From an uncultured Thiotrichales bacterium (GTDB taxonomy: Bacteria > Pseudomonadota > Gammaproteobacteria > CAZUMV01), in contig CALIRD010000099.1 of the NCBI GenBank assembly GCA_938042355.1, positions 6 to 64,005 of the forward strand: a stretch of 64,000 nucleotides of DNA. The letters run 5' to 3'. Position numbers and translations under genes: made by a program. Of this stretch, positions 1 through 64,000 are shown one piece after another (the first letter of the stretch is position 1; the number at the start of each line of letters is the position of its first letter). The notes beneath the pieces were generated by a model. That model did not search any database, was not told where the DNA came from, and saw only the letters and a program-made list of their open reading frames with translations.

Positions 1-1005
1 CTGGCCACCACAACGAATCACCGCGCCATGCAGTAATGCGTCGTCCAGTTGCTCCTGGACTTTGTCACCTTGCGCCGGAAATATAAATGGACCAATATGT
101 CCAGACATCAAGTCAGGATAGTTGAGTTTGATTTCACTGGCCTTCTCTACCAACAAGTCTATAAATTCTGAATAGACTGAACTATGCACATACACTCGTT
201 CCAGTGATTGGCAGGTTTGCCCGGTTAGTCCTGCAGCACTGCGTAAAATTCCTGTAGCGGCAGCATCAAGGTCAGCATCAGCCATGACGATGGCCGGGTC
301 CTTGCCTCCGAGTTCCAGAAAGGCGGGGATGAAATTTTGAGCCGCACTGATCGCTACTTTTTTTCCGGTGGCGACACTGCCGGTAAAACAGATACTATCA
401 ACGTTATCGATCAATGCTTTACCGGTTTCAGCTGCGCCCAGAACCAACGACAAAACTTTTGCCAGTTCGGGTACCTTCTCGATTGTATCTTGCAGGGGTA
501 TGGCAAATCGCGGGGTGACTTCGCTGGGTTTTATGATCACAGCAGATCCAGCCAGTAAGGCGGGTATGGCATCAATCAATCCTAAAATAAGGGGGACATT
601 CCAGGGGCTAATTATGCCTACAAGAGGGTAGGGTATTTGTAATGTTTCATAGTTAACGCTCGGTACCATCGCTGAGGTTGACTCAATTCTCGCTGCTTTT
701 GCGAGATCAGGGACAACATTACACCAGTATTCAATCCTGTCGATAACACTATCGACTTCAATGGCAGCCACCATGTGTCTACCAGTATCAATAGTTAATG
801 CGGCCGTTATATCCTGTCTATTATCGGCAATAGCCTCACGCCATTTGCGCAGGATTTCGCAACGTTCTTCAACCGAGTATGCAGCCCAAAGCGGCTGAGA
901 CTCGCGTAAGCTATTGCATCTAGTAGCCACCTGATCAGTGCTGACCGCTTCAAAGCTGAAATCATTTGCGCCAGTGCGTGGATTGGTTACTTGTATTAAT
1001 GTCAT
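1..1005 (-). CDS. NAD(P)-dependent aldehyde dehydrogenase, 3' part truncated by window edge
   Basis: Reverse strand reads MTLIQVTNPRTGANDFSF... from ATG (complement of 1003-1005) to the window edge without stops. Contains ELGGKDPAIV and the catalytic Cys context GQTCQSLERVYV typical of ALDH. Not in the ORF track because it is open-ended. Confidence 0.75.
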   Translation of the reverse strand, partial: MTLIQVTNPRTGANDFSFEAVSTDQVATRCNSLRESQPLWAAYSVEERCEILRKWREAIADNRQDITAALTIDTGRHMVAAIEVDSVIDRIEYWCNVVPDLAKAARIESTSAMVPSVNYETLQIPYPLVGIISPWNVPLILGLIDAIPALLAGSAVIIKPSEVTPRFAIPLQDTIEKVPELAKVLSLVLGAAETGKALIDNVDSICFTGSVATGKKVAISAAQNFIPAFLELGGKDPAIVMADADLDAAATGILRSAAGLTGQTCQSLERVYVHSSVYSEFIDLLVEKASEIKLNYPDLMSGHIGPFIFPAQGDKVQEQLDDALLHGAVIRCGGQ

Positions 1006-1043
1006 GCAGATCGTCCATCTGTGGATGGTTTTATTATACTATA

Positions 1044-1063
1044 ATGACATAACAATATGTCAT
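1044..1063. promoter_or_regulatory. Inverted repeat ATGACATA-acaa-TATGTCAT (8-4-8) in a divergent intergenic region; candidate GntR/HutC-type operator
   Basis: Perfect 8-bp arms read directly from the sequence. Sits between the divergent ALDH (-) and CN-hydrolase (+) genes, overlaps the ATG at 1057, and lies upstream of the GntR gene at 2182. Confidence 0.35.
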
Positions 1064-2124
1064 TTGACCCCGGAGCCTGTGTGAATTCATCCCAGCCTTT
1101 TAATGCCCTGGCATTACAAATCAATACTCGTTCAGTGAATAAATGCAGTGACAGATCATCAGCGCAAGATGTCATTGATGCCAATCTTGAGCATATCGAA
1201 AAACTCTTGACGGGAAGTAGTCGTTTTATTCAGGTTTTCGGTGGTGATGCTGTTCGACTAGTGGTTTTACCTGAGTATTGTCTGACCAGTTATCCATTTG
1301 GAGAAAGTATCGAAGCCTGGAAAGAAAAAGCCTGTCTTGTACAAAATGGACCAGAATATGAACGGCTGGGGAAACTGGCTCAAACGTTGAACATTTATCT
1401 GTCGGGTAATGTCTATGAGCTGGATGAGCATTTCCCTGATTTATATTTTCAAGTGAGTTTTATAATCGGTCCTAATGGAGATGTGATTTGTCGATATCGG
1501 CGCTTGATCTCAATGTTTGCACCAACGCCGCATGACGTATTGGATGCGTATCTTGATCATTATGGTAAAGAGAGTTTGTTTCCGGTCGTTAAAACAGAGC
1601 TGGGCAATCTCGCTTGTGTGGCGTCTGAAGAAATACTCTATCCGGAGTTGAGTCGTGCGCTAATGCTTAATGGGGCAGAAATAATTTGTCATTCATCGAG
1701 TGAAGTAGCCAGTAATTTACTCAGTCCCAAAAACATAGCAAAACGTGCGCGAGCTATTGAGAATATGGCTTATGTAGTGTCGGCAAACAGTGCTGCATTG
1801 ACAGAGCTTGATTTTCCGCCCGACTCAACCACTGGCTCATCCCAGATTGTAGACTATAGAGGATCTGTGTTAGCTGAGACAATTGCCGGTGAGTCCAGTA
1901 ATGCCAATGCTCTGATCGATATACAAAGGTTGCGAGAGGCGAGACGTAAACCAGCGATGACTAACTTGCTGGCGCGTCAGCGTTATGAGGTTGTTCGTGA
2001 TTGCTATACAGAAACGATTTATCCGGCCAACAATCTTGATAATAAATTACCTAACAGAGCACATTTTATGCAAACTCAAACAGAAGTGATCGAAGGTTTG
2101 ATAAAACGTGGTGTTATTGAATAA
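1057..2124 (+). CDS. Carbon-nitrogen hydrolase (nitrilase/amidase superfamily) protein
   Basis: 355-aa ORF with the VVLPEY glutamate motif and overall CN-hydrolase architecture. The usual R-K and C-W-E catalytic contexts look non-canonical (RYRRL, LACVASEE). Confidence 0.65.
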   Translation: MSFDPGACVNSSQPFNALALQINTRSVNKCSDRSSAQDVIDANLEHIEKLLTGSSRFIQVFGGDAVRLVVLPEYCLTSYPFGESIEAWKEKACLVQNGPEYERLGKLAQTLNIYLSGNVYELDEHFPDLYFQVSFIIGPNGDVICRYRRLISMFAPTPHDVLDAYLDHYGKESLFPVVKTELGNLACVASEEILYPELSRALMLNGAEIICHSSSEVASNLLSPKNIAKRARAIENMAYVVSANSAALTELDFPPDSTTGSSQIVDYRGSVLAETIAGESSNANALIDIQRLREARRKPAMTNLLARQRYEVVRDCYTETIYPANNLDNKLPNRAHFMQTQTEVIEGLIKRGVIE

Positions 2125-2181
2125 AGGTTCATCTTGGCAATCAACTATTGTTGTCAGCTGCCATACCAAGGAAAGTGAGAT

Positions 2182-2955
2182 ATGAAAAAAATTGAAGAGG
2201 TTTTTACCAAGCGTGAACGTGAGTCACTCAGCTCAGAAGCGCCTGCGCCGCTCTATCACCAGATGTATACGTTGTTAAAAAACAGGATTCTTGATGGGTC
2301 AATCGCACACGGCGAGAAAATGCCAACCGAACAAGATCTGGCAGCTGGTTTCAATGTATCAAGAATTACTACAAAGCGTGCGATGGATGAGCTGGCAGCC
2401 GACAGTTTGATAGAACGACATCGCGGCAAAGGTAGTCATGTTGTCTATCACTATGAGCCAGAGCAAATTCAGGCACCATTGGTAGGCATGTTGGAAAAGT
2501 TGGCGAGCATGAGTCGCTCAACTAAAATAAAGGTTCTCGAAGCCGAAAAGGTTACGCCACCAGCTGACATCGGACGTCAGTTACAAGTCGCGGACGGTGA
2601 AGGTGTATTGCATGTCAAGCGTGTGCGTCGTGACGAAGAGGATATTCCATTTGCGTGGTATGAAAGCTGGACCCTGGGAGTAACCAGGGGCTTTACCAAG
2701 CGCTCGCTTGAGTCAAGAGCCCGATTTGAAATTTTGGCCGATAGTGGTATCACCATCGCACACATTGAACAATATCTGAGTGCTGACAAGGCGTCAGCAG
2801 ATGTCGCTAAAGAATTGAAAATGTCGGTGGGTGATCCGGTTTTGACGCTAATGCGGCACTCTTATGATGAAGACGAAAATCTCGTCGATATTATTCATTG
2901 CCAATACCACCCGAAAAGATTTCACTACCGGATGAACTTAAGGATGGATGATTAA
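2182..2955 (+). CDS. GntR/HutC-family transcriptional regulator (wHTH + UTRA effector domain)
   Basis: N-terminal motif PTEQDLAAGFNVSRITTKRAMDELAADSLIERHRGKGSHV is typical of a GntR HTH. RBS AAGGAAAG lies upstream of the ATG. The ~250-aa length fits the HutC subfamily. Confidence 0.85.
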   Translation: MKKIEEVFTKRERESLSSEAPAPLYHQMYTLLKNRILDGSIAHGEKMPTEQDLAAGFNVSRITTKRAMDELAADSLIERHRGKGSHVVYHYEPEQIQAPLVGMLEKLASMSRSTKIKVLEAEKVTPPADIGRQLQVADGEGVLHVKRVRRDEEDIPFAWYESWTLGVTRGFTKRSLESRARFEILADSGITIAHIEQYLSADKASADVAKELKMSVGDPVLTLMRHSYDEDENLVDIIHCQYHPKRFHYRMNLRMDD

Positions 2956-3830
2956 TGCGTACTCTTGGCCCGGCCCTGTGTGGCACAGTAGTCTGTACAA
3001 ACCTGAATGAATCAGTAGAAGTATATAAGTCACTGAGTATGACGTTGGTTAAAAGCGGAGAAGTTAATCAGCAGTTAGCAGACTTTTGGCATGCCCCGGC
3101 TACCGCTGGTGCGCAGTATGCCATCCTTGCATCTGCGAGTGATGCTGCTTGGATACGATTGATTGAAGATCCGGTCGCTGCTAAAGATTTTGTACCGTTC
3201 GAGACGCATGGCTGGTTATCACTTGAAGTGTCCGTCAATGATGTCGATACACTCGCCGTGAAACTTGCTGGTTCAGGTTTCAAGATAATAGGCGAGCCCG
3301 CCAATCTGGATGTAAGTGATGCAATACGTGCGATGCAGGTACAAGGTCCTTCCGGTGAGATTTTATATCTTACAGAGGTCAGGGATGATGTGCCTCCGTT
3401 TGAATTACCAAAGGCTTCAACGGAAGTAGATAATCTGTTTATACCAGTAATGATTACACCTTCTCGAGATGAGTCCGCTGATATGTTTATGCAATTCGAC
3501 GGGCTGGATAAGTTCCTGTTCGACACCAAAATTACTGTCATTAACAAGGCCTATGGCTATGAGATTCTACGCAAGCACCCGGTGGCGGTATTGCAACTGG
3601 CTGACAATTCGATGATTGAATTGGATCAAATCGATGAGGCGGTTCCCAGACAAAGGCTCGATGGTCATTTGTCCGGAGGTATTGCTATGGTGTCATTTAT
3701 GACAGAGGGAAAGTCGCCGATTGTCTTAGACTCCGCTGATGAATTCGGGCGTAGTATTTATGCGAGAAAGCAAGCAGGTTACCGAACCGGGATAGCGGGA
3801 GAGGGTGTAGAAGTAATTTCAGCTAGATAA
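2955..3830 (+). CDS. Hypothetical protein, possibly a two-domain VOC/glyoxalase-like fold
   Basis: 291-aa ORF whose start overlaps the GntR stop (TAATG). The HGWLSLEVSVNDVDTLAVKLAGSGFKIIGEP segment resembles the VOC fold. No firm family assignment. Confidence 0.4.
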   Translation: MRTLGPALCGTVVCTNLNESVEVYKSLSMTLVKSGEVNQQLADFWHAPATAGAQYAILASASDAAWIRLIEDPVAAKDFVPFETHGWLSLEVSVNDVDTLAVKLAGSGFKIIGEPANLDVSDAIRAMQVQGPSGEILYLTEVRDDVPPFELPKASTEVDNLFIPVMITPSRDESADMFMQFDGLDKFLFDTKITVINKAYGYEILRKHPVAVLQLADNSMIELDQIDEAVPRQRLDGHLSGGIAMVSFMTEGKSPIVLDSADEFGRSIYARKQAGYRTGIAGEGVEVISAR

Positions 3831-3849
3831 AATCAACTCTCAAAAGAAA

Positions 3850-3879
3850 GCGGCCCTCTTTGAGGGCCGCTTTTATTTT
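3850..3879. terminator. Bidirectional rho-independent terminator between convergent genes
   Basis: GCGGCCCTC-ttt-GAGGGCCGC perfect 9-bp stem, followed by TTTTATTTT on the + strand and by a T-run on the - strand (complement of caaaagaaag). Confidence 0.7.
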
Positions 3880-3897
3880 GCTTATGGTAGTGAGTTG

Positions 3898-6399
3898 TTA
3901 GAAATTATAAGTTAACTCAAGGCCATAACTATCTCCGGCAGACTGGTGGTTGAAACTACCGCCAAACTCCGGTGCAGGAATGATTTCTTCCAGATAACTT
4001 TCATCGGTGATGTTTCTGCCCCAGGCGGTCACACTCCAGTTATCGGATTCCAGGCCAATTCGCAGGTTCAATGTGTCATAAGCATCACGTTGTGAATTGG
4101 TGAAATCTTGCAACAAGCCCGGGCCAAAGAATGCTTGCCAAATGGTGGGTGTCTGCTCACCTTGTAATGTATGGAACCAGGTTTCACCAACATACTGCCA
4201 GTCCGCTCTGGCGAACAATGTTTTGTCTCCAAAGACGGGGTATTCAACCAGTGCGCCAAGATTGAAAGTCTCATTAGGGGCTTGTGGTAGATCGTTACCG
4301 ACTGAGAGTGGACGATTATTATTCTGCTTGATTTCCGAGTCGAGTAAACCTATGCCTCCGAATATGCTGAAATTATCATTCGCAACAAAATTAAAGTCTG
4401 CTTCAAACCCTTGTACCTGTGCTTCCTCGATAGTGGTTACTACACGTAACAAACCAAAAGGACCGGCGAAGAATTCAAAAAACTGGTTGTCATCAATTTG
4501 AGTATTGAAGACTGCTGCGTTGAGTGTCAGGCGACCGTCCAGCAAGGTACTCTTGACGCCAACTTCCAAATTGGTGGTGACTTCTTTGTCATACTCGTCG
4601 CGTATGACCAAATTGGCACCAACTGCTTCCCCTGCGCCACCAAAGCCGGTATTGAACCAGAAGTTTAAGAGGTCCTGGCTTCCGAGTGAGTTAAAGCCAC
4701 CGCTTCTGAAGCCGACACCCCAGCTGCCGTATATATTCAAATTTTCTTGTGGTTGATAGCTGACTGTTAATTTGGGCTGTAGCTGATCAAAGGATTTCGT
4801 ACGACTGGGGATACCACCAGGGTTGGTCACCAGAGCCGGGTTGATAGGGCCTGTCGCATTGTTAATATTGAGACCTGATGCAGCGACATTAGGAACCTGA
4901 TTATTGACCTGTCGTTCTTCACTGTCATAGCGCAAAGCAAATGCCAGTTCAGTGGTGTCTGAAATGTCATATTCAAGTTGTCCGAATAATGCAAAGACAT
5001 CGGTATCAAACTCGTCCCAGAACAAAAGATCTGTAGGGTTCGGACCAGTAGCGGGAACATAAGGCTGTCTCAAGAACCCCTGGCCTTGATCAGCACCGTA
5101 GGCAACGACTACTTCTCGCTCAATTTGAGTGGCATAGACGCCAGCTATCCAGCGTAAATCCTGATCCTGATCGGAACTGATGCGTACTTCAGCACTGAAG
5201 TCTTCCTGATTACGCTCCTGATATTGATATCCATCACACGCCGTTGGAGTGTAAGGACCATAGACGCCGGTAAAATCATTGCCAGGACCAGGTGGTAATA
5301 CGCCAAATGGTTGAAATGCCGGGCCAAACAAGTCAGGGCTGGCAAAGCTGTTCAAGCTGGCACGGTCAGCCTGACAAGCTGGTGTTAACTCGTAACCATA
5401 GAAAGTGGCACTAGTGCCATCCGAGAGCAGGTATTCTTCAAGATTGTTGTATGTAATGTTTGCAGTGACATCACCTATTTCGGCCGCATAATCCATCTTC
5501 AATGACAGATCTGTCGTTTCTTGTTCATTTTCCCCGGGGACGTTGAAGGTGTATCTGAAGTCCATGCTGTTTACGTCTTGATTGAAAGTTGGACTACCGA
5601 AGATTGAAACAAAGGCCGGTATGGCGAAGGCAGCATTAAAGTTAATAGCACCACCGCTGACTTCCGAGTGTCCAACCTTGAGATCAAATGCCAGGTCATC
5701 AGAATAATCCCACATCAAACGAGCACGTGCCGTATCATCTTCCAGATAATCCACTTCTCCATCGTTACCCGTAAAAATGTTAGTGTAAAAACCATCAGTT
5801 TCACTGTGGCTGTAGCTGAAACTACCTTTGATGTTTTCGGAAATAGGGCCTCCTATACTGGCTGCAACTTTGGCTCTGCCCTGACTGCCGCCACTGAGCT
5901 TGATTTTACCCTCCAATTCATCACCTGGTGCTTTGGTTGTCACGAGAATGGCTCCGGCGACTGCATTGCGGCCATATAAAGCGCCCTGCGGGCCTTTCAA
6001 TACTTCAATTTGTTGTATATCTACTAATTCCTCATTGAAGGCATTGGGGTTGGTGTTCAGAACACCATCAACAACATACGCAAATGTAGATTCAGCATCA
6101 CGCGTCGATACAATTCCGCGAATACTGACTTGAGTATCTCCGACGTTGGCACTGTCTACGATCGTGACATTTGGCATCAGTGTGATGAAGTCATTGGGAC
6201 GATCAATACCAGCCTGTTGAATAGTTCTTTCTGTAAACGCCTTTATTGCAATGGGCACCTCTTGCAGATTTTCAGAACGTTTTCTTGCAGTTACAACGAT
6301 TTCTTCAAGTTCAGCCGCAGCCGCTGATGTTAAAGGTAAAAGGACGGCCGTCGAAATGAATAACAAAGCCGTGATAACAACACGAAGTTGATGTGACAT
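3898..6399 (-). CDS. TonB-dependent outer-membrane receptor
   Basis: 833 aa with a signal peptide. The plug region contains EEIVVTARKR...EVPIAI. Long beta-barrel with the C-terminal ...LELTYNF terminal-Phe signature. Confidence 0.9.
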   Translation of the reverse strand: MSHQLRVVITALLFISTAVLLPLTSAAAAELEEIVVTARKRSENLQEVPIAIKAFTERTIQQAGIDRPNDFITLMPNVTIVDSANVGDTQVSIRGIVSTRDAESTFAYVVDGVLNTNPNAFNEELVDIQQIEVLKGPQGALYGRNAVAGAILVTTKAPGDELEGKIKLSGGSQGRAKVAASIGGPISENIKGSFSYSHSETDGFYTNIFTGNDGEVDYLEDDTARARLMWDYSDDLAFDLKVGHSEVSGGAINFNAAFAIPAFVSIFGSPTFNQDVNSMDFRYTFNVPGENEQETTDLSLKMDYAAEIGDVTANITYNNLEEYLLSDGTSATFYGYELTPACQADRASLNSFASPDLFGPAFQPFGVLPPGPGNDFTGVYGPYTPTACDGYQYQERNQEDFSAEVRISSDQDQDLRWIAGVYATQIEREVVVAYGADQGQGFLRQPYVPATGPNPTDLLFWDEFDTDVFALFGQLEYDISDTTELAFALRYDSEERQVNNQVPNVAASGLNINNATGPINPALVTNPGGIPSRTKSFDQLQPKLTVSYQPQENLNIYGSWGVGFRSGGFNSLGSQDLLNFWFNTGFGGAGEAVGANLVIRDEYDKEVTTNLEVGVKSTLLDGRLTLNAAVFNTQIDDNQFFEFFAGPFGLLRVVTTIEEAQVQGFEADFNFVANDNFSIFGGIGLLDSEIKQNNNRPLSVGNDLPQAPNETFNLGALVEYPVFGDKTLFARADWQYVGETWFHTLQGEQTPTIWQAFFGPGLLQDFTNSQRDAYDTLNLRIGLESDNWSVTAWGRNITDESYLEEIIPAPEFGGSFNHQSAGDSYGLELTYNF

Positions 6400-6504
6400 G
6401 ATTGCTCCCCCTGAAAGAGTCTCTATGAATATTGGTTTTATCAGTCTTTATATAGTGAAGATGATTGGCCGGTTTGTCCAGAAAACAAACAGTAATGATT
6501 GTTT

Positions 6505-6903
6505 TTAGTTGTCTTCAGTGAGCTGTATCTGCGTACTAAAAAAGGCTTTTGGGTCGAGGTCCTGAACTTGCCAATTATCGAGACCGGCTCTTTGCGAGCC
6601 TATCAGTCCTATTTTACTTTTCTTGACAGACTCTAGACAGTTTTCCAGATTATTGGTACCCAAAGAAATTAAAAAGAAGCCCTCACCATGCTCTCGCATG
6701 TGTCTCGCGGGAATGCTTTCTTTATCTAACGGTTGTACCAAAACTAACCAGGCATCACCTAATCGGGTTTTGGCGGTACGTACAGCGCGTTGCTCTAGCT
6801 GATCAAATTCAAATGGCCCGATACCTGGTAATTTTTGATACTGAATGACTGCATTTTCAAGGTTTTGAACGAGAAAATTAATGTGGTGTATATGCGTGAT
6901 CAT
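6505..6903 (-). CDS. VOC-family (glyoxalase/bleomycin-resistance/dioxygenase fold) protein
   Basis: 132 aa. The N-terminal HHINFLVQNLENAV pattern is typical of VOC/methylmalonyl-CoA-epimerase-like proteins. Confidence 0.5.
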   Translation of the reverse strand: MITHIHHINFLVQNLENAVIQYQKLPGIGPFEFDQLEQRAVRTAKTRLGDAWLVLVQPLDKESIPARHMREHGEGFFLISLGTNNLENCLESVKKSKIGLIGSQRAGLDNWQVQDLDPKAFFSTQIQLTEDN

Positions 6904-7071
6904 CGGCTTGATCTCAATGGTTCAGATTTGATTTACAATCATAAAGTATTATTTATCAGGGCCATATGAATTTCTCATTTTCACAGTGTTATAGAGAGAT
7001 TGTATAGGGTACACAAGAGTCTATTTCTATATAATCAGTACATTAATTTAGCTACGACAGAGAATGTTCAG

Positions 7072-8724
7072 ATGACCCGAGAATCGATGGAATATGATGT
7101 TGTTATTGTTGGTGCCGGGCCGGCTGGCTTGTCAACCGCAATCAGACTCAAACAACTTGCTGCTGAAACTGATCAGGAAATTTCAGTCTGTATCTTGGAA
7201 AAGGGGTCTGAGGTTGGCGCGCATATACTTTCTGGAGCAGTTGTTGATCCTCGGGCAATCGATGAGTTATTGCCTGACTGGAAAGAATCAGGCGCACCGT
7301 TAAATACAGCGGTAACTCGTGACGAAATGTATTTTTTCACCGGTCTCAGAAAACAATTTAAAATGCCGGGTTTGTTTCTTCCAAAGCCTATGCATAACAA
7401 AGGCAACTACATCGTTAGTCTGGCGAATGTTTGTCGCTGGCTGGGAGAGCAGGCAGAAGCGCTTGAAGTGGAAATTTTCCCTGGCTTTGCGGCATCAGAA
7501 GTATTGTTTCATGAGAATGGATCTATCAAAGGAGTGGCCACCGGTGACATGGGTCGTGGACATGATGGTCAGCAAAAGGATAGTTTTGAGTCTGGCATCG
7601 AGTTACATGCAAAATACACAATTTTTTCGGAAGGCTGTCGTGGTCATCTCGGTAAGCAATTGATCGAAAAGTTTGAATTGGACAGCAATAGTCTGCCACA
7701 GCATTACGCGATTGGCTTAAAGGAGTTGTGGGATATAGATCCAGACAAACACGAAGCTGGTTTGGTGATACACGGAGCAGGTTGGCCTCTCAAAGAGTCT
7801 GGTAGTAGCGGTGGTTTCTTCCTGTATCATACTGACAATAATCAAGTCTCGGTTGGTTTGATTGCGGACCTGAATTACAGCAATCCACATCTCTCACCCT
7901 ATGATGAATTTCAGCGATTTAAGCATCATCCTAAAATCGCCCAATATCTTGAAGGTGGTAAACGCGTATCTTATGGGGCTCGGGCCATCGTTAAGGGCGG
8001 CTTGAATTCACTGCCAAAAATGACAATGCCAGGCGCCTTATTAATTGGCTGCAATGCTGGCACTCTGAACTTTTCGAAAATAAAGGGTACGCATACGGCC
8101 ATGAAGTCGGGCATGATTGCCGCAGAAACGCTAGCGGCGGCATTCAAGGCTGGTGATAAAGGAGGTAGTGAATTAACTGCCTATACCGAGAATTTTAAAA
8201 ACTCCTGGTTGTACAAAGAGCTCTATGGCAGTAGGAATTGGGGAGCCGCTTTGCATAAGTGGGGTAACTGGGTTGGTGGTGCATACAACTTTCTGGATCA
8301 GAATATCTTTGGTGGTAAAATCCCGCTTAACCTCAAAGACAGTAAGCCTGATTATGCCCAGCTAAAGTTGGCGAGTGAATGCCCAACAATTGACTATCCC
8401 AAGCCTGATGGGAAGCTGAGTTTTGACAAGCTCTCTTCAGTATTCCTCTCGAGTACCAATCATGAAGAAGATCAGCCATGCCATTTAACCTTGAAGGACG
8501 ATCAAATACCGGTTACTAAAAACCTGCCACTCTATGATGCACCGGAGCAACGTTATTGTCCTGCTGGAGTCTATGAAATTATTACTGAAAACGATGAGCC
8601 GCGTTTGCAAATCAATGCGCAAAATTGTGTGCATTGTAAAACTTGTGATATTAAGGACCCGAGTCAGAATATTAACTGGGTAGTGCCAGAAGGAGCGGGT
8701 GGCCCAAATTATCCCAATATGTAG
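7072..8724 (+). CDS. Electron-transfer flavoprotein-ubiquinone oxidoreductase (ETF-QO)
   Basis: MEYDVVIVGAGPAGL FAD motif and the C-terminal 4Fe-4S/UQ region HCKTCDIKDPSQNINWVVPEGAGGPNYPNM. ATG at 7072 is preferred over the upstream TTG at 7000 in the track. Confidence 0.9.
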   Translation: MTRESMEYDVVIVGAGPAGLSTAIRLKQLAAETDQEISVCILEKGSEVGAHILSGAVVDPRAIDELLPDWKESGAPLNTAVTRDEMYFFTGLRKQFKMPGLFLPKPMHNKGNYIVSLANVCRWLGEQAEALEVEIFPGFAASEVLFHENGSIKGVATGDMGRGHDGQQKDSFESGIELHAKYTIFSEGCRGHLGKQLIEKFELDSNSLPQHYAIGLKELWDIDPDKHEAGLVIHGAGWPLKESGSSGGFFLYHTDNNQVSVGLIADLNYSNPHLSPYDEFQRFKHHPKIAQYLEGGKRVSYGARAIVKGGLNSLPKMTMPGALLIGCNAGTLNFSKIKGTHTAMKSGMIAAETLAAAFKAGDKGGSELTAYTENFKNSWLYKELYGSRNWGAALHKWGNWVGGAYNFLDQNIFGGKIPLNLKDSKPDYAQLKLASECPTIDYPKPDGKLSFDKLSSVFLSSTNHEEDQPCHLTLKDDQIPVTKNLPLYDAPEQRYCPAGVYEIITENDEPRLQINAQNCVHCKTCDIKDPSQNINWVVPEGAGGPNYPNM

Positions 8725-8733
8725 GAGTAAGGC

Positions 8734-9360
8734 ATGTCATTGACGCTTTATGGACTAGGTCGTTCAAGATCATTTCGTGCGCTGTGGGCACTGGAAGAGG
8801 TGGGTGTGGAGTTTGAATATCTCGACCTCGACATGGGCTCTTCGGCAGAAGATGGAAACTTGAGTTCCAGCTACCTGAAACTTAACGCGCAGGGCAAAGT
8901 GCCAACCCTGATTGATGATGAATTTGTCTTAACTGAGAGTAATGCGATCGTAAATTACGTCGCTACGTTTGCAGGTGGTGAAGGATTCGTGCCGCCGGAA
9001 AGAACGAGGGAAAGAGCAGAATATGACGAGTTGTGTTTTTTTATTCAATCGGATTTCGAACAACCGTTATGGACCTCTGGAAAACATCGTTTTGTGTTGC
9101 CTGAAGAGCATCGGGTACCTGAAGTGCTACCGACAGCAACCTGGGAGTTTGAAAAGTCACAAAGAGCGCTGAAAGAGATGGTTGACTTGAGAGGCTATGT
9201 GCTTGGAGAGAGCTTTACATTTGCTGACCTGTTGCTGGCACACACCATAGGCTGGGCGGACTCATTTAAATTTCCGGTTGACCCACAGTTATTGGCTTAT
9301 AGAGATCGACTGTTTGAACGCCCTGCTGTAGCTGCAGCTATTGCCCGCTTGCCTCATTAG
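8734..9360 (+). CDS. Glutathione S-transferase family protein
   Basis: 208 aa with a thioredoxin-like N-terminal domain (LYGLGRSRSFRALWALEEVGVEFEY) followed by a helical C-terminal domain. RBS TAGGAGTAAGGC precedes the ATG. Confidence 0.8.
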   Translation: MSLTLYGLGRSRSFRALWALEEVGVEFEYLDLDMGSSAEDGNLSSSYLKLNAQGKVPTLIDDEFVLTESNAIVNYVATFAGGEGFVPPERTRERAEYDELCFFIQSDFEQPLWTSGKHRFVLPEEHRVPEVLPTATWEFEKSQRALKEMVDLRGYVLGESFTFADLLLAHTIGWADSFKFPVDPQLLAYRDRLFERPAVAAAIARLPH

Positions 9361-9370
9361 GCAATCCCGA

Positions 9371-9946
9371 ATGTCCAAGTCCGATATAACAGGGATTATT
9401 TTATCGGGTGGTAAAGGGGAGCGACTAGGAGGGCGCGACAAAGGACTGTGTGAGTATCACAACAGCCCGCTGATTCAGTACTGTATAGACATCCTCAAGC
9501 CACAGGTAGATACGCTATTAATTAGTTGTAATCGTAATCTGGACGAGTATGCGAGTTATGGTTATGAATTGGTTTCTGATCAGCGAGTGAATTATCAAGG
9601 GCCGCTGGCTGGACTGGAGGCGGCACTGGTACGTTGCCGAACCCGGTATGCCTTGATCTGGCCGGTTGATTCACAGCCTGTACCAAAAAACCTGGCGTCT
9701 GCATTCCTCAACGACTTGGTAGAGTCAAAAGCCGATATCGTGCATTTAAATCAGGCTGATCGTCCCCAATATCTTGTCGCACTACTAAAGTCGTCTTTGC
9801 AACCATCACTGACCGATTATCTTAATAGCAGGCAGCGCAAAGTGCGTGACTGGTATGCAAAGCACAGGGTAGTTGAAGTCGATAGATTTCAGGAAGCAGC
9901 AATCAGAAATCTAAATAAACCAGAAGACTTTAGCTCAAGCCACTAG
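9371..9946 (+). CDS. mobA: Molybdenum cofactor guanylyltransferase MobA
   Basis: MSKSDITGIILSGGKGERLGGRDKGL is the canonical MobA N-terminus. ATG at 9371 is preferred over the in-frame ATG at 9341 that overlaps the GST gene. Confidence 0.8.
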   Translation: MSKSDITGIILSGGKGERLGGRDKGLCEYHNSPLIQYCIDILKPQVDTLLISCNRNLDEYASYGYELVSDQRVNYQGPLAGLEAALVRCRTRYALIWPVDSQPVPKNLASAFLNDLVESKADIVHLNQADRPQYLVALLKSSLQPSLTDYLNSRQRKVRDWYAKHRVVEVDRFQEAAIRNLNKPEDFSSSH

Positions 9947-9976
9947 CACTTTGGTAAGTTCGTTACTGAAACGAGT

Positions 9977-11716
9977 TTACAATGAACCAACGACGCCTTC
10001 ACGCCGAGGATCGGCGCCACCTTCAAGCCTGCCGTCGGGGTGCTTATAAATAATACTAAGACCGGAGTTTTCTCCTCGACTGTTATCGACATTATGACCA
10101 AAGCTCTTTAACGCCTCTACCAGTTCGGGAGATGCCTTGTCTTTTTCAGCACGAATTTTATCGCCACGACCAACGATGTTTGGTAAAGCTGCGGCTTCAG
10201 CAGGACTTAAATTCCAGTCGAGAACACCCACTAATGACTTGGCCACATAGGCAATAATATTGTTGCCACCAGGAGAGCCGGTTGCCATGACAAAGTTTTT
10301 GTTTTTATCCAGTACAATGGTGGGTGACATGGATGAACGAGGTCGTTTTCCCGGTTCGATTGCATTGGCAATCTCGATGCCATCACTATCCACTGGCTGC
10401 CAGGAAAAATCAGTTAACTCATTATTTAGAAACATGCCGCCGACCATACGAGTTGAACCGAACACGCTTTCTACTGTGGCGGTCATTGAGACTACATCAC
10501 CCGCCTGATCCACCACGACAAAGTGTGTTGTACCAGGCGTGTCGTCTGTTGCATCAATACCGACTTGAACAGCCTCGGAGGACTCAAACTGCCACGGGTC
10601 GCCAGCTACAGAATTTTCTATAGCTTTATCTGAAGATAATTGTCGCGCACGTTCTCTTAAATAGGTTTCATTGAGCATACCCGCCAGAGGAACAGAGACG
10701 AACGCTGTGTCTGCAACATATTTGTCACGATCTGCGTAAGCCAGGCGTTGCGCTTCAACGAACATGGCCCAATTCATCGGATCATTACTACCTGCACTGG
10801 AAAAACCGGGGCCTTGATTCAGCAGGCCCATAATTTGCCCGACTGCTACCCATGAAGAGGCGGGGGGTACGCCACAAATATTCATGTCGCGATACGGTTG
10901 GCATAAAGCTTCTCGTTTAATGGCTTTGTATCGGCTGATATCCTCTTTGGTTAACGTACCCGCTCTTGGTGCTTGCTGCACCATATCGGCAATCTTTTGC
11001 GCAATGTCGCCGGTGTAAAACTCATTAGGATCATTAGCAATGATTTTTAAACTTTGGGCATACTCAGGATTTTTGAGGACGTGGCCAATCGCTAACGGTT
11101 CACCTTCTTCATTATATAAATAGCGAAAAGCATCATTAGGACCCTGTTCCGCTGTCTTCGGCATAAATCTGGCAAAGCGTGAAATCATTCCATGCAGTCT
11201 GGGTGAAATTTCAAAACCATTAATGGCGAGATTTTCAGCATGTTCAAATAAGGATGACCACTTCATTATTCCATGCTCGGTATGTGCCATTTGCAACATT
11301 GCCAGGACTCCTGGTACACCGGTAGACAAGCCGCTATTTTTTGCTTCAAAATATGGGATCCGTTCACCTTCTTCATTCAGAAACTGTTTCGGATTTATCG
11401 CTGCTGGGGCTGTTTCACGTCCATCATATGAGCTGAGTGATTTCGTCTCGGCATCGTAATGTAATAAGAACGCGCCGCCAGCCAAGCCAGAGCTTTGTGG
11501 TTCAACCAGACTCAGCGTGGCTTCAATGGCAATAGCAGCATCAATTGCAGAACCGCCAGCACGAATTATTTTCATGCCCGCTTCTGTGGCTTCCGGGTTG
11601 GCAGTCACTACCATGCCATTTGATTTTTCAGGCGATGATTTATCAACCAGCGGTGTTGAAGTGCAGGCCAATAATGTGAGAAAAAGTATTAAAACTGGAT
11701 AAACAGCTAGTTTCAT
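9977..11716 (-). CDS. ggt: Gamma-glutamyltransferase (lipoprotein-type signal)
   Basis: 579 aa with the autoprocessing-site context TTHFVVVDQAGDVVSMTATV and the glycine-rich GSPGG region. Signal peptide with LLACTS lipobox. Confidence 0.9.
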   Translation of the reverse strand: MKLAVYPVLILFLTLLACTSTPLVDKSSPEKSNGMVVTANPEATEAGMKIIRAGGSAIDAAIAIEATLSLVEPQSSGLAGGAFLLHYDAETKSLSSYDGRETAPAAINPKQFLNEEGERIPYFEAKNSGLSTGVPGVLAMLQMAHTEHGIMKWSSLFEHAENLAINGFEISPRLHGMISRFARFMPKTAEQGPNDAFRYLYNEEGEPLAIGHVLKNPEYAQSLKIIANDPNEFYTGDIAQKIADMVQQAPRAGTLTKEDISRYKAIKREALCQPYRDMNICGVPPASSWVAVGQIMGLLNQGPGFSSAGSNDPMNWAMFVEAQRLAYADRDKYVADTAFVSVPLAGMLNETYLRERARQLSSDKAIENSVAGDPWQFESSEAVQVGIDATDDTPGTTHFVVVDQAGDVVSMTATVESVFGSTRMVGGMFLNNELTDFSWQPVDSDGIEIANAIEPGKRPRSSMSPTIVLDKNKNFVMATGSPGGNNIIAYVAKSLVGVLDWNLSPAEAAALPNIVGRGDKIRAEKDKASPELVEALKSFGHNVDNSRGENSGLSIIYKHPDGRLEGGADPRREGVVGSL

Positions 11717-11793
11717 CTTTAATCCTGTTTGTGGTGGCTCGTGTCTAGACTGGTGAGACCGGTATTATAGGGGAATACTGATTTGATGTAACA

Positions 11794-11817
11794 GCCCCTC
11801 AAGGTTTTTTGAGGGGC
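11794..11817. terminator. Stem-loop (GCCCCTCAA-ggtttt-TTGAGGGGC) downstream of the RND operon; possible terminator
   Basis: Perfect 9-bp inverted repeat lying between the RND permease stop (11835, - strand) and the ggt start. The tail on the - strand is only weakly U-rich. Confidence 0.35.
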
Positions 11818-11834
11818 TATTGTTTAATGACTCA

Positions 11835-14800
11835 TCAGCCTTGAGTTTGGAGATTGCCTTTAAGAGGTTTGTCTTCTACATCCAGATCTTCAAGAGACAC
11901 CTGCAGGTTGGGGTCGTAGCTCGAACCGAGAGGAGGGTATTTCTTTCCTTGCCAACCACCTTTAAACAGGCGCTTGATATCTATACCAATACCGTACATT
12001 GCCGGTACCAGCATGAGTGTCAAAAAGAAATCAAAGAGTACGCCAAACGCCAATGCAACCACCATTGGTTTCAAAAATTCGGCTTGAGTGGAGGTTTCAA
12101 AAAGCATCGGTGTAATACCCACGAAAGTGGTGACCGAGGTGAGTAAAATCGGGCGAAAGCGAGCAACACAGGCTTCGAGCATTGCTTGATACGAGCCAAG
12201 TCCTTTTGCTCGTAACCGGTTGGCATAATCTATCAATACCAGGTTGTCATTGATTGCGACACCTGCGGCAGCAAAAAATCCAAACCACGACATAATACCG
12301 AACGTAATGCCGGTTACCAAAGTGCCAAAAATCATGCCGACAAAAGCAAAAGGAATGGCGATCATGATGAGCAGGGGCTGTGAATAGGATTTAAACGCAA
12401 TAGCCAATAACCCAAACATCATGGCAAAAACGATCATGGTGTAAAGCAGCAGCTCAGAGTTCATGGTTTTGGACATGTCATCATCACCCACTAAAACACG
12501 ACTAACGTTCGGATGACGCAAGCTCCATTGAGGTAGAAAGTTCTCATTCATATCTTTTTTGAGTTCTTCCAGTTCTGCACCTTTGCCTTTGACTCGCGCA
12601 CCCACGTAATTGAGTTGTTTGCGATCTCTACGATTGATGCGACTGATGCCGTCAGCAAACTTCACTTCGGCAACTGAATACAATGGTACCTCGACGCCAT
12701 TAGCGCCTCTGATTCGCAGGTTTTTCAGGCTGTCGATAGAATCTCTAGCTGCCTCAGGATAACGAACCATGACCCTGACGTCTTCACCGTTACGCGGCAA
12801 TCTCTGTACCTCTCGACCAAAAAATGCCTGGCGCACCTGGCTGGTGACTTCTGCCAATGTGATGCCAAGTGATTCGGCGCCTGGCTTCAGTACAAACTGC
12901 ATTTCCTGTGCCGAGCTTTCAAGTCCATCCCACGTCCTCGTGACTGCATCATAGGTATCAAGCTGATTTTTAATATCCAGGATGGCGTCGCTAAGAGCCT
13001 GGCCATCATTGGATGCAATGCCATACCGTAAGCCGCCTTCCGATCCCACTTCGGTGGCACCAAAGTTAACCCGCAGGGCATCCGGTACCGGGCCGAGATA
13101 CTCCTCGAGTTTGTCCGCCAGATCTTTGGTAGAAATGTTTTGGCGTTTACTTGGGTCTGTTAATCCCAGAAAGCCATCCACTGAACGACTGTCAGAAAAG
13201 GTGCCTGGGTGTGTGATTAAATCATAATCAACATTGAAATCTTGCTGCGTATTCTCGTTGATTTTTTCCACAGCTGAATCGAGCTGGGCGCGGACCTGTT
13301 CGATTCGCTCGTAGTTTGTTCCTTCCGGAAACCTGATGCTCACAGAAATCAAGTCACTTTCAACTTCAGGCAGCATCGCCCGTGGTGCAACACCAGCAAC
13401 CAGTAAGCTAACAAAAAATATAAACAATGCGACGAAGGTGGTCAGCGTGATGTAGCGATAGTGAATCAGTCTGGCAACGAAGGGACGAAATTTTGTTTGT
13501 GCAAAATTCATCAGACCATCGGCCAGTTTTCTTTGAAAACGCATGATCCCGCCAAGTTGATCACTAGGGGGGAGGGGTTTTAGATGTCGTAAGTGCGCTG
13601 GTAAGATGAAGAATGCTTCGATCAATGAAAAAACCAGCGTGGCAATTACGACCAGTGTGATTTGTGACGACCATGCCGACACGGGTCCCGAAAGCAGCAT
13701 CCATGGCATAAACATCATAATGGTAGTGATGACAGCAAAGAACACGGGTTTAACTACCATATTGCCGCCAAGGATCGCGCCTTTTTCTCCACTAATATTA
13801 TTTTCAACGTGGTAGTGAACACTTTCACCCACCACAATCGCATCATCTACTACGATGCCAATTACCAACAGGAAGGCAAACAGGGAAATCATATTCAGGG
13901 TGACACCGATCATCGGGGCTATTGCGATTGCTCCGGCAAAGGCGGTGGCAATACCAAGCGTTACCCATGCAGCGACCGCAGGTCGTAAAAACAACATCAG
14001 TGTGATGAGCACCAGCAACATGCCGGTAATGGCGTTTGAGCCAATCATATTCATGCGTGAATCAAACATGGTTGAGCCATCGAACCAGATCGTGACTTTT
14101 ACATCGGGTGGCAATTTTTTGTTAATTTCCTCTTCAAACTTTCGAAAGGCTTTGCCAGACTGGGTAATGTTCATGGTGTCTGGTGACAGGGCTTGAAAGA
14201 TTGCTGTATTTTCACCGCGGAATTTAGCGGTGAATTGATCGTCATCAAAACCGTCGATGACATTGGCTATGTCTTTGACACGAATTATTCCACCATCAGG
14301 TGTTTGTCTGACAACTATGCTTTCAAATTCTGCCTGAGTGTTGGCCAGTGATCGAGCACGTAATTGTAGGTTGCCACCGCTGGTTTCTACCGTGCCTGCG
14401 GAGAGGTTGACAGAAGAGCCGGCGATGGCTTGTGAGACTTGCGAAAAGGTCAGGTTGTATTGTCGAAGTGAATTTTCAGATACTTCTATAGTGACCTGTT
14501 CAGGAATCTTGGAAATTTGCCGGGTGAGCTGTGCGCCGGGCAGTTTGCTGATTTCAAAACGCAGGTCATTTGCCATACGTTGTAGTGTTAGTCGATCAAC
14601 ATCTCCGTGCAGAGCAACATACATGTAGTCAGCCCGTGCATCCCAGCGAAATACTTGTGGTCTGAATGCGTCCGCCGGGAAGTTGTTGATCCCGTCGATT
14701 CGAATTTTCACTTCATCCAGTATTCTTTCGTAATCTGCACGAACTTTGGTGCGTATATTGACATCAGCCCTGCCTTCGCGAGCGGTACTTTCGATGTAGT

Positions 14801-15035
14801 CTATGCCATCCAGTCCATCAACAGCTTCTTCGATACGTGTGACTATCTGCTCTTCAATATCTCGTGGTGATGCGCCTTGCCAAGCCATAACAACGCTCAT
14901 GCCATTAGCAGTGACCTCCGGGAAAAATTCTCGTTGCAGTTTGAAATAACCGGTTATGCCCATCAATATGATGGCGACCATCAACAAGTTGGCTGCGACA
15001 GGGTTCTTAACCCACCAGGCTATTAAGTTTTTCAT
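11835..15035 (-). CDS. RND efflux transporter permease subunit (AcrB/HAE family)
   Basis: 1066 aa with 12-TM RND architecture and the N-terminal MKNLIAWWVKNPVAANLLMVAIILMG. RBS AGGAG lies upstream. Confidence 0.9.
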   Translation of the reverse strand: MKNLIAWWVKNPVAANLLMVAIILMGITGYFKLQREFFPEVTANGMSVVMAWQGASPRDIEEQIVTRIEEAVDGLDGIDYIESTAREGRADVNIRTKVRADYERILDEVKIRIDGINNFPADAFRPQVFRWDARADYMYVALHGDVDRLTLQRMANDLRFEISKLPGAQLTRQISKIPEQVTIEVSENSLRQYNLTFSQVSQAIAGSSVNLSAGTVETSGGNLQLRARSLANTQAEFESIVVRQTPDGGIIRVKDIANVIDGFDDDQFTAKFRGENTAIFQALSPDTMNITQSGKAFRKFEEEINKKLPPDVKVTIWFDGSTMFDSRMNMIGSNAITGMLLVLITLMLFLRPAVAAWVTLGIATAFAGAIAIAPMIGVTLNMISLFAFLLVIGIVVDDAIVVGESVHYHVENNISGEKGAILGGNMVVKPVFFAVITTIMMFMPWMLLSGPVSAWSSQITLVVIATLVFSLIEAFFILPAHLRHLKPLPPSDQLGGIMRFQRKLADGLMNFAQTKFRPFVARLIHYRYITLTTFVALFIFFVSLLVAGVAPRAMLPEVESDLISVSIRFPEGTNYERIEQVRAQLDSAVEKINENTQQDFNVDYDLITHPGTFSDSRSVDGFLGLTDPSKRQNISTKDLADKLEEYLGPVPDALRVNFGATEVGSEGGLRYGIASNDGQALSDAILDIKNQLDTYDAVTRTWDGLESSAQEMQFVLKPGAESLGITLAEVTSQVRQAFFGREVQRLPRNGEDVRVMVRYPEAARDSIDSLKNLRIRGANGVEVPLYSVAEVKFADGISRINRRDRKQLNYVGARVKGKGAELEELKKDMNENFLPQWSLRHPNVSRVLVGDDDMSKTMNSELLLYTMIVFAMMFGLLAIAFKSYSQPLLIMIAIPFAFVGMIFGTLVTGITFGIMSWFGFFAAAGVAINDNLVLIDYANRLRAKGLGSYQAMLEACVARFRPILLTSVTTFVGITPMLFETSTQAEFLKPMVVALAFGVLFDFFLTLMLVPAMYGIGIDIKRLFKGGWQGKKYPPLGSSYDPNLQVSLEDLDVEDKPLKGNLQTQG

Positions 15036-15037
15036 CG

Positions 15038-16381
15038 TTATTCTCCTGTGTCCCCATCTTTGCTTTTATTCTCAGCGCGACCAGCTGTTGCATTGTTCTC
15101 TTCTTCCTCATCATCAGGGGAGGGCGGGTCTACCAGTATTTTATCCGGGTCATTACTATCGAGAACTTTGAAGCTTCTGGAAATGGCAGATTTTTCGAGA
15201 GGAGACACTATCACCAGTTCTCCGCTCTCTACACCGGATTTTAAAACAGCGCGTTGCGCATCAGAATCAACAACAACGGCGTCTCTGATTGTGGCTTTAC
15301 CTTCATCATTAACGACATAAACTTTATTTTCTGGGCGTAGACCACCGCGAGGTAACACAATCACATCATTCATTTGATAGCCTGCAATCTCAGCATCAAC
15401 AAATAGGCCAGGCGCAAGTGGAAAATTGCCTTCAGCGGCGCCAGTTGCATACGGAGCTATGACTTCTGCAATGGCATACATCGCGCGGGTTTGCGTGTCA
15501 TAGGTACTGTCGGTACGCATAATTTTCCCTTGCCAAACGCGATTCTGGCCGGCAATGATGGCACTGAGCTTGACGTCCGGTGCGGTTTCTCGTGACTCGG
15601 CTACATAGGCTATGGGTAAATCCAGTTTTGCCAAATCATTATCGGTAAGCGCCAGGCGTACCTCAGCTATGTCAGTTGAGAAAATTCGACCCAGACGAGC
15701 GCCAGGTGCTACAAATTGTCCAAGGTCCGAGTTTTTGGTGATTACCCGCCCGTCAAAGGGCGCTTGCACGGCGGTTCTTTTAAGTTGGAGGTTTGCTTGT
15801 TGTAGCTCGGCTTTTGCTGCTAACAAAGTTGCTTGCGCTTGTTGCAATTGAGGTTTGCGTAAGGTTAAAGCTGATGGATCACCAGACCCCAGTTCTTCCC
15901 AGTCTTGACGTGCAATTTCACCTTCAGCTTTTTCTCTTACCAGCGCTTGCTGAGCTTGGGCTACACCGGCTTCAGCACGAATTACGGCCACTTTGTAATC
16001 AGAGTCCTCGATCTGCAGGAGTGTTTCACCTTGTTTGAAAATCCCTCCGTCAATAAAGTTTGGGGAAACATAGACGACTTTGCCGGCTACTTCAGGTACC
16101 AAATCTATTTCAGTACGTGCTCTGGCTTCTCCCTGTGCGCTGACCATTAATTGAACATTCTCAAGACGAGCCGGAGCCGCCAGTACTGCCATGGTTGTGT
16201 CAGCTTCTTTTTTGGTTTCCGGTTTTTTCATCGCTTGTATGATTCCGAAAGTTACCAGAATGGTGACCAATAAAATCACCAGGCAAATAAGTGCGATCAA
16301 CCATTTGGCTTTACCGCTTTGTGGGCTAACGCTGTAGCCACGGTCATGTAAATCCTGATTGCCATATTCTTGTGTTGTCAT
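15038..16381 (-). CDS. RND efflux periplasmic adaptor (membrane fusion protein, HlyD family)
   Basis: 447 aa with an N-terminal TM anchor, coiled-coil hairpin (LQQAQATLLAAKAELQQANLQLKRT) and beta-barrel. Its stop is 3 nt from the RND ATG, and its start overlaps the OMF stop (ATGA). Confidence 0.85.
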   Translation of the reverse strand: MTTQEYGNQDLHDRGYSVSPQSGKAKWLIALICLVILLVTILVTFGIIQAMKKPETKKEADTTMAVLAAPARLENVQLMVSAQGEARARTEIDLVPEVAGKVVYVSPNFIDGGIFKQGETLLQIEDSDYKVAVIRAEAGVAQAQQALVREKAEGEIARQDWEELGSGDPSALTLRKPQLQQAQATLLAAKAELQQANLQLKRTAVQAPFDGRVITKNSDLGQFVAPGARLGRIFSTDIAEVRLALTDNDLAKLDLPIAYVAESRETAPDVKLSAIIAGQNRVWQGKIMRTDSTYDTQTRAMYAIAEVIAPYATGAAEGNFPLAPGLFVDAEIAGYQMNDVIVLPRGGLRPENKVYVVNDEGKATIRDAVVVDSDAQRAVLKSGVESGELVIVSPLEKSAISRSFKVLDSNDPDKILVDPPSPDDEEEENNATAGRAENKSKDGDTGE

Positions 16382-17817
16382 TGTTCTTCCTGTTCTGGTA
16401 ATTGTCCTAGATCTCCACCGCCAAGTGCGAGATGTAATCTAACCCGATTATTTAAACGCTCTTTTCTGGCATTGATCAGCTGTCCTTCGGCTGTGATCGC
16501 GCGACTTTGTGCATCAAGTAGTTGCAGTATTGATGCTAAGCCTTCGCTATATCTAATTACCAGGCGTTCTTCTGCTCGCTGTGCTTCAGTTAAAGAGGTT
16601 CTGAGAGCCTCTTCTCGTTGTTGTAGGCGCTGCTCAGCATCCAGAGCGTTTTCAACTTCGAGGTAGGCGTTCAAGGCATCACCGATATAGGCTTCGAGTT
16701 GTTGCTGGAGCTGCGCTTCATTACGTCTTACTTCTGCTCGTAATGAACCAGCGTTGAAGATCGGTGCGGCCAGACCCGCAGCAATATTGGTAAAGAGGGT
16801 GTCTATGTCAAACAAATCATCCGAATTATTACCGCCAAGGTTGCCATTACCGGTTAGCGTTAAGCGCGGTAGCAGATTTTTACGAGCAACATTGACACGT
16901 ATACCAGCTGCCTGCATACGGTGTTCTGATGCCAGTAAGTCGGGGCGTTTAGAGAAGATATCAATCGGCTGTCCTGAGCCTTTCAGTGTGGGGAGTTCAG
17001 GTAGATCTGCTGGTATCTCTAGCTCATTAGCTGGATATTTTCTCAACAGTATTTCGAGTCTTCGAGCCGCCGCCGCTTTTGCCTGTTCGCGCGAGGCGAG
17101 GGTGGCTTCTGCATTAGCGAGTGATGATTTTGCCAGTCTGACATCACTTGAGCCGGAGACGCCACCATAAAATCGTCTTTGAGTCAGGGCTAATGCCCGA
17201 CTTTGTGTGCGTACTTCTTTCTTGGACAGTTCGAGCTGTAAATGCGTTTCAATCAAATCAAACCAGTTTTGCGCGACTGTGGCAGCAATGGATAGTCTAA
17301 CGGCGGCATAATCAGCACGTGAGGCTTCACCATCACGTTCGCTGGCTGCGGCAATATTTCTAACTCGACCCCAGACATCGGCTTCCCAACTAATCGCGGG
17401 CATCAGCGTGTAGCTACTTGAGTCCAGCAGACTGTTGTTTTCAAATTCGGTTCGACTCGCGCTGGCGGTTGCGGAAATGTCTGGCAGTAGTCCAGCGCTA
17501 TTGCTGATGGCACTGGCGTTGGCGGCTTGCCAACGAGCCTGGGCAATTCTTATGTCCGTATTTTCTGTCAGAGCAGTCGCGATAATGGAGCTGAGCTGTT
17601 CGTTACTAAAATCACCTACCCAGTCTGTTGAGGGCAGGCTATCAGGTGTGATGCCCAGCCACTCATCAGCGGCTAGCGTATTAATTTCTGTTGTGATTTG
17701 CGAAAGCCGTTCCCTGCTGTTTTTGTCAGCTCCGGCATAACTGGCGCAGCCAGAATTGACTAGACACATAACCGTTATCGCATTCAAGGTTATTACTTTT
17801 ATGATTCGATTTTGCAT
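16378..17817 (-). CDS. Efflux outer-membrane factor lipoprotein (NodT/TolC family)
   Basis: Lipobox LVNSGC. Repeated alpha-helical/beta-barrel halves typical of OMF. ATG at 17817 is preferred to the TTG at 17850 given in the track. Confidence 0.85.
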   Translation of the reverse strand: MQNRIIKVITLNAITVMCLVNSGCASYAGADKNSRERLSQITTEINTLAADEWLGITPDSLPSTDWVGDFSNEQLSSIIATALTENTDIRIAQARWQAANASAISNSAGLLPDISATASASRTEFENNSLLDSSSYTLMPAISWEADVWGRVRNIAAASERDGEASRADYAAVRLSIAATVAQNWFDLIETHLQLELSKKEVRTQSRALALTQRRFYGGVSGSSDVRLAKSSLANAEATLASREQAKAAAARRLEILLRKYPANELEIPADLPELPTLKGSGQPIDIFSKRPDLLASEHRMQAAGIRVNVARKNLLPRLTLTGNGNLGGNNSDDLFDIDTLFTNIAAGLAAPIFNAGSLRAEVRRNEAQLQQQLEAYIGDALNAYLEVENALDAEQRLQQREEALRTSLTEAQRAEERLVIRYSEGLASILQLLDAQSRAITAEGQLINARKERLNNRVRLHLALGGGDLGQLPEQEEQ

Positions 17818-17837
17818 GTTCTTATTATTTATACCGG

Positions 17838-17851
17838 GTTGAATATTCAAC
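17838..17851. promoter_or_regulatory. Perfect 14-bp palindrome GTTGAATATTCAAC about 20 nt upstream of the efflux-operon ATG; candidate operator
   Basis: Read directly from the sequence. It lies in the 5' leader of the OMF-MFP-RND operon. No cognate regulator gene is adjacent. Confidence 0.3.
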
Positions 17852-18134
17852 TTTCGGTAATGACTCTATGACCTGATTGTTATCGATGTTAATTGTTATA
17901 TACAAGTAATATGCCAATTTTCTATGAATGCAAAAAGTGAGGCATTTCCTCAATATTTTCGCACATTCATGCCTCTAATGTACCTTTTATAGTGTACAAA
18001 TTGTCCACTATTTGTTTTTCTGACGAACAATGTAGATGGAAATCGGTGGTTATATTTAAGACGATAGGAAAGCTTAATCGTTCATAATTTCATTGCATGA
18101 AAAAAAATTTGTGTTAGCAGTATTTCAGGCAAAT

Positions 18135-18986
18135 TTATGAATCATAAATGGCATCAGCGCCATGATAAATATTGTATGAACTCTGTTTTAAAAAGCCAAC
18201 GAGCGTTATGTTGAATTTCCGGGCAGCGTCTATAGCAAGCGTGGATGGAGCGCCTATAGCAACGATGCAAGAACAGCCGGCCATCATGCATTTTTGCAAC
18301 AGCTCAAAACTGGTGCGACCACTGACCAGAATACCTGATTTGTTCATTGGTAACTGATTATTCAAGGCATGGTGCCCGATTAATTTATCGAGTGCATTGT
18401 GCCTGCCGACATCCTCATACACAGCTGTGATATCTCCTAGCTTGTCAAAGCTTGCGGCAGCATGTATTCCGCCGGTGCTTTCAAAACCGGATTGAAAATT
18501 AACCAACAGTTCAGGTAATTTTTGCAAGGCTGCTGCCGAGAGACCAAATGAACTATCAAGTTTAAAGTGACTTTCCTGTGTTAACGCTTCCAGGGAGGCT
18601 TTGCCGCACACACCGCAACTCGAACTGATATAAAAATGTCGTTGCAGTTGATCTAGATCAACTTCTGTTTCTTCATCAAGCTCTACCCGCAGTACATTTT
18701 GACTACCATCATGAGAATAGGCGCTGGAACAATGTGTAATCCAGGCAATTTCATCAGGATGTTTGACCAGTCCCTCGCTAAATAAAAATCCCGCTGCCAA
18801 TTCCCGATCAAACCCGGGTGTCCGCATAGTAATGGCCAGTGGATGTTCTTTACGATTTTCCAGTGAGCCAAAACCCAGGCGAATTTCGAGAGGCTCCTCG
18901 ATCGCGATTGAGTCGTTGACTATTTCGGAAGTATTACTGCGTACGGTAGTAACACTGATCCGGCGAGTTTGTAAATCTTTGCTCAT
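18135..18986 (-). CDS. fdhD: Formate dehydrogenase accessory sulfurtransferase FdhD
   Basis: Conserved PLAITMRTPGFDRELAAGFL and the SSSCGVCGKASLE cysteine motif of FdhD. Confidence 0.85.
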   Translation of the reverse strand: MSKDLQTRRISVTTVRSNTSEIVNDSIAIEEPLEIRLGFGSLENRKEHPLAITMRTPGFDRELAAGFLFSEGLVKHPDEIAWITHCSSAYSHDGSQNVLRVELDEETEVDLDQLQRHFYISSSCGVCGKASLEALTQESHFKLDSSFGLSAAALQKLPELLVNFQSGFESTGGIHAAASFDKLGDITAVYEDVGRHNALDKLIGHHALNNQLPMNKSGILVSGRTSFELLQKCMMAGCSCIVAIGAPSTLAIDAARKFNITLVGFLKQSSYNIYHGADAIYDS

Positions 18987-19043
18987 AGAATAGTATCAAA
19001 TTCTGAGCGGTAGAAGTTTACAGCTCGTAATCAATAATTATCG

Positions 19044-21083
19044 TTACCAGATTTTTACCCGGTCTTCTGGTGGTAAATACATGCCGTCACCTTCTTTGAC
19101 ATCAAAGGCATCATAAAAAGCGTTGATATTGACTACGGCTCCATTGCCACGAAAACGCGCTGGAGAGTGAGGATCAGTAGTGATTCTTCTTTTTAATTCG
19201 GCGTCACGATAGAGTCGTCTCCAGACCTGGCCCCAGCCATAAAATACTCTTTGGTCAGCTGTCATCCCGTCGATGACTGGTCCATCTTCATCACCCAGTG
19301 CCATTTTATAGGCTTTGTAGGCAATTGACAGTCCACCGAGATCTCCAATATTTTCACCGGATGTAAATTGTCCGTTCACCCTGAGATCATCAATTGCCAC
19401 ATAGGAATCGTATTGTGCTGCCAGTTTGTTCTTACGCACGTCAAATTTTTCGGCATCTTCATCAGTCCACCAGTCTCTCAGCTTTCCTTCACCATCGTAT
19501 TTTCTGCCAGAATCATCAAAGCCATGACCTATCTCATGCCCGATTACCGCTCCAATACCGCCATAATTGACAGCATCTTCGGCATCCAGATCGAAGAAGG
19601 GGGGTTGCAAGATAGCGGCTGGAAAGACGATTTCGTTCCATGCAGGTTGATAATATGCATTCACAGTTTGTGGCGTCATGCCCCATTCTTCTTTGTCCAC
19701 TGGTTTACCCAGTCTGTTGACAATGTCGTTGTATTCAAACAACGCGGCACGTTTGTCATTGCCGACTATGTCACCAGCAATAACTTCAAGCTCGGTGTAA
19801 TCTTTCCATTGGTCTGGATAACCGATTTTAGTTCTGAACTTAGACAGTTTATCCAAAGCTTGAACTTTTGTTTCTTCACTCATCCACTCAAGCTCTTTAA
19901 TTGAAGCGGCATAGGCTTTTTTCAGATTGTCTACGAGCGTCAGCATCCGAGTTTTAGCTTCTGGCTTGAAATGTTTTTCAACATACAATTGACCCAGTAA
20001 TTCGCCCATCACCGCTTCAGTAGACCCGACAGCTCGTTTCCATAGCGGTCGCTGCTCTTCAACGCCAGACAAGCCCTTGCTGTAGAACTCGAATTGCGCA
20101 TCGTAGTAGGGCTTTCCCAGCACATCAGCATATTGTGAGATAGTCTTAAAGGTCAGGTAGTGCTTCCAGGTTTCGACTGGAGTCGCTACGATGACTTTGG
20201 CAACGTTGGTAAAATAATCTGGTTGATTGACGATATACTTTTCGCGTATGGGTACACCGGCAGTCTTGTAAAAGTTTGACCAGTCAATTTGCGGAGCCAG
20301 TTCTTGTAGTTCTGCAAATGTTTTCAGGTTGTAGCGTTGGCTTGGGTCCCGATTTCGTTCCTTGGTCCACATATGAGAAGCTATCTCTGTTTCCAGAGCA
20401 ATAAGGTCATCAGCAATTTGACTGCCATTTTCTATACCACTCAAGTTTGCCAATGTTTGAATATAGGTTTTATACAACATTCGTCCCTTGACGAAGTTTT
20501 CATCATCCTTCAGGTAATAGTCTCGATCAGGTAGCGAAATACCTGATTGAGTTAAGTAGACTTCATAAACATCCGGGTTTTTGAGATCAGAATAAATGTA
20601 GCCACCAAGAGGGCTGCTCACACCGATTTTCCCCAGTTCTGAAAACACTTGTACGAGTTGTTTGTGATCACTGATGTTTTGAATCATGGCAAGTTCATCC
20701 GCCAGGCCATCCAGATTTACCATGGGGCTTTCTGCCAGTTCAGTATAGGTGTTGTAGTAGTCTCTGATTTTTTGTGCAGGACTGCCTTGAGCAAGATTTT
20801 TTCTGGTGGATGTTTCCTCAATGATAGTTCTGATATTGATTTCAGCTTCATCAGCAAGCTTTCCGAACATGCTGTAATTAGATTTATCAGACGGGATTTC
20901 GGTAGTCTTTAGCCAGGTGCCATTTACATGATCATAAAAGTCGTCTTGAGCCCTTACATTCAAATCAAAGCCGGATCTATCAATACCACTTTTCAGCTTT
21001 GTCTCGGATAAGTTGCCAGTACTGGCGCAGGCCGATAACAGTCCAAATAAGAAAATAACAATGGGTTGCAGGATTTTGTTCAT
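19044..21083 (-). CDS. M13-family zinc metallopeptidase (PepO/endothelin-converting-enzyme-like), lipoprotein
   Basis: HEIGHGFDD (HExxH) zinc motif, NAYY and GENIGDLGG motifs. Signal peptide with LLSAC lipobox. Confidence 0.9.
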   Translation of the reverse strand: MNKILQPIVIFLFGLLSACASTGNLSETKLKSGIDRSGFDLNVRAQDDFYDHVNGTWLKTTEIPSDKSNYSMFGKLADEAEINIRTIIEETSTRKNLAQGSPAQKIRDYYNTYTELAESPMVNLDGLADELAMIQNISDHKQLVQVFSELGKIGVSSPLGGYIYSDLKNPDVYEVYLTQSGISLPDRDYYLKDDENFVKGRMLYKTYIQTLANLSGIENGSQIADDLIALETEIASHMWTKERNRDPSQRYNLKTFAELQELAPQIDWSNFYKTAGVPIREKYIVNQPDYFTNVAKVIVATPVETWKHYLTFKTISQYADVLGKPYYDAQFEFYSKGLSGVEEQRPLWKRAVGSTEAVMGELLGQLYVEKHFKPEAKTRMLTLVDNLKKAYAASIKELEWMSEETKVQALDKLSKFRTKIGYPDQWKDYTELEVIAGDIVGNDKRAALFEYNDIVNRLGKPVDKEEWGMTPQTVNAYYQPAWNEIVFPAAILQPPFFDLDAEDAVNYGGIGAVIGHEIGHGFDDSGRKYDGEGKLRDWWTDEDAEKFDVRKNKLAAQYDSYVAIDDLRVNGQFTSGENIGDLGGLSIAYKAYKMALGDEDGPVIDGMTADQRVFYGWGQVWRRLYRDAELKRRITTDPHSPARFRGNGAVVNINAFYDAFDVKEGDGMYLPPEDRVKIW

Positions 21084-21214
21084 CTGTGAGCCTTCTGTTG
21101 GTTTTATTGCAAATATTAATCCAAATATAGCACTAAAGTACTACATATAAGAATGCCGTTTTTGGCATGTTTTGATGTTTAGTTATAAGCTTACACTATC
21201 CACTCGTACTTGAA

Positions 21215-21841
21215 TTGAGAATAACAAAAGTGACCGGAAACAGAATAATAATTTTAGACGATCATGCGGTTTTTTCAGAAAGTCTAAAGCTTGTTTTAGG
21301 TGATAATTTTCAGGTAACTGTTACGACATCCAGTAAGGAGCTATTCCTTCAGCTTGATAACGTAGAACATAATTTGTTGTTACTCGATTTAAATTTTCCA
21401 GATGACAATGGCTTCGCTATTTTTTCGGAGTTAAGGGCTCATAAACATCAGCTACCCGTATTACTGATTACCGCATCTTCGAGTGTCGCTTTGGTCAGAG
21501 ATAGCAGGCAATTAGGCTTCAATGGCTGTTTTCATAAGGCGGAACATCTAGACTCGCTACTAGAGGCAATTAATACGCTTTTGAGTGGTGGTGAATGGTG
21601 GCCAGATATTTCTCCATCCAAAAACACAGAAGGTATTCTAAAGCAACATGGATTAACTTCGCGTCAGTTTGATGTCTTGTCACTGATAGATAAGGGTTAT
21701 ACGAATTCTGATATTGCCGCTGCGTTGTACGTTTCTGAATCAACTGTAAAATCTCACATTACGGCATTATTTACACAGCTTGCAGTTAAAAATAGAACCA
21801 GCTGTTTGCGTACAGCACGCATGCTTGGACTGCTTAACTAA
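21215..21841 (+). CDS. Two-component response regulator, REC + LuxR-type HTH (NarL/FixJ family)
   Basis: Receiver motifs IIILDDH, LLLDLNFPDDNG and LLITAS. C-terminal LuxR HTH LSLIDKGYTNSDIAAALYVSESTVKSHITALFTQLAV. Start uncertain: TTG at 21215 or GTG at 21230. Confidence 0.8.
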   Translation: MRITKVTGNRIIILDDHAVFSESLKLVLGDNFQVTVTTSSKELFLQLDNVEHNLLLLDLNFPDDNGFAIFSELRAHKHQLPVLLITASSSVALVRDSRQLGFNGCFHKAEHLDSLLEAINTLLSGGEWWPDISPSKNTEGILKQHGLTSRQFDVLSLIDKGYTNSDIAAALYVSESTVKSHITALFTQLAVKNRTSCLRTARMLGLLN

Positions 21842-23558
21842 CAACAGTATGTAATCTTTCGATCGTTAACAGCAATTTATCCAAATTGATGGGTTTCGAC
21901 ATGAATTTTGTTCTTGCTGAGGATGAGCTTTCCCCTAGATCCGGTTTAACATCTCCGGAGACGAGGATTGCCGGTAAATCATGCTGATTCAATTTCGTTC
22001 TGACCATATCAATCACCTCTATCCCGTTTGAAGGTGGAGGTAAACGATAGTCAGAGATGACCAGGTCATATCCGGATGTTGAGGTGACGCAAGTTGTCAG
22101 TGCCGATTCCATGTCAAAGGCCGTACTCACCATGGCGCCTTTTTGCAATAGCAGATCAGCTAATACTGTTCGCGTCATGTCGTCATCTTCAATTAGCAGT
22201 ATTTGTTTGCCAGATAAATTTAAATCTACAGTGTTGGGCGAAATTGGTGCTGCCTCGATTGCTGTTGCAGTGGACTTTTCTACGAGTAGTTTCATTACGG
22301 TTCCACGACCTGGTCGAGATGAAACAGTTAGCTTATGTCCCAGCTGATCGGCAAGACGACGACTGATGGGTAAGCCCAGCCCAAGACCATCGCTTGTTGG
22401 TCTGGCTTTATTGTCTATCTGATAGAATTCCTCGAATATATGCTCAAGTTGATTTGCAGCTATGCCAATACCGGTGTCCCAAATTTCAATGCAAACATGG
22501 CTGTCCCAGTGTTCTCTGCAGGCAACTAATATACCTCCTTGTTCTGTATTTTTTACGGCATTACTCACCAGATTACTCAAGATTCTACCCAAGGCGACAT
22601 CATTCGAGAATACACTCTGTGTTGTAGGTCGAATCCTGAGTTCTAGATTTTTGGCGCGGCATTGTTCGAGATGTTCGACCAGAATCGTTTTAAATACCTC
22701 GTCAAGTGAGCAGTGATGCATCTTATAGCTCGTGGTGCCGGACTCGAGGCTGGAAATGTCCAGTAATGAGTCGAGTAGGTGATTTAATCTGCCCAGGGCA
22801 GTCTCGAGATTGTCCAGCAAAATCTGTGAACGTGAAGTTTGTGGCTGTGTAGCAAGACTGTTTGCGATCAAATTGAGGGAGTTGATTGGTTGTCTGAGGT
22901 CATGATTGGCAGCAGCGAAGAAGCGTGATTTTGACAGGTTTGATTGCTCGAGCTGCGCGATGATATTGAGATTTTTAAACTTGTAGCTAATGGTGTCCAG
23001 AGTAAGCTTGTTACTGGTTTTTCCATAAACACAAAGTCCAATAAAATAGACAAGTAGTGCAAGGCCTATACCAAGGTGTATGACTTCGCCAGATTTGAAT
23101 AACTTAAAAATTAATAAAAGCATCGCCGGGAAAATGAATGCATAAAAACCCTCCAGCCAGTAGGCGGTAGAAATGATCGAACCAAGCGAAATGAGTACGA
23201 CTAGTGAACTGATTATCGCAAAGGTAATGCCGTAGTTTGAGGTGAATATAAAGACACTCAAGCCCCAGCATGTCCCGGTTATCAAAGCGGTATAGGTATA
23301 GTATCTGCCCCAGCGAATGGTTTCTGCATCACTCCTCGGGCTCTTGTTAAATTCCTTGATCATCATCAATCGAAGTACGTATATGCCAATTAAAATGGCG
23401 AGCCAGACATAGCTAATGGCATTGATTGTGGCGAAGCTGCAAAAAAAGATTGTGATGGCAATCATCAGCTGAATGATGCTCACGTTCATGCGTTGAGAAA
23501 ATAATATTCGCACACCCTCAGCCACGAATTTATTGTCTGCTTTGTTGAACATCAACAT
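21834..23558 (-). CDS. Hybrid sensor histidine kinase (multi-TM sensor + HisKA + HATPase_c + C-terminal REC)
   Basis: About six N-terminal TM helices. H-box AANHDLRQPINSL. G-boxes DTGIGIA and GLGLGL. C-terminal receiver ILLIEDDDMTRTVLADLL...DLVISDYRLPP. Confidence 0.85.
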   Translation of the reverse strand: MLMFNKADNKFVAEGVRILFSQRMNVSIIQLMIAITIFFCSFATINAISYVWLAILIGIYVLRLMMIKEFNKSPRSDAETIRWGRYYTYTALITGTCWGLSVFIFTSNYGITFAIISSLVVLISLGSIISTAYWLEGFYAFIFPAMLLLIFKLFKSGEVIHLGIGLALLVYFIGLCVYGKTSNKLTLDTISYKFKNLNIIAQLEQSNLSKSRFFAAANHDLRQPINSLNLIANSLATQPQTSRSQILLDNLETALGRLNHLLDSLLDISSLESGTTSYKMHHCSLDEVFKTILVEHLEQCRAKNLELRIRPTTQSVFSNDVALGRILSNLVSNAVKNTEQGGILVACREHWDSHVCIEIWDTGIGIAANQLEHIFEEFYQIDNKARPTSDGLGLGLPISRRLADQLGHKLTVSSRPGRGTVMKLLVEKSTATAIEAAPISPNTVDLNLSGKQILLIEDDDMTRTVLADLLLQKGAMVSTAFDMESALTTCVTSTSGYDLVISDYRLPPPSNGIEVIDMVRTKLNQHDLPAILVSGDVKPDLGESSSSARTKFMSKPINLDKLLLTIERLHTVVS

Positions 23559-23866
23559 TAATGTAATCCTTCTTTTTTGTGCAACATCAGAAACCTGGTG
23601 TAATGATTTCTCAAATCATGAGGACAGGTTAAAACTCTTACGAATTTCGTACTTTTGTACTATGTAATTATTAATATTTAACATCTATTGTTACGCCTGC
23701 TCATGCCTAGACTGTGTGTCTATCAGTTTGATTGTACAGAGATTTACAGGTAAGCGGCATAACGGTGTATTTTAAAATCATCACAATAATCTTGGTCGTT
23801 AGGTGCTACTACTCGACCACATCGTGTGTTGCAGAATTTATCAACCATGAAATTTAAAGAGACAGT

Positions 23867-24877
23867 ATGACACGGTATTTATTAGAGAATGTCTTCGGCT
23901 CATCAGATTTGGATACTACTAAAAAGCCTAAAGTAGAGAATGAATCGGTTATAGATGAAATCGGTTATCTTCCCAGCGTCTATATGATTAGAAGGTTGGT
24001 CGGTCGCGACGATATTAGTTTCAAGTTGTTTCGTTATGCCAGGGCAGTCGAGGGATTACACACAGCAAGTCACGGTTTGATCGAAATTGAGTTAATCGAG
24101 TCTGGTCATGCCAGTGGTGGTTGCATTTCTTCGCAGTCGATTAAAGATGCGGATAAGCAGTTACTCTCCAGGCTGGATAATGAAATTAAAATAAATGCTG
24201 AACTTGTGTATTCAAAAGTTTCGAACAATAAAAATTCACAGCATGAAAAAATTTCTATTCCTCATGGCCAGCTCTATGCCAGAGCAAGTCAACAGACGGC
24301 GGTTATTTCAGAACAGACGCATGTCAACAAGCCTGTCTCACCAGTAGTTTATTCAGCCGTGCTTGATTGTGAGCTGGCAGAAGACTTGTGGAGTAGCTTT
24401 GAACAAGAAGATGTAACGCTTGAGCTCTCAATACATTGGTTGCTAACAGGGGAGGAGCGTGGTGTGCCTTTTCAACATGTAATCACGCAAGTCATACCAA
24501 TCGATATTTCAATGGCGGCACAGCGAAACTGTTTTCATAAATATGAGACGTGGGCAGACTTCGAGCATGATTACTCAGAACTGCATATCCAATGTTTTTC
24601 ATTGTTTAAAAATACTAATTCCGGTTTGTCTAATGTGGTCGTGGCAACTGACTTGAAGGATGCCGACACCACGATTAGCACACAGATCGTTGAGTTCAAT
24701 CAGCTTGATTCCGAGTCAACTAAAACTATACTTTTTCCAGAGTCAGCCAAGTTGCTAAAGCCATCTTTCTCGGTAACTACGACTTATTACTTTGACGACG
24801 GTACCAGTAAAGAAGTGGCTTCTTGGTCACATCAGCTGCGCTATTATGATGCCAGTCTTGAGTCAATTTCAGACTAG
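23867..24877 (+). CDS. Hypothetical protein, AT-rich orphan (no recognisable domain)
   Basis: 336-aa ORF preceded by RBS AAAGAGACAG. Visibly lower GC than its neighbours and preceded by a ~300-bp AT-rich spacer. No known motif recognised. Confidence 0.5.
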   Translation: MTRYLLENVFGSSDLDTTKKPKVENESVIDEIGYLPSVYMIRRLVGRDDISFKLFRYARAVEGLHTASHGLIEIELIESGHASGGCISSQSIKDADKQLLSRLDNEIKINAELVYSKVSNNKNSQHEKISIPHGQLYARASQQTAVISEQTHVNKPVSPVVYSAVLDCELAEDLWSSFEQEDVTLELSIHWLLTGEERGVPFQHVITQVIPIDISMAAQRNCFHKYETWADFEHDYSELHIQCFSLFKNTNSGLSNVVVATDLKDADTTISTQIVEFNQLDSESTKTILFPESAKLLKPSFSVTTTYYFDDGTSKEVASWSHQLRYYDASLESISD

Positions 24878-24881
24878 CGTT

Positions 24882-25652
24882 TTAATACTCTTCAAGTAAC
24901 TTACCAAAACCAGTTATTTGATCGTTGATGCCATTGGCTCTCAATGCATGCCAGTAGGTTGCTGTATTAATCGCGATAACGGGTTTGTCCAGCCATTTTT
25001 CTGCTTCTGCAGCAAGTCTGACCATTGAGAGGTTTGTACCAACCTGGCATATCGCGTCAATGTCATCGCCATTTAATTCCATGATTACTTTGCGCAGAGA
25101 ATCTTCACGAACCTGCGCAATGGCTGTCCAGCTGGGACATTGCAATGGAATGTCCCGGATCACTTCAATATCAAAATCGTTAACGTATTTTGTGACCTCT
25201 GCATTAGCCGAAGGGTAGTAGGGTGAGACGAATGCAATACGTTTGATATTTCCATAGGCCTGAATTGCGGAGACTAACGACTCGGAACCGATGCTCGAAT
25301 CCAGGCCAGATACGTCTTTGAGTTCTTTTTTGAATTTCTCGCCACCTGCTCGACCACCATAAAAAGTGACCGCTGACATACCCATGACCAGATAGTCCGG
25401 GTCACAAGCCAGTACGCCGCGTGCGGCCTGTTCAGTGAGCTTTCCAATCTCGGCAACACCAGCGCTAAATGTTTCATCAGAAATAGCCTGTGCATTGGCA
25501 TTCGGGATGCGGCTATAGTGATTGGTTACACCGGGTACACGCATATCATCGAAGTCCGGTTGTACCACTGTATTGGTAGCAGGGCCTATTACGCCAAACA
25601 GTTTTCTATAACCGAGCACATCCTGTTTGTGTTCAAATATTGATGAGTCCAT
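24882..25652 (-). CDS. Asp/Glu/hydantoin-racemase superfamily protein (maleate-isomerase/arylmalonate-decarboxylase-like)
   Basis: 256 aa. The two-cysteine-region layout and motifs such as VIGPATNTVVQPDF and AICQVGTNLSM resemble the maleate cis-trans isomerase/AMDase family. Confidence 0.6.
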   Translation of the reverse strand: MDSSIFEHKQDVLGYRKLFGVIGPATNTVVQPDFDDMRVPGVTNHYSRIPNANAQAISDETFSAGVAEIGKLTEQAARGVLACDPDYLVMGMSAVTFYGGRAGGEKFKKELKDVSGLDSSIGSESLVSAIQAYGNIKRIAFVSPYYPSANAEVTKYVNDFDIEVIRDIPLQCPSWTAIAQVREDSLRKVIMELNGDDIDAICQVGTNLSMVRLAAEAEKWLDKPVIAINTATYWHALRANGINDQITGFGKLLEEY

Positions 25653-25663
25653 TTTATGCTCCT

Positions 25664-26623
25664 CTAGCGTGTTTCCAGTGTCATAGTGTCAGACCAGCTT
25701 CCAGAATCAGCTTTGCGTTTTAACAGGAAGGCTGCCTTGTCATCGTCTTTGGCATAGGCGGAAAGAAACAGATTGGAAAGTGAAACAAATGATGCCAACG
25801 CTTCCGTCGCTGGCTTTGCATTCTCGAGGTTGAATCTACCCGTTAAGCCGCCAAAGTAGTGGTCAACATCTGTGCCAACGGTTAACCATTTTTCACCGGC
25901 AGGGCTCAACTCGTAGGCCGCTTTATGCATTTCCCATTCAGGGATGAAGTTTTCCAGTATATCGGCAGTGCCCGTTTGTAATAATAACGGTGTTGTCATT
26001 TGATCAAAGCTGTTTTTTTCAATGTAACCTGGAATCAAACCCGGTGGTGACATGGCGATTACTGCCTTAACGCCGGGGTTAGCCACCCTGATTTTGTTCT
26101 TGGTATTCATGTCAGTGGTGACTGCTCCAGCGACCGCCATAGCAGTAATCGCACCATATGAATGCCCGGACATAACCAGTTGTTCGGTGTTAACCTTGCG
26201 CGTCAGTTTCGAGATCTTGGCGATGATATTTTCCAGCTTATACGTGATGGTTCTCATATCTTCGAGACGCAACTTCCATTGCTGATCCTGCGTATAGGAT
26301 TTGTTTAACGGGTTTTTTGGCGAGTCTATATGTCGAATCGCAAGAATCAGGAACCCGGACTCTGCCCACGCATCGGTTACCCGGTCGTACATGTCATAAT
26401 CAGAAAACGCGCCATGCGAAAACAGAATTACTCCAACAGGATCTGGCTCTGAATCAGTCGGGTAGATCGCTCTAACGGGTACAGTTCGCCCTGTGCTCGT
26501 TTCCACAGTAATAACGGTGTGAGCAACACTGCCCTGGTCAATCTCCTTGGCAGGTTGTGAAGCGCAGCTCGTTAGAAGCAACAGGCTGAATAGTAATTGT
26601 AAGAGTGCGATGTGTTTGTGCAT
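25664..26623 (-). CDS. Alpha/beta-hydrolase lipoprotein (esterase/PAF-acetylhydrolase-like)
   Basis: Signal peptide with LLTSC lipobox. Nucleophile elbow MSGHSYGAI (GHSYG). Confidence 0.7.
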   Translation of the reverse strand: MHKHIALLQLLFSLLLLTSCASQPAKEIDQGSVAHTVITVETSTGRTVPVRAIYPTDSEPDPVGVILFSHGAFSDYDMYDRVTDAWAESGFLILAIRHIDSPKNPLNKSYTQDQQWKLRLEDMRTITYKLENIIAKISKLTRKVNTEQLVMSGHSYGAITAMAVAGAVTTDMNTKNKIRVANPGVKAVIAMSPPGLIPGYIEKNSFDQMTTPLLLQTGTADILENFIPEWEMHKAAYELSPAGEKWLTVGTDVDHYFGGLTGRFNLENAKPATEALASFVSLSNLFLSAYAKDDDKAAFLLKRKADSGSWSDTMTLETR

Positions 26624-26640
26624 AACTATTCCAAATGAAG

Positions 26641-26943
26641 TCAGGATGACAGGTCATGCAAGATGCGCTGCACCAGTTGTTCACGGCGTGCGGATTGCAG
26701 CGCTTGTAGAGTTTCATCGGCTTCGAAGTTTTCTATTTTGTCGCTACCGCCGAACCCGTGTTGTTCCGAGAGTTTTTCGTAAATATCCATTCGGTCTCTT
26801 AGTACTGAAATTTCCATCGCAAGACGAAGCACAACATCGACCACCTGATCCATGTTGGAAGTTGCAATGAACGTTGGTTTGGTGCGTTTGCTGTCGAGCA
26901 TCAAGTCAGCAACACTGTTGCTCGGGCTCTTATCATTACTCAT
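26641..26943 (-). CDS. Small protein 'A' (100 aa), member of a 4-copy paralogous family in this window; function unknown
   Basis: Its ATG overlaps the stop of the methyltransferase at 26940 (ATGA). Shares the core VVDVVLRLAMEISVLRDRMDIYEKLSEQHG...IENFEADE with the ORFs at 36354, 41947 and 60535. Confidence 0.6.
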   Translation of the reverse strand: MSNDKSPSNSVADLMLDSKRTKPTFIATSNMDQVVDVVLRLAMEISVLRDRMDIYEKLSEQHGFGGSDKIENFEADETLQALQSARREQLVQRILHDLSS

Positions 26944-28067
26944 GAGTTTACTTGCGCGCCAAACAGAAAATAACTGTTGTTACCGCCAGCAGCTTGATAG
27001 TCAGTGAAGCGTTCTTGCTCATCAAAACCGGCTGTCGCCAAAGCAGCATCGATATCGGTATCGACAAAGCCAGTCCAGAACGGTTCGCCATTATTAACCA
27101 CTTGCCAGTCATTAGTTACCTGAGAAGGTATGTCTATTCGGTTCGGTTGGTAGGGAACATCTATATTGAAAAAGACACCACCAGGTGCGATCAAGCGTTT
27201 TACCTCTTGCATAATCTCCAACAGCTTTTCATCCCATGTTTCATGGAAGAGAATTTGACTGACAATGAGATCAAAGGAATTGTCTTCAAAGCCGGTGTCA
27301 GCCGCATCCAGTTGATGAAAATGCAGGCTGAGCTGACTATCCTCGGCCATCGCATGTGCGCAGCGCATAAAGGGGCCGGATAGATCAAGTCCGTGGACTT
27401 CAGCCTCAGGCCAGTACTCTTTAAGGCCGCGTGTCAGTGCGCCGATACCACAGCCTAAATCAAGAATTCGTGTGGGTTGGGTGTCAGGGAATCTCTGGGT
27501 GATCAGCTGAGCCATGGCGTGTCCGCCAAATGTATCCTTGGTTTTTCCAGAACTGAAGCCTTTGGCAGCCGTGTAGAGTTGAATGGTCCCATAATAAAGC
27601 AGGGGGGCGGTCAGTCCATTTTTCTCTGAATCAAAAAAGTAGCCACCCGGTTGACGATGTATTTCTGTGCTGCCGATCGGTTCGGGCAAAACAAGATCGG
27701 GATTCAGGGTCAAACTTCCCAGTTTTTTATCGTTGTTATCAATTGCTTTCGCTTTTTCTTCGGCATGCTCGAGAATTCTGTCTACAGTATCTCCAACCGT
27801 CTCCCATAGCAGGTCCTGTGAGGTATAAACGGCAGAACCCCAAAGCTGATAGAGATGTTCTTTTTCAAACAGACTTTTGGCTTCGTCTCGGGATGCAGGT
27901 GGTTTACCGTGTTGTTCGAGGTATTTCGGTAGTAATTTATCCTCATACAAGGCATGAATTTGTTGCTCCAGTTTGCCATTAACATATTTCTTCAAGCTGC
28001 CGACAAAGGCTTGTCTGGATGCTTCATCTTTATTCGGTTTGTATGTCTTTGTAAACGCTGTAGTCAT
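26940..28067 (-). CDS. Class-I SAM-dependent methyltransferase with long N-terminal extension (paralog MT1)
   Basis: Motif I RILDLGCGIGALT. Acidic loop HGLDLS. Post-II region HFHQLDAADTGFEDNSFDLIVSQILFHE. Motif RLIAPGG. C-terminal NGEPFW. N-terminal QPGGYF element. Confidence 0.8.
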   Translation of the reverse strand: MTTAFTKTYKPNKDEASRQAFVGSLKKYVNGKLEQQIHALYEDKLLPKYLEQHGKPPASRDEAKSLFEKEHLYQLWGSAVYTSQDLLWETVGDTVDRILEHAEEKAKAIDNNDKKLGSLTLNPDLVLPEPIGSTEIHRQPGGYFFDSEKNGLTAPLLYYGTIQLYTAAKGFSSGKTKDTFGGHAMAQLITQRFPDTQPTRILDLGCGIGALTRGLKEYWPEAEVHGLDLSGPFMRCAHAMAEDSQLSLHFHQLDAADTGFEDNSFDLIVSQILFHETWDEKLLEIMQEVKRLIAPGGVFFNIDVPYQPNRIDIPSQVTNDWQVVNNGEPFWTGFVDTDIDAALATAGFDEQERFTDYQAAGGNNSYFLFGAQVNS

Positions 28068-28072
28068 ATTGT

Positions 28073-29611
28073 TTAACTCATGCCCAGTTTAGGAATGAAA
28101 AGCGACTGTGTCGGTAACATAGTGGTTTTTTCCTCCGTAAATAATTCAATTGAGGCGTGTAAACCATCGCGACCCACGCCGGATTGTTTATAGCCACCAA
28201 ATGGCGCTCGCAGGTCCCTGGTCAGCGGTGTATTGACCCAGACGGTGCCGGCTTTGATCTCACGGCTGCATTTCATCACAGTAGGCAAGTCATTCGACCA
28301 GACATAGCTTACCAGTCCAAAGTCTGAATCGTTCGCGATAGTGATAGCTTCTTCGAGATCGCTGTACCTTTGCAGTGCTACAAATGGGCCAAATATTTCT
28401 TCCTGACAAACTCGTGAGCTATTGTCGGCCAGCACGGCAGTGGGTTCAAAATAGTAGCCGGATGAAAATCCATCAGCGGCTTTGCCGCCCACTAATATTT
28501 CTGCGCCTTCTGATTTTGCTATGTCAACATACGACAACACTTTTTCATAATGCGAGGCGAACGCGAGTGGTCCGACTTCTACATCGCTATCAAAAGGATT
28601 GCCGACTTTTACATTTGCCATACGCTGTGTAAATTTATCGATAAACTCATCGGCGATAGAGTCTTGCAGCAAGATTCTTGAGCCAGCGAGACATTGCTCG
28701 CCATTACCAGCAAGGATCGCTATCAGTGAGCCGTCAATAGCGTCATCGAGATTAGCATCTGCGGTAACAATATTGGCGGATTTTCCACCAAGCTCCATGC
28801 CCACTTTTTTCAGGGTTTTGGAGGCAGATGACATAATGGTTTTACCGGTACCGGTGCCGCCAACAAATCCAATCACGTCGACGTCAGGGTGTTCTACCAA
28901 CGATTGTCCGGTGATGTGGCCACGACCATTGACGAGGTTTACCACGCCCGGTGGAATGCCCGCATCATTAATTATCTCTACAAATCTTTGCAGGGTATAT
29001 GGCGAGTATTCAGAGGCTTTGATTACAACCGTGTTACCGGTAGCCAACGCCGCAGCCAGTTTCATTGATACCAGCACAGTTGGAGCATTCCACGGGGTTA
29101 GCAGGGCACATACGCCTACCGGTTCATGCGTCACAATGGAAAGATAATTTCTGGTTTGTGTATAGGCTTCGCCTCCCAGGGTGCCAGCAACTTCAATAAA
29201 AAATTCAAAATTCTCTACCGTTCTTGGCATGTGCATGGCTTGTAAGCCAGCGACTGGAATACCGACCTCGAATGCCTGTATGGTCGCTAATTCCTGAGCA
29301 TGCTCGCGTATGGCGTCACGGGCTTTATAAAGTATGGCTTTCCTGTCGGTGTGGGACAGATATTGCCAGTCGGTGTGATCAAATGCATGTCGTGCAGCAG
29401 CAACTGCCGCATTGACCTCGCTTTCATCACTTTCTTGAACGGTATAGGTTTCTTCTGCGTTGATTGGACAGACTGACTGAAGTTTAAATGCTGTCGTGTC
29501 ATGTCCCTGCAAACTTCCGTCGATTATTGCCGTGACGGTGTCGGGTAATTGAATCTGGTGTTGGTCGGTGAGATCTTTGACATTGGGTATCTCAAACTGA
29601 TTGTCGGTCAT
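28073..29611 (-). CDS. Aldehyde dehydrogenase (NAD(P)+)
   Basis: ELGGKSANIV and GEQCLAGSRILL catalytic motifs in a 512-aa product. Confidence 0.9.
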   Translation of the reverse strand: MTDNQFEIPNVKDLTDQHQIQLPDTVTAIIDGSLQGHDTTAFKLQSVCPINAEETYTVQESDESEVNAAVAAARHAFDHTDWQYLSHTDRKAILYKARDAIREHAQELATIQAFEVGIPVAGLQAMHMPRTVENFEFFIEVAGTLGGEAYTQTRNYLSIVTHEPVGVCALLTPWNAPTVLVSMKLAAALATGNTVVIKASEYSPYTLQRFVEIINDAGIPPGVVNLVNGRGHITGQSLVEHPDVDVIGFVGGTGTGKTIMSSASKTLKKVGMELGGKSANIVTADANLDDAIDGSLIAILAGNGEQCLAGSRILLQDSIADEFIDKFTQRMANVKVGNPFDSDVEVGPLAFASHYEKVLSYVDIAKSEGAEILVGGKAADGFSSGYYFEPTAVLADNSSRVCQEEIFGPFVALQRYSDLEEAITIANDSDFGLVSYVWSNDLPTVMKCSREIKAGTVWVNTPLTRDLRAPFGGYKQSGVGRDGLHASIELFTEEKTTMLPTQSLFIPKLGMS

Positions 29612-29622
29612 GCCGGTATCCG

Positions 29623-30816
29623 TTATACGATTGCTGTAGCATCCGCCAGACTACTGTGCATTGACTGTTGTAGCAAATACTCTCTGCGTTTATCGGCGTT
29701 CTCATGCATCTCGCGCATCATGGCTAAGCGCATTTTTTGGCCTTGTTCTTCACCATGCTCTAGTATGGCTTTGTTCTGTTTGGTCTGTGCTTGGATGAAA
29801 TTATGGGTAATAGTTCGACGCTGTCGATCGTATAATTCAAATAACGCATCATCATGGCCATCTGTCAAGCAGGTGAGTATCTTGTCAGTCAGGTTCCAGG
29901 CATCATGAATGCCGCTGTTCATACCAAATCCACCCAGCGGGTTATTCAAGTGTGCTGCATCTCCCACCAAAAACACACGGCCGTGACTGAAGTTTTTAGC
30001 AACTCTTTGATGTACGCGGTAAATGGTTCGGTGTTCAGTTTCAACTGAGCTGTCATTAATCAAGCGATCAAATACACCTTCCTTATACGTGTCTGACAAC
30101 AAATGTTCATCATTATCAGACTCTTTTGCTGGCACCAGGATGCGCCAAACGCTGGGTACCCGAAGCAACACCATCCATTCGCTGGGATCAGATACATAAT
30201 TTACGTAAGCAATGTCGGGTATAAAATCCGCTAATTCCTTTTTGGTGGACAGACATAGGAATTTCTCAGGATAGGTGAAGCCTTCGAACTCAACTCCAAG
30301 CCACTTGCGCACAGTTGAGCTGCCGCCATCCGCAGCGATCAAATAATCCGCTTTAAGTGTGGTGATATCGATGCCCGTTTCAAATGAAGCGGTCACACCA
30401 TTTTCTTGTTGTTCAAAATGAACCAGTCGATGATCGAACAATACTTCAGCATTTTCATGTGCATCCAGTTTTCCGGCTACCAGTGATGCCATAACATGCT
30501 GTTCACATTGAACGCGGTAAGGAAATTCGGTGACGTCATCAATTTCAGCCAGGTCAAATTCCAGTATTTCACCAGTACTGCGTTCACGAAAATGATACAG
30601 AGGTGCAACCAGTCCTCTCTCTATGATCTCTTCCACCAAGCCGACTTCATGCAGCATTTCTAAAGTAGGGGAATGAAAGGTAGAGGCGCGAAGATCTTGG
30701 GCACAATTCATCCCCGCTTCACAAAGAGTCACTTTAACGCCGGCAAGCGCCAGACGATAGGCAGCAAGGGTTCCAACAGGACCTCCTCCGACAACAATGA
30801 CGTGCTTGTTCTTCAA
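29623..30816 (-). CDS. FAD-dependent aromatic-ring monooxygenase (UbiH/salicylate-hydroxylase family)
   Basis: N-terminal VIVVGGGPVGTLAAYRLALAG (GxGxxG) and LVGDAAHLNNPLGGFGMNSGIHDAWNL (DG/GD motifs). TTG start. Confidence 0.85.
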   Translation of the reverse strand: MKNKHVIVVGGGPVGTLAAYRLALAGVKVTLCEAGMNCAQDLRASTFHSPTLEMLHEVGLVEEIIERGLVAPLYHFRERSTGEILEFDLAEIDDVTEFPYRVQCEQHVMASLVAGKLDAHENAEVLFDHRLVHFEQQENGVTASFETGIDITTLKADYLIAADGGSSTVRKWLGVEFEGFTYPEKFLCLSTKKELADFIPDIAYVNYVSDPSEWMVLLRVPSVWRILVPAKESDNDEHLLSDTYKEGVFDRLINDSSVETEHRTIYRVHQRVAKNFSHGRVFLVGDAAHLNNPLGGFGMNSGIHDAWNLTDKILTCLTDGHDDALFELYDRQRRTITHNFIQAQTKQNKAILEHGEEQGQKMRLAMMREMHENADKRREYLLQQSMHSSLADATAIV

Positions 30817-30989
30817 ATCTTGAATATCCCATTAAACTTTAGAACATCGTACCGGAGCTGACATTTGAGGTGCTGTTATATACGATTTAGGTTTCATCTG
30901 GTGAAATCTCAGTGTACTCTTGTGTTCTATGTCTTGGAGTGATTATTTTTACTGTGTAATTTATCCACTCTAAACGACGGGTTACCAAT

Positions 30990-31658
30990 ATGATGACGAA
31001 AGAAAAATTAACCGTGCGAATACATGAGCTACTGGCGGGTCATGATTTTACAACGGTGCTGCCAGAAGCTAAAAGTACTGAGTTGAAAAAGACTCTGGAT
31101 GAGCTAATTCCATTCTCGCCTGTACCTGACCCAATGGACAACCAGCATGCAGCAGAGGGTGTATGGGAGTGTAATTACGCCAACTTCGGGGTTAAGCATG
31201 CTGCTGAGCAACCGATGTTACACAGGTCAAGTCTGGCTAAACAAAGCTGGAATAATTTACCCAATATTCCGGCTGATATGATTGATATCCGGCAGGAAAT
31301 CCTCGTTAGTACCAAGGCCTACAACAATGTCGTAAAGTTACGTAGTACAACGTCTGATTGTGAAGCTGTGGTAGTGCTCTACGGGACTTATTCGGGTGAT
31401 GATGACAATCGTACTCGATACTCGGTTGCATTCTCGGAGGTTTCACTGGAGCCCATGAACGGTGACAGTGAGGCTGAGCTCCGTAGCGGCTTCGGTATTG
31501 ATGACGATGTGCCACTTCGTACCACGTTTAACCCGCCAAAACTTCATTCAGATATTGTTTATGTAGATGACAGGCTAAGAATCAACTATGGCAGTCTTGG
31601 CGGGTATTATGTCAATACCAAAATTGATGAAGCTGGATATTCGATAGACTACCAATGA
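30990..31658 (+). CDS. Hypothetical protein (222 aa)
   Basis: Clean ORF immediately upstream of the IclR gene. No recognisable motif. Confidence 0.45.
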   Translation: MMTKEKLTVRIHELLAGHDFTTVLPEAKSTELKKTLDELIPFSPVPDPMDNQHAAEGVWECNYANFGVKHAAEQPMLHRSSLAKQSWNNLPNIPADMIDIRQEILVSTKAYNNVVKLRSTTSDCEAVVVLYGTYSGDDDNRTRYSVAFSEVSLEPMNGDSEAELRSGFGIDDDVPLRTTFNPPKLHSDIVYVDDRLRINYGSLGGYYVNTKIDEAGYSIDYQ

Positions 31659-31667
31659 GGTCATCTG

Positions 31668-32489
31668 GTGCCAACTGATCCGGAAGCTCGCTCGGAGTTA
31701 ACCATACGAGCATTAAGCAGAGGCTTGCGATTGCTTTCTGTATTGAATTCTCGAGGTGAAGCCAGTCTGGCTGACCTTGCTAAAGAAACAGGTTTGCCCA
31801 GACCCACAGCTTATCGTTTGCTGCAGAGTTTACTAGCAGAAAATTACATAACCAAAGATGAGGCGTTAAGTACCTACCATCCTGCACCGCGCTGCTGTTC
31901 ATTGAGTAGCGGTTTCATGGAAGATGCCTGGTTACTGGAGCACACACAAGAAGATTTAAACAAGCTGGGTGATGAGTTGATCTGGCCAATTTCTATAGCG
32001 ACTAATGCAGGCACACGCATGATCGTTCGCAAAAACACAGATATTGAAAGCCCTCTGGCAGTACGTAAATTTATGCCTGGTACCTCTCTGGCTTTGCTTG
32101 AAAGTGCTTCCGGAAAACTTTTTCTGGCCAAATGCACTGCTGCCCGCAGAGCAAAATTGCTGAATATTATTTCGGCATCTTCCGATCCGATGCTCAAGAC
32201 GGAAAGCGATCGCGCCAGACTTGAGAAGCTGCTTGATAAAATTCGGTTAGATGGTTATGCCACCCATACGAAACCTGGTAAATACAGTGAAGCACGAGCG
32301 ATTGCTGTGCCAATTAAAGTAGAAAAAAAAGTAATCGCCACGTTAACCATTAGATATGCCAAAACTGCAGTCAGCAACAAGCGCGCTGAAAAAGAATTTT
32401 TACCTTTGATGTTTGAAACAGCGCGCAAGATTGGCGTAAAAATTAGTGCTGACCAGCGGGCGCTGCCTGCGTTTGGATTGGGTGAGTGA
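31668..32489 (+). CDS. IclR-family transcriptional regulator
   Basis: HTH ASLADLAKETGLPRPTAYRLLQSL followed by an IclR effector domain. GTG start. Confidence 0.8.
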   Translation: MPTDPEARSELTIRALSRGLRLLSVLNSRGEASLADLAKETGLPRPTAYRLLQSLLAENYITKDEALSTYHPAPRCCSLSSGFMEDAWLLEHTQEDLNKLGDELIWPISIATNAGTRMIVRKNTDIESPLAVRKFMPGTSLALLESASGKLFLAKCTAARRAKLLNIISASSDPMLKTESDRARLEKLLDKIRLDGYATHTKPGKYSEARAIAVPIKVEKKVIATLTIRYAKTAVSNKRAEKEFLPLMFETARKIGVKISADQRALPAFGLGE

Positions 32490-32496
32490 GGGTGGG

Positions 32497-33681
32497 TTAT
32501 TTGGCATTCTTCAGCACCAGATTGACCAGAATTGAATCATCAAAACTCATGCTAACCTGGCCAGTTCTCACGATAACCAAGTCTTGAGACGGAACAATAT
32601 AGACACGTTGTCCGCCAAAGCCATCAAAGAATACAACATCATCAGCCAGGTAAGGCGCACTATGAGTCACCGCAATTGCAGTGTTAGGTCCATATTCGCG
32701 GCTGCCATCTTCTGGCGCATCAAGCCACACACCCAGTCCGTACAAACGATTTGATTCAGCTGGTGTGGTGAGTATCTTAATGGCTTCTGAAGGCACGACT
32801 TGCTTTCCGTATAATTGCCCTTCATTTTTTATCAGCAGACCAATTTTCAGCCAGTCACCCGCACTGGCTTGCATGCCTGCATAAAATCGCGGAATGCCAT
32901 TGTCCTGACCACTCGAAAGCCAGGCATCTCCAGCACCAATTGGTCGCCAGATTTTTTCAGATAAATACTCGGCATAACTTGTATTGAAGGCTTGGTCTAT
33001 ATATCGGCGAATGACTGCACCGGCAACCTGATAGTTGATAGTGGCATATTCAAAGCCCAGTCCAGCATCATCGACAGGATTTGAAAGCGCTGCTTCTTCA
33101 ATGTCATCACCAATCAAAATCTCCATGGTGCGGAAGTCAGGATTAGCCATTGATACAACTTCAAGCGGGGTGGTGTGTTGCAACAGCTCCCTGAGCGTTA
33201 TTTCACCGCGGACATCCTCTTTCCATTCAACCAGTACTTTTGAGACTGGATCATCCAAGGCTAGAATTCCTTCAGCATGCAATGTTGCCGCCATCAGGCC
33301 GGTGATGGATTTGTTCATGGAGTAGGAAGCTGTAACCGCATTACGATCCATGCCATCGGCATAATGTTCAAATTGGATCTTGCCATTTTTCCAGACCAAC
33401 AGGCTGAGTCCATTTTCCTGATCGTGATAATCAATCAGGCTGATTTTTGTTGCTTCGCTTAATTCTGGCGTTTCTGCCACTAATAACTTTGAGTCGTCAA
33501 GATTTCCTGCTACTGGAGTTACCGTGGTTTCCCATTCGCGAACATTATCTGTTCGCATGTTACCCATGTTGGCCAGATTGCTAACCATGGTCCAGTTCAT
33601 TGCGGAAAAAATGGCAATAGCAATAATAGCCAGTAGCAGCAGCACAAAGATGATTTTCACGATTTTTTTAAAGAATTTCAT
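32497..33681 (-). CDS. Beta-lactamase-fold serine hydrolase (esterase/peptidase), N-terminal membrane anchor
   Basis: SxxK motif SMNKS, plus a C-terminal PYLADDVVFFDGFGGQRVYIVPSQDLVIVRTG shared with the next gene. Confidence 0.8.
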   Translation of the reverse strand: MKFFKKIVKIIFVLLLLAIIAIAIFSAMNWTMVSNLANMGNMRTDNVREWETTVTPVAGNLDDSKLLVAETPELSEATKISLIDYHDQENGLSLLVWKNGKIQFEHYADGMDRNAVTASYSMNKSITGLMAATLHAEGILALDDPVSKVLVEWKEDVRGEITLRELLQHTTPLEVVSMANPDFRTMEILIGDDIEEAALSNPVDDAGLGFEYATINYQVAGAVIRRYIDQAFNTSYAEYLSEKIWRPIGAGDAWLSSGQDNGIPRFYAGMQASAGDWLKIGLLIKNEGQLYGKQVVPSEAIKILTTPAESNRLYGLGVWLDAPEDGSREYGPNTAIAVTHSAPYLADDVVFFDGFGGQRVYIVPSQDLVIVRTGQVSMSFDDSILVNLVLKNAK

Positions 33682-33694
33682 AGTTGAATGGTTT

Positions 33695-34948
33695 TCAATT
33701 CAAACCGCGTAGTATGGTGTTAGGCAGATAGCTGTTATCCCATTCTGGCTCACTCCTCGCTCGGCCAAGTGCTGTTCGAAGAATGACTAGTTCTTTTGAT
33801 GGAATAATGTAAACCACCTGATTTCTATTGCCATCAAATAACACAAGATCATCGGCCAGGTAGGGTTCACTATGATAGACCTTGAGATTGTCTGGTATGG
33901 AATCTGGATTGGCGTAACCTCGTCTCTCAATGTACGGTTGACCGATGTAAATTCCCATACCGCTATGTTTGTTATTAGGGCTTGGTGAGCTGATTCGTTC
34001 TACATAGCCTTCCGGTAAGATTCTTGTGCCCTCCCAAATACCATCCTGCATAACCAGAATTGCCAGCCTCAAATAGGTTTCTGCAGGAAGTAATATGCAA
34101 CAACCCGAGTGTGCAGTTCCACCTGGTCGGTTAACAAAAACCTTACCACCTTGAGCTCCCAACGGTTTGAACAGCTCGTCGCTTAACCAGTTATGGTAAC
34201 GCTGGCTGGTAGCACGTTCCAGAATTAAGGCAACTATTTCGCCGTTAGCATTCGAGTACTCATATCGTGATCCTGGTTCATCTACCAGAGGGTACTCATG
34301 CAATATAACTTCAGTATGTCGTGGATGCAGGTAGGCACGATTTAAAATATCATCTGCGGTTGTGGCCAGCGCCTGTGGCAACAAGCCACTACTCATATTA
34401 AGAAAATGATTGAGTTGAATTTTGCTTTTGTTGGTGTTTTTCCATTCAGGCAAATGATTGGTAACCGGAATATTCAAGTTTTTGATGAAGCCTTTATTAA
34501 TTGCGGTACCCACAGCAGCGACCGATACGGGCTTGGCCAGCGAGTAGGAGGTTATCAATGAGTCGGCAGTAATGTCGCCAAAGTATTTTTCAGCGACAAT
34601 TTCTCCTTTATGCCAGACAATCAATGCCGAAGAATTATTTACTTCAGCATAATTAAAGGCATTTTCCATGGCTGGTTGTGATATCGAGGTGCTGTTGAGG
34701 TTACGTGGGAGCGGCTGATAGTCACTCGTGCCAGAAACAGGCTCGAGATTATCATAGGGAGGGACGTTGCCAGTAGTTCTGATTGCTTCGGCTAGTGCAT
34801 TAAAGCGTTCTAAATATTTGGCTTCGTCAGCAGCGCTGAAAGGAGGTTTGTTTGGGTCATTAACCGGAGTACTGTTGCAGGCGGCTAGTAAAGTGAAAGC
34901 AACAATTATCAGACATAAGGCGACGCTTGGAATTTCAGTCTTGTTCAT
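33695..34948 (-). CDS. Beta-lactamase-fold serine hydrolase, lipoprotein (tandem paralog of the previous gene)
   Basis: Lipobox LLAACNS. SxxK motif SLAKP. C-terminal PYLADDLVLFDGNRNQVVYIIPSKELVILRT nearly identical in pattern to the gene at 32497. RBS AGGAGCCC. Confidence 0.8.
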   Translation of the reverse strand: MNKTEIPSVALCLIIVAFTLLAACNSTPVNDPNKPPFSAADEAKYLERFNALAEAIRTTGNVPPYDNLEPVSGTSDYQPLPRNLNSTSISQPAMENAFNYAEVNNSSALIVWHKGEIVAEKYFGDITADSLITSYSLAKPVSVAAVGTAINKGFIKNLNIPVTNHLPEWKNTNKSKIQLNHFLNMSSGLLPQALATTADDILNRAYLHPRHTEVILHEYPLVDEPGSRYEYSNANGEIVALILERATSQRYHNWLSDELFKPLGAQGGKVFVNRPGGTAHSGCCILLPAETYLRLAILVMQDGIWEGTRILPEGYVERISSPSPNNKHSGMGIYIGQPYIERRGYANPDSIPDNLKVYHSEPYLADDLVLFDGNRNQVVYIIPSKELVILRTALGRARSEPEWDNSYLPNTILRGLN

Positions 34949-35126
34949 GTCGGGCTCCTGATGAAGATGTATTGAATAATAATCCAGATTGTAGCAGTTT
35001 CAATGTTTCGTCTGGCGGTCTGTTTTGCTAATTTTTCAGAATGAATTAACCGCGGTAACTTAAGTAAATTACACTTCTTATAATGTCTAGAATTACTTAT
35101 ACAACATACTGTGGGAGAACAAACAG

Positions 35127-36329
35127 GTGCTGAACATATTCCAACAAGCCGAGCACGCTATGCTGCCAAAGATGACAGCTGCAGAACGCTCGCGACAAGA
35201 ATTCGCCAAGTCATTCAAGCAACATATACAGGCTAATTTTCTGCCGGCAGTGACGTCGGCATATTTCAAGCGTGCTGTCCCGGCTTATGCTGAAGAAAAA
35301 GGTGAGGCGCCTACTGATTACCGAGAAGCGAGAACAGCCTTTCAAGATGATCCTTTATTTCAATTTTATTTATCTTCGCAACGCGTAAGTCAGGAGTTAA
35401 TGTGGTTCGGAGTGAACGAATCGATTACCCGGCAACTGGATGAGTTGAAACAACAGGCGGAACAATTACCGGCTACCGGCGGCACACTGGAAATCGATGA
35501 TGATTTCACGGTACCTAAATATGTTTCATCTCTGGATATACACTGCATGCCTGGTGGCTATGTAGGTAAGGATGGAAGTGACCCGCTTCATGCAGGTGCG
35601 CTGTATGATCGTGGTGTCTACTTATATGCGATGGGGTATATGGGGCCTAACAATGATGATATGGGTCGCTCCGTATGTAATTACATAACCCGTAACCTCC
35701 TTGATTTCAAACCAATGAAAATTCTGGATATTGGTTGCACTGTTGGGCATTCAACCTTGCCTTATGCCGAGCTGTTTCCCAACGCAGAGGTTACTGCAAT
35801 TGATGTCGCAGGTTCTTGTGTAACCTATGCACATTACCGGGCAGAAGCGATGGGCTTACCTGTGCATTTCAAGCAGAGAAATGCCGAAGCTACCGGTTTT
35901 GAAGATGAGAGCTTTGATCTGGTTGTCTCACATATACTTCTGCATGAAACATCAAAAAAGGCGATGCCTAAAATCTTCAATGAGTGTCATCGTATATTGA
36001 AACCAGGCGGCTACATGATTCATGCCGATCTGCCACCATTCGAAAATATGGATGCCTATACACAGCTGATACTGGATAACGAAACCTGGTACAACAATGA
36101 GCCATTCTGGAGTGCAATGAGAGAAATGGATCAGATTGAATTGGCGAAAAAAGCCGGCTTTGCAGAAGAAGATATATTCTTTGATACCGCAGGTATGGCC
36201 ATCATGGAACAAGCCAGACAGGCTGAGCTGGATGTGGCTGATGCGGTTGAAGAACTCGGAGAGCGAGAGTTTACTGCTGGTGAGTATGCTCCTGGCGGAG
36301 GCTGGGAAGTACTGGTCGGTAAGAAATGA
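35127..36329 (+). CDS. Class-I SAM-dependent methyltransferase with long N-terminal extension (paralog MT2)
   Basis: KILDIGCTVGHST. TAIDVAG. HFKQRNAEATGFEDESFDLVVSHILLHE. RILKPGG. NNEPFW. N-terminal MPGGYVG. GTG start at 35127, or alternatively ATG at ~35160. Confidence 0.8.
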   Translation: MLNIFQQAEHAMLPKMTAAERSRQEFAKSFKQHIQANFLPAVTSAYFKRAVPAYAEEKGEAPTDYREARTAFQDDPLFQFYLSSQRVSQELMWFGVNESITRQLDELKQQAEQLPATGGTLEIDDDFTVPKYVSSLDIHCMPGGYVGKDGSDPLHAGALYDRGVYLYAMGYMGPNNDDMGRSVCNYITRNLLDFKPMKILDIGCTVGHSTLPYAELFPNAEVTAIDVAGSCVTYAHYRAEAMGLPVHFKQRNAEATGFEDESFDLVVSHILLHETSKKAMPKIFNECHRILKPGGYMIHADLPPFENMDAYTQLILDNETWYNNEPFWSAMREMDQIELAKKAGFAEEDIFFDTAGMAIMEQARQAELDVADAVEELGEREFTAGEYAPGGGWEVLVGKK

Positions 36330-36353
36330 AAGCAGCGCAACTAGAGAATTAAT

Positions 36354-36695
36354 ATGCGAACGGAAAATATAATCAAGGGCAAGCGTCCTGAAATGTTTGA
36401 TTCACCTGGTGTTGATTACCTGATTCACATGGTGATGGTACTCACACAGGAGCTAAGTGTGGCGAATGACCAGATGGACACTTTAAAGCGTCTACTGATT
36501 GAAAAAGAGGTCTTGAATGCCGATGAGTTGGAGCGCTATAGCCCTGATCAGACTACACTGGAAGAACGAGAAACTCGACGCCAAAGCATGCTGGACACTT
36601 TGTTTTCTGTGATTTACCAGGAGGCTGCTGAAATAGAGCGTAAAGACAGTAAGCAAAAATTTCACCAAACTATCAAAGATATCGCCAGTGAGTAA
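36354..36695 (+). CDS. Small protein 'B' (113 aa), paralog of A, C and D; function unknown
   Basis: Core YLIHMVMVLTQELSVANDQMDTLKRLLIEKEVLNADELERYSPD. Lies 24 nt downstream of MT2 and 34 nt upstream of the monooxygenase. Confidence 0.6.
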   Translation: MRTENIIKGKRPEMFDSPGVDYLIHMVMVLTQELSVANDQMDTLKRLLIEKEVLNADELERYSPDQTTLEERETRRQSMLDTLFSVIYQEAAEIERKDSKQKFHQTIKDIASE

Positions 36696-36729
36696 ATCCG
36701 GTGTCGTAACTGATATTGGGATTGACTGA

Positions 36730-37923
36730 ATGAGTAAAAAAGATGAATTGCCAATCGCAATCATCGGAGCGGGGATTGGTGGACTGACTCTTGCTTTGGC
36801 GCTACTCAAGCAAAACAAGAGTGTGCGCTTGTTTGAGAAGGTTTCACGATTTGCACAAATAGGTGCGGGTCTCTCCCTGGCTCCGAACTGTGCGAAGGTA
36901 TTGCAGCGTCTTGGTGTGTTAAAAAATATTGCGCCATTAGCTGATACACCCGAATCAGGTTTTATCCTGCTCGGTGATAGTGGAGAGCAAATTCACAATA
37001 CGCCTTTTTCCAAAATCGAATCGATTTTTGGTTACCCGTACTATCAAATCCATCGTGCGCGCTGTCACCAGTTACTGGTAGATGAGGTTTTAGCGCATGA
37101 CCCTGATTGTATTGAAATGAACGCCGAGCTCCTTGCGATTGATCAGTCTGGTGAGCAAATCTGTCTGGATTTCATTCACCAGAGAAAGCAACGAGTGGCC
37201 TGTGTGATTGGTTGTGATGGGGTCAGATCAGCAGTTCGGAAATTGTATTTTGACGAAACCGCGCCTCTTTTTACTGGCTATGTGGCATGGCGAGCGTTAG
37301 TGCCTATGAACGATATTGACGCTACCTATCAGCAGCCAGTCTCTTTTGTAAATCTCATGCATCAGCGCCAACTTGTTCATTATCCAATAAATCTTGGGCA
37401 GTATCTGAATGTAGCGGCTTTCGCAGAACAGGACTGGCAAATTGAAAGTTGGACAGAACCGGCAGATATAGAGGAAATGCATAGTGTTTACAGTGATTTC
37501 AGGCCCTCGGTACATGAATTGATTGACGCAATTGACCCGGAACACTGTTTCAAGTGGGCCTTATATGATCGGGATCCTATCGATCATTGGAGTAAAGAAA
37601 AAGTGGTCTTGATGGGGGATGCTGCTCATCCGATGTTACCTTACTTGGGGCAGGGCGCCGCCATGGCAATTGAAGATGCCTGGTATCTGTCACAAGCGAT
37701 TGCAATCTACGATGACTACGAAACGGCTTTCTCTGCTTTCCAGCGAGCAAGAAAAACCCGTACCGATTGGGTTCTGCAAGAATCTCGTGCCGCAGGTCAG
37801 CGATTTGCCACCGAGAAGCCTTCTGCTGAAACCTATGCTGATGATAAAGCGATGTCGACCAAGGTGATGTTTGGCTTTGACCCGATTGCAGAATGCGAGC
37901 AGGCTTACTCTAGCGCTGCCTGA
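36730..37923 (+). CDS. FAD-dependent monooxygenase (salicylate-hydroxylase-like)
   Basis: IAIIGAGIGGLTLALALLK and LMGDAAHPMLPYLGQGAAMAIEDAWYL. Confidence 0.85.
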   Translation: MSKKDELPIAIIGAGIGGLTLALALLKQNKSVRLFEKVSRFAQIGAGLSLAPNCAKVLQRLGVLKNIAPLADTPESGFILLGDSGEQIHNTPFSKIESIFGYPYYQIHRARCHQLLVDEVLAHDPDCIEMNAELLAIDQSGEQICLDFIHQRKQRVACVIGCDGVRSAVRKLYFDETAPLFTGYVAWRALVPMNDIDATYQQPVSFVNLMHQRQLVHYPINLGQYLNVAAFAEQDWQIESWTEPADIEEMHSVYSDFRPSVHELIDAIDPEHCFKWALYDRDPIDHWSKEKVVLMGDAAHPMLPYLGQGAAMAIEDAWYLSQAIAIYDDYETAFSAFQRARKTRTDWVLQESRAAGQRFATEKPSAETYADDKAMSTKVMFGFDPIAECEQAYSSAA

Positions 37924-39325
37924 TACTTTTTTTGCCAAACCAGGCAACCAGAAAAGCACAGACAAAGGGTATCACTCTCTCAGCAAAATCCCCGGGGGCA
38001 TCCGGCGCCATATAGAAACCGATTGCCAACACAAAGCCGACACAAATTGAGGCTGTTTTTATACCAGTTGGCAAGCTGTAACCTGCCAGACGCAGTGCAA
38101 CGACCGGACCAAATGCTGCACCCAATGCAGTCCAGGCAAACAATGCACGGCTGAAAATGGCTTCCGGTGCCAGCAAGGTAATGAGAGTGGCGGCGAACAC
38201 CATCACGATCACAGCGTATCTGGACAGGGTTAGAGGTGAGAGTTTCAAGCGTTCATTGAGCTTCAGGTCGTGACTCAAGACCGAAGCGCTTACCAACAAC
38301 TGACTATCAGCCGTGGACATAATCGCTGACAAGATGGCCGCAATAATGATGCCACCAATCACCGGATGGAATAGTTCGGTTGTCAGAATAAAAAATATGT
38401 TTTCGGGGTTGTCATAATTTGACTGCATCGCGATCCCGGAAAGGCCGACTATGAATATGCCAAGCTGGACCACCAGAAACCACGCTACCGTAATTTTTCT
38501 ACCTTGCCGTATGGCAGCGTCATCCCGTATTGCCATGAACCTGACCAGCATATGGGGTTGCCCCAAGGGGCCCAGGCAGACCGCCAGATTGCCGACAATC
38601 ACGCCCATTGCCATGAGTCCAAAAGCTTGCCCGGTCAGGTGCAGTTGTTCGCTGGAAGCCACTTGCTGGAGTGAATGCAGTAGCTCAATCGGTCCTCCAA
38701 TATGGATTAAAGCAGCAATGGGTAACGCGAGCGCGGCAAATGCCATGATGATACCTTGGACAGCATCCGTAACGCTGACCGCCCAGAACCCTCCAAGCAT
38801 GGTATAGATGGCAATAATAACCGCTCCAATGATGACCCCTTGAGCGACCGGCATATTGAACGAGGTAGAAAATAAATTCCCAGCGCCTTGAAATTGAGCG
38901 GCAACATACAGTGCAAACGAAATCAGAATAACCACGGCGCAAATGCCGGCTAATAATTTTCTGCTCTGGCCTTTGCTTTCATGACAAATAAAATCTACCA
39001 GCGTTAAGTCGTTTTGTTCCAGTGACACTTTACGTAACTTTGGCGCCACCCAGAACCAGGCGATTAACATACCAAAAAAACTTCCCAGCAAGAGCCAGAT
39101 AGCTGATATGCCGATCAATACAACAATTCCGCTAAAACCAAGTAATTGCCATGCCGATGACGAGCTGGCGGAATAGCTTAAGGCGCTGACAAATGGGCCC
39201 AGTTTTCTTCCACCAAGAAAGAAATCCTGTTGATCGCTCACTCGTTTTTGTGCCCAAAACCCAATAAACAAGAGCAGTGCTTTATAGGCGATCAGGACGA
39301 TCAATATGGAATTGGCTTGATTCAT
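37910..39325 (-). CDS. Sodium:solute symporter (SSS family) transporter
   Basis: 13-TM pattern. N-terminal FFLGGRKLGPFVSALSYSASSSSAWQLLGFSG is typical of SSS. Confidence 0.85.
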   Translation of the reverse strand: MNQANSILIVLIAYKALLLFIGFWAQKRVSDQQDFFLGGRKLGPFVSALSYSASSSSAWQLLGFSGIVVLIGISAIWLLLGSFFGMLIAWFWVAPKLRKVSLEQNDLTLVDFICHESKGQSRKLLAGICAVVILISFALYVAAQFQGAGNLFSTSFNMPVAQGVIIGAVIIAIYTMLGGFWAVSVTDAVQGIIMAFAALALPIAALIHIGGPIELLHSLQQVASSEQLHLTGQAFGLMAMGVIVGNLAVCLGPLGQPHMLVRFMAIRDDAAIRQGRKITVAWFLVVQLGIFIVGLSGIAMQSNYDNPENIFFILTTELFHPVIGGIIIAAILSAIMSTADSQLLVSASVLSHDLKLNERLKLSPLTLSRYAVIVMVFAATLITLLAPEAIFSRALFAWTALGAAFGPVVALRLAGYSLPTGIKTASICVGFVLAIGFYMAPDAPGDFAERVIPFVCAFLVAWFGKKSIRQR

Positions 39326-39555
39326 AATCTGAATTTTCTATTTTTTTCTAGCTTACTATACGTGTGGTGCGTGTTGATATTGAATATCTGCATTATTCGA
39401 GCCTGGTCAAGCTGTATATACTGTTTTCGCCTGACGAAATTTAATCCGAGATTCAACATTGTCAGTGGTCGAATTTGGCAAGCTGTCTTATCAGCACACT
39501 GTAGTCACTTATGACATATACTTTTGCTTCACATTTGGAGAGCTAGAATATCGTA

Positions 39556-40902
39556 ATGGAGAAAGTCTCACAAAAAATCCGACTGAGCTGGGGCAGTGGT
39601 GCCTTGGGCGTGGCCATCTTAATGAATGTGATCGCCTTCGTGGTGGTCTTTTTTATGGTTCAAGTTCTTGGCTTAAATCCAGCACTTGCGGGAGCCTTGG
39701 TGTTTATCTCCAAAGTGGTCGATATTATTACTGACCCTATAGTTGGGCGTTGGAGTGATCAATACAAAACGAGTGGGAGTAGACGGCGACCGTTTATGTT
39801 GTACGGCGCTTTTATATCTGCAATATCTTTTGCGATGATTTTTACTACTCCAGAATTTGGTAATCAATGGATTACCGCTAGTTACATGCTGTTAGCGCTG
39901 ATCATATACACATTGGGTTATACACTTTTTAATCTGACCTACTTGTGTATGCCAGCAGAAATGACAGACGACTATCATGAGAGAACGGAGATTCATGGCT
40001 ATCGTATGTACTTTGTTGCTGTTGGTGGTTTGTTAGCTCAAGCAGGTGTACCTCCATTACAACAATGGTTAGGTGCAGATAAGGCCGAGACGTACGTGGT
40101 TATTGGGGTGGTCGGTGGTGTAGTTATCCTCGCTTCAATGCTGAGTGCGTATTACGGCACTGCTAAAGCCAAATTCACTACTGCAGCGATAGAGAAAACT
40201 GACTTTATCAAGGAATATTCTCACGTCCTTAAAAACCGGCATTTTCTAAGGGTGTTAGGTATCAAGGCATCGCAACTTTTTGGTGTTGCGGCGATTTCAG
40301 TCTCTACTTTGTTTTTCTTTAAAGATTTACTGCAGGCGAGTTTGAATATACTGGCGTTTGTGGGTGTTGTGTCATTTCTATTTACCGTCGCGAGTGTTCC
40401 TTTATTGGTTAGACTCTCCAAAAGAATTGGTAAGGCGCAAACCTATGCAGTAGCAGGATCATTATACGTATGCTCGGCATTGAGCTGGGTGTTTGCACAG
40501 GCTGGTGAGCCTACCTGGGCAATACTCATCCGGTACGCCGTAACCGGTATCTCTGTTAGTGGCAACATTGTTATGGCAATGTCGATGCTGACTGATTGTA
40601 TAGAATATGATGCTCGCAAGTCAGGCATTAGACGTGAAGGGGCATACACAGCCTTGTATACGTTTACTGAAAAATTCACTTTTGCACTAGGACCATTGGT
40701 GTTTGGTGTTGCACTGTCAATGGCGGGGTACAGTGGTGATTTGGCGCCAGAAATGACACAAACACCGGAAATACGTCAGGCGTTATTATTGGGTATGTCT
40801 TATATCCCGGCAGCAATGGGCGCTTTAGCAATCTATTTATTGCTAGGCTATAAACTAACGAAGGAAGAATTGGACAAAGCAGGAGATAGTCTTGAAGAAT
40901 AA
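39556..40902 (+). CDS. MFS/GPH-family (MelB-like) cation symporter
   Basis: 12 TM helices with the GPH-type motif DIITDPIVGRWSDQYKTSGSRRRPFMLYGA. Confidence 0.85.
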   Translation: MEKVSQKIRLSWGSGALGVAILMNVIAFVVVFFMVQVLGLNPALAGALVFISKVVDIITDPIVGRWSDQYKTSGSRRRPFMLYGAFISAISFAMIFTTPEFGNQWITASYMLLALIIYTLGYTLFNLTYLCMPAEMTDDYHERTEIHGYRMYFVAVGGLLAQAGVPPLQQWLGADKAETYVVIGVVGGVVILASMLSAYYGTAKAKFTTAAIEKTDFIKEYSHVLKNRHFLRVLGIKASQLFGVAAISVSTLFFFKDLLQASLNILAFVGVVSFLFTVASVPLLVRLSKRIGKAQTYAVAGSLYVCSALSWVFAQAGEPTWAILIRYAVTGISVSGNIVMAMSMLTDCIEYDARKSGIRREGAYTALYTFTEKFTFALGPLVFGVALSMAGYSGDLAPEMTQTPEIRQALLLGMSYIPAAMGALAIYLLLGYKLTKEELDKAGDSLEE

Positions 40903-41950
40903 AATACCAGCAGCTAACTTGAATCAACGAGGGCGTGCTTCATTTGATTTTTTAGGTCACATGTTTCATGGCACCCACAAAATTCGTACGGCTGCCAGCG
41001 AGTATGTTGAAAACGAATTTGGTGATGGCAGTGAATTGCCGGAGGACCTGGATCAGCGTGTAAAAACCGTCTCTGAATTTGCGTATCAATTACCTGCTGC
41101 CAGGATCCGTCGTACAGTCGGTGAGTGGCATGCCAGTAACCACGGTCAAATAGCGATAGAAGCTTTTGAGGAGCTCGGAGAGGATTTTGCCAAGGATCTT
41201 CATCAGTATGACGAGGGCAGCAGCAGCCTGACGCTGGATGATGATTATGATGTGCCTGCCTATTGGGACGGTGTTGAGTTTCATCGAACCAGTGGCGGTT
41301 GGGACGGACATCAATACATGGGCTTTATTCACGGTGAGCTCGTGCATAAAAAAATGGTAGATGTCATTTACCCGGGCGGCATTTTCAAACAGCGCTGTGA
41401 GGTCGCCAAGCTGGCGCCGCAGAATGAGTATGAAAAAATTCTAGAGATGGGTACCTCGACTGGTCATTTCACCCTGGGTTTGGCATTGGCCTATCCTGAG
41501 GCAAAAATCACCGGCGTTGATCTTTCAAGACGGGCGCTGGAGCATACGCTGCGAGTTGGTAACGCTAATGACTATGCCTGGGATCTCTACCGCAGACCGG
41601 CCGAAGCGACTGGGTTTGATGACAGCAGCTTTGATCTTGTGGCGTCTTATATTTTATTACATGAGTTGCCCGTGCAATCCATTAAAGACGTATTTAGTGA
41701 AGCCTACAGAGTACTCAAGCCAGGTGGAGATATGCTCATGAGTGATGTGGTTCGTTATGCAGAGATGAACAAACTGCAGGTGTCTCTTGCGGATGAAGAT
41801 GCCAGCTATGGTGGTGAGCCATTCTGGCGTGAGTCTGCCAGTGCAGATCTGGCGGCGATCGCCGAAGAAGTTGGTTTTACTGATGTCAAAATCACAAACC
41901 TGGGCACAGGTCCTTATCCGCACGTTGTTCTTGGAACCAAGCCATCATGA
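40892..41950 (+). CDS. Class-I SAM-dependent methyltransferase with N-terminal extension (paralog MT3)
   Basis: KILEMGTSTGHFT. TGVDLS. AEATGFDDSSFDLVASYILLHE. RVLKPGG. GGEPFW. N-terminal SGGWDG. The TTG start lies 6 nt after an AGGAG RBS and overlaps the stop of the upstream transporter. Confidence 0.75.
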   Translation: MKNKIPAANLNQRGRASFDFLGHMFHGTHKIRTAASEYVENEFGDGSELPEDLDQRVKTVSEFAYQLPAARIRRTVGEWHASNHGQIAIEAFEELGEDFAKDLHQYDEGSSSLTLDDDYDVPAYWDGVEFHRTSGGWDGHQYMGFIHGELVHKKMVDVIYPGGIFKQRCEVAKLAPQNEYEKILEMGTSTGHFTLGLALAYPEAKITGVDLSRRALEHTLRVGNANDYAWDLYRRPAEATGFDDSSFDLVASYILLHELPVQSIKDVFSEAYRVLKPGGDMLMSDVVRYAEMNKLQVSLADEDASYGGEPFWRESASADLAAIAEEVGFTDVKITNLGTGPYPHVVLGTKPS

Positions 41951-42225
41951 GTTCTGACCCAAAAAGCTTTAACAATCCGGGTACACCGACGCTGAACGCC
42001 CAGGACAGCGCAGGTCTAGGGCAGGCAGTGCTGACGCTAACCCACGAATTATGGATCGTGATCGATCGTGTACATGCTCTAGAGGCCGTGCTGAAAAAGC
42101 ACGGTATGAATGTCAGTGAAGAAATCGAAAATTATATGCCGAGTGATGCCGATAAAGCACAGCTTGATGAGCGTGGTAAACAGTTGGTAGAAAGAGTGAC
42201 CGAAGCCTTAGCCCACAGTAGTTAA
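41947..42225 (+). CDS. Small protein 'C' (92 aa), paralog of A, B and D; function unknown
   Basis: Its ATG overlaps the MT3 stop (ATGA at 41947-41950). Core AVLTLTHELWIVIDRVHALEAVLKKHGMNVSEEIENYMPSD. Confidence 0.6.
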   Translation: MSSDPKSFNNPGTPTLNAQDSAGLGQAVLTLTHELWIVIDRVHALEAVLKKHGMNVSEEIENYMPSDADKAQLDERGKQLVERVTEALAHSS

Positions 42226-42229
42226 AGCG

Positions 42230-43051
42230 ATGATGAATATTGAGCGGCAGTTTGTAAGACTGGATGAAGGCTCGGTACACCTGAGAACCGCTGGTGAACG
42301 AACTGATCAGAAACCATTGCTGATGCTGCATGCTTCTCCTGCATGTTCTCGTTCACTTGAGCCATTAATACACCATCTTGCAAGCTCTCGTTATGTTATT
42401 GCTCCAGATACTTTGGGCTGCGGTGATTCAGCTGCACCAGCTGAAGTTTCGCCCAATCTCGAGTACTACGCCAACAGCATGAGCCGCCTCTTGGATGCCA
42501 TGAGTATTGATAGTGTAGACGTCTATGGCACACATACAGGCTCACACATTGGCATTGAATTAGCGTTAGCAGAATCAAGGCGCGTGCACTCACTGACAAT
42601 GGATGGAGTTGCGTTACTATCGCAAGAAGATCGAGAGGATTTTCTTGAAAACTACGCACCACATAAAAAGCCTGATGAGTACGGTGGCCAATTTAATTGG
42701 GCCTGGCATTACATACGAGATCAGATGGTGTTTTTTCCACATTACCGCAAAGACGAAAAGCACAAGCGAGTAGGTGGTTCTTTCGATACAGACTATCTGC
42801 ATGAATTAACGCTTGATTTACTCAAAAATATTGAGCACTACCACAAGACCTATGAGGCCGTTTTCAGGCATCAGGTACTTGAGCGCATCAAAGACGTGAA
42901 GCAGAAAATCCTGTTATTAACGGATACTGAAGACGTCCTCGCTGGCGCCGTGCCAGCATTGAAAGCTGCTAACCCTGGTATTGAAGTGCGGGTCGTGGAA
43001 GAGGGGCATGCTCAGGCGGCTGAGTTCATCAACGCTATTAGTGCCGAATAA
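42230..43051 (+). CDS. Alpha/beta-hydrolase-fold protein
   Basis: 273 aa. Begins 4 nt after small protein C. Motifs HASPACS and YGTHTGSHIG fit the alpha/beta-hydrolase pattern, but the nucleophile elbow is atypical. Confidence 0.6.
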   Translation: MMNIERQFVRLDEGSVHLRTAGERTDQKPLLMLHASPACSRSLEPLIHHLASSRYVIAPDTLGCGDSAAPAEVSPNLEYYANSMSRLLDAMSIDSVDVYGTHTGSHIGIELALAESRRVHSLTMDGVALLSQEDREDFLENYAPHKKPDEYGGQFNWAWHYIRDQMVFFPHYRKDEKHKRVGGSFDTDYLHELTLDLLKNIEHYHKTYEAVFRHQVLERIKDVKQKILLLTDTEDVLAGAVPALKAANPGIEVRVVEEGHAQAAEFINAISAE

Positions 43052-43070
43052 TAGTTGCTTCAGCAGCCTG

Positions 43071-43940
43071 TTACTTTATTTTTTTGACCCAACGATCTTC
43101 AAACTCCCAGACATCCGGGAAACCGATCAATTGGCAGAATTCTTTAAATTCGAATAAGTCCAGCGAAGGGTCGTTCGTTGTGCCCGTTTCTTTGAGCGTA
43201 CGCATTCCTTTTTCCATGGCTGCTAATGCCGAGAGCGAGTTAAGCGCGGGCCAGATGGCTAGCGCAAAGCCCAGTTCTTCTAGTTTCGTGTTGTTCAATA
43301 TCGGCGTAACGCCACCATTAGCCATGTTGACCATCATGGGTCTGTCTATAGCCTCACAGGCAGTCTTCATTTGTTCTTCCGTAGTCAGGGCTTCCAGAAA
43401 AATAATATCAGCACCCGCTTCGGAGTAGGCCTCGCAACGTTTTATGCTGGCATCAAAACCTTCTGTCTGGAGTGAATCTGTTCTGGCGATGATGAGTGTA
43501 TCTTCCGGGTTCTGGCGTGCCTCACAAGCGACTTGTACTTTATCGACCATTTCTTCTATTTCCACGACACCTCGATTCGGTGTGTGCCCGCACATTTTTG
43601 GAAAGGTTTGATCTTCAAGCTGTATACCAACCACGCCGGCTTCTTCGTAGCCACGTACCGTATGATGTACATTCAGCAGGCCGCCGTAACCTGTATCGGC
43701 ATCGGCGATCAATAGTCCATCAGAGCTTGAGGCGATGGTTCGCATGCGGTCGACCATTTGTGTATAGGTGGCTATGCCAGCGTCAGGAAGACCGTGGGCA
43801 GAGGCCATGTTCCAGAAACCACTGCCATACACCACATCAAATCCGACCTTGTTAGCCACTACGGCAGCCATCATGTCGGGTATGCCTGGTGCTGCGACAA
43901 AGCCTTCATCGAGTAGCGTGCGTAAATTCTTTTTGCTCAT
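43071..43940 (-). CDS. Isocitrate-lyase/PEP-mutase superfamily enzyme (methylisocitrate-lyase / oxaloacetate-decarboxylase-like, not a true PEP mutase)
   Basis: QLEDQTFPKMCGH (K-x-C-G-H) signature. The EDQ rather than EDK motif argues against PEP mutase. Confidence 0.8.
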   Translation of the reverse strand: MSKKNLRTLLDEGFVAAPGIPDMMAAVVANKVGFDVVYGSGFWNMASAHGLPDAGIATYTQMVDRMRTIASSSDGLLIADADTGYGGLLNVHHTVRGYEEAGVVGIQLEDQTFPKMCGHTPNRGVVEIEEMVDKVQVACEARQNPEDTLIIARTDSLQTEGFDASIKRCEAYSEAGADIIFLEALTTEEQMKTACEAIDRPMMVNMANGGVTPILNNTKLEELGFALAIWPALNSLSALAAMEKGMRTLKETGTTNDPSLDLFEFKEFCQLIGFPDVWEFEDRWVKKIK

Positions 43941-43943
43941 GGT

Positions 43944-45344
43944 TTATCCTTGCTTTATCGACTGCGCGGCGTGTTGGCCTGCAATTCTACCGAGTGTGGT
44001 CGCTGTAAGTAATCCGTTTCCTGCAATGTAACCGTCTGCACCGGAGCCGGAAATTCCGCGTGCTGCTCCACCGCCGGCGTAGAGGTTGGGCAGTGGTTGC
44101 TCATCATCATTAACAACCCGTGCATGTTCATCCACTTCAAGCCCGCCCTGGGTGTGAAATAATGCGCCCGTGACTTTGACCGCGCGATAAGGTGCTTGTA
44201 GAAGCTTGTCTGGCGAAAACTGTCGTCCGTACTCATCTTCTTTGCCCGACTCAGCGAGCTGAGCCAGTTCGTTCAAAGTCTTGTTCACCTGGTCGGTATC
44301 AAGTTTACATTGTGCACAGATCTCTTCCAGAGTGTCTGCCTGAAAAATAGCGCCCGCTTCAAGTGCATGTTGATAGTCGGTGAAGTCCAGCATGAGCTCA
44401 TGCAAACGTTCATCATAAAATGTCCATGCTTCAGCGTCTGGTTGTTGTAGTACGTTTACTGCTTGCTCTGAGTAACCCAGAGATTCATTTGAAAATCGTT
44501 GGCCATGTTTATTCAGCTGTATACCACCCTCCATAATGATCGGCCACAGTATTGGTATGCCATAACCTTTAGCCAGGCCAGCATGTCCTTGGTAAGCATG
44601 CATGTCGGCAGTTTTTGCGCCTAACGAAAGCCCCCAGCGAATAGCATCACCTTTATTACCGGGGTGTCCAAAAAATTCGCCTTTGGATATTTCGGGTATG
44701 TATTCGTTCACCATGTCTTGATTCCCCGCAAATCCACAGCAAGCAAGAATTAATGTGCGGCAACCTATCACTTCAAATTCCCCATCAGGGTCTTTATAAC
44801 GTACGCCGTAAACACGCTTGTCATCATCAGCATATAAATCGGTAACCAGTGCGTCGGTGACCAGTGGGATTTGTTGATCTTCAACAGCCTGACTCAAGGC
44901 TCCCATCAGTTCCTGTCCGCTTCTGCCAGGCATGCCGTGCATGCGTAATACGCTATGGCCGGGATAGGTAAATCCTGTCACCAGTGTCAGTGGTATCTGG
45001 TATTGATTAACCAGCCAGTCGATGGTGCACCCGGATTCGGCTGCCAGTTTATCGACGACGTTTTGATTGGTATTAAAGGCCGCTTTTTTATTGATGTCGG
45101 CCGCGAAGGTTTGTGCCGAATCATTGATATCAGCGGCACGTTGTAGCTCGCTTCCGGCGCCGGGAATAAGGCCAGTAGACATCGAGGTCGTACCCAGCGC
45201 ACTACTGTCCCGCTCAAGCACGGCCACTTCTAGACCCGATTCACTCGCCGCTAAAGCTGCGCATAACCCACATCCTCCAGCGCCAATAATTAAGATATCA
45301 ACGTCCATTGATGCATTCATTTGTTCTGCAGGGAGTATGCTCAT
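43944..45344 (-). CDS. FAD-dependent oxidoreductase (FAD_binding_2; fumarate-reductase/KstD/TcuA-like flavoprotein)
   Basis: DILIIGAGGCGLCAALAASESGLEVAVLER dinucleotide fold. C-terminal GLYAGGGAARGISG. Its stop is 3 nt from the lyase ATG. Confidence 0.8.
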   Translation of the reverse strand: MSILPAEQMNASMDVDILIIGAGGCGLCAALAASESGLEVAVLERDSSALGTTSMSTGLIPGAGSELQRAADINDSAQTFAADINKKAAFNTNQNVVDKLAAESGCTIDWLVNQYQIPLTLVTGFTYPGHSVLRMHGMPGRSGQELMGALSQAVEDQQIPLVTDALVTDLYADDDKRVYGVRYKDPDGEFEVIGCRTLILACCGFAGNQDMVNEYIPEISKGEFFGHPGNKGDAIRWGLSLGAKTADMHAYQGHAGLAKGYGIPILWPIIMEGGIQLNKHGQRFSNESLGYSEQAVNVLQQPDAEAWTFYDERLHELMLDFTDYQHALEAGAIFQADTLEEICAQCKLDTDQVNKTLNELAQLAESGKEDEYGRQFSPDKLLQAPYRAVKVTGALFHTQGGLEVDEHARVVNDDEQPLPNLYAGGGAARGISGSGADGYIAGNGLLTATTLGRIAGQHAAQSIKQG

Positions 45345-45531
45345 GATTCGCCGTTATTCTTTGTTTTCAACTTTGTAACGCTATTATCGTATGCTCTTGA
45401 GTTGATTGACAGTATCCTTGATGGGGCGCAGCTCGCGACTTCAGAGTATTTCATTAGTCGGAATGATACGGGTAATCTACAGGTTACTGAATCTGTCCGG
45501 AAGTAGAATAAATCAACAATCGGAGGAAATT

Positions 45532-47034
45532 ATGTCACAGCAACTCGTACAAGCCGCAGGTGTAAAAACATTCCTTGAAACCAGGGCTAGAAAATTACTG
45601 ATTAACAATGAATGGGTAGATGCCTCTGACGCAGCTATGATTGACAGTGTTGATCCGGCTACTGGCGAAACGCTGGCGTCAATTGCCGAAGCTAATAAGG
45701 ACGATGTAGACAGAGCAGTAAGTGCAGCCAGAGTGGCGTTTGAGTCAAATGAGTGGCACAACATGACGGGATCGACACGTGCTAAGTTAATGTGGCGCAT
45801 GGCTGACCTAATGGAAGAGCACATCGACGAGCTGGCCGAGCTTGAGACTCTGGATCAGGGCAAGCCTCTTTATGTTGGACGTTGGGCTGAAATTCCCGGT
45901 GCTATAGAACAGTTCAGATATTTTGGCGGACAATGCACCCGTCTTGAAGGGACCACCATACCAACCTCGATAGACTATCAGCCCGAAGGAAAACGAATTT
46001 TCGCCTATACGGTAAAAGAACCAGTAGGCGTGGTCGCAGCGATCGTGCCCTGGAACTCTCCTTTGATCATGGCAGCAATGAAACTGGCGCCGATTTTGGC
46101 AGCCGGTTGTACCGTTATATTAAAACCTGCTGAGGATACTTCTTTAACCGCAATTCGACTGGGCGAGTTACTCATCGAAGCCGGTTTCCCACCAGGTGTT
46201 ATCAACATACTGACTGGTCGGGGAGAAGTTACTGGTCAGGCACTGGTAGAACATCCCGGTGTGGATAAAATTGCTTTCACTGGTTCGACAGAGATAGGTA
46301 AAAAGATTGTTGCTGATGCGCGTCATAATCTGAAACGAGTCACTCTGGAGCTAGGTGGCAAGTCACCGGTTATCATCATGCCTGACGCCGATCTGGAAGC
46401 GGCCATACCAGGCGCGGCCAATGCGATATTTTTTAATGGTGGGCAAGTTTGTGTTGCTGGTTCTCGTATTTATGCACACAGTTCTGTTTTTGAGCAAGTG
46501 GTTGAGGGTGTTAGTGCAGCAGCAAACTCGATGCAGCTGGGTCATGGTCTGGATCCTGAAACGCACTGTGGCCCATTGGTAAGTGCCAAACACAGTGGTC
46601 GTGTTGCGAACTATATTGACGGTGGAATAGCGGCGGGTGCTGAAGTGCGCGCCGGTGGCTCAAGAGAAGATGCCTCCAGCAATTTTATTCAGCCGACAGT
46701 GATGACTAATGTAACTCCGGATATGGCGGTGGTACGTGAAGAGATTTTTGGGCCGGTAGTTGTGTGTGATGCCTTTGATGATGTCGAAGAAGTATTAAGC
46801 AAGGCACACGATACAACGTACGGTTTAGCTTCCAGTGTGTGGACGTCGGATCACGGTACGGCTCACACCATGGCGAGTGATCTTCGTGCTGGAACGGTCT
46901 GGATAAATTGTCACTCTATGTACGATGCGACTCTGCCTATTGGTGGCATAAAAGAATCTGGCTGGGGTAGAGAAAGTGGTCAGCAGGCAGTAGATAACTA
47001 CATGGAGCTTAAGACAGTTTGCTCGGTTGTCTAG
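45532..47034 (+). CDS. Aldehyde dehydrogenase
   Basis: ATG preceded by a GGAGG RBS. ELGGKSPVIIM and GGQVCVAGSRIY. The track's upstream extension from 45406 is unlikely to be translated. Confidence 0.9.
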   Translation: MSQQLVQAAGVKTFLETRARKLLINNEWVDASDAAMIDSVDPATGETLASIAEANKDDVDRAVSAARVAFESNEWHNMTGSTRAKLMWRMADLMEEHIDELAELETLDQGKPLYVGRWAEIPGAIEQFRYFGGQCTRLEGTTIPTSIDYQPEGKRIFAYTVKEPVGVVAAIVPWNSPLIMAAMKLAPILAAGCTVILKPAEDTSLTAIRLGELLIEAGFPPGVINILTGRGEVTGQALVEHPGVDKIAFTGSTEIGKKIVADARHNLKRVTLELGGKSPVIIMPDADLEAAIPGAANAIFFNGGQVCVAGSRIYAHSSVFEQVVEGVSAAANSMQLGHGLDPETHCGPLVSAKHSGRVANYIDGGIAAGAEVRAGGSREDASSNFIQPTVMTNVTPDMAVVREEIFGPVVVCDAFDDVEEVLSKAHDTTYGLASSVWTSDHGTAHTMASDLRAGTVWINCHSMYDATLPIGGIKESGWGRESGQQAVDNYMELKTVCSVV

Positions 47035-47078
47035 CAACAGCGTATTTGTAGTAACGATTGCCTTTAGTTAAAACGCAC

Positions 47079-48830
47079 CTAGTTAAAACGTACCAGTCGC
47101 CCGGGACGGGCGGCTGTGACTTCATCATTTGAAATAACTTCCTTGCCGGCAACCAGCGTTGATCGAAAGCCTCTGGCTTGCTGTAACAATCGTTGCCCAC
47201 CTGCAGGCAGATCCTGAACCATTTTCGGCAGAGTAAGTGATAAGTTATTGTAATCAATGATGTTAATGTCAGCGCGCTGCCCGATTTTCAGGCGCCCACG
47301 ATCTGTCAGGTTAAGATAGTCTGCCGCATCTCCCGTGAGCATTTGTATAGCCCGGGGTAATTCAATTCGGTGCTCTTGACAGTCACGCGCCCAGTAAGAA
47401 AGTAAATAAGCAGGAAAACTGGCATCGCAAATCGTTCCCACGTGTGCACCACCATCCGACAACCCCAACAATGCATTAGGATGCTCAAGCATGGTATGCA
47501 CATTGTTATAGTTCATTTCAGTGTAGTTATAGACCGGATAGTAGATTAACTGATGTCCGTCCATTTCCAGGCAAACATCGTAGAGCTTTTCCATCACGCT
47601 GACGCTGTCTCGTTGTGCCTCGGCTCCCAGAGATTGTTGTACGGTTTGCGCATAATCCGGGGATTCACCTAACCTGAAAAATTTGAAGGCGATTTGATCC
47701 AGTTCACTAATGATGCGATCGACGATAGGTGGTACAGAGGACCCTTCGCCACAAAGTGTCAGCGGTTTTTCTGACAGGCATCGTGCTCTGAATTCCGGGT
47801 CGCGCATAATAGCGACGCGTTTGGCCAATGGCTCATGCGCAATAGCTTGATAACTCGGTTGTGCCACCAAGGGATGGAAGGTGCACTGCAGTCCGTTAAA
47901 GACGCCAATTGCCCTCGGTGCTACTTGCACGTGCAGAGGTATACCATCTGCGTTTAGTCGTTCGGTTTCTTCGAGTATGCGTTGCCATTGCGTTGGTGCG
48001 AAATCACGTTGCATCAATGAAATAGAGCAGGGCCTGTCAGCAGCGCGGGCAAATTTTTCTACCAGATCAAACTCGATATCAAATTCATCTTCAGCATGTT
48101 CAAGATTAAAGTCATTGACCAACTGCAGTACGCTTTGTTGACGGCCTTTTAATGTGGCTGCCAGACCGGTCAATTCAGCGGCATTGGCTTCAGAAGCAGG
48201 GGTGCGCTCACCATCTGCTGTGCGATGAACGTCGGAACGGCCGGTTGAAAAGCCGCAAGCACCTGCATCCAGTGCAGCTGACAACTGTTGTTGCATGGCT
48301 TTGATGTCATCCTCAGTCGCTTCCTGATCATGCAAAGCCCGTTCACCCATGACATAGACACGTAACGGATCATGTACTGCCATGGCAGCGAAATCGATCG
48401 TGTGGGGTGTTGAGTCTATGGCATCAAGATATTCAGGAAAGGTTTCCCACTCCCAACTGATACCTTCATGTAAAGCAGTCCCGGGAATGTCCTCGACACC
48501 CTCCATTAATTTAATCAAACGGCCACGATCAGATTCGCGTACTGGCGCAAAGCCAACACCGCAATTACCGAGCACAGCAGTTGTTACGCCAAAGTTTACC
48601 GATGGTTTGAATTCTTCATCCCATGACACCTGGCCGTCATAGTGTGTATGCAGATCAATAAATCCAGGAGTGACAATAGCGCCATCAGCATCAATGGTTC
48701 GTGTGGCATTGGAGGTACAAGCAAGGTCAACGATCAAGCCATCTTTAATCCCGATATTGGTCTTTACAGCTTGATTACCACTACCATCGTATACGACACC
48801 ATTGGTGATTTTAATATCTACTGTCATCAT
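47079..48830 (-). CDS. Amidohydrolase of the D-aminoacylase / N-acyl-D-amino-acid deacylase family
   Basis: VTPGFIDLHTHYDG metal-binding motif. The 583-aa length is typical of D-aminoacylases. Confidence 0.8.
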   Translation of the reverse strand: MMTVDIKITNGVVYDGSGNQAVKTNIGIKDGLIVDLACTSNATRTIDADGAIVTPGFIDLHTHYDGQVSWDEEFKPSVNFGVTTAVLGNCGVGFAPVRESDRGRLIKLMEGVEDIPGTALHEGISWEWETFPEYLDAIDSTPHTIDFAAMAVHDPLRVYVMGERALHDQEATEDDIKAMQQQLSAALDAGACGFSTGRSDVHRTADGERTPASEANAAELTGLAATLKGRQQSVLQLVNDFNLEHAEDEFDIEFDLVEKFARAADRPCSISLMQRDFAPTQWQRILEETERLNADGIPLHVQVAPRAIGVFNGLQCTFHPLVAQPSYQAIAHEPLAKRVAIMRDPEFRARCLSEKPLTLCGEGSSVPPIVDRIISELDQIAFKFFRLGESPDYAQTVQQSLGAEAQRDSVSVMEKLYDVCLEMDGHQLIYYPVYNYTEMNYNNVHTMLEHPNALLGLSDGGAHVGTICDASFPAYLLSYWARDCQEHRIELPRAIQMLTGDAADYLNLTDRGRLKIGQRADINIIDYNNLSLTLPKMVQDLPAGGQRLLQQARGFRSTLVAGKEVISNDEVTAARPGRLVRFN

Positions 48831-49267
48831 TTACTGGCGGTGGTATCACCTAACATGCTTCTGATGTCGTCTGGTATCGTAGCCGAACCCAGATTGCCAT
48901 CCTCCTGGATACGGGCATATATCCGTGTCGCTGTACCTTCTGTAATGACCATCTCGGTATCTATATTGACGGCTCTGCAGCTCCATTGCATGGTCGCCCG
49001 GCCCATTTTGGCTAGCTGAATCGTCGCCCGGATTTTGTCGCCATACGCGGCTGGTCCCACAAACTTGAAGTTTATTTCACCCATGACAAAGGCTGTGCGG
49101 TCTTCATCAACCATTTTGTTGACTGGATACCCCATTTTGGCGAACATCTCATGCTCGGCATCATTAAACCAGGAGAGCATTCGTGGAAAATATACGAGAC
49201 CGAATGGATCAGACTCGCCCCAATTTACAACCAGCTCTTTTGCATAAATCATGTGTATTTTATTCAA
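48827..49267 (-). CDS. Hotdog-fold acyl-CoA thioesterase (4HBT/YbgC-like)
   Basis: 146 aa with WGESDPFGLVYFPRMLSWF. Its stop overlaps the amidohydrolase start (ATGA). Confidence 0.6.
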   Translation of the reverse strand: MNKIHMIYAKELVVNWGESDPFGLVYFPRMLSWFNDAEHEMFAKMGYPVNKMVDEDRTAFVMGEINFKFVGPAAYGDKIRATIQLAKMGRATMQWSCRAVNIDTEMVITEGTATRIYARIQEDGNLGSATIPDDIRSMLGDTTASK

Positions 49268-49426
49268 TTATATCAGCGTCGGAAGTATATCCTTATTCTC
49301 TGGCAGCTCAATAGCATTGTCATTGGTCAGAACTCAATATTCTGTATTGCCAGCCAATAAATACCTCTTTGTTTGGTGTTCAGGGTGTTAAAATCGCTTT
49401 AATAACATTCTAGGGAACAGGCTGTT

Positions 49427-50248
49427 TTGAATATTGCTGCTTTAGTGCGCGATCCTTTAGTCCATTTTTTACTGTTCGGTTTTGTATTATTTGTGGCTGT
49501 GGAATTTATTTTTGATGCCCGGCAAGAAAGTTTTGATTCTAAAAATATAATAGTTACACAGGCGCGGCAGGATCAGTTAGAGGCACAGTTCGCCAATACC
49601 TGGAATCGCCAACCGACAGAAGCAGAAACAAGTGGACTGATTGATACCTTCGTTATGGAAGAGGTGTATTATCGCGAGGCTCTAAAACTCGGGCTGGATA
49701 ATAATGACCCTTTGATCAGGCGTCGTTTGCAACAGAAGCTGGAATACCTGCAGGAGGATATGGCCAGTTTGGAAGAGCCTGATGATGATCAGCTCTCTAC
49801 CTGGTATCAACAAAACAAGGCTCGTTTTGCATCTCCACCTAAATATACCTTCCAGCAATTACTGTTGAGGAGTGAAGACCTTACAAAGATTGATGAGATC
49901 ATTGCCTCTTTGAATAACGGTAGTGCAGTACCAGCAAGCTTTAATGCATCTGGCCTGTTAGAAACCAATAACACAGCATTGAGCTCTCAAACGATAGTGA
50001 ATCGATTTGGTGAAAGTTTTGGCAGGCAATTAACTCAATTGACGCCTGCTAAAACCTGGCAAGGACCTGTCAATTCAAGCTTTGGCACACATCTGGTTGT
50101 ATTGTATAAAGTAATCGAGGCTCAAACACCTGGTTTGTCAGAGGTTAGAGAGCGCGTGTTACAGGAGTATTATGCTGAACGACGTGAAGAGGCAAAAATC
50201 GCGACTCAGAGTAAGCTCAAAAATAGCTATGTTATTGTCATTGATTAA
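49427..50248 (+). CDS. Membrane-anchored parvulin-type peptidyl-prolyl isomerase-like protein
   Basis: N-terminal TM helix. C-terminal GPVNSSFGTHLVVLYKV resembles the parvulin PPIase core. TTG start, weak RBS. Confidence 0.45.
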   Translation: MNIAALVRDPLVHFLLFGFVLFVAVEFIFDARQESFDSKNIIVTQARQDQLEAQFANTWNRQPTEAETSGLIDTFVMEEVYYREALKLGLDNNDPLIRRRLQQKLEYLQEDMASLEEPDDDQLSTWYQQNKARFASPPKYTFQQLLLRSEDLTKIDEIIASLNNGSAVPASFNASGLLETNNTALSSQTIVNRFGESFGRQLTQLTPAKTWQGPVNSSFGTHLVVLYKVIEAQTPGLSEVRERVLQEYYAERREEAKIATQSKLKNSYVIVID

Positions 50249-50260
50249 TCTGATTACAGA

Positions 50261-51253
50261 ATGCGTATTTTTCGATCCTGCTTACTGATGGTTTTCCTGT
50301 TGCTCTCGTCAGTAGCCAACGCTGACGAGCTACGCCCTGCTTATCTGGCTCTGCAAGAAGTAAAAACTCACACTTTTACAGTGCTTTGGAAGTACCCACT
50401 AAACGCTAAATCTATAAATGAACTAACCGTGATCCACCCGGCTGGATGTGAAGTCCAGGGAGAAGAGAACCGCTGGTTTGATGAGCTATACGTTGTTAGT
50501 CGATGGAATCTGATTTGCGAGAATGGTTTAGCGAACAAGTCTCTTGGCGTGACAGGTCTGGACAGTACATCTACTGAGCTGTTACTTCGAATTGAGTTTC
50601 TTGATAGCACTACATTTGTTGAGAGGCTTACGCCTGTTCGCAACAGCATCATAGTGCCTGAGAGACCGACATTAAACGGCGTCATCAAAAGTTATTTTGT
50701 TATCGGTATGGAACACATACTCACCGGAACGGATCATCTGTTATTCGTGTTGTGCATCATGCTCTTGATCAAATGCAACAAAAACCTGCTATTAGCTATT
50801 ACAGCATTCACTATGGCGCATAGCATTACGTTGATTTTGGCGACTCTCGGTTACATCAGCTTGAATCCGGTGCTGGTGGAAACATTGATTGCTCTAAGTA
50901 TCGTGTTTCTGGCGTATGAGGTCATACGCGAGCATAAAGGGCTCTCCGGTTTGAGTGCACGTTATCCGTGGAGTGTTATTTTTATTTTTGGCCTGATGCA
51001 CGGACTCGGTTTTGCGGGCGCATTGGGTGAACTTGGCTTGCCGCAAAATGATATTCCTGTGGCACTCTTGTTTTTTAATCTAGGTGTCGAGGTAGGGCAG
51101 CTACTTTTCATTTGCTGTGTGATGGTATTGATGTGGATGCTACGCATCTTGACTAGAAAGAGGTTAGACAACTTAAAACCTTTTCCTGCGTACGCAATAG
51201 GTATTGCGGCATCATTTTGGTTCTTTCAGCGGTTGACCAGCTTGTGGAGTTAA
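50261..51253 (+). CDS. HupE/UreJ-family membrane protein (putative Ni/Co transporter) with N-terminal periplasmic domain
   Basis: Signal peptide. The C-terminal half has six TM helices carrying LTGTDHLLFVL and LMHGLGFAGALGELG motifs. Confidence 0.65.
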   Translation: MRIFRSCLLMVFLLLSSVANADELRPAYLALQEVKTHTFTVLWKYPLNAKSINELTVIHPAGCEVQGEENRWFDELYVVSRWNLICENGLANKSLGVTGLDSTSTELLLRIEFLDSTTFVERLTPVRNSIIVPERPTLNGVIKSYFVIGMEHILTGTDHLLFVLCIMLLIKCNKNLLLAITAFTMAHSITLILATLGYISLNPVLVETLIALSIVFLAYEVIREHKGLSGLSARYPWSVIFIFGLMHGLGFAGALGELGLPQNDIPVALLFFNLGVEVGQLLFICCVMVLMWMLRILTRKRLDNLKPFPAYAIGIAASFWFFQRLTSLWS

Positions 51254-52134
51254 GTAACGTCGCTTATGGCAATACCGAACAATGGGTGTTGCAACTGGTG
51301 CTGGCAGTTATTGTACTGGGAATAGCGCTCGATATTTCTCCATCAGATTTTCGAAAGGTAATTAAATCTCCACGAGCACCACTCTGTGGTTTAACTGCGC
51401 AGTTTTTTTTATTGCCAATGTTGACCCTGATATTGACATTGATGTTGGAGCTGCCAGCAGGAATTGAGTTAGGTATGTTACTGGTTGCCGCTTGTCCAGG
51501 TGGTGCTATTTCGAATTTCATTACTTATTTATCTGGCGGTAATACAGCCCTCTCAATCACTATGACTGCTGCTGCAAGTACTCTGGCAATTGTCTTGATG
51601 CCATTTAACTTTGTCTTCTGGAGTCAGTTAAATCCTGAGGCCGTCGCATTAATGCAGCAAATTGAAGTCAGCAGTCGCGATTTAGTGACCACGGTAATTC
51701 TGGTATTGGCAATTCCACTCTCACTGGGTTTTACCATCAAGCATTACTTGCCTGTTCTGGCTGGGCGATTGCACCTGCTCTTGAAATATTCTTCTATTCT
51801 GGCTTTGTTCGCCTTTATTGCATTTGCGGTCATACAAAACCTGGAAGCTTTTCAGAAATATTTCAGTTTATTAATTGTGGTGGTGTTGATACATAACAGT
51901 CTGGCGTACGCTATAGGATATTTCACGGCTTACCTAAACGGGGTTGAGCTGGCTGATCGAAAAGCTATAACCATTGAGGTTGGCATGCAAAATTCTACGC
52001 TGGCAATCGCGATTGTGTTCACTCAGTTTGACGGTGAAGCTGGTATGGCGCTGATCAGCGCTTTCTGGGGTACCTGGCATCTTGTATCGGGATTATTGAT
52101 AGCGATTGTTTTCAGGAAATGCCTTCCCTCTTGA
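51217..52134 (+). CDS. Bile acid:sodium symporter (BASS) family transporter
   Basis: LLVAACPGGAISNFITYLSGGNTALS signature. Start uncertain: TTG at 51217 overlaps the previous gene, and an in-frame GTG at ~51290 is an alternative. Confidence 0.7.
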   Translation: MVLSAVDQLVELSNVAYGNTEQWVLQLVLAVIVLGIALDISPSDFRKVIKSPRAPLCGLTAQFFLLPMLTLILTLMLELPAGIELGMLLVAACPGGAISNFITYLSGGNTALSITMTAAASTLAIVLMPFNFVFWSQLNPEAVALMQQIEVSSRDLVTTVILVLAIPLSLGFTIKHYLPVLAGRLHLLLKYSSILALFAFIAFAVIQNLEAFQKYFSLLIVVVLIHNSLAYAIGYFTAYLNGVELADRKAITIEVGMQNSTLAIAIVFTQFDGEAGMALISAFWGTWHLVSGLLIAIVFRKCLPS

Positions 52135-52147
52135 GTAAACCCGGGCG

Positions 52148-54091
52148 TCAAGGTCTTACAATTTCAAACCAGAAATCAAAGTCATCCAATAACCCAAAAA
52201 ATGATTGTAATGCATTAACATTACCACTCACATCCAGTAAGTTTTCTTGAGCCAGCTGGGCAATTGTTTTACTCCCAAGGTTTAATTGATCCAGTGCAGT
52301 ACGTGACATACTCAAGCTGGCAGTTGGGTTGTTATCTTGAGTATTGAGTCTGTGGTGTAGAGTGCCATTGCTAACAATCAATAGCGCAGTTTCGCCGGTG
52401 TCGGTTAGTTTGAAGTTAAAACGCCAGTCATTAGTGGCAGCTTTTGGACCGTTTAGACGAACGGCCAGTGTATCGAAGTATAAGTCGAGTGGGATGGCTC
52501 TAACCATATCAGCGCTTGATGTTCTCGGAGTCGGTAGATCGAGTACACCTCTGCGTAGTTCGGCAGCCCCACTCAAATAGAAGTTTCTCCATGATCCCGA
52601 TTCGGCTCTGAAGCCTAATTGCTCATAGGTATCTGCGAGTAAATTACTGGCGGCTGAATTTTCAGGTTGGGCAAACACTAAATGATTAAGCGCTGTCGCT
52701 ACAAACCGGTATTCGCCATTAACATAATCCTGCCTGGCTTTTTTCAGGATTGCTGCGCTGCCACCCATATAATCTACGTATTTTCGTGCTGCTGCCACAG
52801 GCTCCAATGGATCAAGGTTGGCTGGGTTGCCATCAAAATAACCGTAGTAAAGTTGGTATTGTGCTTTAGAGTTGTGACTGACAGTGCCGTAGTAATCGCG
52901 GTTGGCAAATGATCCAGCTATGGCATCCGGTAATTCAAGTCTTTCCGGGATTTCATGCATAGTATAACCATGGTTCGATAATCGCAGCGTTTGATCATGA
53001 ATGTAACGATATAAATCACGCTGACCTGTCCAGAACGATATGATTTTATCGTTGCCCCATGTAGGCCAGTGATGTGAACCAAAAGACACTTCTGTTCGTG
53101 ACCCAAAGCGGGTAATTACTTGATCAATATATTGACTCCAACGTCGACCATCACGAACTTTGGCGCCCCGCGGGGTATACATGTTATGCAGAGTGCGATT
53201 GATAATTTCTGCCTGGCAAAATGCCTTGAATTCGGGCAAAAAGAACATGAATTCAGTCGGCGCCTCTGCGCCCAAAGCCAACAAAAATTCGAAAGTGATA
53301 CCATCGATAATCATCGAGGTTGTGCTCTCTGTAATTTCTCTGGTTGGCCGTATCAGACCGGGTGTGCCACTGGAAATAGCCTGGCCCAATCCGACACCTA
53401 CTTGTCCTTGTGGGGATTTGGGTAATAACGAACCAAACATATAACTCGCGCGCCGCCCCATTTGATTGCCAGCGAGTATGTTTTCGCTAATGGTTTCACG
53501 AGTAAAACCGACAGGAGCAATCACTTCAGTTCCTGATGACAGGTCTTGCTCTGAAATTATTCCACGAACACCACCGTAGTGATCCAGATGCGAGTGTGTA
53601 AATAATACTGCGCTGATTTTACGCTTACCTAGTTCTTGCTCAACCAGACTCAGTGCAGTCGCGGCAGTTTCTTTAGTGATTAACGGGTCTATAACTATCC
53701 AGCCAGTATTGCCTTCAATAAAAGTGATGTTGGAAAGATCAAAACCCCGCACCTGATAAATTCCATCCATGACTTTATACAGACCATGTTTGGCGGCGAG
53801 TTGACTTTGTCGCCACAAACTTGGGTTTACTGATGCAGGTCGCTCGCCTTGCAGAAAGTCATAAGCACCAAAATCGTAAACAACCTGACCATTGTCACTG
53901 GTGACCGTGGTGTTTTCCAGGGTGGCGATAAAGCCACGCTCCGCCTGTTCATAATCATCACGATTACTGAAATCCAGTGTCTGTGAAATGTAGGAGGATT
54001 TTTCCGGGGCAAGTAGAGATCTTTCAATACTATTTGAAGCACACGCGCTCAATGACAACACGCACACACCTATGACAAGCAAATTCTTCAT
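52148..54091 (-). CDS. MBL-fold alkyl/aryl-sulfatase (SdsA1-type) lipoprotein with C-terminal SCP2-like domain
   Basis: THSHLDHYGG metal motif. Start set at the internal ATG giving MKNLLVIGVCVLSLSACASNS (lipobox). The track's upstream extension to 54244 is rejected. Confidence 0.85.
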   Translation of the reverse strand: MKNLLVIGVCVLSLSACASNSIERSLLAPEKSSYISQTLDFSNRDDYEQAERGFIATLENTTVTSDNGQVVYDFGAYDFLQGERPASVNPSLWRQSQLAAKHGLYKVMDGIYQVRGFDLSNITFIEGNTGWIVIDPLITKETAATALSLVEQELGKRKISAVLFTHSHLDHYGGVRGIISEQDLSSGTEVIAPVGFTRETISENILAGNQMGRRASYMFGSLLPKSPQGQVGVGLGQAISSGTPGLIRPTREITESTTSMIIDGITFEFLLALGAEAPTEFMFFLPEFKAFCQAEIINRTLHNMYTPRGAKVRDGRRWSQYIDQVITRFGSRTEVSFGSHHWPTWGNDKIISFWTGQRDLYRYIHDQTLRLSNHGYTMHEIPERLELPDAIAGSFANRDYYGTVSHNSKAQYQLYYGYFDGNPANLDPLEPVAAARKYVDYMGGSAAILKKARQDYVNGEYRFVATALNHLVFAQPENSAASNLLADTYEQLGFRAESGSWRNFYLSGAAELRRGVLDLPTPRTSSADMVRAIPLDLYFDTLAVRLNGPKAATNDWRFNFKLTDTGETALLIVSNGTLHHRLNTQDNNPTASLSMSRTALDQLNLGSKTIAQLAQENLLDVSGNVNALQSFFGLLDDFDFWFEIVRP

Positions 54092-54185
54092 TTTACATAC
54101 TCGATGTTCGTTGATTATAGTGAAACGATACAGGATGGCTCCGACAAGATCGAGAATCCTGATGACGAAATCCAGCAATGAATAT

Positions 54186-55616
54186 TTAGCGCAACAACAG
54201 AATAACTGCAGCCAGAAGTAGCAGTGGTAGCCATACAAAGACACGATCAGTGTTTGTTTTTTGTCTCAAAATACGAGAATAGGCAAGCTGGTGGTTTTGT
54301 ACCAGCAAGAATGCAGGTTTGTTGATAAACCAGGGTAAAAGTTTATGTAAAGTATGCTGCAACAAGAAGCGTATCACCCACATTTTCATGCGCCAAGGTG
54401 ACTGATTATACTGATAGGGAAACACTGTCTGCACCAGTTTTACGAGTGCTTCGGATTCGACGAGACGGTGCTGTTCATACCGTTTAAAGTCATCGGAAAT
54501 GTCAGCTTGATCTGTCATATAGGTTTCCAGTTCGTATAAATCTTCCAATGCTGAATTCACACCCAGGCCAAGATCAGGAGGAAAGGCATGAGCTGCATCT
54601 CCAATCAACAGACAATGGGTAGGAGTTTCTTCTCTGCCTACACGTGCGTATAAAGATAGAGCATGTTGTGGTGATGGAAACTTACCGGCGGTCAAACTGA
54701 CAAAATCAGACGCTTCTTCTTTTGATATCAGATTCGGTATATCCAGTTGCGGAAAAGCCTCTGTGAGATAGGTAATTAAATCGTCTGCTTCTTTGAGTGT
54801 CCACAAATGGTGATCCGCTTCCCGGATTATGTTGACGCTTCTGGGATGCTCTGCATTTGCAACGGGAAAGCCAAACAATGCCATTGCTTTGGTTCTGTCT
54901 TTATGAATTGAGGGAAATACATAAGCCATGCGATGGTCATTCACCTCTGACTGCTGTCCTTTGATAGAAAAATTCGGGGGCAGATTCAATACCTTGTAAA
55001 AAAGCTTGGCACTCGGTGATTCATACTTCTTCATCTCAAAATGACTGTCAGGCATTGCTGGCCAATCAGAAAGTAATTTTCGTGTAGTGGAGGTTAATCC
55101 ATCGCAGGCCAGCAATATATCCGGTGAGAATTGAAGTTCTGTGTCTTGAGAGTCAGTAATGGTTACGAGTGCTTTTCCATTTTCTGCTTCTGTAATGCTG
55201 GAGAGGGAATGGTCATAGAGCAGCTTGATGCTGTCATCAGTTCGTCTCTGCACCGCCTGATACAACATGGTTTGTAAATTTCGTCGTGTTGTCCAGTAAC
55301 AGGTGACTCTGTCTTTGTCGATAATCGGTGAATCAATAGTTTTGCTGCTTCCATCGGGGAGTATGGTGGTAGCGTGAAATGATTTGTTGGCAACGCCGAA
55401 TGATTCAAGGTCTTTCATCAGACCCAGTCGCTTCAGCAGCTTTTGACCGCGTCCATCGATCTGATAGGTAAATGCTTTGTTTTTTTCAAAATCTTTTGCT
55501 GAACTTCTGCGCTCGACTACCGTGATATTCTGGTAACCAAGGTCAGCAAAAAGTAAGGCAGCGGCAAGCCCGCTTGGACCGGCCCCAATGATTAATACTT
55601 TGTCGGCAATATTCAT
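54186..55616 (-). CDS. FAD-dependent monooxygenase, kynurenine-3-monooxygenase-like, with C-terminal membrane anchor
   Basis: VLIIGAGPSGLAAALLFADLG and LIGDAAHAFPPDLGLGVNSALEDL. Hydrophobic C-terminus LPLLLLAAVILLL. Confidence 0.8.
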   Translation of the reverse strand: MNIADKVLIIGAGPSGLAAALLFADLGYQNITVVERRSSAKDFEKNKAFTYQIDGRGQKLLKRLGLMKDLESFGVANKSFHATTILPDGSSKTIDSPIIDKDRVTCYWTTRRNLQTMLYQAVQRRTDDSIKLLYDHSLSSITEAENGKALVTITDSQDTELQFSPDILLACDGLTSTTRKLLSDWPAMPDSHFEMKKYESPSAKLFYKVLNLPPNFSIKGQQSEVNDHRMAYVFPSIHKDRTKAMALFGFPVANAEHPRSVNIIREADHHLWTLKEADDLITYLTEAFPQLDIPNLISKEEASDFVSLTAGKFPSPQHALSLYARVGREETPTHCLLIGDAAHAFPPDLGLGVNSALEDLYELETYMTDQADISDDFKRYEQHRLVESEALVKLVQTVFPYQYNQSPWRMKMWVIRFLLQHTLHKLLPWFINKPAFLLVQNHQLAYSRILRQKTNTDRVFVWLPLLLLAAVILLLR

Positions 55617-55625
55617 TGACTGTGT

Positions 55626-56795
55626 TTATAAAGCCACTGTGGCAGGGTCATACATGGTTAAGCCCAAAGTGTCTTCCGTGCGTAAGGGGTTTTTTGCCAG
55701 TGCGTAAGGATCCTGTCCCATTAGTGTGTCTCCACCACGATGTGATTCGAGATGCACTTTAGTGACCCGTTCAAGACGTCCGTCTTGATAGTGTTCTAAT
55801 GCTGCTTGTGTGTCTTCAAATTCAATCAGACAGCGTGACATGATGATGGCATCTTCCAATGCGGTGGCTGCGCCTTGTCCAAACCATGGCAACATCGGGT
55901 GGGCGGCATCACCCAGCACTGCTGCATTGGTTTTGATCCACTGTTGCAAAGGCTGTCGCGCAAACAAACCCCATTTATGAATGTCGGTTCCTTTGAATGC
56001 GCCGAGGACGGTATTCACCTCAGGATGAAAATCTGAAAACAGAGTTTGCAAGGTAGAAAGTTTGCCGGTCTGTGACCATCCTTCGGCAGCCCAGTCGTCT
56101 GCTTTTGAAAAAGCGACCACATTTTGTATCGCGCCTTGACGCACCGGATAACGCACACAAATACGTCCGGGAGAAATAAACACGGATGATCCAGCCTGAA
56201 GATCCAGTTCTGCTACATCAGCGGTTGGAATAAGTCCTCGCCAGGCAACATAGCCGGTAAATTCAGCATCATCTTCAGTAAAAACCATTCTTCTCACAGT
56301 AGACTTGAGTCCGTCAGCGCCAATCAATAAATCTGTGCTGCATTGATCGCCATTACTGAAGTCGAGATGGTAGGTATCATCTTCCTCAGTAATGTTGGTC
56401 AATTCTGCGGCAAGTGTTATGCCCTCAGGTTTGAGTTCCAAATACGCATCGGTCAGTAGTTGATGCAGGTCGGCGCGATGCATTTGTAAATAAGGTGCAC
56501 CCAATTTTTCTTCGGTATGTTTTCGATCAATAAGTACAAGCACTTCACCGGTTTCAAAATGCCGGGTGATTTGGATCGGAGGCTCATCGGCCTGAGCTCT
56601 GATTGCGTCACCCAGACCAAGATAGCGTAGTGCTTTTACTGCATTAGGTGAAAGTGAAATACCAGCACCGACTTCACCCAGTTCTCTAGCTTGTTCATAA
56701 ACATGTACCTCGCGTCCTGCTCTGGCAAGACCAAGGGCGAGCGCAAGACCGCCTAGTCCTGCGCCTATAATTACTGTGGGATGATGGTGTGACAT
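55626..56795 (-). CDS. FAD-dependent monooxygenase (salicylate-hydroxylase-like)
   Basis: VIIGAGLGGLALALGLARAG and VLGDAAHPMLPWFGQGAATALEDA. Confidence 0.85.
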   Translation of the reverse strand: MSHHHPTVIIGAGLGGLALALGLARAGREVHVYEQARELGEVGAGISLSPNAVKALRYLGLGDAIRAQADEPPIQITRHFETGEVLVLIDRKHTEEKLGAPYLQMHRADLHQLLTDAYLELKPEGITLAAELTNITEEDDTYHLDFSNGDQCSTDLLIGADGLKSTVRRMVFTEDDAEFTGYVAWRGLIPTADVAELDLQAGSSVFISPGRICVRYPVRQGAIQNVVAFSKADDWAAEGWSQTGKLSTLQTLFSDFHPEVNTVLGAFKGTDIHKWGLFARQPLQQWIKTNAAVLGDAAHPMLPWFGQGAATALEDAIIMSRCLIEFEDTQAALEHYQDGRLERVTKVHLESHRGGDTLMGQDPYALAKNPLRTEDTLGLTMYDPATVAL

Positions 56796-56797
56796 AT

Positions 56798-58393
56798 TTA
56801 AAGACCCAATACACCCGGGTTCATGAGGTTGTCCGGGTCAAGTCTGGATTTGATACTTTTGAGTAGAGATAGGGAGGCTTCGTTTCGTTCACGCGTATAG
56901 GGATAAGTGCGGCCAATTTGATAATGTGTGCCTCCATGTTGATACATCAGATCAATAATTGATTCTTTAATTTGATCGACTACCTGCTGTGCTTCAGGAT
57001 TCGCATCAGCCTCATTCATTAGATTCAGTATTTCTGCAGACATGGTTTTTTTATGAAGTTCAGGCCATTCATCCGGCCAGTAAATGACGCATTCCCATAG
57101 AAACCCGGCTGTTCCGCAGGTGGCGTATACCACGCAAATATCAATATCATGTTGTTTGCATAGTTCATCATGTTCGGCGAGCAATGCATCAAAACCTTGT
57201 TGTAGCTGGTTGGCTTGCGAGTAGGGAACAATGGTATGCAATGGCAATAGACGTTTTCCCGCTGGTCCCAAAACCATAGGGTCAGGAAATGGGGTTTCCT
57301 GAGTCATGACTGCCACGGTGTTGGCAGTCTCGACACCTTTATTTCCAGCGAACTCTCTAATTCTGGCGACATTGGCGTTCAGTTCTCTTTTGCTAGCTCC
57401 TTCGGTGAGAAAATTAATCAGATATTTAGAATTATCTAGAAAGCTGCGACCATTTTTAGCAATGTTGAGAACTTTGCCCAGCGTGGCTAATGGTTTATCG
57501 GAGTGTTTAATCATTTGCAGCATTTGACGGGCATCGTTCATCAGGTCCGGTGTGCCAGCGACCATTTTCACCAACCTGGTTTCAGCACCAAAAATTTCAG
57601 TAGAAACTTTATGTCTTGATATAAGACGGACAGCCTCCAACAATGACGGAAAGTCATCAAAGGAATAAGAAAGGCCAGTAGATTTAACCGGTAGAGGTTC
57701 CAGTCTGAGCGTGATCGCTGTTTTTATACCCAGCGCACCAGAGTCACCGCAGAAGACGCCGGTTAAATCAGGACCGTACTCCCGGTAAAAGGCACTGTGT
57801 TCTGGTTGGCCAGCGGAACCAGTGACCATAACACTGCCATCGGCGAGTACAACTTCAAGGCCAATAGTGGCGCTGATTGATGAACCATTACGTGATGATC
57901 CCAAAGTCACTGCACCTTGAGAGACCGCACCGCCCACGCTGGATACCTTGCCGGACATCGGCCCCCAAAAAATACTTCTCACGGAATGCTTGCGCAGTTC
58001 TTGTTCCAGTTGTAGCCAGGTACATCCCGCTTCGACAGTCACATACAAATCATGGGCATTGATTTTACGTATGCGGTTCAGTCTTGAAGTATCAAGAATA
58101 ATTGCATGGCTTTGCGTGGGCAGGTGTGCATCGGTATAGGACATGCCGCCACCGCGCGTGAAAATTGCGGTTTTGGTGCGGCTGGCTGCACTAACAATTG
58201 CGCTGGTCTCTTTAGTGTTTGAAGGTGAGACGAGCGCCAGTGGTGTGTGACCAGAACGATAAACATCCTGTGCCGCGAGTGTTAAGGAGGCTTCATCGGT
58301 GACAACATGTTCGTCACCGATAAGATCTTTCATATCCTGAAGTAACGCAGTTACTTCAGATTCTGTAGCCTGTGCGACTGGTTGTGATGACAT
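56798..58393 (-). CDS. FAD-linked oxidase (FAD_binding_4 / vanillyl-alcohol-oxidase-like)
   Basis: The N-terminal PCMH-type FAD-binding domain is recognised here mainly by overall layout and contains ...FTRGGGMSYTDAHLP. 531 aa. Its stop is 2 nt from the next ATG. Confidence 0.75.
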   Translation of the reverse strand: MSSQPVAQATESEVTALLQDMKDLIGDEHVVTDEASLTLAAQDVYRSGHTPLALVSPSNTKETSAIVSAASRTKTAIFTRGGGMSYTDAHLPTQSHAIILDTSRLNRIRKINAHDLYVTVEAGCTWLQLEQELRKHSVRSIFWGPMSGKVSSVGGAVSQGAVTLGSSRNGSSISATIGLEVVLADGSVMVTGSAGQPEHSAFYREYGPDLTGVFCGDSGALGIKTAITLRLEPLPVKSTGLSYSFDDFPSLLEAVRLISRHKVSTEIFGAETRLVKMVAGTPDLMNDARQMLQMIKHSDKPLATLGKVLNIAKNGRSFLDNSKYLINFLTEGASKRELNANVARIREFAGNKGVETANTVAVMTQETPFPDPMVLGPAGKRLLPLHTIVPYSQANQLQQGFDALLAEHDELCKQHDIDICVVYATCGTAGFLWECVIYWPDEWPELHKKTMSAEILNLMNEADANPEAQQVVDQIKESIIDLMYQHGGTHYQIGRTYPYTRERNEASLSLLKSIKSRLDPDNLMNPGVLGL

Positions 58394-58396
58394 CGA

Positions 58397-59446
58397 TCAG
58401 GCAGGTTTTACAGCGGTGGTCAGTGACAGGAATGTCGGTGTCGGTGCCTGTTCAATCTCGTCAAAGCCTGCTGCTTTTATCAGTCCGGGAAAATCTGATT
58501 CTACAAAAGCTGGAGCATAAGGTTCGCAGTTGTATTGAGCGTCAAATTTTTGCCACATGCGATTGGCGGCTGGCAAGCTCGTACCCAGTGGAGCATCAAC
58601 GATGGTCAAGGTGCCGCCGGGGCGCAATACTCGCATCGCTTCTTCGAGAATGGGTGCGAAGGTATGCTCCGGTGTTTCGTGAAACAGTATGTAGGCGAAG
58701 ACGGCGTCGAAACTGCTGTCTTCTTGCGGCAGGTTCTCAGCCAGTGCCTGTTGAAAATGCACTTCTGACTGTTGTTCATTGGCGCGATAGTTTGCATAAC
58801 GTAACAAGGGAAGAGCTACATCAACACCCCAGATGTCAGCCTCTGGATAGGCGTCTTTGAACGCCGTGGTGCACTGTCCAATCGAGCAACCTAGATCGAG
58901 TATGCGCGTTACTTTGCCGTCAGCAGGTTGCCTGAGCATATCTACATAAAGCTTGTGTAGCTCATCGTTATCGTTCATGCCCTGATAAAAGACGCGGGTA
59001 CCGTGCTCAAATATGAAACCTGCCAGGTCATCTTTACAATAGCCACCCGGTTGCAAGTGTATGTCATAACAGGCGGAATCAGGAACATGAAAATCTTTAT
59101 CGTAATGCAGTCGTCCGGTCGCGGCTTCTGCCTGGTCGAGCATAGCTAGATGCTTTTCCTGATCGGCATGATAGCTGTCTCGCAGCTTGTTCCAGGTGAG
59201 CGCTTGTTGTGAACGCATCATTCTTTTCCATGAGCCGATGCGTGGTATGTCATCAACCATGTCGCTTATTTCCAGGTAATCTGAATCAGCCTTTCCTGAA
59301 GCTTCGACGGTGGTGTTGATTTTTTCTGCCAGTTCAGGAAACCAGTCTACAATGACAAAATTTCGCACCGACATCAGGTAGTCAAGGTAACTTTGATCTT
59401 CCGTTGTTGCTGGCTTGGTGACGCTTTCAAGACCATTTGCTGACAT
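58397..59446 (-). CDS. Class-I SAM-dependent methyltransferase with N-terminal extension (paralog MT4)
   Basis: RILDLGCSIGQCT. WGVDVA. QEDSSFDAVFAYILFHE. RVLRPGG. CEPY. N-terminal QPGGYC. Its stop is 3 nt from the oxidase ATG. Confidence 0.8.
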   Translation of the reverse strand: MSANGLESVTKPATTEDQSYLDYLMSVRNFVIVDWFPELAEKINTTVEASGKADSDYLEISDMVDDIPRIGSWKRMMRSQQALTWNKLRDSYHADQEKHLAMLDQAEAATGRLHYDKDFHVPDSACYDIHLQPGGYCKDDLAGFIFEHGTRVFYQGMNDNDELHKLYVDMLRQPADGKVTRILDLGCSIGQCTTAFKDAYPEADIWGVDVALPLLRYANYRANEQQSEVHFQQALAENLPQEDSSFDAVFAYILFHETPEHTFAPILEEAMRVLRPGGTLTIVDAPLGTSLPAANRMWQKFDAQYNCEPYAPAFVESDFPGLIKAAGFDEIEQAPTPTFLSLTTAVKPA

Positions 59447-59626
59447 ACGAAGTACTCCTGAATATTATTGACGCAATTGCTTAACAAAAAGATTACCCTA
59501 AAATTCGTAAGACGACCAATGTGTACATGGTATGCTGCTATTCACAGATTGTATGGAGTCTGCTGCGCGTAAAGCTAGGATTCCTGCTTAATCTTTCGAA
59601 CAAAACAATACCAAACGAGCAATGCG

Positions 59627-60538
59627 ATGAATTTGCGACAATTAGAGCATTTTGTAGCTGTTTTTGAACAAAAAAACCTGTCTAAAGCAGCCGAGGCCAT
59701 CCCGTTGAGCCAGCCGGCGCTTACCCGCAGTGTGCGAACGCTGGAAGATCAGGTTGGTGTTGAGCTATTCCTGCGTCATGCCCGGGGTGCAACACCTACA
59801 GCCGCTGGCGAACGCTTGTATCATCATGCGAAATCCATTCTTGCAGAATGTGCCCGCGCCAAGCGGGATGCACGACAATCGGACGGTGAAATTGCCGGCA
59901 CCGTAGCAATCGGCATAGGATCATTGTTTGCTTCTCACATCATAGACAATATGATTACGCGCTTTTGCGAGAAGCACCCAAACGCACGCTTGCGTGTCCA
60001 TCAGGGTTTCTTCGAAGATCTGGTTAACTTACTTGAAACAGGTGAGATCGAAGTCGCTTTCAATAATTTGCCGCTGTTGTCCTTACCTGAAAATATGGAA
60101 TTTGAACCGTTACTGCAGGTGCATTCAAGTGTCATCGTTTCTGCTATGCATCCCTTGGCTAACTCCGAAGATGTTGATATCAAGGAGCTCAGTCATGCAA
60201 AGTGGGCGACGGTTTCACAGCCACACGCACTGGAAGTGCTTGACTCATTGTTTATCTCTGAGGGTGTTGCTGCTCCGCAGCCGGCTATTCGAACCAACTC
60301 ACTGACATTAATTAAATCTCTGGTGATGTCTTCTGACTTTGTCTGTTTGTTACCGGATCATTTGTTCTCGGAAGAATTATTGGCAGGAGATGTGGTAAGG
60401 CTACCAACGTCGTCTACACCAGTAACCCGTAGTGCCGGCTTGCTGTTCAAGAAAGACGGCTTCAGACGACCTGTGGCGAACGCCCTGGGTGCCGAGATTC
60501 AGGAAGTTGTTAGTCAACTCAGCGATGTATTAAATTAA
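59627..60538 (+). CDS. LysR-family transcriptional regulator, divergent from the MT4 operon
   Basis: MNLRQLEHFVAVFEQKNLSKAAEAIPLSQPALTRSVRTLE (LysR HTH) plus a substrate-binding domain. Confidence 0.85.
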   Translation: MNLRQLEHFVAVFEQKNLSKAAEAIPLSQPALTRSVRTLEDQVGVELFLRHARGATPTAAGERLYHHAKSILAECARAKRDARQSDGEIAGTVAIGIGSLFASHIIDNMITRFCEKHPNARLRVHQGFFEDLVNLLETGEIEVAFNNLPLLSLPENMEFEPLLQVHSSVIVSAMHPLANSEDVDIKELSHAKWATVSQPHALEVLDSLFISEGVAAPQPAIRTNSLTLIKSLVMSSDFVCLLPDHLFSEELLAGDVVRLPTSSTPVTRSAGLLFKKDGFRRPVANALGAEIQEVVSQLSDVLN

Positions 60539-60873
60539 CTGTTGTCCGGGTTAAATGGCTTGCTTTTAAGGGGTTCAAAAATACGTTTCACATAAGATTC
60601 CAAAGCGGCATCGCGCGTTGCTTTAGCTTCCTCGTCCAACTCAATGTTTTTAAGATCGTCGCTGCTAATCAGATTCTTTTCTTGTAGTAGAGCTTCCAGA
60701 CGGTAGCGATGATCCCGTTCGGTCCACAGTTCAGCACCCAGCGTAACAATGGTTTCCATGAGCTGGTCAATAACGGGGTTGTCCAGAAAGCTTGGCTCGG
60801 AACCTTCAGGAGGTAACTTGATGGACGCTACCTGTTGCTCGGTTAACTCATCGTGTTGCTTAATGTCCGTCAT
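60535..60873 (-). CDS. Small protein 'D' (112 aa from ATG), paralog of A, B and C; function unknown
   Basis: Core LMETIVTLGAELWTERDHRYRLEALLQEKNLISSDDLKNIELDE. ATG at 60873 preferred (the track starts one codon earlier at a GTG). Lies 18 nt downstream of the PhyH gene. Confidence 0.6.
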   Translation of the reverse strand: MTDIKQHDELTEQQVASIKLPPEGSEPSFLDNPVIDQLMETIVTLGAELWTERDHRYRLEALLQEKNLISSDDLKNIELDEEAKATRDAALESYVKRIFEPLKSKPFNPDNS

Positions 60874-60891
60874 CACACTTACTCTTGATTA

Positions 60892-61809
60892 TCAGCTTTT
60901 GCTGGCCTTGAGGCGTTGATTGAATTCTTCGTCTTCGTTGATAGTATCACGACGGGTAGTGCGCCATTGGGTGGCGAAACCTCGTGGATAATGTTCATCT
61001 CCATCTCTACTGCCGTCACTCGCCCACAGTCTGGGGAATAACGTGCCCCCGGGTATTTCACCTTCGATCATTTCATCGAAACTAACACCGGCGATATTGA
61101 GGCAGTCCGGACGAGGTTTCCAGCGTATGTCATCACCAAAAATACGTATAGACAGTGCAATACGCCAGTCATCATCTGTATTGCCATGAGAGTAGTGCAG
61201 TGTCCATGGATGAAGTACCAGCATATCGCCTGGTTCCATATCCCACTGCAGAAACTTGTTATCAGGATCAGCGCGCAACTTGTCACCGTCTGGGTGAGAG
61301 ACACGATCATCTGGTTTAATCATTTGACGGGCATTGGGTGAAAATAGCCAGTAGGGCACGTCCTGATGTTGAGACTCAGCGATACACTCGAGGCAATTTT
61401 CTTTGGAGATAGAGCTCAATGGTATCCAGATAGAGGGCACCATGACCCCCGAGGTTGGCCAACCCATTCGATCACAATGCCAGATGGTGGCATCTGTCGA
61501 GTTTGGTGCTTTGGCGAACATCTCATCAAAGAAAAATGCGGCGGTCTCCGAACCAATCACTCTCGCTGCAGCTTCAGCCATTGAGGACTGAAAGATGAAG
61601 TCACGAAATTCCTGTACGGTGCGAGACATATAGCGACCCGGGTAGGTCGGCAGTAGTCCAACATCCTCATGATCTACCGTAATTCTTTTGGCAACAGGCA
61701 GTAGTTTTTCTGCCCAGGCAGGGTCGAATGCCTGTCGTAAACAAACCACGCCGTCTCGAGCATAGGTCTCAATTTCGTCTTGGGTAATTTCCCTACATAC
61801 TTCTGTCAT
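60892..61809 (-). CDS. Phytanoyl-CoA-dioxygenase (PhyH) family Fe(II)/2-oxoglutarate oxygenase
   Basis: 305 aa. HCDRMGW...PDGD...HPWTLHYSHGN arrangement is consistent with the PhyH HxD...H facial triad. Confidence 0.65.
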   Translation of the reverse strand: MTEVCREITQDEIETYARDGVVCLRQAFDPAWAEKLLPVAKRITVDHEDVGLLPTYPGRYMSRTVQEFRDFIFQSSMAEAAARVIGSETAAFFFDEMFAKAPNSTDATIWHCDRMGWPTSGVMVPSIWIPLSSISKENCLECIAESQHQDVPYWLFSPNARQMIKPDDRVSHPDGDKLRADPDNKFLQWDMEPGDMLVLHPWTLHYSHGNTDDDWRIALSIRIFGDDIRWKPRPDCLNIAGVSFDEMIEGEIPGGTLFPRLWASDGSRDGDEHYPRGFATQWRTTRRDTINEDEEFNQRLKASKS

Positions 61810-61956
61810 CGTAGTTTCCGTAAGTCGTCTGTCTATGAAAGTATTTCTGATGATTACAATATTCTCGTTTCTTGATTGAAAATGCCAATGAGAAAGTGGT
61901 TAATGCGTTATAAGCTTATTGCATGGCGACCGTTTTTCTGACTATGCAAACACCGT

Positions 61957-63519
61957 ATGGCTTGTATAACATCTGGTATTGCAACAACTCAGCCAAGTTG
62001 CGTATATTGCATCTTAAACATCTATCAGGAGTGGCTTATCAGCACTGCAAAAACAGTCTCATCTCGTTTACGTCGCGCTCAGGATCATTTCATTAATGGC
62101 AAGCGAGTTAAAGCAAGCAAGCATAGGGATGTAATAGATCCAGCAACCGAAAAAGTGATCACCAAGGTCGGTCTTGGCGGTAAGCGTGAAATTAATCTCG
62201 CCGTACAGGCAGCACGCAAGGCATTCCCTGCGTGGTCAGTTACCGCGGCGGATGAGCGTACCCGAATAATTTTAAAATATGCAGAGCTGATTGACGAGAA
62301 TCAGGATGTCATTACGGAGCTCGCCATTCGTGATGGAGGGATACCGCGTGCTGTGGCTGAGACCTGTGCATTTTTCTGTGCATTATTTCTTCGTTATTAC
62401 GCTGGTTGGCCAACCAAAATTACCGGGCAGACCTTGCCTTCGACACCTCATGGCAAAGATCCCGCTGACGTACTGGCGTATACCTTGCGAGAACCAATCG
62501 GTGTGGTCGGCGGTATTACGCCTTGGAACTATGCCTTTGGTATGGAGATGCTGAAAATTGCACCAGCACTCGCAACCGGTTGTTGTCTGGTCCTTAAACC
62601 TGCAGAAGAAGCGCCGATCGCAGGATTATTTCTGGCTGAGTTAGCGCATCAGGCCGGTGTGCCTGACGGAGTCTTCAGCGTTGTTAATGGCTTGGGGCAT
62701 CAGGCCGGAGCTGCGCTGGCTGAACACCCTGATGTAGATAAAATCGCATTTACCGGTTCAACCGAGGTGGGGCGTTTAATCGTGCATGCAGCCACCGGTA
62801 ATTTGAAAAAAGTATCACTCGAGTTAGGTGGTAAATCACCCGTATTTGTTTTCCCGGATGCGGATATGGATGTGGCCATACCTGGAGCAGCGATGGCTGG
62901 CTTTGCCATGTCAGGGCAGAATTGTGTCTGCGGCAGTCGTTTATATGTACATGAGGATGTCGCTGATCAAGTAGCAGAGGGCATAGCAGCATTTGCTGCG
63001 CAACTGAGCATGGGGTCTACCCAGAGTGCCAGCTCGGATATCGGGCCGTTGATTTCTGCCAAACAACGGAACCGCGTTGAAAAGATGATCAGGAATGCAA
63101 AAAAGCAGGGCGCCAAACTGGTGTGTGGTGGTGCCCGCGGTAAGGGTAAAGGTTTTTATATTCAGCCAACTTTGTTTGATCATTGCAAGCCGTCGATGGA
63201 GCTGGTCAAGAATGAAGTATTTGGGCCAGTGATTGCGATGCAGCGATTCAGTGACAAGGATGATTTTGAAGCATTGGCCGCGATGGCTAACGACAGCTGC
63301 TATGGACTGTCGGGTAGTGTCTGGACGCGAGACCTGCAAACAGCCATGGTAATGACCAAGGCGATCAATACAGGTCAAATCGGGGTTAACTGTCATGCGG
63401 CAATGGATCCTTCCATGCCATTTGGCGGTACCAAAGAATCAGGTTGGGGCGCGGAATTTGGTGAGGCAGGTATTGAATTGTTCACCAAAGACAAAGCCGT
63501 GACCTTGATGTGGAATTAA
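61957..63519 (+). CDS. Aldehyde dehydrogenase with atypical ~35-aa N-terminal extension
   Basis: ELGGKSPVFVFPDAD and GQNCVCGSRLYV. The only canonical in-frame start is the ATG at 61957. An AGGAG at ~62027 is followed by no ATG, GTG or TTG. Confidence 0.85.
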   Translation: MACITSGIATTQPSCVYCILNIYQEWLISTAKTVSSRLRRAQDHFINGKRVKASKHRDVIDPATEKVITKVGLGGKREINLAVQAARKAFPAWSVTAADERTRIILKYAELIDENQDVITELAIRDGGIPRAVAETCAFFCALFLRYYAGWPTKITGQTLPSTPHGKDPADVLAYTLREPIGVVGGITPWNYAFGMEMLKIAPALATGCCLVLKPAEEAPIAGLFLAELAHQAGVPDGVFSVVNGLGHQAGAALAEHPDVDKIAFTGSTEVGRLIVHAATGNLKKVSLELGGKSPVFVFPDADMDVAIPGAAMAGFAMSGQNCVCGSRLYVHEDVADQVAEGIAAFAAQLSMGSTQSASSDIGPLISAKQRNRVEKMIRNAKKQGAKLVCGGARGKGKGFYIQPTLFDHCKPSMELVKNEVFGPVIAMQRFSDKDDFEALAAMANDSCYGLSGSVWTRDLQTAMVMTKAINTGQIGVNCHAAMDPSMPFGGTKESGWGAEFGEAGIELFTKDKAVTLMWN

Positions 63520-63544
63520 TGCACTTAAACAGGGAATAGTAACC

Positions 63545-64000
63545 ATGAGTCTAGTCTCGATTGGCGATGCTGAAATCTACACCGAAATTCATGGTGAAGG
63601 TGAAGATTTGTTATTGGTTGCTGGCCTGGGTGGTATGGCAACCTTCTGGACGAATCAGGTTGAGTTTTTGTCTCAACACTACCGCGTCATTCTGCATGAT
63701 CATCGCGGTGTGGGTAGGAGTACGCCAGCCCCGATAATTAGTAGTGCAGTTGAAATGGCAGATGACCTGATTGCTCTGATGGAAGCCATGGATATTTCGT
63801 CGGCACACATAGTCGGGCATTCAACCGGTGGAGCTATAGGTCAAAATATCGCGCTTAAACGACCGGAGATGGTCAAGAGTCTGGTGTTAAGCGCCAGCTG
63901 GGCAGGCCCCACACCACTGTTCATTGATACCTTTCGTATGCGCCGCGATGTGTTGATCAATGTTGGCGTGCAGCAATACATGATGGTAGGTAGTTTGCTG
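63545..64000 (+). CDS. Alpha/beta-hydrolase (enol-lactonase / meta-cleavage-product-hydrolase-like), 5' part; continues past window end
   Basis: Translation MSLVSIGDAEIYTEIHGEGEDLLLVAGLGGMATFW...HIVGHSTGGAIG with a GHSTG nucleophile elbow. RBS AGGGAATAG. Open at the window end. Confidence 0.7.
   Translation, partial: MSLVSIGDAEIYTEIHGEGEDLLLVAGLGGMATFWTNQVEFLSQHYRVILHDHRGVGRSTPAPIISSAVEMADDLIALMEAMDISSAHIVGHSTGGAIGQNIALKRPEMVKSLVLSASWAGPTPLFIDTFRMRRDVLINVGVQQYMMVGSLL

Follow-up and report, generated by a model that had tools for sequence, protein, structure and literature searches.

Genes for a predicted class I methyltransferase and a small, predicted helical protein form a conserved pair in Alpha- and Gammaproteobacteria, with flavin hydroxylases as optional neighbours

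A gene for a predicted class I methyltransferase (MT) and a gene for a small protein of an uncharacterised family together make up a conserved unit, one of the most tightly linked pairs to be found across Alpha- and Gammaproteobacteria and in metagenomes, whereas the class A flavoprotein monooxygenase (FMO) that follows them in the DNA studied here is a frequent but optional neighbour. We analysed a stretch of 64,000 nucleotides from an uncultured Thiotrichales bacterium (GCA_938042355.1 CALIRD010000099.1:6-64005; hereafter, the window), in which MT2, small protein B and FMO2 are arranged head to tail on one strand (Table 1), as an earlier reading of the bare sequence (the sequence-only reading) had it. 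On balance we lean towards viewing MT2 and its helical partner, small protein B, as a two-gene module within a catabolic operon, with FMO2 as a locus-specific addition.

MT2 starts with a GTG codon, 9 nt ahead of which lies the Shine-Dalgarno sequence GGGAG, and is separated from small protein B by 24 nt, which in turn lies 34 nt ahead of FMO2. Because the SSS symporter occupies the minus strand from position 37910, its 3' end and that of FMO2 overlap by 14 nt (37910-37923), in agreement with the sequence-only reading, and the two divergent upstream hydrolases of that reading are likewise present: both score above the PF00144 cut-off (27 bits) and carry S-x-x-K nucleophile motifs in their translations, which marks them as probable beta-lactamase-fold (class C / family VIII esterase-like) enzymes, the nearer of them diverging from MT2 over a 178-nt intergenic region. 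The symporter is a member of the SSF family (PF00474, cut-off 22.8 bits) that scores below the PutP equivalog cut-off (TIGR02121, 333 versus 515.5 bits), and the IclR-family gene may regulate the island. Prediction called neither a sigma-70-like promoter nor a terminator for the plus-strand operon, and the window is without any Rfam family or tRNA, and hence without a riboswitch upstream of the MT2 operon. The order FMO1, fibrillin-like gene, IclR gene, hydrolase 2, hydrolase 1, MT2, small protein, FMO2 and SSS symporter is identical in a further locus, L001.

Table 1. Features of the window discussed in the text, with positions counted from its first nucleotide.
Feature	Position	Strand	Description
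abH1, alpha/beta hydrolase	25664-26623	-	Chlorophyllase and Hydrolase_4 matches
Small protein A	26641-26943	-	100 aa; 90 bits to small-family HMM
MT1	26940-28067	-	34% identity to MT2; 443 bits to MT family HMM
ALDH	28073-29611	-	Operon 1, between FMO1 and MT1
FMO1	29623-30816	-	Predicted class A flavoprotein monooxygenase; FAD_binding_3, 198.7 bits
Fibrillin-like protein	30990-31658		
IclR-family regulator	31668-32489	+	HTH_IclR, 54.2 bits; IclR_C, 45.7 bits
Serine hydrolase 2, predicted beta-lactamase fold	32497-33681	-	394 aa; PF00144, 103.5 bits; SMNK
Serine hydrolase 1, predicted beta-lactamase fold	33695-34948	-	417 aa; PF00144, 91.3 bits; SLAK
MT2	35127-36329	+	400 aa; predicted class I SAM-dependent methyltransferase; Methyltransf_25
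Small protein B	36354-36695	+	113 aa; predicted all-helical partner protein, uncharacterised family
FMO2	36730-37923	+	397 aa; predicted class A flavoprotein monooxygenase; FAD_binding_3
SSS symporter, PutP-like	37910-39325	-	471 aa; convergent; SSF, 222.8 bits
MFS_2/GPH transporter	39556-40902		Upstream of MT3
MT3	40892-41950	+	29% identity to MT2; 359 bits to MT family HMM
Small protein C	41947-42225	+	92 aa; 63.5 bits to small-family HMM
Alpha/beta hydrolase	42230-43051		After small protein C
Two class A FMOs (predicted)	55626-56795, 54186-55616		MT4 operon
FAD-linked oxidase	56798-58393		MT4 operon
MT4	58397-59446	-	208 bits to MT family HMM; heads operon
LysR gene	59627-60538		Opposite strand; separates MT4 from small protein 4
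Small protein 4	60535-60876	-	113 aa; 66.8 bits to small-family HMM
PhyH dioxygenase	60892-61809		Precedes small protein 4

To assess pairing we used the window and 86 loci of Alpha- and Gammaproteobacteria, together holding 100 MT genes; the ortholog loci were the best 80 of 300 matches, so that the sample is biased to MT2 orthologs, and the labels of neighbours came from rough ORF calls and phmmer. A small-family gene on the same strand adjoins 97-98 of these 100 MT genes, following the MT in 90 cases and preceding it in 7, and a homolog of the small protein sits directly downstream of the MT in all 80 MT2-ortholog loci. The start of the small gene overlaps the stop of the MT (-4 or -1) in 48 of the 90 MT-then-small pairs, with the other gaps being at most 47 nt. 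From the opposite direction, a small-centred metagenome sample, consisting of loci found by a degenerate DNA motif scan for the small protein, had an MT adjoining the small gene in 18 of 18 informative loci, and even P0191, a distant homolog of the small protein with a basic tail, still follows an MT. Pairwise distances of the two proteins rise together (r = 0.94), showing that they diverged in parallel. We saw no natural fusion of the two genes, and a literature search turned up no description of the pair or of the function of DUF1838, a family frequently encoded nearby (see below).

The hydroxylase behaves differently. Of 94 pairs, 11 have an FMO as their direct neighbour and 35 have one within 5 kb, the FMOs concerned belong to different subfamilies, and a same-strand series of MT, small protein and FMO occurs in L001, L031 and L063; all 18 informative loci of the metagenome sample lack an FMO. 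The proposal that the three genes act as a functional unit rather than being neighbours by chance is thus supported for the MT and the small protein but not for the hydroxylase, and the co-occurrence of all three elsewhere is real for a good part of the 94 pairs but does not extend to the metagenome loci. Other neighbours within 5 kb are all commoner than FMOs: FAD-linked oxidases accompany 67 of the 94 pairs, serine hydrolases 59 and DUF1838 proteins 49. Orthologs in Caulobacter, sphingomonads and Halieaceae are surrounded by the same gene set in shuffled order. The pair is not confined to catabolic clusters: an alternative (quinol) oxidase gene directly follows it in L092, for example, and in Sphingorhabdus it stands beside DUF1838 and cell-wall genes (L081).

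Family HMM searches recovered four MT and four small-protein paralogs from the window, forming three adjacent pairs and a fourth that is split by the LysR gene. The recurrence of the three-gene set on the opposite strand, as previously noticed, is genuine (FMO1, ALDH, MT1 and small protein A are all on the minus strand), but the copies number four of each kind instead of two. FMO1, the first gene of operon 1, is of an MhpA-like N-terminal type according to its NCBIfam matches and shares 23% identity with FMO2 (BLASTP), the two belonging to different subfamilies. Small proteins A and C each overlap the stop of their MT by 4 nt, and abH1, whose homologs adjoin MT-small pairs in 42 loci, is directly downstream of small protein A. 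Serine hydrolases adjoin all three contiguous pairs, and an FMO is present in the same operon at three of the four MT loci, that of MT3 and small protein C having none. The neighbours in the window comprise IclR, ALDHs, hydrolases, transporters and FMOs; an SCP2-bearing alkyl sulfatase is also among them.

MT2 matches Methyltransf_25 with 80.5 bits (cut-off 27; aa 199-295) and Methyltransf_11 with 72.5 bits (cut-off 21.2), the two matches together covering aa 199-298, and Pfam recognises no domain in roughly its first 180 residues. Its N-terminal region of ~190 aa is specific to the family, contains two long helices and has no Pfam, NCBIfam or solved-structure match; in the AlphaFold2 model (pLDDT 84.7, pTM 0.85) these helices span residues 18-58 and 76-113 and are followed by a Rossmann core. 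Motif I, ILDIGCTVGHST, is present: its residues G203 and G207, along with D226, are invariant in three paralogs and 32 family members, with F263/D264/L265 likewise identical in all of the paralogs. Foldseek matched the model to many SAM-MT structures with a probability of 1.00, the best PDB matches being small-molecule MTs (phosphoethanolamine N-MTs, RebM, NovO/CouO, MitM and JHAMT), and the closest PDB sequence matches also include LahSB, a peptide C-terminal carboxyl MT, and the protein lysine MTs PKMT1/2. Sequence and model together point to a class I Rossmann-fold SAM-dependent methyltransferase whose SAM-binding fold is intact and whose predicted activity is methyl transfer. Orthologs of 59-90% identity are present in 80 genomes, and the family as a whole has more than 2800 homologs. 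MT2 was rejected as UbiE/MenG (TIGR01934, 40.4 versus 158.35 bits; NF001244, 34.8 versus 216), its 32.7-bit match to Pfam Ubie_methyltran spanning only the generic SAM-binding core, and both MT2 and MT1 were rejected as BioC (TIGR02072, 54.0 and 66.5 bits, respectively, versus 184.95). The defence-system library PADLOC likewise yielded a match to a generic methyltransferase domain only (mad2), and in the searches made neither the MT nor the small protein had a characterised homolog.

Small protein B is a real gene: it has a dN/dS of 0.06 against its L001 ortholog, its AlphaFold2 model is all-helical with a pLDDT of 87.6, and its family comprises 1299 or more clusters (50% identity; profile search, E<=1e-3), within which E33 is invariant and P12, D21, R40 and R72 nearly so. 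Cysteine is absent from small protein B and rare in the family (mean 0.15 per protein). We found no match to small protein B in Pfam, NCBIfam, PDB (sequence and profile), Foldseek-PDB or PADLOC, and Pfam detected no HTH or other DNA-binding domain in the family. The lack of a Pfam match and of cysteine and the all-helical model led us to reject Trm112, and descent from a duplicated part of the MT was also dismissed (probability 0.7%); weak Pfam matches to PspB (6 of 98 members) and NHase_beta_N (3 of 98), like a below-cut-off DUF2018 match of small protein C, were judged to be noise. About 11 of 149 family representatives, none of them from the window, bear N- or C-terminal Lys/Ala/Pro-rich tails resembling those of histone H1, a composition that hints at binding to polyanions (e.g., DNA or membranes) and that a simple subunit model leaves unexplained.

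FMO2 matches FAD_binding_3 with 85.8 bits (cut-off 22; aa 7-325), and its translation contains GAGIGG, GCDGVRS and GDAAHPMLPYLGQG, corresponding to the GxGxxG, DG and GD fingerprints, all of which indicate a class A flavoprotein monooxygenase. Its best solved relatives are NicC (185 bits), tropone 2-monooxygenase and decarboxylative vanillate 1-hydroxylase, and it appears to belong, at the level of family similarity only, to the group of NicC, salicylate hydroxylase and 3-hydroxybenzoate 6-hydroxylase. However, it falls below every equivalog cut-off, including that for 3-hydroxybenzoate 6-monooxygenase / 6-hydroxynicotinate 3-monooxygenase (NF006021, 251.4 versus 459 bits), and therefore no substrate can be assigned from the sequence. 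A UbiH-type hydroxylase, as the sequence-only reading had named it, is contradicted by its scores against TIGR01988 (60.3 versus 224.65 bits) and TIGR01984 (51.9 versus 392). Several pathway assignments for the surrounding genes were discarded. The gene of the PEP-mutase family resembles PrpB (242 bits) and is not a PEP mutase (108 bits), which removed phosphonate metabolism; a nicotinate/maleamate or urate-like pathway, suggested by NicC/HpxO-like FMOs and PuuE-, isochorismatase- and maleate-isomerase-like neighbours, had no candidate reaching an equivalog cut-off; and the FAD-linked oxidase scored equally for D-lactate dehydrogenases and PCMH/VAO enzymes, so that it could not be called p-cresol-methylhydroxylase-like.

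In the reading that we favour, MT2 would be the catalytic subunit, a small-molecule class I SAM methyltransferase with an N-terminal helical hairpin, and small protein B its dedicated, co-translated helical partner, most likely a non-catalytic subunit that serves stability, activity or substrate presentation and probably docks on that hairpin. The operon would break down an aromatic or heteroaromatic acid that carries a hydroxyl group: the PutP-like symporter may import this compound and FMO2 may hydroxylate it, a step in which it would probably also be decarboxylated to give a hydroquinone-type product; MT2 would methylate the substrate or an intermediate at a hydroxyl group, a ring nitrogen or a carboxylate; and the neighbouring serine hydrolases might form or cleave ester or amide bonds. 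A catabolic route that consumes SAM would be unusual in energetic terms, which counts against this proposal.

Trm112 is a small non-catalytic partner on which the class I methyltransferases Trm9, Trm11, Mtq2 and Bud23 depend, and in the way they work such systems are the nearest known parallel to a methyltransferase with a dedicated small protein. However, Trm112 is a beta-rich zinc-knuckle protein that serves several RNA and protein MTs and is usually not encoded beside them, whereas small protein B is cysteine-free, all-helical in its model and devoid of family-library matches, and the small proteins here go one-to-one with their own MT paralog in metabolic operons. The enzymes that best match the catalytic core of MT2 in sequence and fold, namely phosphoethanolamine N-MTs, RebM, NovO/CouO, MitM and JHAMT, share about 15-21% identity with it over the Rossmann core only, and possess neither the two-helix hairpin nor a dedicated partner gene. 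BioC/BioH of biotin synthesis, in which a serine hydrolase later strips the methyl ester made by a SAM carboxyl methyltransferase, recalls the serine hydrolases that very often flank MT-small pairs, but with 54-66 bits the MTs here stay below the cut-off of the BioC model (185), no genes for an acyl carrier or for fatty-acid synthesis accompany them, and carboxyl methylation is putative.

The association of a SAM methyltransferase, a class A hydroxylase and a small helical accessory protein also resembles the ubiquinone metabolon (UbiE/UbiG, UbiH/UbiI/UbiF and UbiJ/UbiK), and the three genes might accordingly form a unit that works on a hydrophobic phenolic or quinone substrate, with the small protein presenting this lipid-like compound in the manner of the small coiled-coil UbiK. 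This is unlikely. The FMOs at three of the four MT loci and near 35 of the 94 pairs agree with such a unit, as do the few one-strand series of all three genes; the basic tails of some small proteins could bind membranes, and neighbours linked to quinones or hydrophobic compounds (the L092 oxidase, a UbiD-family decarboxylase near the pair in L087, the fibrillin-like protein and the SCP2 alkyl sulfatase) are suggestive. However, the Ubi analogy that the sequence-only reading implied breaks down at the small protein, as hhalign of a 98-sequence family profile against E. coli UbiK returned a probability of 0.4% and BMFP/UbiK is absent among the Pfam families listed for the 98 members; moreover, FMO2 and the MTs are far under the Ubi cut-offs, hydroxylases are facultative and of differing subfamilies, other enzyme classes are commoner neighbours, and the context is catabolic (transporters, ALDHs, hydrolases, IclR). 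Quite unlikely, too, is that the small protein is itself the substrate of the MT in a reversible switch, in which the serine hydrolases would serve as methylesterases, much as CheR and CheB modify helical segments of receptors. Such a role would be in keeping with the LahSB and PKMT1/2 matches, with the conserved E33, P12, D21, R40 and R72, and with the frequency of serine hydrolases beside the pairs, but the start/stop overlap and the 1:1 gene count are more in line with stoichiometric subunits, small-molecule MTs head the structural matches, the small protein contains no known methyl-accepting motif, and catabolic operons with transporters argue for a metabolite as substrate.

Tails rich in Lys, Ala and Pro are characteristic of proteins that bind DNA or polyanions, and their presence in some family members raises the alternative of a regulatory or nucleoid-associated role for the small protein (for example as an anti-activator or by binding DNA), in which it would link MT or SAM status to expression of the operon rather than being part of the enzyme. 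We rate this as very unlikely, considering that the small proteins of the window do without such tails, that no DNA-binding domain or fold match was found, that dedicated regulators (IclR, LysR) are already there, and that strict pairing with one enzyme family in diverse operons fits a subunit better. That the small ORF is no gene, or that three unrelated genes adjoin fortuitously, is barely credible: the lack of a called promoter or terminator for the operon would accord with it, but the low dN/dS, the 1299 clusters, the retention of pairing in two proteobacterial classes and metagenomes, and the start/stop overlap in most pairs effectively refute it for the MT and the small protein.

If the small protein proves to be an obligate subunit, the pair would represent a new type of partner-dependent methyltransferase, and thousands of genes labelled 'hypothetical protein' or 'class I SAM-dependent methyltransferase' would gain an annotation; an ordinary methyltransferase with a stabilising chaperone would bring a modest annotation gain. 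A bolder version, which we consider rather unlikely, holds that these pairs are new, widespread heteromeric methyltransferases whose partner is required for activity or delivery, and that hydroxylated aromatic or N-heteroaromatic acids are transiently methylated, and thereby activated or protected, while they are being degraded, the methyl group later being removed or oxidised by the esterases, FAD-linked oxidases and flavin hydroxylases encoded nearby. SAM-dependent methylation would then be a recurring step of degradative, not biosynthetic, pathways, a use that would concern marine and freshwater heterotrophs. Because four copies of the pair share one putative catabolic island with hydroxylases, FAD-linked oxidases and esterases, their substrates could reveal such catabolic methylation. 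The layout of MT4 and small protein 4 is itself kept in three further loci (L108-L110).

In operon 2, the sequence-only reading had recognised three co-directional genes, namely a methyltransferase (MT2), a small protein (small B) in the middle and a flavin monooxygenase (FMO2), with a convergent SSS symporter overlapping the operon end and two divergent beta-lactamase-fold hydrolases upstream; the ORF map, with Pfam for the assignments, bears out this layout (see table). A scan for consensus signals called neither a promoter on the plus strand nor a terminator within operon 2, and Rfam elements and tRNAs are absent from the 64-kb window. A perfect TATAAT is found 43 nt ahead of the MT2 start, in the divergent intergenic region common to MT2 and the hydrolase genes; as no -35 element is recognisable with it, the promoter of operon 2 may be activator-dependent.

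Features of the window, in window positions
Feature	Position	Strand	Details	Basis
ORF	2955-3830	+	291 aa	
ORF	23867-24877	+	336 aa	
Small protein A	26641-26943	-	4-nt overlap with MT1	
MT1	26940-28067	-	4-nt overlap with small A	
Putative ligand-binding protein	30990-31658	+	222 aa	
Beta-lactamase-fold hydrolases (two)	33695-34948, 32497-33681	-	divergent from MT2 across 178 nt	Pfam
TATAAT	35079-35084	+		
MT2	35127-36329	+	400 aa; GTG start; GGGAG 9 nt upstream of start	ORF map, Pfam
Small protein B	36354-36695	+	113 aa; 24-nt gap after MT2	ORF map
FAD monooxygenase FMO2	36730-37923	+	397 aa; 34-nt gap after small B	ORF map, Pfam
SSS symporter	37910-39325	-	convergent; 14-nt overlap with operon 2 end	Pfam
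MT3	40892-41950	+	4-nt overlap with small C	
Small protein C	41947-42225	+	4-nt overlap with MT3	
PrpB-like protein	43071-45344	-		
SdsA1-type alkyl sulfatase	52148-54244	-	end of MT4 operon	
MT4	58397-59446	-	first gene of operon with FAD-linked oxidase and two class A FMOs	
Small protein 4	60535-60876	-	after PhyH dioxygenase gene; 1.1 kb from MT4	

HMM searches of the window recovered four MT paralogs (29-34% identical) and four small-protein paralogs (21-23% identical), more than had been reported from the sequence alone, such that the MT-small module is present in four copies within one catabolic island. MT1 and small A belong to an operon of the order FMO1-ALDH-MT1-smallA-alpha/beta hydrolase-Amdase-like; MT3 and small C are flanked by an MFS_2/GPH transporter and an alpha/beta hydrolase, without a hydroxylase; and MT4 and small 4 are split by a LysR gene on the opposite strand (region 54186-61809), an arrangement also present in related metagenome contigs (L108-L110). 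A second MT/small/FMO operon does lie on the minus strand, as proposed; the two hydroxylases that had been equated, FMO1 and FMO2, are just 23% identical and belong to different subfamilies.

Scanning one genome per species with an MT alignment yielded 300 relatives, of which the best 80 loci were analysed; because they are the best 80 of 300 matches, this sample is biased toward MT2 orthologs, which have 59-90% identity in these loci. Carriers include gammaproteobacteria (a Thiotrichales MAG whose genes stand in the identical order, Aliiglaciecola, Halieaceae, Cellvibrionaceae and Arenicella) as well as alphaproteobacteria (Caulobacter, Novosphingobium, Sphingomonas, Niveispirillum and Parasphingorhabdus), and in all 80 of these best-matching loci a small-protein homolog lies directly 3' of the MT2 ortholog. 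Carriers that can be cultured include Aliiglaciecola sp. 3_MG-2023, Alteromonas sp. M12, Caulobacter endophyticus and Novosphingobium spp. When the window and 86 loci are taken together, 97-98 of 100 MT-family genes have an adjacent small gene on the same strand, with MT preceding small in 90 pairs and following it in 7. The small start overlaps the MT stop codon in 48 of the 90 MT-then-small pairs, and the remaining gaps are at most 47 nt. The reverse order, with the small gene upstream of and overlapping MT, characterises a second MT subfamily in sphingomonads (L015, L033, L052, L066, L071, L073 and L079), and each of these loci also carries an MT2-type pair. Pairwise divergence of MT and of the small protein is correlated at r = 0.94, a figure to which the species phylogeny common to both contributes.

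An independent, small-centred sample was obtained by scanning metagenome contigs with a degenerate DNA motif for V-x-RDRLDTLERL: all 20 matching loci encode members of the small-protein family, and an MT adjoins the small gene in 18 of the 18 with flanking DNA. Even P0191, a distant, basic-tailed homolog of the small protein, is encoded downstream of an MT. Because adjacency is near-universal in both the genome and the metagenome samples, the MT-small pair is the invariant unit; a literature search found no description of it.

The third member of the proposed triad behaves differently. With neighbours labelled by six-frame ORFs and phmmer, using the proteins of the window plus a small number of further representatives, which yields some spurious ORFs in high-GC genomes, a class A FMO lies within 5 kb of 35 of 94 pairs and within 300 nt of 11; corresponding counts are 67 and 21 for FAD_binding_4 oxidases, 59 and 26 for serine hydrolases, 49 and 37 for the Tat-signal periplasmic protein DUF1838, and 33 and 2 for MFS_2 transporters. 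FMO genes appear clearly enriched relative to a random genomic neighbourhood, and MT-small-FMO on one strand does occur elsewhere (L001, L031 and L063), but an FMO is missing from all 18 metagenome loci that are informative. The link of FMO to the pair is facultative and not limited to one subfamily, and the earlier claim of a functional triad is partly supported, namely for MT and the small protein. DUF1838 is the commonest immediate neighbour of MT2-ortholog pairs (e.g., L081:8789-9817, L082:11827-12864 and L048:4730-5914, plus 45 other loci) and is absent from the window; in Sphingorhabdus, the pair adjoins DUF1838 among otherwise unrelated genes. Directly 3' of the pair, some marine metagenome contigs carry a gene for an alternative oxidase (AOX, a quinol oxidase; L092:3451-5812, also L089 and L091), and L087 and L106 an Abhydrolase_5 gene, a UbiD-family decarboxylase and a CN-hydrolase. 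Genes for PuuE-like, Amdase/maleate-isomerase-like, PrpB-like, ALDH, isochorismatase and cytochrome c proteins also recur near pairs.

MT2 has a canonical SAM-binding core, with the motif I glycines and D226 invariant, preceded by about 190 residues without a Pfam match. In the AlphaFold2 model (pLDDT 84.7, pTM 0.85), this N-terminal region forms two long antiparallel helices (18-58 and 76-113) ahead of the Rossmann domain. The solved structures closest to MT2, at 15-21% identity over the core only, are small-molecule methyltransferases (phosphoethanolamine N-MTs, RebM, NovO/CouO, MitM and JHAMT), and public annotation reads just 'class I SAM-dependent methyltransferase'. FMO2 had been called UbiH-type, an assignment we do not retain: it scores far under the UbiH-family cut-offs, and its nearest relatives are NicC, tropone 2-monooxygenase, decarboxylative vanillate 1-hydroxylase and 3-hydroxybenzoate 6-hydroxylase.

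Small B is under strong purifying selection (dN/dS 0.06) and is confidently modelled as all-helical (pLDDT 87.6). Its family comprises at least 1299 clusters at 50% identity, with the consensus KGxRPxFFxDPxxDxLxxMVxxLAxExSVxRDRLDTxERL...IExYxPD...ER and an invariant E33, and no relatives were found in Pfam, in NCBIfam, or in the PDB by sequence, profile or fold. Identity with UbiK and kinship with MT itself were rejected by negative homology tests, and Trm112 was rejected as the protein is cysteine-free and all-helical. Some 11 of 149 family representatives (among them P0155, P0158, P0164, P0191, P0198, P0205, P0235 and P0257) bear long Lys/Ala/Pro/Arg-rich, histone-H1-like tails at either terminus, whose composition suggests that they bind polyanions, for instance DNA or acidic membranes.

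Start/stop overlap, one-to-one paralog counts, universal adjacency and co-divergence typically mark the two subunits of a single enzyme. We infer from them that MT has in the small protein an obligate partner without catalytic function, which probably docks on the helical hairpin at the N-terminus of MT. Adjacency of the two genes by chance is excluded. That the small protein is instead the methylation substrate of MT, or a nucleoid or regulatory factor, fits fewer of the observations, and a three-part Ubi-like unit of MT, small protein and hydroxylase is weakened, since homology tests failed and the hydroxylase is facultative. What emerges is a strictly conserved pair, MT with a small helical partner of an uncharacterised family; a flavin hydroxylase often accompanies this pair as an optional addition.

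In the operons around the pair, genes for transporters, hydroxylases, oxidases, aldehyde dehydrogenases and hydrolases predominate, with IclR or LysR proteins as regulators. Given this setting and the small-molecule-MT-like core, the most likely methyl acceptor of the MT-small enzyme is a metabolite in the pathway of some aromatic or heteroaromatic acid. For operon 2, in a tentative order, a compound would be taken up via the SSS symporter and hydroxylated by FMO2, perhaps with decarboxylation; MT2-small B would methylate a hydroxyl, ring nitrogen or carboxylate, and the neighbouring serine hydrolases would handle ester or amide bonds. The frequency of esterases and FAD-linked oxidases near pairs makes transient methylation, hydrolysed or oxidised afterwards, an attractive if unproven scheme.

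Elsewhere in the window, the 336-aa and 291-aa ORFs match neither Pfam nor NCBIfam. The 222-aa protein matches PAP_fibrillin only weakly, below threshold (19 bits), and could bind lipids or other hydrophobic ligands; its position is kept in L001, where gene order around operon 2 is the same, while L032 and L045 carry weaker homologs. The PrpB-like protein, of the PEP-mutase/isocitrate-lyase family, scores 242 bits to methylisocitrate lyase, under the cut-off; its gene adjoins one for a flavocytochrome-c/TcuA-like FAD protein, and homologs of the lyase lie near MT-small pairs in 15 loci. The alkyl sulfatase combines metallo-beta-lactamase, dimerisation and SCP2-like C-terminal domains.

Follow-up and report, generated by a model that had tools for sequence, protein, structure and literature searches.

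Organization of the locus

The window analysed here, a 64,000-nt stretch from an uncultured Thiotrichales bacterium, is an island of hydrolases, a sulfatase, amidases and transporters. It contains four closely spaced minus-strand genes. The first encodes MT4, a class I SAM-dependent methyltransferase of 349 aa (58397-59446), and is followed by genes for a VAO/PCMH-superfamily FAD flavoprotein of 531 aa (56798-58393), for FMO389, a group A flavin monooxygenase of 389 aa from the salicylate/3-hydroxybenzoate-6-hydroxylase clade (55626-56795), and, in last position, for a KMO-like group A flavin monooxygenase of 476 aa (54186-55616). A previous sequence-only reading had described these genes as one tightly packed operon. 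The ORF list places them exactly at the coordinates proposed, with gaps of 3 nt (58394-58396), 2 nt (56796-56797) and 9 nt (55617-55625), the same four-gene order occurs in two relatives (L087 and L089), and Pfam agrees with the families assigned. A clear Shine-Dalgarno sequence (CAGGAG) precedes MT4 only; the other three genes start just past the preceding stop codon, a layout consistent with translational coupling. No predicted terminator marks the 3' end. The operon is thus real, with four genes encoding a methyltransferase and three flavin enzymes, and its arrangement goes beyond chance, the MT-VAO-FMO order recurring in dozens of divergent genomes.

A LysR-type regulator of 303 aa (59627-60538, plus strand; Pfam HTH_1 and LysR_substrate) diverges from MT4 across a 180-bp spacer (59447-59626), as had been noted. 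Its best NCBIfam matches, PRK09791 and PcaQ, are both under cutoff, and divergent orthologues (61-96% identity) are present in 13 other loci. The spacer, previously described as AT-rich, does have a lower GC content than the window (39.4% versus 46.1%) but lies inside the range of other intergenic regions here (32-49%), and is therefore only ordinarily AT-rich.

A conserved box and predicted promoter upstream of MT4

The sequence-only reading had recognized a typical LysR-target arrangement and suggested a search for T-N11-A boxes. A plain count in the spacer was uninformative, 15 being found for 15.2 expected. Footprinting by anchored alignment of 14 orthologous LysR-MT spacers, on the other hand, revealed 16 conserved columns (0.07 expected) and a conserved LTTR-type box at 59539-59555, which reads CAT-N11-ATA on the minus strand and TAT-N11-ATG on the plus strand, with its T-N11-A core at 59541-59553. 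CAT is found in 12 of the 14 spacers, AT(G/A) in all of them and the fixed offset from the conserved promoter in 13, which supports the proposed arrangement.

The predicted MT4 operon promoter (59490-59519, minus strand) consists of a -35-like TTGGTC (59514-59519) and a -10-like TAATCT (59490-59495) separated by an 18-nt spacer, and the centre of the box lies some 64 nt before the predicted transcription start. Each of the 14 spacers has a single ATTGG, at a distance of 60-82 nt from the MT start codon, and a TTGGnn/TAnnCT promoter is conserved across them. Between box and -35, a G(C/T)AT(A/G)C block (GCATAC here, 59530-59535, minus strand) keeps a fixed offset in 11/14 spacers and could possibly be an activation-site half. 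Judged by alignment, box and promoter are conserved in 13 of the 14 spacers; the composite motif is unique within the window and was found only in LysR-MT spacers in 3.05 Mb of loci. The promoter elements, here and below, are predicted from conservation only. A consensus promoter scan missed the MT4 promoter because its -35 is weak, a feature that would fit an activator-dependent promoter.

Divergent catabolic operons under LTTR control, such as PcaQ/pca, CatM/BenM and NahR, show the same organization. A short spacer separates the target from a divergent regulator with HTH_1 and LysR_substrate domains, a dyad of the T-N11-A type is placed some 64 nt before a promoter whose -35 is weak, and a second conserved block is closer to the -35. 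The LysR protein described here is nevertheless under every equivalog cutoff (150.6 versus 303.8 for PcaQ), and, as opposed to LTTR catabolic operons, the half-sites are CAT/ATG and another promoter, some 2.3 kb distant, has a second copy of the site.

A second predicted promoter and a wider gene cluster

This second predicted promoter (61861-61925, minus strand) carries an LTTR-type box, CATGCAATAAGCTTATA (61909-61925), a -35-like TTGGCA (61883-61888) and a -10-like GAGAAT (61861-61866), and the promoter-like site was also flagged independently by the promoter scan. A box 35-36 nt before ATTGG is present in 8/9 loci that encode LysR and in 0/10 loci without an adjacent LysR gene, for a background frequency of 0.0058 per position. 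Downstream lies a gene for a PhyH-family Fe(II)/2OG dioxygenase of 305 aa (60892-61809, minus strand; Pfam PhyH, 1.7e-18). This is the most conserved protein of the cluster, with 61-93% identity across loci where the VAO-family protein shows 38-90%. Its nearest solved relative in the PDB is MysH (E = 9e-24, residues 6-236), which has the same PhyH fold with the HxD and distal His ligands aligned; MysH differs in length (270 aa) and belongs to a MysA-D context that is absent here, in a setting that looks catabolic.

PhyH is followed by a small conserved ORF of 113 aa with a GTG or ATG start (60535-60876, minus strand), which has no Pfam or NCBIfam match even at E = 5. Its orthologues, present in 24-35 loci, invariably either precede MT or follow PhyH; in loci from alphaproteobacteria and in those lacking LysR, they immediately precede MT. 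On the other side, an aldehyde dehydrogenase (ALDH) of 520 aa (61957-63519, plus strand; Pfam Aldedh, 4.5e-159) diverges from PhyH, as it does in about 27 orthologous loci; its best NCBIfam match is the StyD-type phenylacetaldehyde dehydrogenase (490.8 bits, cutoff 850).

The presence of the same box and promoter before PhyH, only where LysR is adjacent, indicates a functional unit wider than four genes. The previous delimitation of the unit to the operon was therefore too narrow: the conserved cluster also takes in PhyH and the small ORF, and probably ALDH, a probable member of the regulon, which adds the segment 60535-63519.

Conservation across loci

Gene structure, protein families and synteny are shown here, as is the conservation of promoter and box. 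MT and VAO genes are adjacent in 51/51 loci, with MT directly upstream, and L011 has an additional MT-VAO pair that is paralogous to the first. FMO389 directly follows VAO in 43/50 loci and PhyH is present in 40/53. In LysR-less genomes, one strand carries PhyH, the small ORF, MT, VAO and FMO as an uninterrupted series. The operon belongs to a larger uncharacterised gene set conserved across many uncultured bacteria of aquatic origin. Carriers include MAGs from macroalgal surfaces and, apparently, from sponges, and also a cultured bacterium, Altererythrobacter lutimaris JGD-16.

The families that most commonly co-occur are ALDH, an OATP-like MFS transporter, alpha/beta-hydrolases and a PrpE/Acs-type CoA ligase, as well as a GMC oxidoreductase, TonB receptors and TRAP/MFS_2 transporters. 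Neither a scaffold-forming biosynthetic enzyme nor a ring-cleavage dioxygenase was found among these most frequent families.

The KMO-like gene has a different distribution. It holds the same position in L087 (91% identity) and L089 (80%) and is found elsewhere in 2/53 orthologous loci, on the opposite strand, with an alpha/beta-hydrolase gene; KMO-like genes of Sphingomonadales are stand-alone or in other contexts. It is a lineage-specific addition outside the core. The earlier proposal that two hydroxylases act on one scaffold can consequently apply at most to this lineage, the KMO-like gene being absent from 51/53 orthologous loci.

The enzymes

The SAM core of MT4 covers residues 180-300 of 349 (Pfam Methyltransf_25/11/31) and is preceded by a helical, family-specific N-terminal domain of about 170 aa. 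Every NCBIfam match is far under cutoff. The AF2 model (pLDDT 89.7) shows four long N-terminal helices and has no full-length structural match in the PDB (TMq ≤ 0.49). The N-terminal domain is rare: searched alone, it gave only 110 representative clusters among 1.84e9 proteins. By structure comparison the core resembles phenol/enol C- and O-methyltransferases, its neighbours including the C-methyltransferases Coq5, CouO/NovO, CysG/BelI and SibL; no CMAS-family signature was found with Pfam. The window harbours four MT paralogues, and the sister MT operons encode MhpA-like and 3HB6H-like FMOs and an HpaE-like ALDH.

The VAO-family protein (Pfam FAD_binding_4, 1.6e-29; weak FAD-oxidase_C, 8.5e-08) is a member of a divergent uncharacterised subfamily with >1700 homologues. 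It has the FAD_binding_4 fold and length (531 aa versus about 520-560 aa) of VAO, PCMH, eugenol oxidase and vanillyl-alcohol dehydrogenase. With its AF2 model (pLDDT 81.3), Foldseek gave the highest TM-scores for vanillyl-alcohol dehydrogenase, EUGO and 4-allylsyringol oxidase (TMq 0.72-0.73), then AGPS (0.63-0.69) and mLDHD (0.67), whereas the best E-values were for D-lactate/D-2-hydroxyacid dehydrogenase. Tyr86 is invariant and pairs in alignment with the tyrosine of the 'xxYGG' loop ('KNFAYGG') in MfVAD, a residue of a 4-phenol oxidase that is missing from D-LDH. However, identity to the 4-alkylphenol/4-hydroxybenzyl enzymes is only 16-20%, the cap domain is not alignable by sequence and a cytochrome c subunit gene is absent here. 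The sequence-only reading saw in this protein a VAO-type oxidase of an aromatic scaffold; this was too specific, since it is equally far from 4-phenol oxidases, D-2-hydroxyacid dehydrogenases and AGPS (16-21% identity in all these matches).

FMO389 (Pfam FAD_binding_3) resembles phenolic-acid hydroxylases over its full length (E = 1e-43 to 3e-58), with conserved FAD motifs. This group comprises salicylate hydroxylase and, as PDB matches, tropone 2-monooxygenase (3e-58), the fungal decarboxylative vanillate 1-hydroxylase (4.7e-58), NicC (4e-49) and 3HB6H (4e-43). These closest characterised relatives all act on phenolic or tropone rings, several via decarboxylative hydroxylation. Nevertheless, FMO389 is under all equivalog cutoffs (best NCBIfam 3HB6H, 246.7 bits versus 459), and none of their pathways has its MT, VAO-type and MysH-like partners. 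The KMO-like protein matches FAD_binding_3 in two stretches and, in the PDB, kynurenine 3-monooxygenases at only E = 9e-13 and 2.5e-12; its C-terminal hydrophobic segment (residues 457-475, KD19 = 2.28) is a predicted membrane anchor.

A proposed two-promoter regulon and its function

Our preferred explanation, held with moderate confidence, is that the LysR-activated operon forms half of a conserved two-promoter regulon for an inducible catabolic or detoxifying route acting on a hydroxylated, electron-rich cyclic compound. We infer that at each promoter the CAT-N11-AT(G/A) box, whose centre is near -64, is the binding site of the LysR protein, which together with an inducer would activate the weak TTGGnn -35 promoters. 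The PhyH promoter, from which ALDH diverges, would drive the MysH-like dioxygenase and the small ORF, and the MT promoter would drive MT, the VAO-family flavoprotein and the group A FMO, joined in this lineage by the KMO-like FMO.

The cluster probably breaks down a phenol-like compound. The catabolic character is suggested by the co-occurrence of ALDHs, hydrolases, a CoA ligase and uptake systems, without scaffold builders. An aromatic substrate is plausible because of the relatives of FMO389, Tyr86 and the higher TMq of the VAO-family protein to 4-phenol oxidases, the FMOs and ALDH of the sister MT operons, and the likeness of the MT core to phenol/enol methyltransferases. The most likely candidates would be para-substituted phenols or hydroxy-heteroaromatics derived from the organic matter of algae or plants. 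In the order that we propose, the 2OG dioxygenase would remove or hydroxylate a heteroatom-linked substituent, MT would methylate the ring or a hydroxyl group, the VAO-type enzyme coupled tightly to MT would oxidise the benzylic or alpha position, ALDH would oxidise the aldehyde so formed, and the 3HB6H/vanillate-hydroxylase-like FMO would hydroxylate the ring, possibly with decarboxylation; the KMO-like enzyme could add a lineage-specific hydroxylation at the membrane. Several points count against this scheme: no enzyme attains any equivalog cutoff, SAM methyltransferases are uncommon in catabolic routes, the MysH relative of PhyH is biosynthetic and acts on a non-aromatic cyclohexenimine, the VAO-family protein is as remote from 4-phenol oxidases as from the other two groups, and the top co-occurring families include no ring-cleavage dioxygenase.

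A variant that we regard as unlikely has the invariant MT-VAO pair acting on one and the same carbon. MT would C-methylate or methylenate the substrate, the flavoprotein would oxidise the new methyl (cf. p-cresol methylhydroxylase) or reduce an exomethylene (cf. BfaA, DHCR24), ALDH would convert the aldehyde into an acid and the vanillate-hydroxylase-like FMO would swap the carboxylate for OH; methylation would then be the activating step of catabolism rather than a decoration. The constant adjacency of the pair with its 3-nt gap, the paralogous pair of L011, the C-methyltransferases among the MT structural neighbours, the many decarboxylative hydroxylases among the nearest FMO relatives and the conserved ALDH are all in its favour. 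BfaB/BfaA, of 10-methyl fatty acid synthesis, provide a precedent for an adjacent SAM methyltransferase and FAD_binding-type oxidoreductase working successively on a methyl-derived carbon, as SMT and DHCR24 also do. BfaB, however, belongs to the CMAS family and acts on double bonds of lipids, whereas MT4 lacks this signature and has its own N-terminal domain, and the partners here are aromatic-type hydroxylases. Furthermore, the chemistry is roundabout beside direct hydroxylation.

It is likewise improbable that the cluster degrades a non-aromatic amino-acid-conjugated or N-carboxyalkyl compound, such as a mycosporine-like amino acid (MAA), a gadusol-type cyclohexenone, an opine or a betaine-type osmolyte, through oxidative N-dealkylation by the MysH-like enzyme, with the VAO-family enzyme as a D-2-hydroxyacid or amine dehydrogenase. 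PhyH, the most conserved member, has as its only close solved relative an enzyme that alpha-hydroxylates an N-glycyl group; the Foldseek E-values of the VAO-family protein, the co-occurrence of GMC oxidoreductase and ALDH (a BetA/BetB-like pair) and of OCD/mu-crystallin genes, and the aquatic carriers point the same way. Against this, the close characterised relatives of FMO389 all use aromatic or tropone rings, the GlcD equivalog score is low (110.6 bits, cutoff 568), other MAA-pathway genes are absent, and an HxxxxxxH...EH motif is not evident in the VAO-family protein. A literature search found no paper on MAA catabolism or on this gene cluster.

Biosynthetic tailoring of an endogenous pigment, quinone or signal by MT, oxidase, hydroxylases and 2OG dioxygenase appears very unlikely. 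The four enzyme types all commonly serve in tailoring, MysH, SibL, CouO/NovO, RebM/MitM and tropone 2-monooxygenase are biosynthetic, and 4-methyl-3-hydroxyanthranilate biosynthesis uses a KMO, a C-MT and a FAD hydroxylase. However, PKS, NRPS, terpene and sugar-phosphate cyclase families are absent among the families co-occurring in 86 loci, where uptake systems, ALDHs, hydrolases and a short-chain CoA ligase are found instead. Divergence of a LysR regulator from its target is a typical feature of catabolic operons, and the degradative and transport genes that fill the window also argue for catabolism.

Operon organization

The four minus-strand genes picked out in the sequence-only reading, namely MT4, a SAM methyltransferase gene (58397-59446), the gene of the VAO-type FAD_binding_4 flavoprotein (56798-58393), FMO389, encoding a 389-aa group A flavin monooxygenase (55626-56795), and a KMO-like monooxygenase gene (54186-55616), coincide exactly with the mechanical ORF list, as do the gaps of 3, 2 and 9 nt between them. 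A good Shine-Dalgarno sequence (CAGGAG) is found at the first gene only; the other three begin directly past the preceding stop codon, a layout that would fit the usual picture of translational coupling. The LysR regulator gene of the same list (59627-60538, plus strand) is divergent across a 180-bp spacer (59446 to 59627). This spacer had been described as AT-rich; its length and orientation stand, but it is AT-rich only in the ordinary sense, with 39.4% GC as compared to 46.1% for the window and 32-49% for the other intergenic regions. No Rfam match indicated a riboswitch or other RNA element in the leader, no tRNA is present in the window, and the consensus promoter/terminator scan placed no terminator at the 3' end of the operon. 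A 162-aa ORF with a GTG start (58372-58860, plus strand), arginine-rich and of low complexity, lies antisense across the MT4/VAO junction and is probably spurious.

An alkyl sulfatase gene follows on the same strand. Its mechanical ORF (52148-54244, GTG start) overlaps the KMO-like gene by 59 nt, and the true start is probably the ATG at 54091 (MKNLLVIGVCVLSLSAC), with a lipoprotein-type signal, giving a gene at 52148-54091. The corrected start leaves a 94-nt gap to the KMO-like gene, in which a TATAAT is found. The sulfatase was considered as a fifth operon gene and rejected on the basis of this gap and of its absence at the equivalent position in L089, a homologous locus in another genome where convergent genes for BASS, HupE and a rotamase come immediately after the operon. 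Since it is absent after the operon in L089, we treat the sulfatase as a neighbour and not as a member.

A conserved box in the LysR-MT spacers

The regulator combines an N-terminal HTH_1 domain (1.2e-19) with a C-terminal LysR_substrate domain (2.4e-35; Pfam), and its divergent orientation relative to the methyltransferase gene, with a short shared spacer, is kept in 13 other loci. Plain counting of T-N11-A motifs in the spacer, which had been proposed as a check, was uninformative (15 found versus 15.2 expected), and the best dyad of this single spacer (59459-59471) was discarded as evidence, being located within the MT4 leader and not conserved. A comparative footprint was informative: the spacers of the 14 loci in which a LysR orthologue diverges from the methyltransferase gene were aligned without gaps and anchored on ATTGG, a sequence at the -35 element of which every spacer has a single copy, 60-82 nt from the methyltransferase start codon. 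Three blocks are conserved: a CAT-N11-AT(G/A) box spanning positions -35 to -19 relative to the anchor and keeping this offset in 13 of the 14 spacers; G(C/T)AT(A/G)C at -15 to -10; and TTGGnn at +1 to +6, followed after 18 nt by TAnnCT. Among 11 representative spacers, 16 columns are at least 80% identical, as compared to 0.07 in 2000 shuffles (maximum 2) and 0.11 when the register was shifted as a control. The composite pattern has one match in the window (59516-59555) and, in 3.05 Mb of related loci, matches only LysR-MT spacers.

For MT4, the footprint places the box at 59539-59555 (T-N11-A core at 59541-59553), a -35-like hexamer at 59514-59519 and a -10-like hexamer at 59490-59495, so that the box centre is located about 64 nt upstream of the predicted transcription start, near 59483. 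LTTR recognition sites are positioned at about -64/-65 upstream of the start. The LysR-target layout postulated earlier is thus supported, with an HTH_1/LysR_substrate regulator, a divergent spacer and a dyad near -65 in 13 of 14 spacers, the box being the predicted operator; it is the textbook arrangement of LTTR divergent operons, now with a defined candidate operator.

The same architecture as in the MT4 promoter was found in the spacer between the nearby PhyH and ALDH genes, with a box at 61909-61925, TTGGCA at 61883-61888 and a -10-like site that was flagged independently by the consensus promoter scan. A box 35-36 nt upstream of ATTGG is present at this position in 8 of 9 genomes with an adjacent LysR gene versus none of 10 without (background 0.0058 per position). 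We infer from these patterns that LysR would bind at the predicted boxes. The consensus promoter/terminator scan itself gave counts at chance level and missed the conserved MT promoter. Its best promoter match in the region, CTGACA-17-TATTAT (10/12; 59440-59468, plus strand), faces lysR; a promoter there would put the conserved box inside the lysR leader and is compatible with autoregulation. In L001, a 79%-identical relative, the LysR-MT spacer (8594-8948) is longer (353 nt) and contains 17-nt direct repeats (CTATTCACCTATCAGCG) flanking a run of N; this reflects either an assembly gap or an expanded repeat.

A wider conserved cluster

Synteny was analyzed in 80 loci from species-representative genomes, together with contigs located via individual VAO homologues, and counts refer to the 53 non-redundant loci with an oxidase sharing at least 44% identity with that of the window. 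The methyltransferase gene is located directly upstream of the VAO-type gene in all 51 loci with enough contig, the 389-aa monooxygenase gene directly downstream in 43 of 50, and a PhyH-family gene is present in 40 of 53. A KMO-like gene occurs in only 2 of 53 loci, on the opposite strand and beside an alpha/beta-hydrolase gene; two close relatives, L087 (91% identity) and L089 (80%), retain the four-gene form that includes it. The boundary first drawn around the four genes of the operon was too narrow, with further partners just outside (60535-63519): a small ORF without detectable family (60535-60876), a PhyH-family Fe/2OG dioxygenase gene (60892-61809) and an ALDH gene (61957-63519). In genomes lacking LysR, the genes for PhyH, the small ORF, the methyltransferase, the VAO-type enzyme and the monooxygenase follow one another on the same strand without interruption. 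The most parsimonious interpretation is one pathway which, in the lineage of the window, the regulator gene divides into two transcription units sharing one operator type.

The small ORF (about 105-120 aa) is always found with PhyH or immediately before the methyltransferase gene, and had no Pfam match at a threshold as loose as E = 5; lysR and the small ORF are convergent, their 3' ends overlapping by 4 nt (60535-60538). The PhyH protein is the best-conserved member of the cluster (61-93% identity across loci). Among solved structures, MysH alone is closely related to it (E = 9e-24, HxD...H metal ligands aligned); this Fe/2OG enzyme hydroxylates the alpha position of an N-glycyl group, leading to glyoxylate release (PMC10666671). 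PhyH thus shares fold and ligands with an enzyme of MAA biosynthesis, but the context differs, as no MAA biosynthetic genes (mysA-D) were found in the window or in the compared loci. The next commonest neighbours are genes for ALDH, an OATP-like MFS transporter, alpha/beta-hydrolases, a PrpE/Acs-type CoA ligase, a GMC oxidoreductase and TonB receptors; the top co-occurring families include no ring-cleavage dioxygenase and no scaffold-forming biosynthetic enzyme.

Carriers are almost all MAGs, from uncultured Thiotrichales (90% and 63% identical), Gammaproteobacteria including 'Ca. Foliamicus', Woeseiaceae, Steroidobacteraceae/Nevskiaceae and Rhodospirillaceae; only a few are in culture or bear a name (the cultured Altererythrobacter lutimaris JGD-16, L079, and a Polymorphobacter MAG). 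The closest named relative is L073, an 'uncultured Thiotrichales' MAG (90-96% amino acid identity).

Methyltransferase and flavoenzymes

The class I SAM methyltransferase core of MT4 covers residues 180-300 of 349 (Pfam) and, in the structural model (pLDDT 89.7), four long N-terminal helices precede the Rossmann core. By structure comparison the core resembles small-molecule C-, O- and N-methyltransferases (Coq5, CouO/NovO, CysG/BelI, SibL, DsyB, RebM/MitM), and the structure search returned no solved structure that spans MT4 in its entirety (TMq <= 0.49). Searched by itself, the N-terminal region of 170 residues retrieved no more than 110 representative clusters out of 1.84 billion proteins; with few exceptions these are proteins of 340-410 aa with the domain at the N-terminus. 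Three paralogues in the window (26940-28067, minus strand; 35127-36329, plus strand; MT3, 40892-41950, plus strand) show 23-30% identity to MT4, the same N-terminal domain and invariant residues in both domains. Each adjoins genes for aromatic-type hydroxylases, ALDHs, hydrolases or transporters, and the 64-kb window is an island of such modules of methyltransferase and aromatic-type enzymes.

The VAO-type protein contains FAD_binding_4 and a weak FAD-oxidase_C match (Pfam; model pLDDT 81.3). It is about equally distant, at 16-21% identity, from D-lactate/D-2-hydroxyacid dehydrogenases, 4-phenol oxidases/dehydrogenases and alkyl-DHAP synthase (AGPS). The best E-values fall to the first group (mLDHD, TMq 0.67) and the best TMq values (0.72-0.73) to the second (MfVAD, EUGO, 4-allylsyringol oxidase). 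The protein has the architecture of VAO/PCMH 4-phenol oxidases, FAD_binding_4 plus a cap domain with an overall size of about 520-560 aa, and scores far below the GlcD/LDHD cutoffs (TIGR00387, 110.6 vs 567.9 bits; NF008408, 69.5 vs 897). The phenolate-binding triad of VAO is Tyr108/Tyr503/Arg504. None of the more than 1700 homologues of the VAO-type protein is named.

FMO389 and the KMO-like protein both belong to FAD_binding_3 (Pfam). FMO389 aligns over its full length with tropone 2-monooxygenase (3e-58), fungal decarboxylative vanillate 1-hydroxylase (4.7e-58), NicC and 3-hydroxybenzoate 6-hydroxylase, but remains below the equivalog cutoffs for 3-hydroxybenzoate 6-hydroxylase (246.7 vs 459) and salicylate hydroxylase (155.6 vs 446). 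The best PDB matches of the KMO-like protein are kynurenine 3-monooxygenases, at only E = 9e-13 and with split alignments; a hydrophobic/TM segment is located near its C-terminus (residues 457-475), and the window annotation shows no kynurenine-pathway genes nearby. Every NCBIfam match in the cluster falls under its curated cutoff, none of the proteins reaching an equivalog score.

Proposed function

The enzyme set matches no described pathway. The homarine operon homABCDER encodes the flavin reductase-oxygenase pair HomA/HomB, a peptidase and an ALDH (PMC13236597), families that do not correspond to the methyltransferase, VAO-type, FMO and PhyH genes, and identity with it was rejected; literature searches on MAA catabolism or on this gene combination returned nothing relevant. 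The cluster is a putatively LysR-controlled oxygenase operon, unusual in its dedicated methyltransferase subfamily, the obligatorily paired, deep-branching VAO-family enzyme and the MysH-like dioxygenase.

This combination of oxygenases and a methyltransferase is inducible-looking and associated with transporters and ALDHs. We propose, from homology and gene context, that it would encode a pathway for the catabolism or detoxification of an electron-rich, hydroxylated cyclic compound, because the close characterised relatives of FMO389 all act on phenolic or tropone rings, because the oxidase resembles 4-phenol oxidases in length and in one Tyr of the pocket and has its best TM-scores with them, because the sister operons of the island are aromatic-type, and because the neighbours are of uptake and side-chain oxidation types. 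We also infer the order of the pathway steps. The MysH likeness of PhyH and the similarity of the VAO-type enzyme to D-2-hydroxyacid dehydrogenases point instead to a non-aromatic N-substituted substrate, which we consider improbable, and a role of these genes in biosynthetic tailoring is very unlikely.

The invariant coupling of methyltransferase and VAO-type genes also raises the possibility, unlikely in our view, that both enzymes act on the same carbon, a methyl 'handle' later oxidised and removed. BfaB/BfaA offer a precedent, but MT4 is not a CMAS enzyme: it has no match to the CMAS signature (PF02353, Pfam), and membership in the BfaAB-type methylenation-reduction pair was rejected on this basis. 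Extended to a widespread, so far unrecognised, methylation-dependent catabolism in aquatic Proteobacteria, the idea becomes a decidedly long shot: the methyltransferase family would methylate, the coupled new VAO branch would oxidise, and ALDH and a decarboxylative hydroxylase would strip the same carbon, the transient handle activating a ring position and the MysH-like dioxygenase readying the substrate. The importance of the cluster would be far greater if methylation were indeed the activating catabolic step.

Many uncultured Gamma- and Alphaproteobacteria of marine, freshwater, sediment and apparently also sponge habitats carry the cluster. Not one of the encoded proteins is closely related to a characterised one, and the cluster therefore marks an unassigned route of dissolved-organic-matter turnover. 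Three features stand out enzymologically: the methyltransferases form a small subfamily whose N-terminal domain is their own, the VAO-type enzymes are a deep branch of their superfamily that invariably accompanies these methyltransferases, and the dioxygenase resembles MysH but lies outside sunscreen biosynthesis. The footprint provides a concrete candidate LysR operator and promoter at two sites, making inducer screening with simple reporters, and hence substrate discovery, feasible.

Related gene arrangements

Near the methyltransferase paralogues of the window are an MhpA-like FMO gene (29623-30816), a 3HB6H-like FMO gene (36730-37923) and genes for an HpaE-like ALDH, esterase-type hydrolases and an MFS_2 transporter. 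The latter overlaps MT3 by 11 nt (39556-41950, plus strand), and an MT3-like/MFS_2 pair is located a few kb from the MT-VAO-FMO cluster in at least 15 other loci (e.g. L007, L009, L012 and L021). A paralogous VAO-family branch (38-43% identity) was found without an adjacent methyltransferase gene in Rhodospirillaceae MAGs (L056-L074, about 5000-11600), flanked by genes for an alpha/beta-hydrolase, an MhpA-like FMO, ALDH and an Amdase/maleate-isomerase-like protein. The cultured sphingomonad Parasphingorhabdus marina (L088, 1-14200) carries a KMO-like homologue (53% identity) among genes for PhyH, an FMO, an Amdase-like protein, a TonB receptor, ALDH, a PEP-mutase-family protein, two GSTs and LysR, families that recur in the window. 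The locus L011 contains, on the same contig as the orthologous cluster, a second paralogous pair of methyltransferase (31% to MT3) and VAO-family (39%) genes beside MFS_2 (823-3800), suggesting that the MT-VAO pairing is a recurring module.
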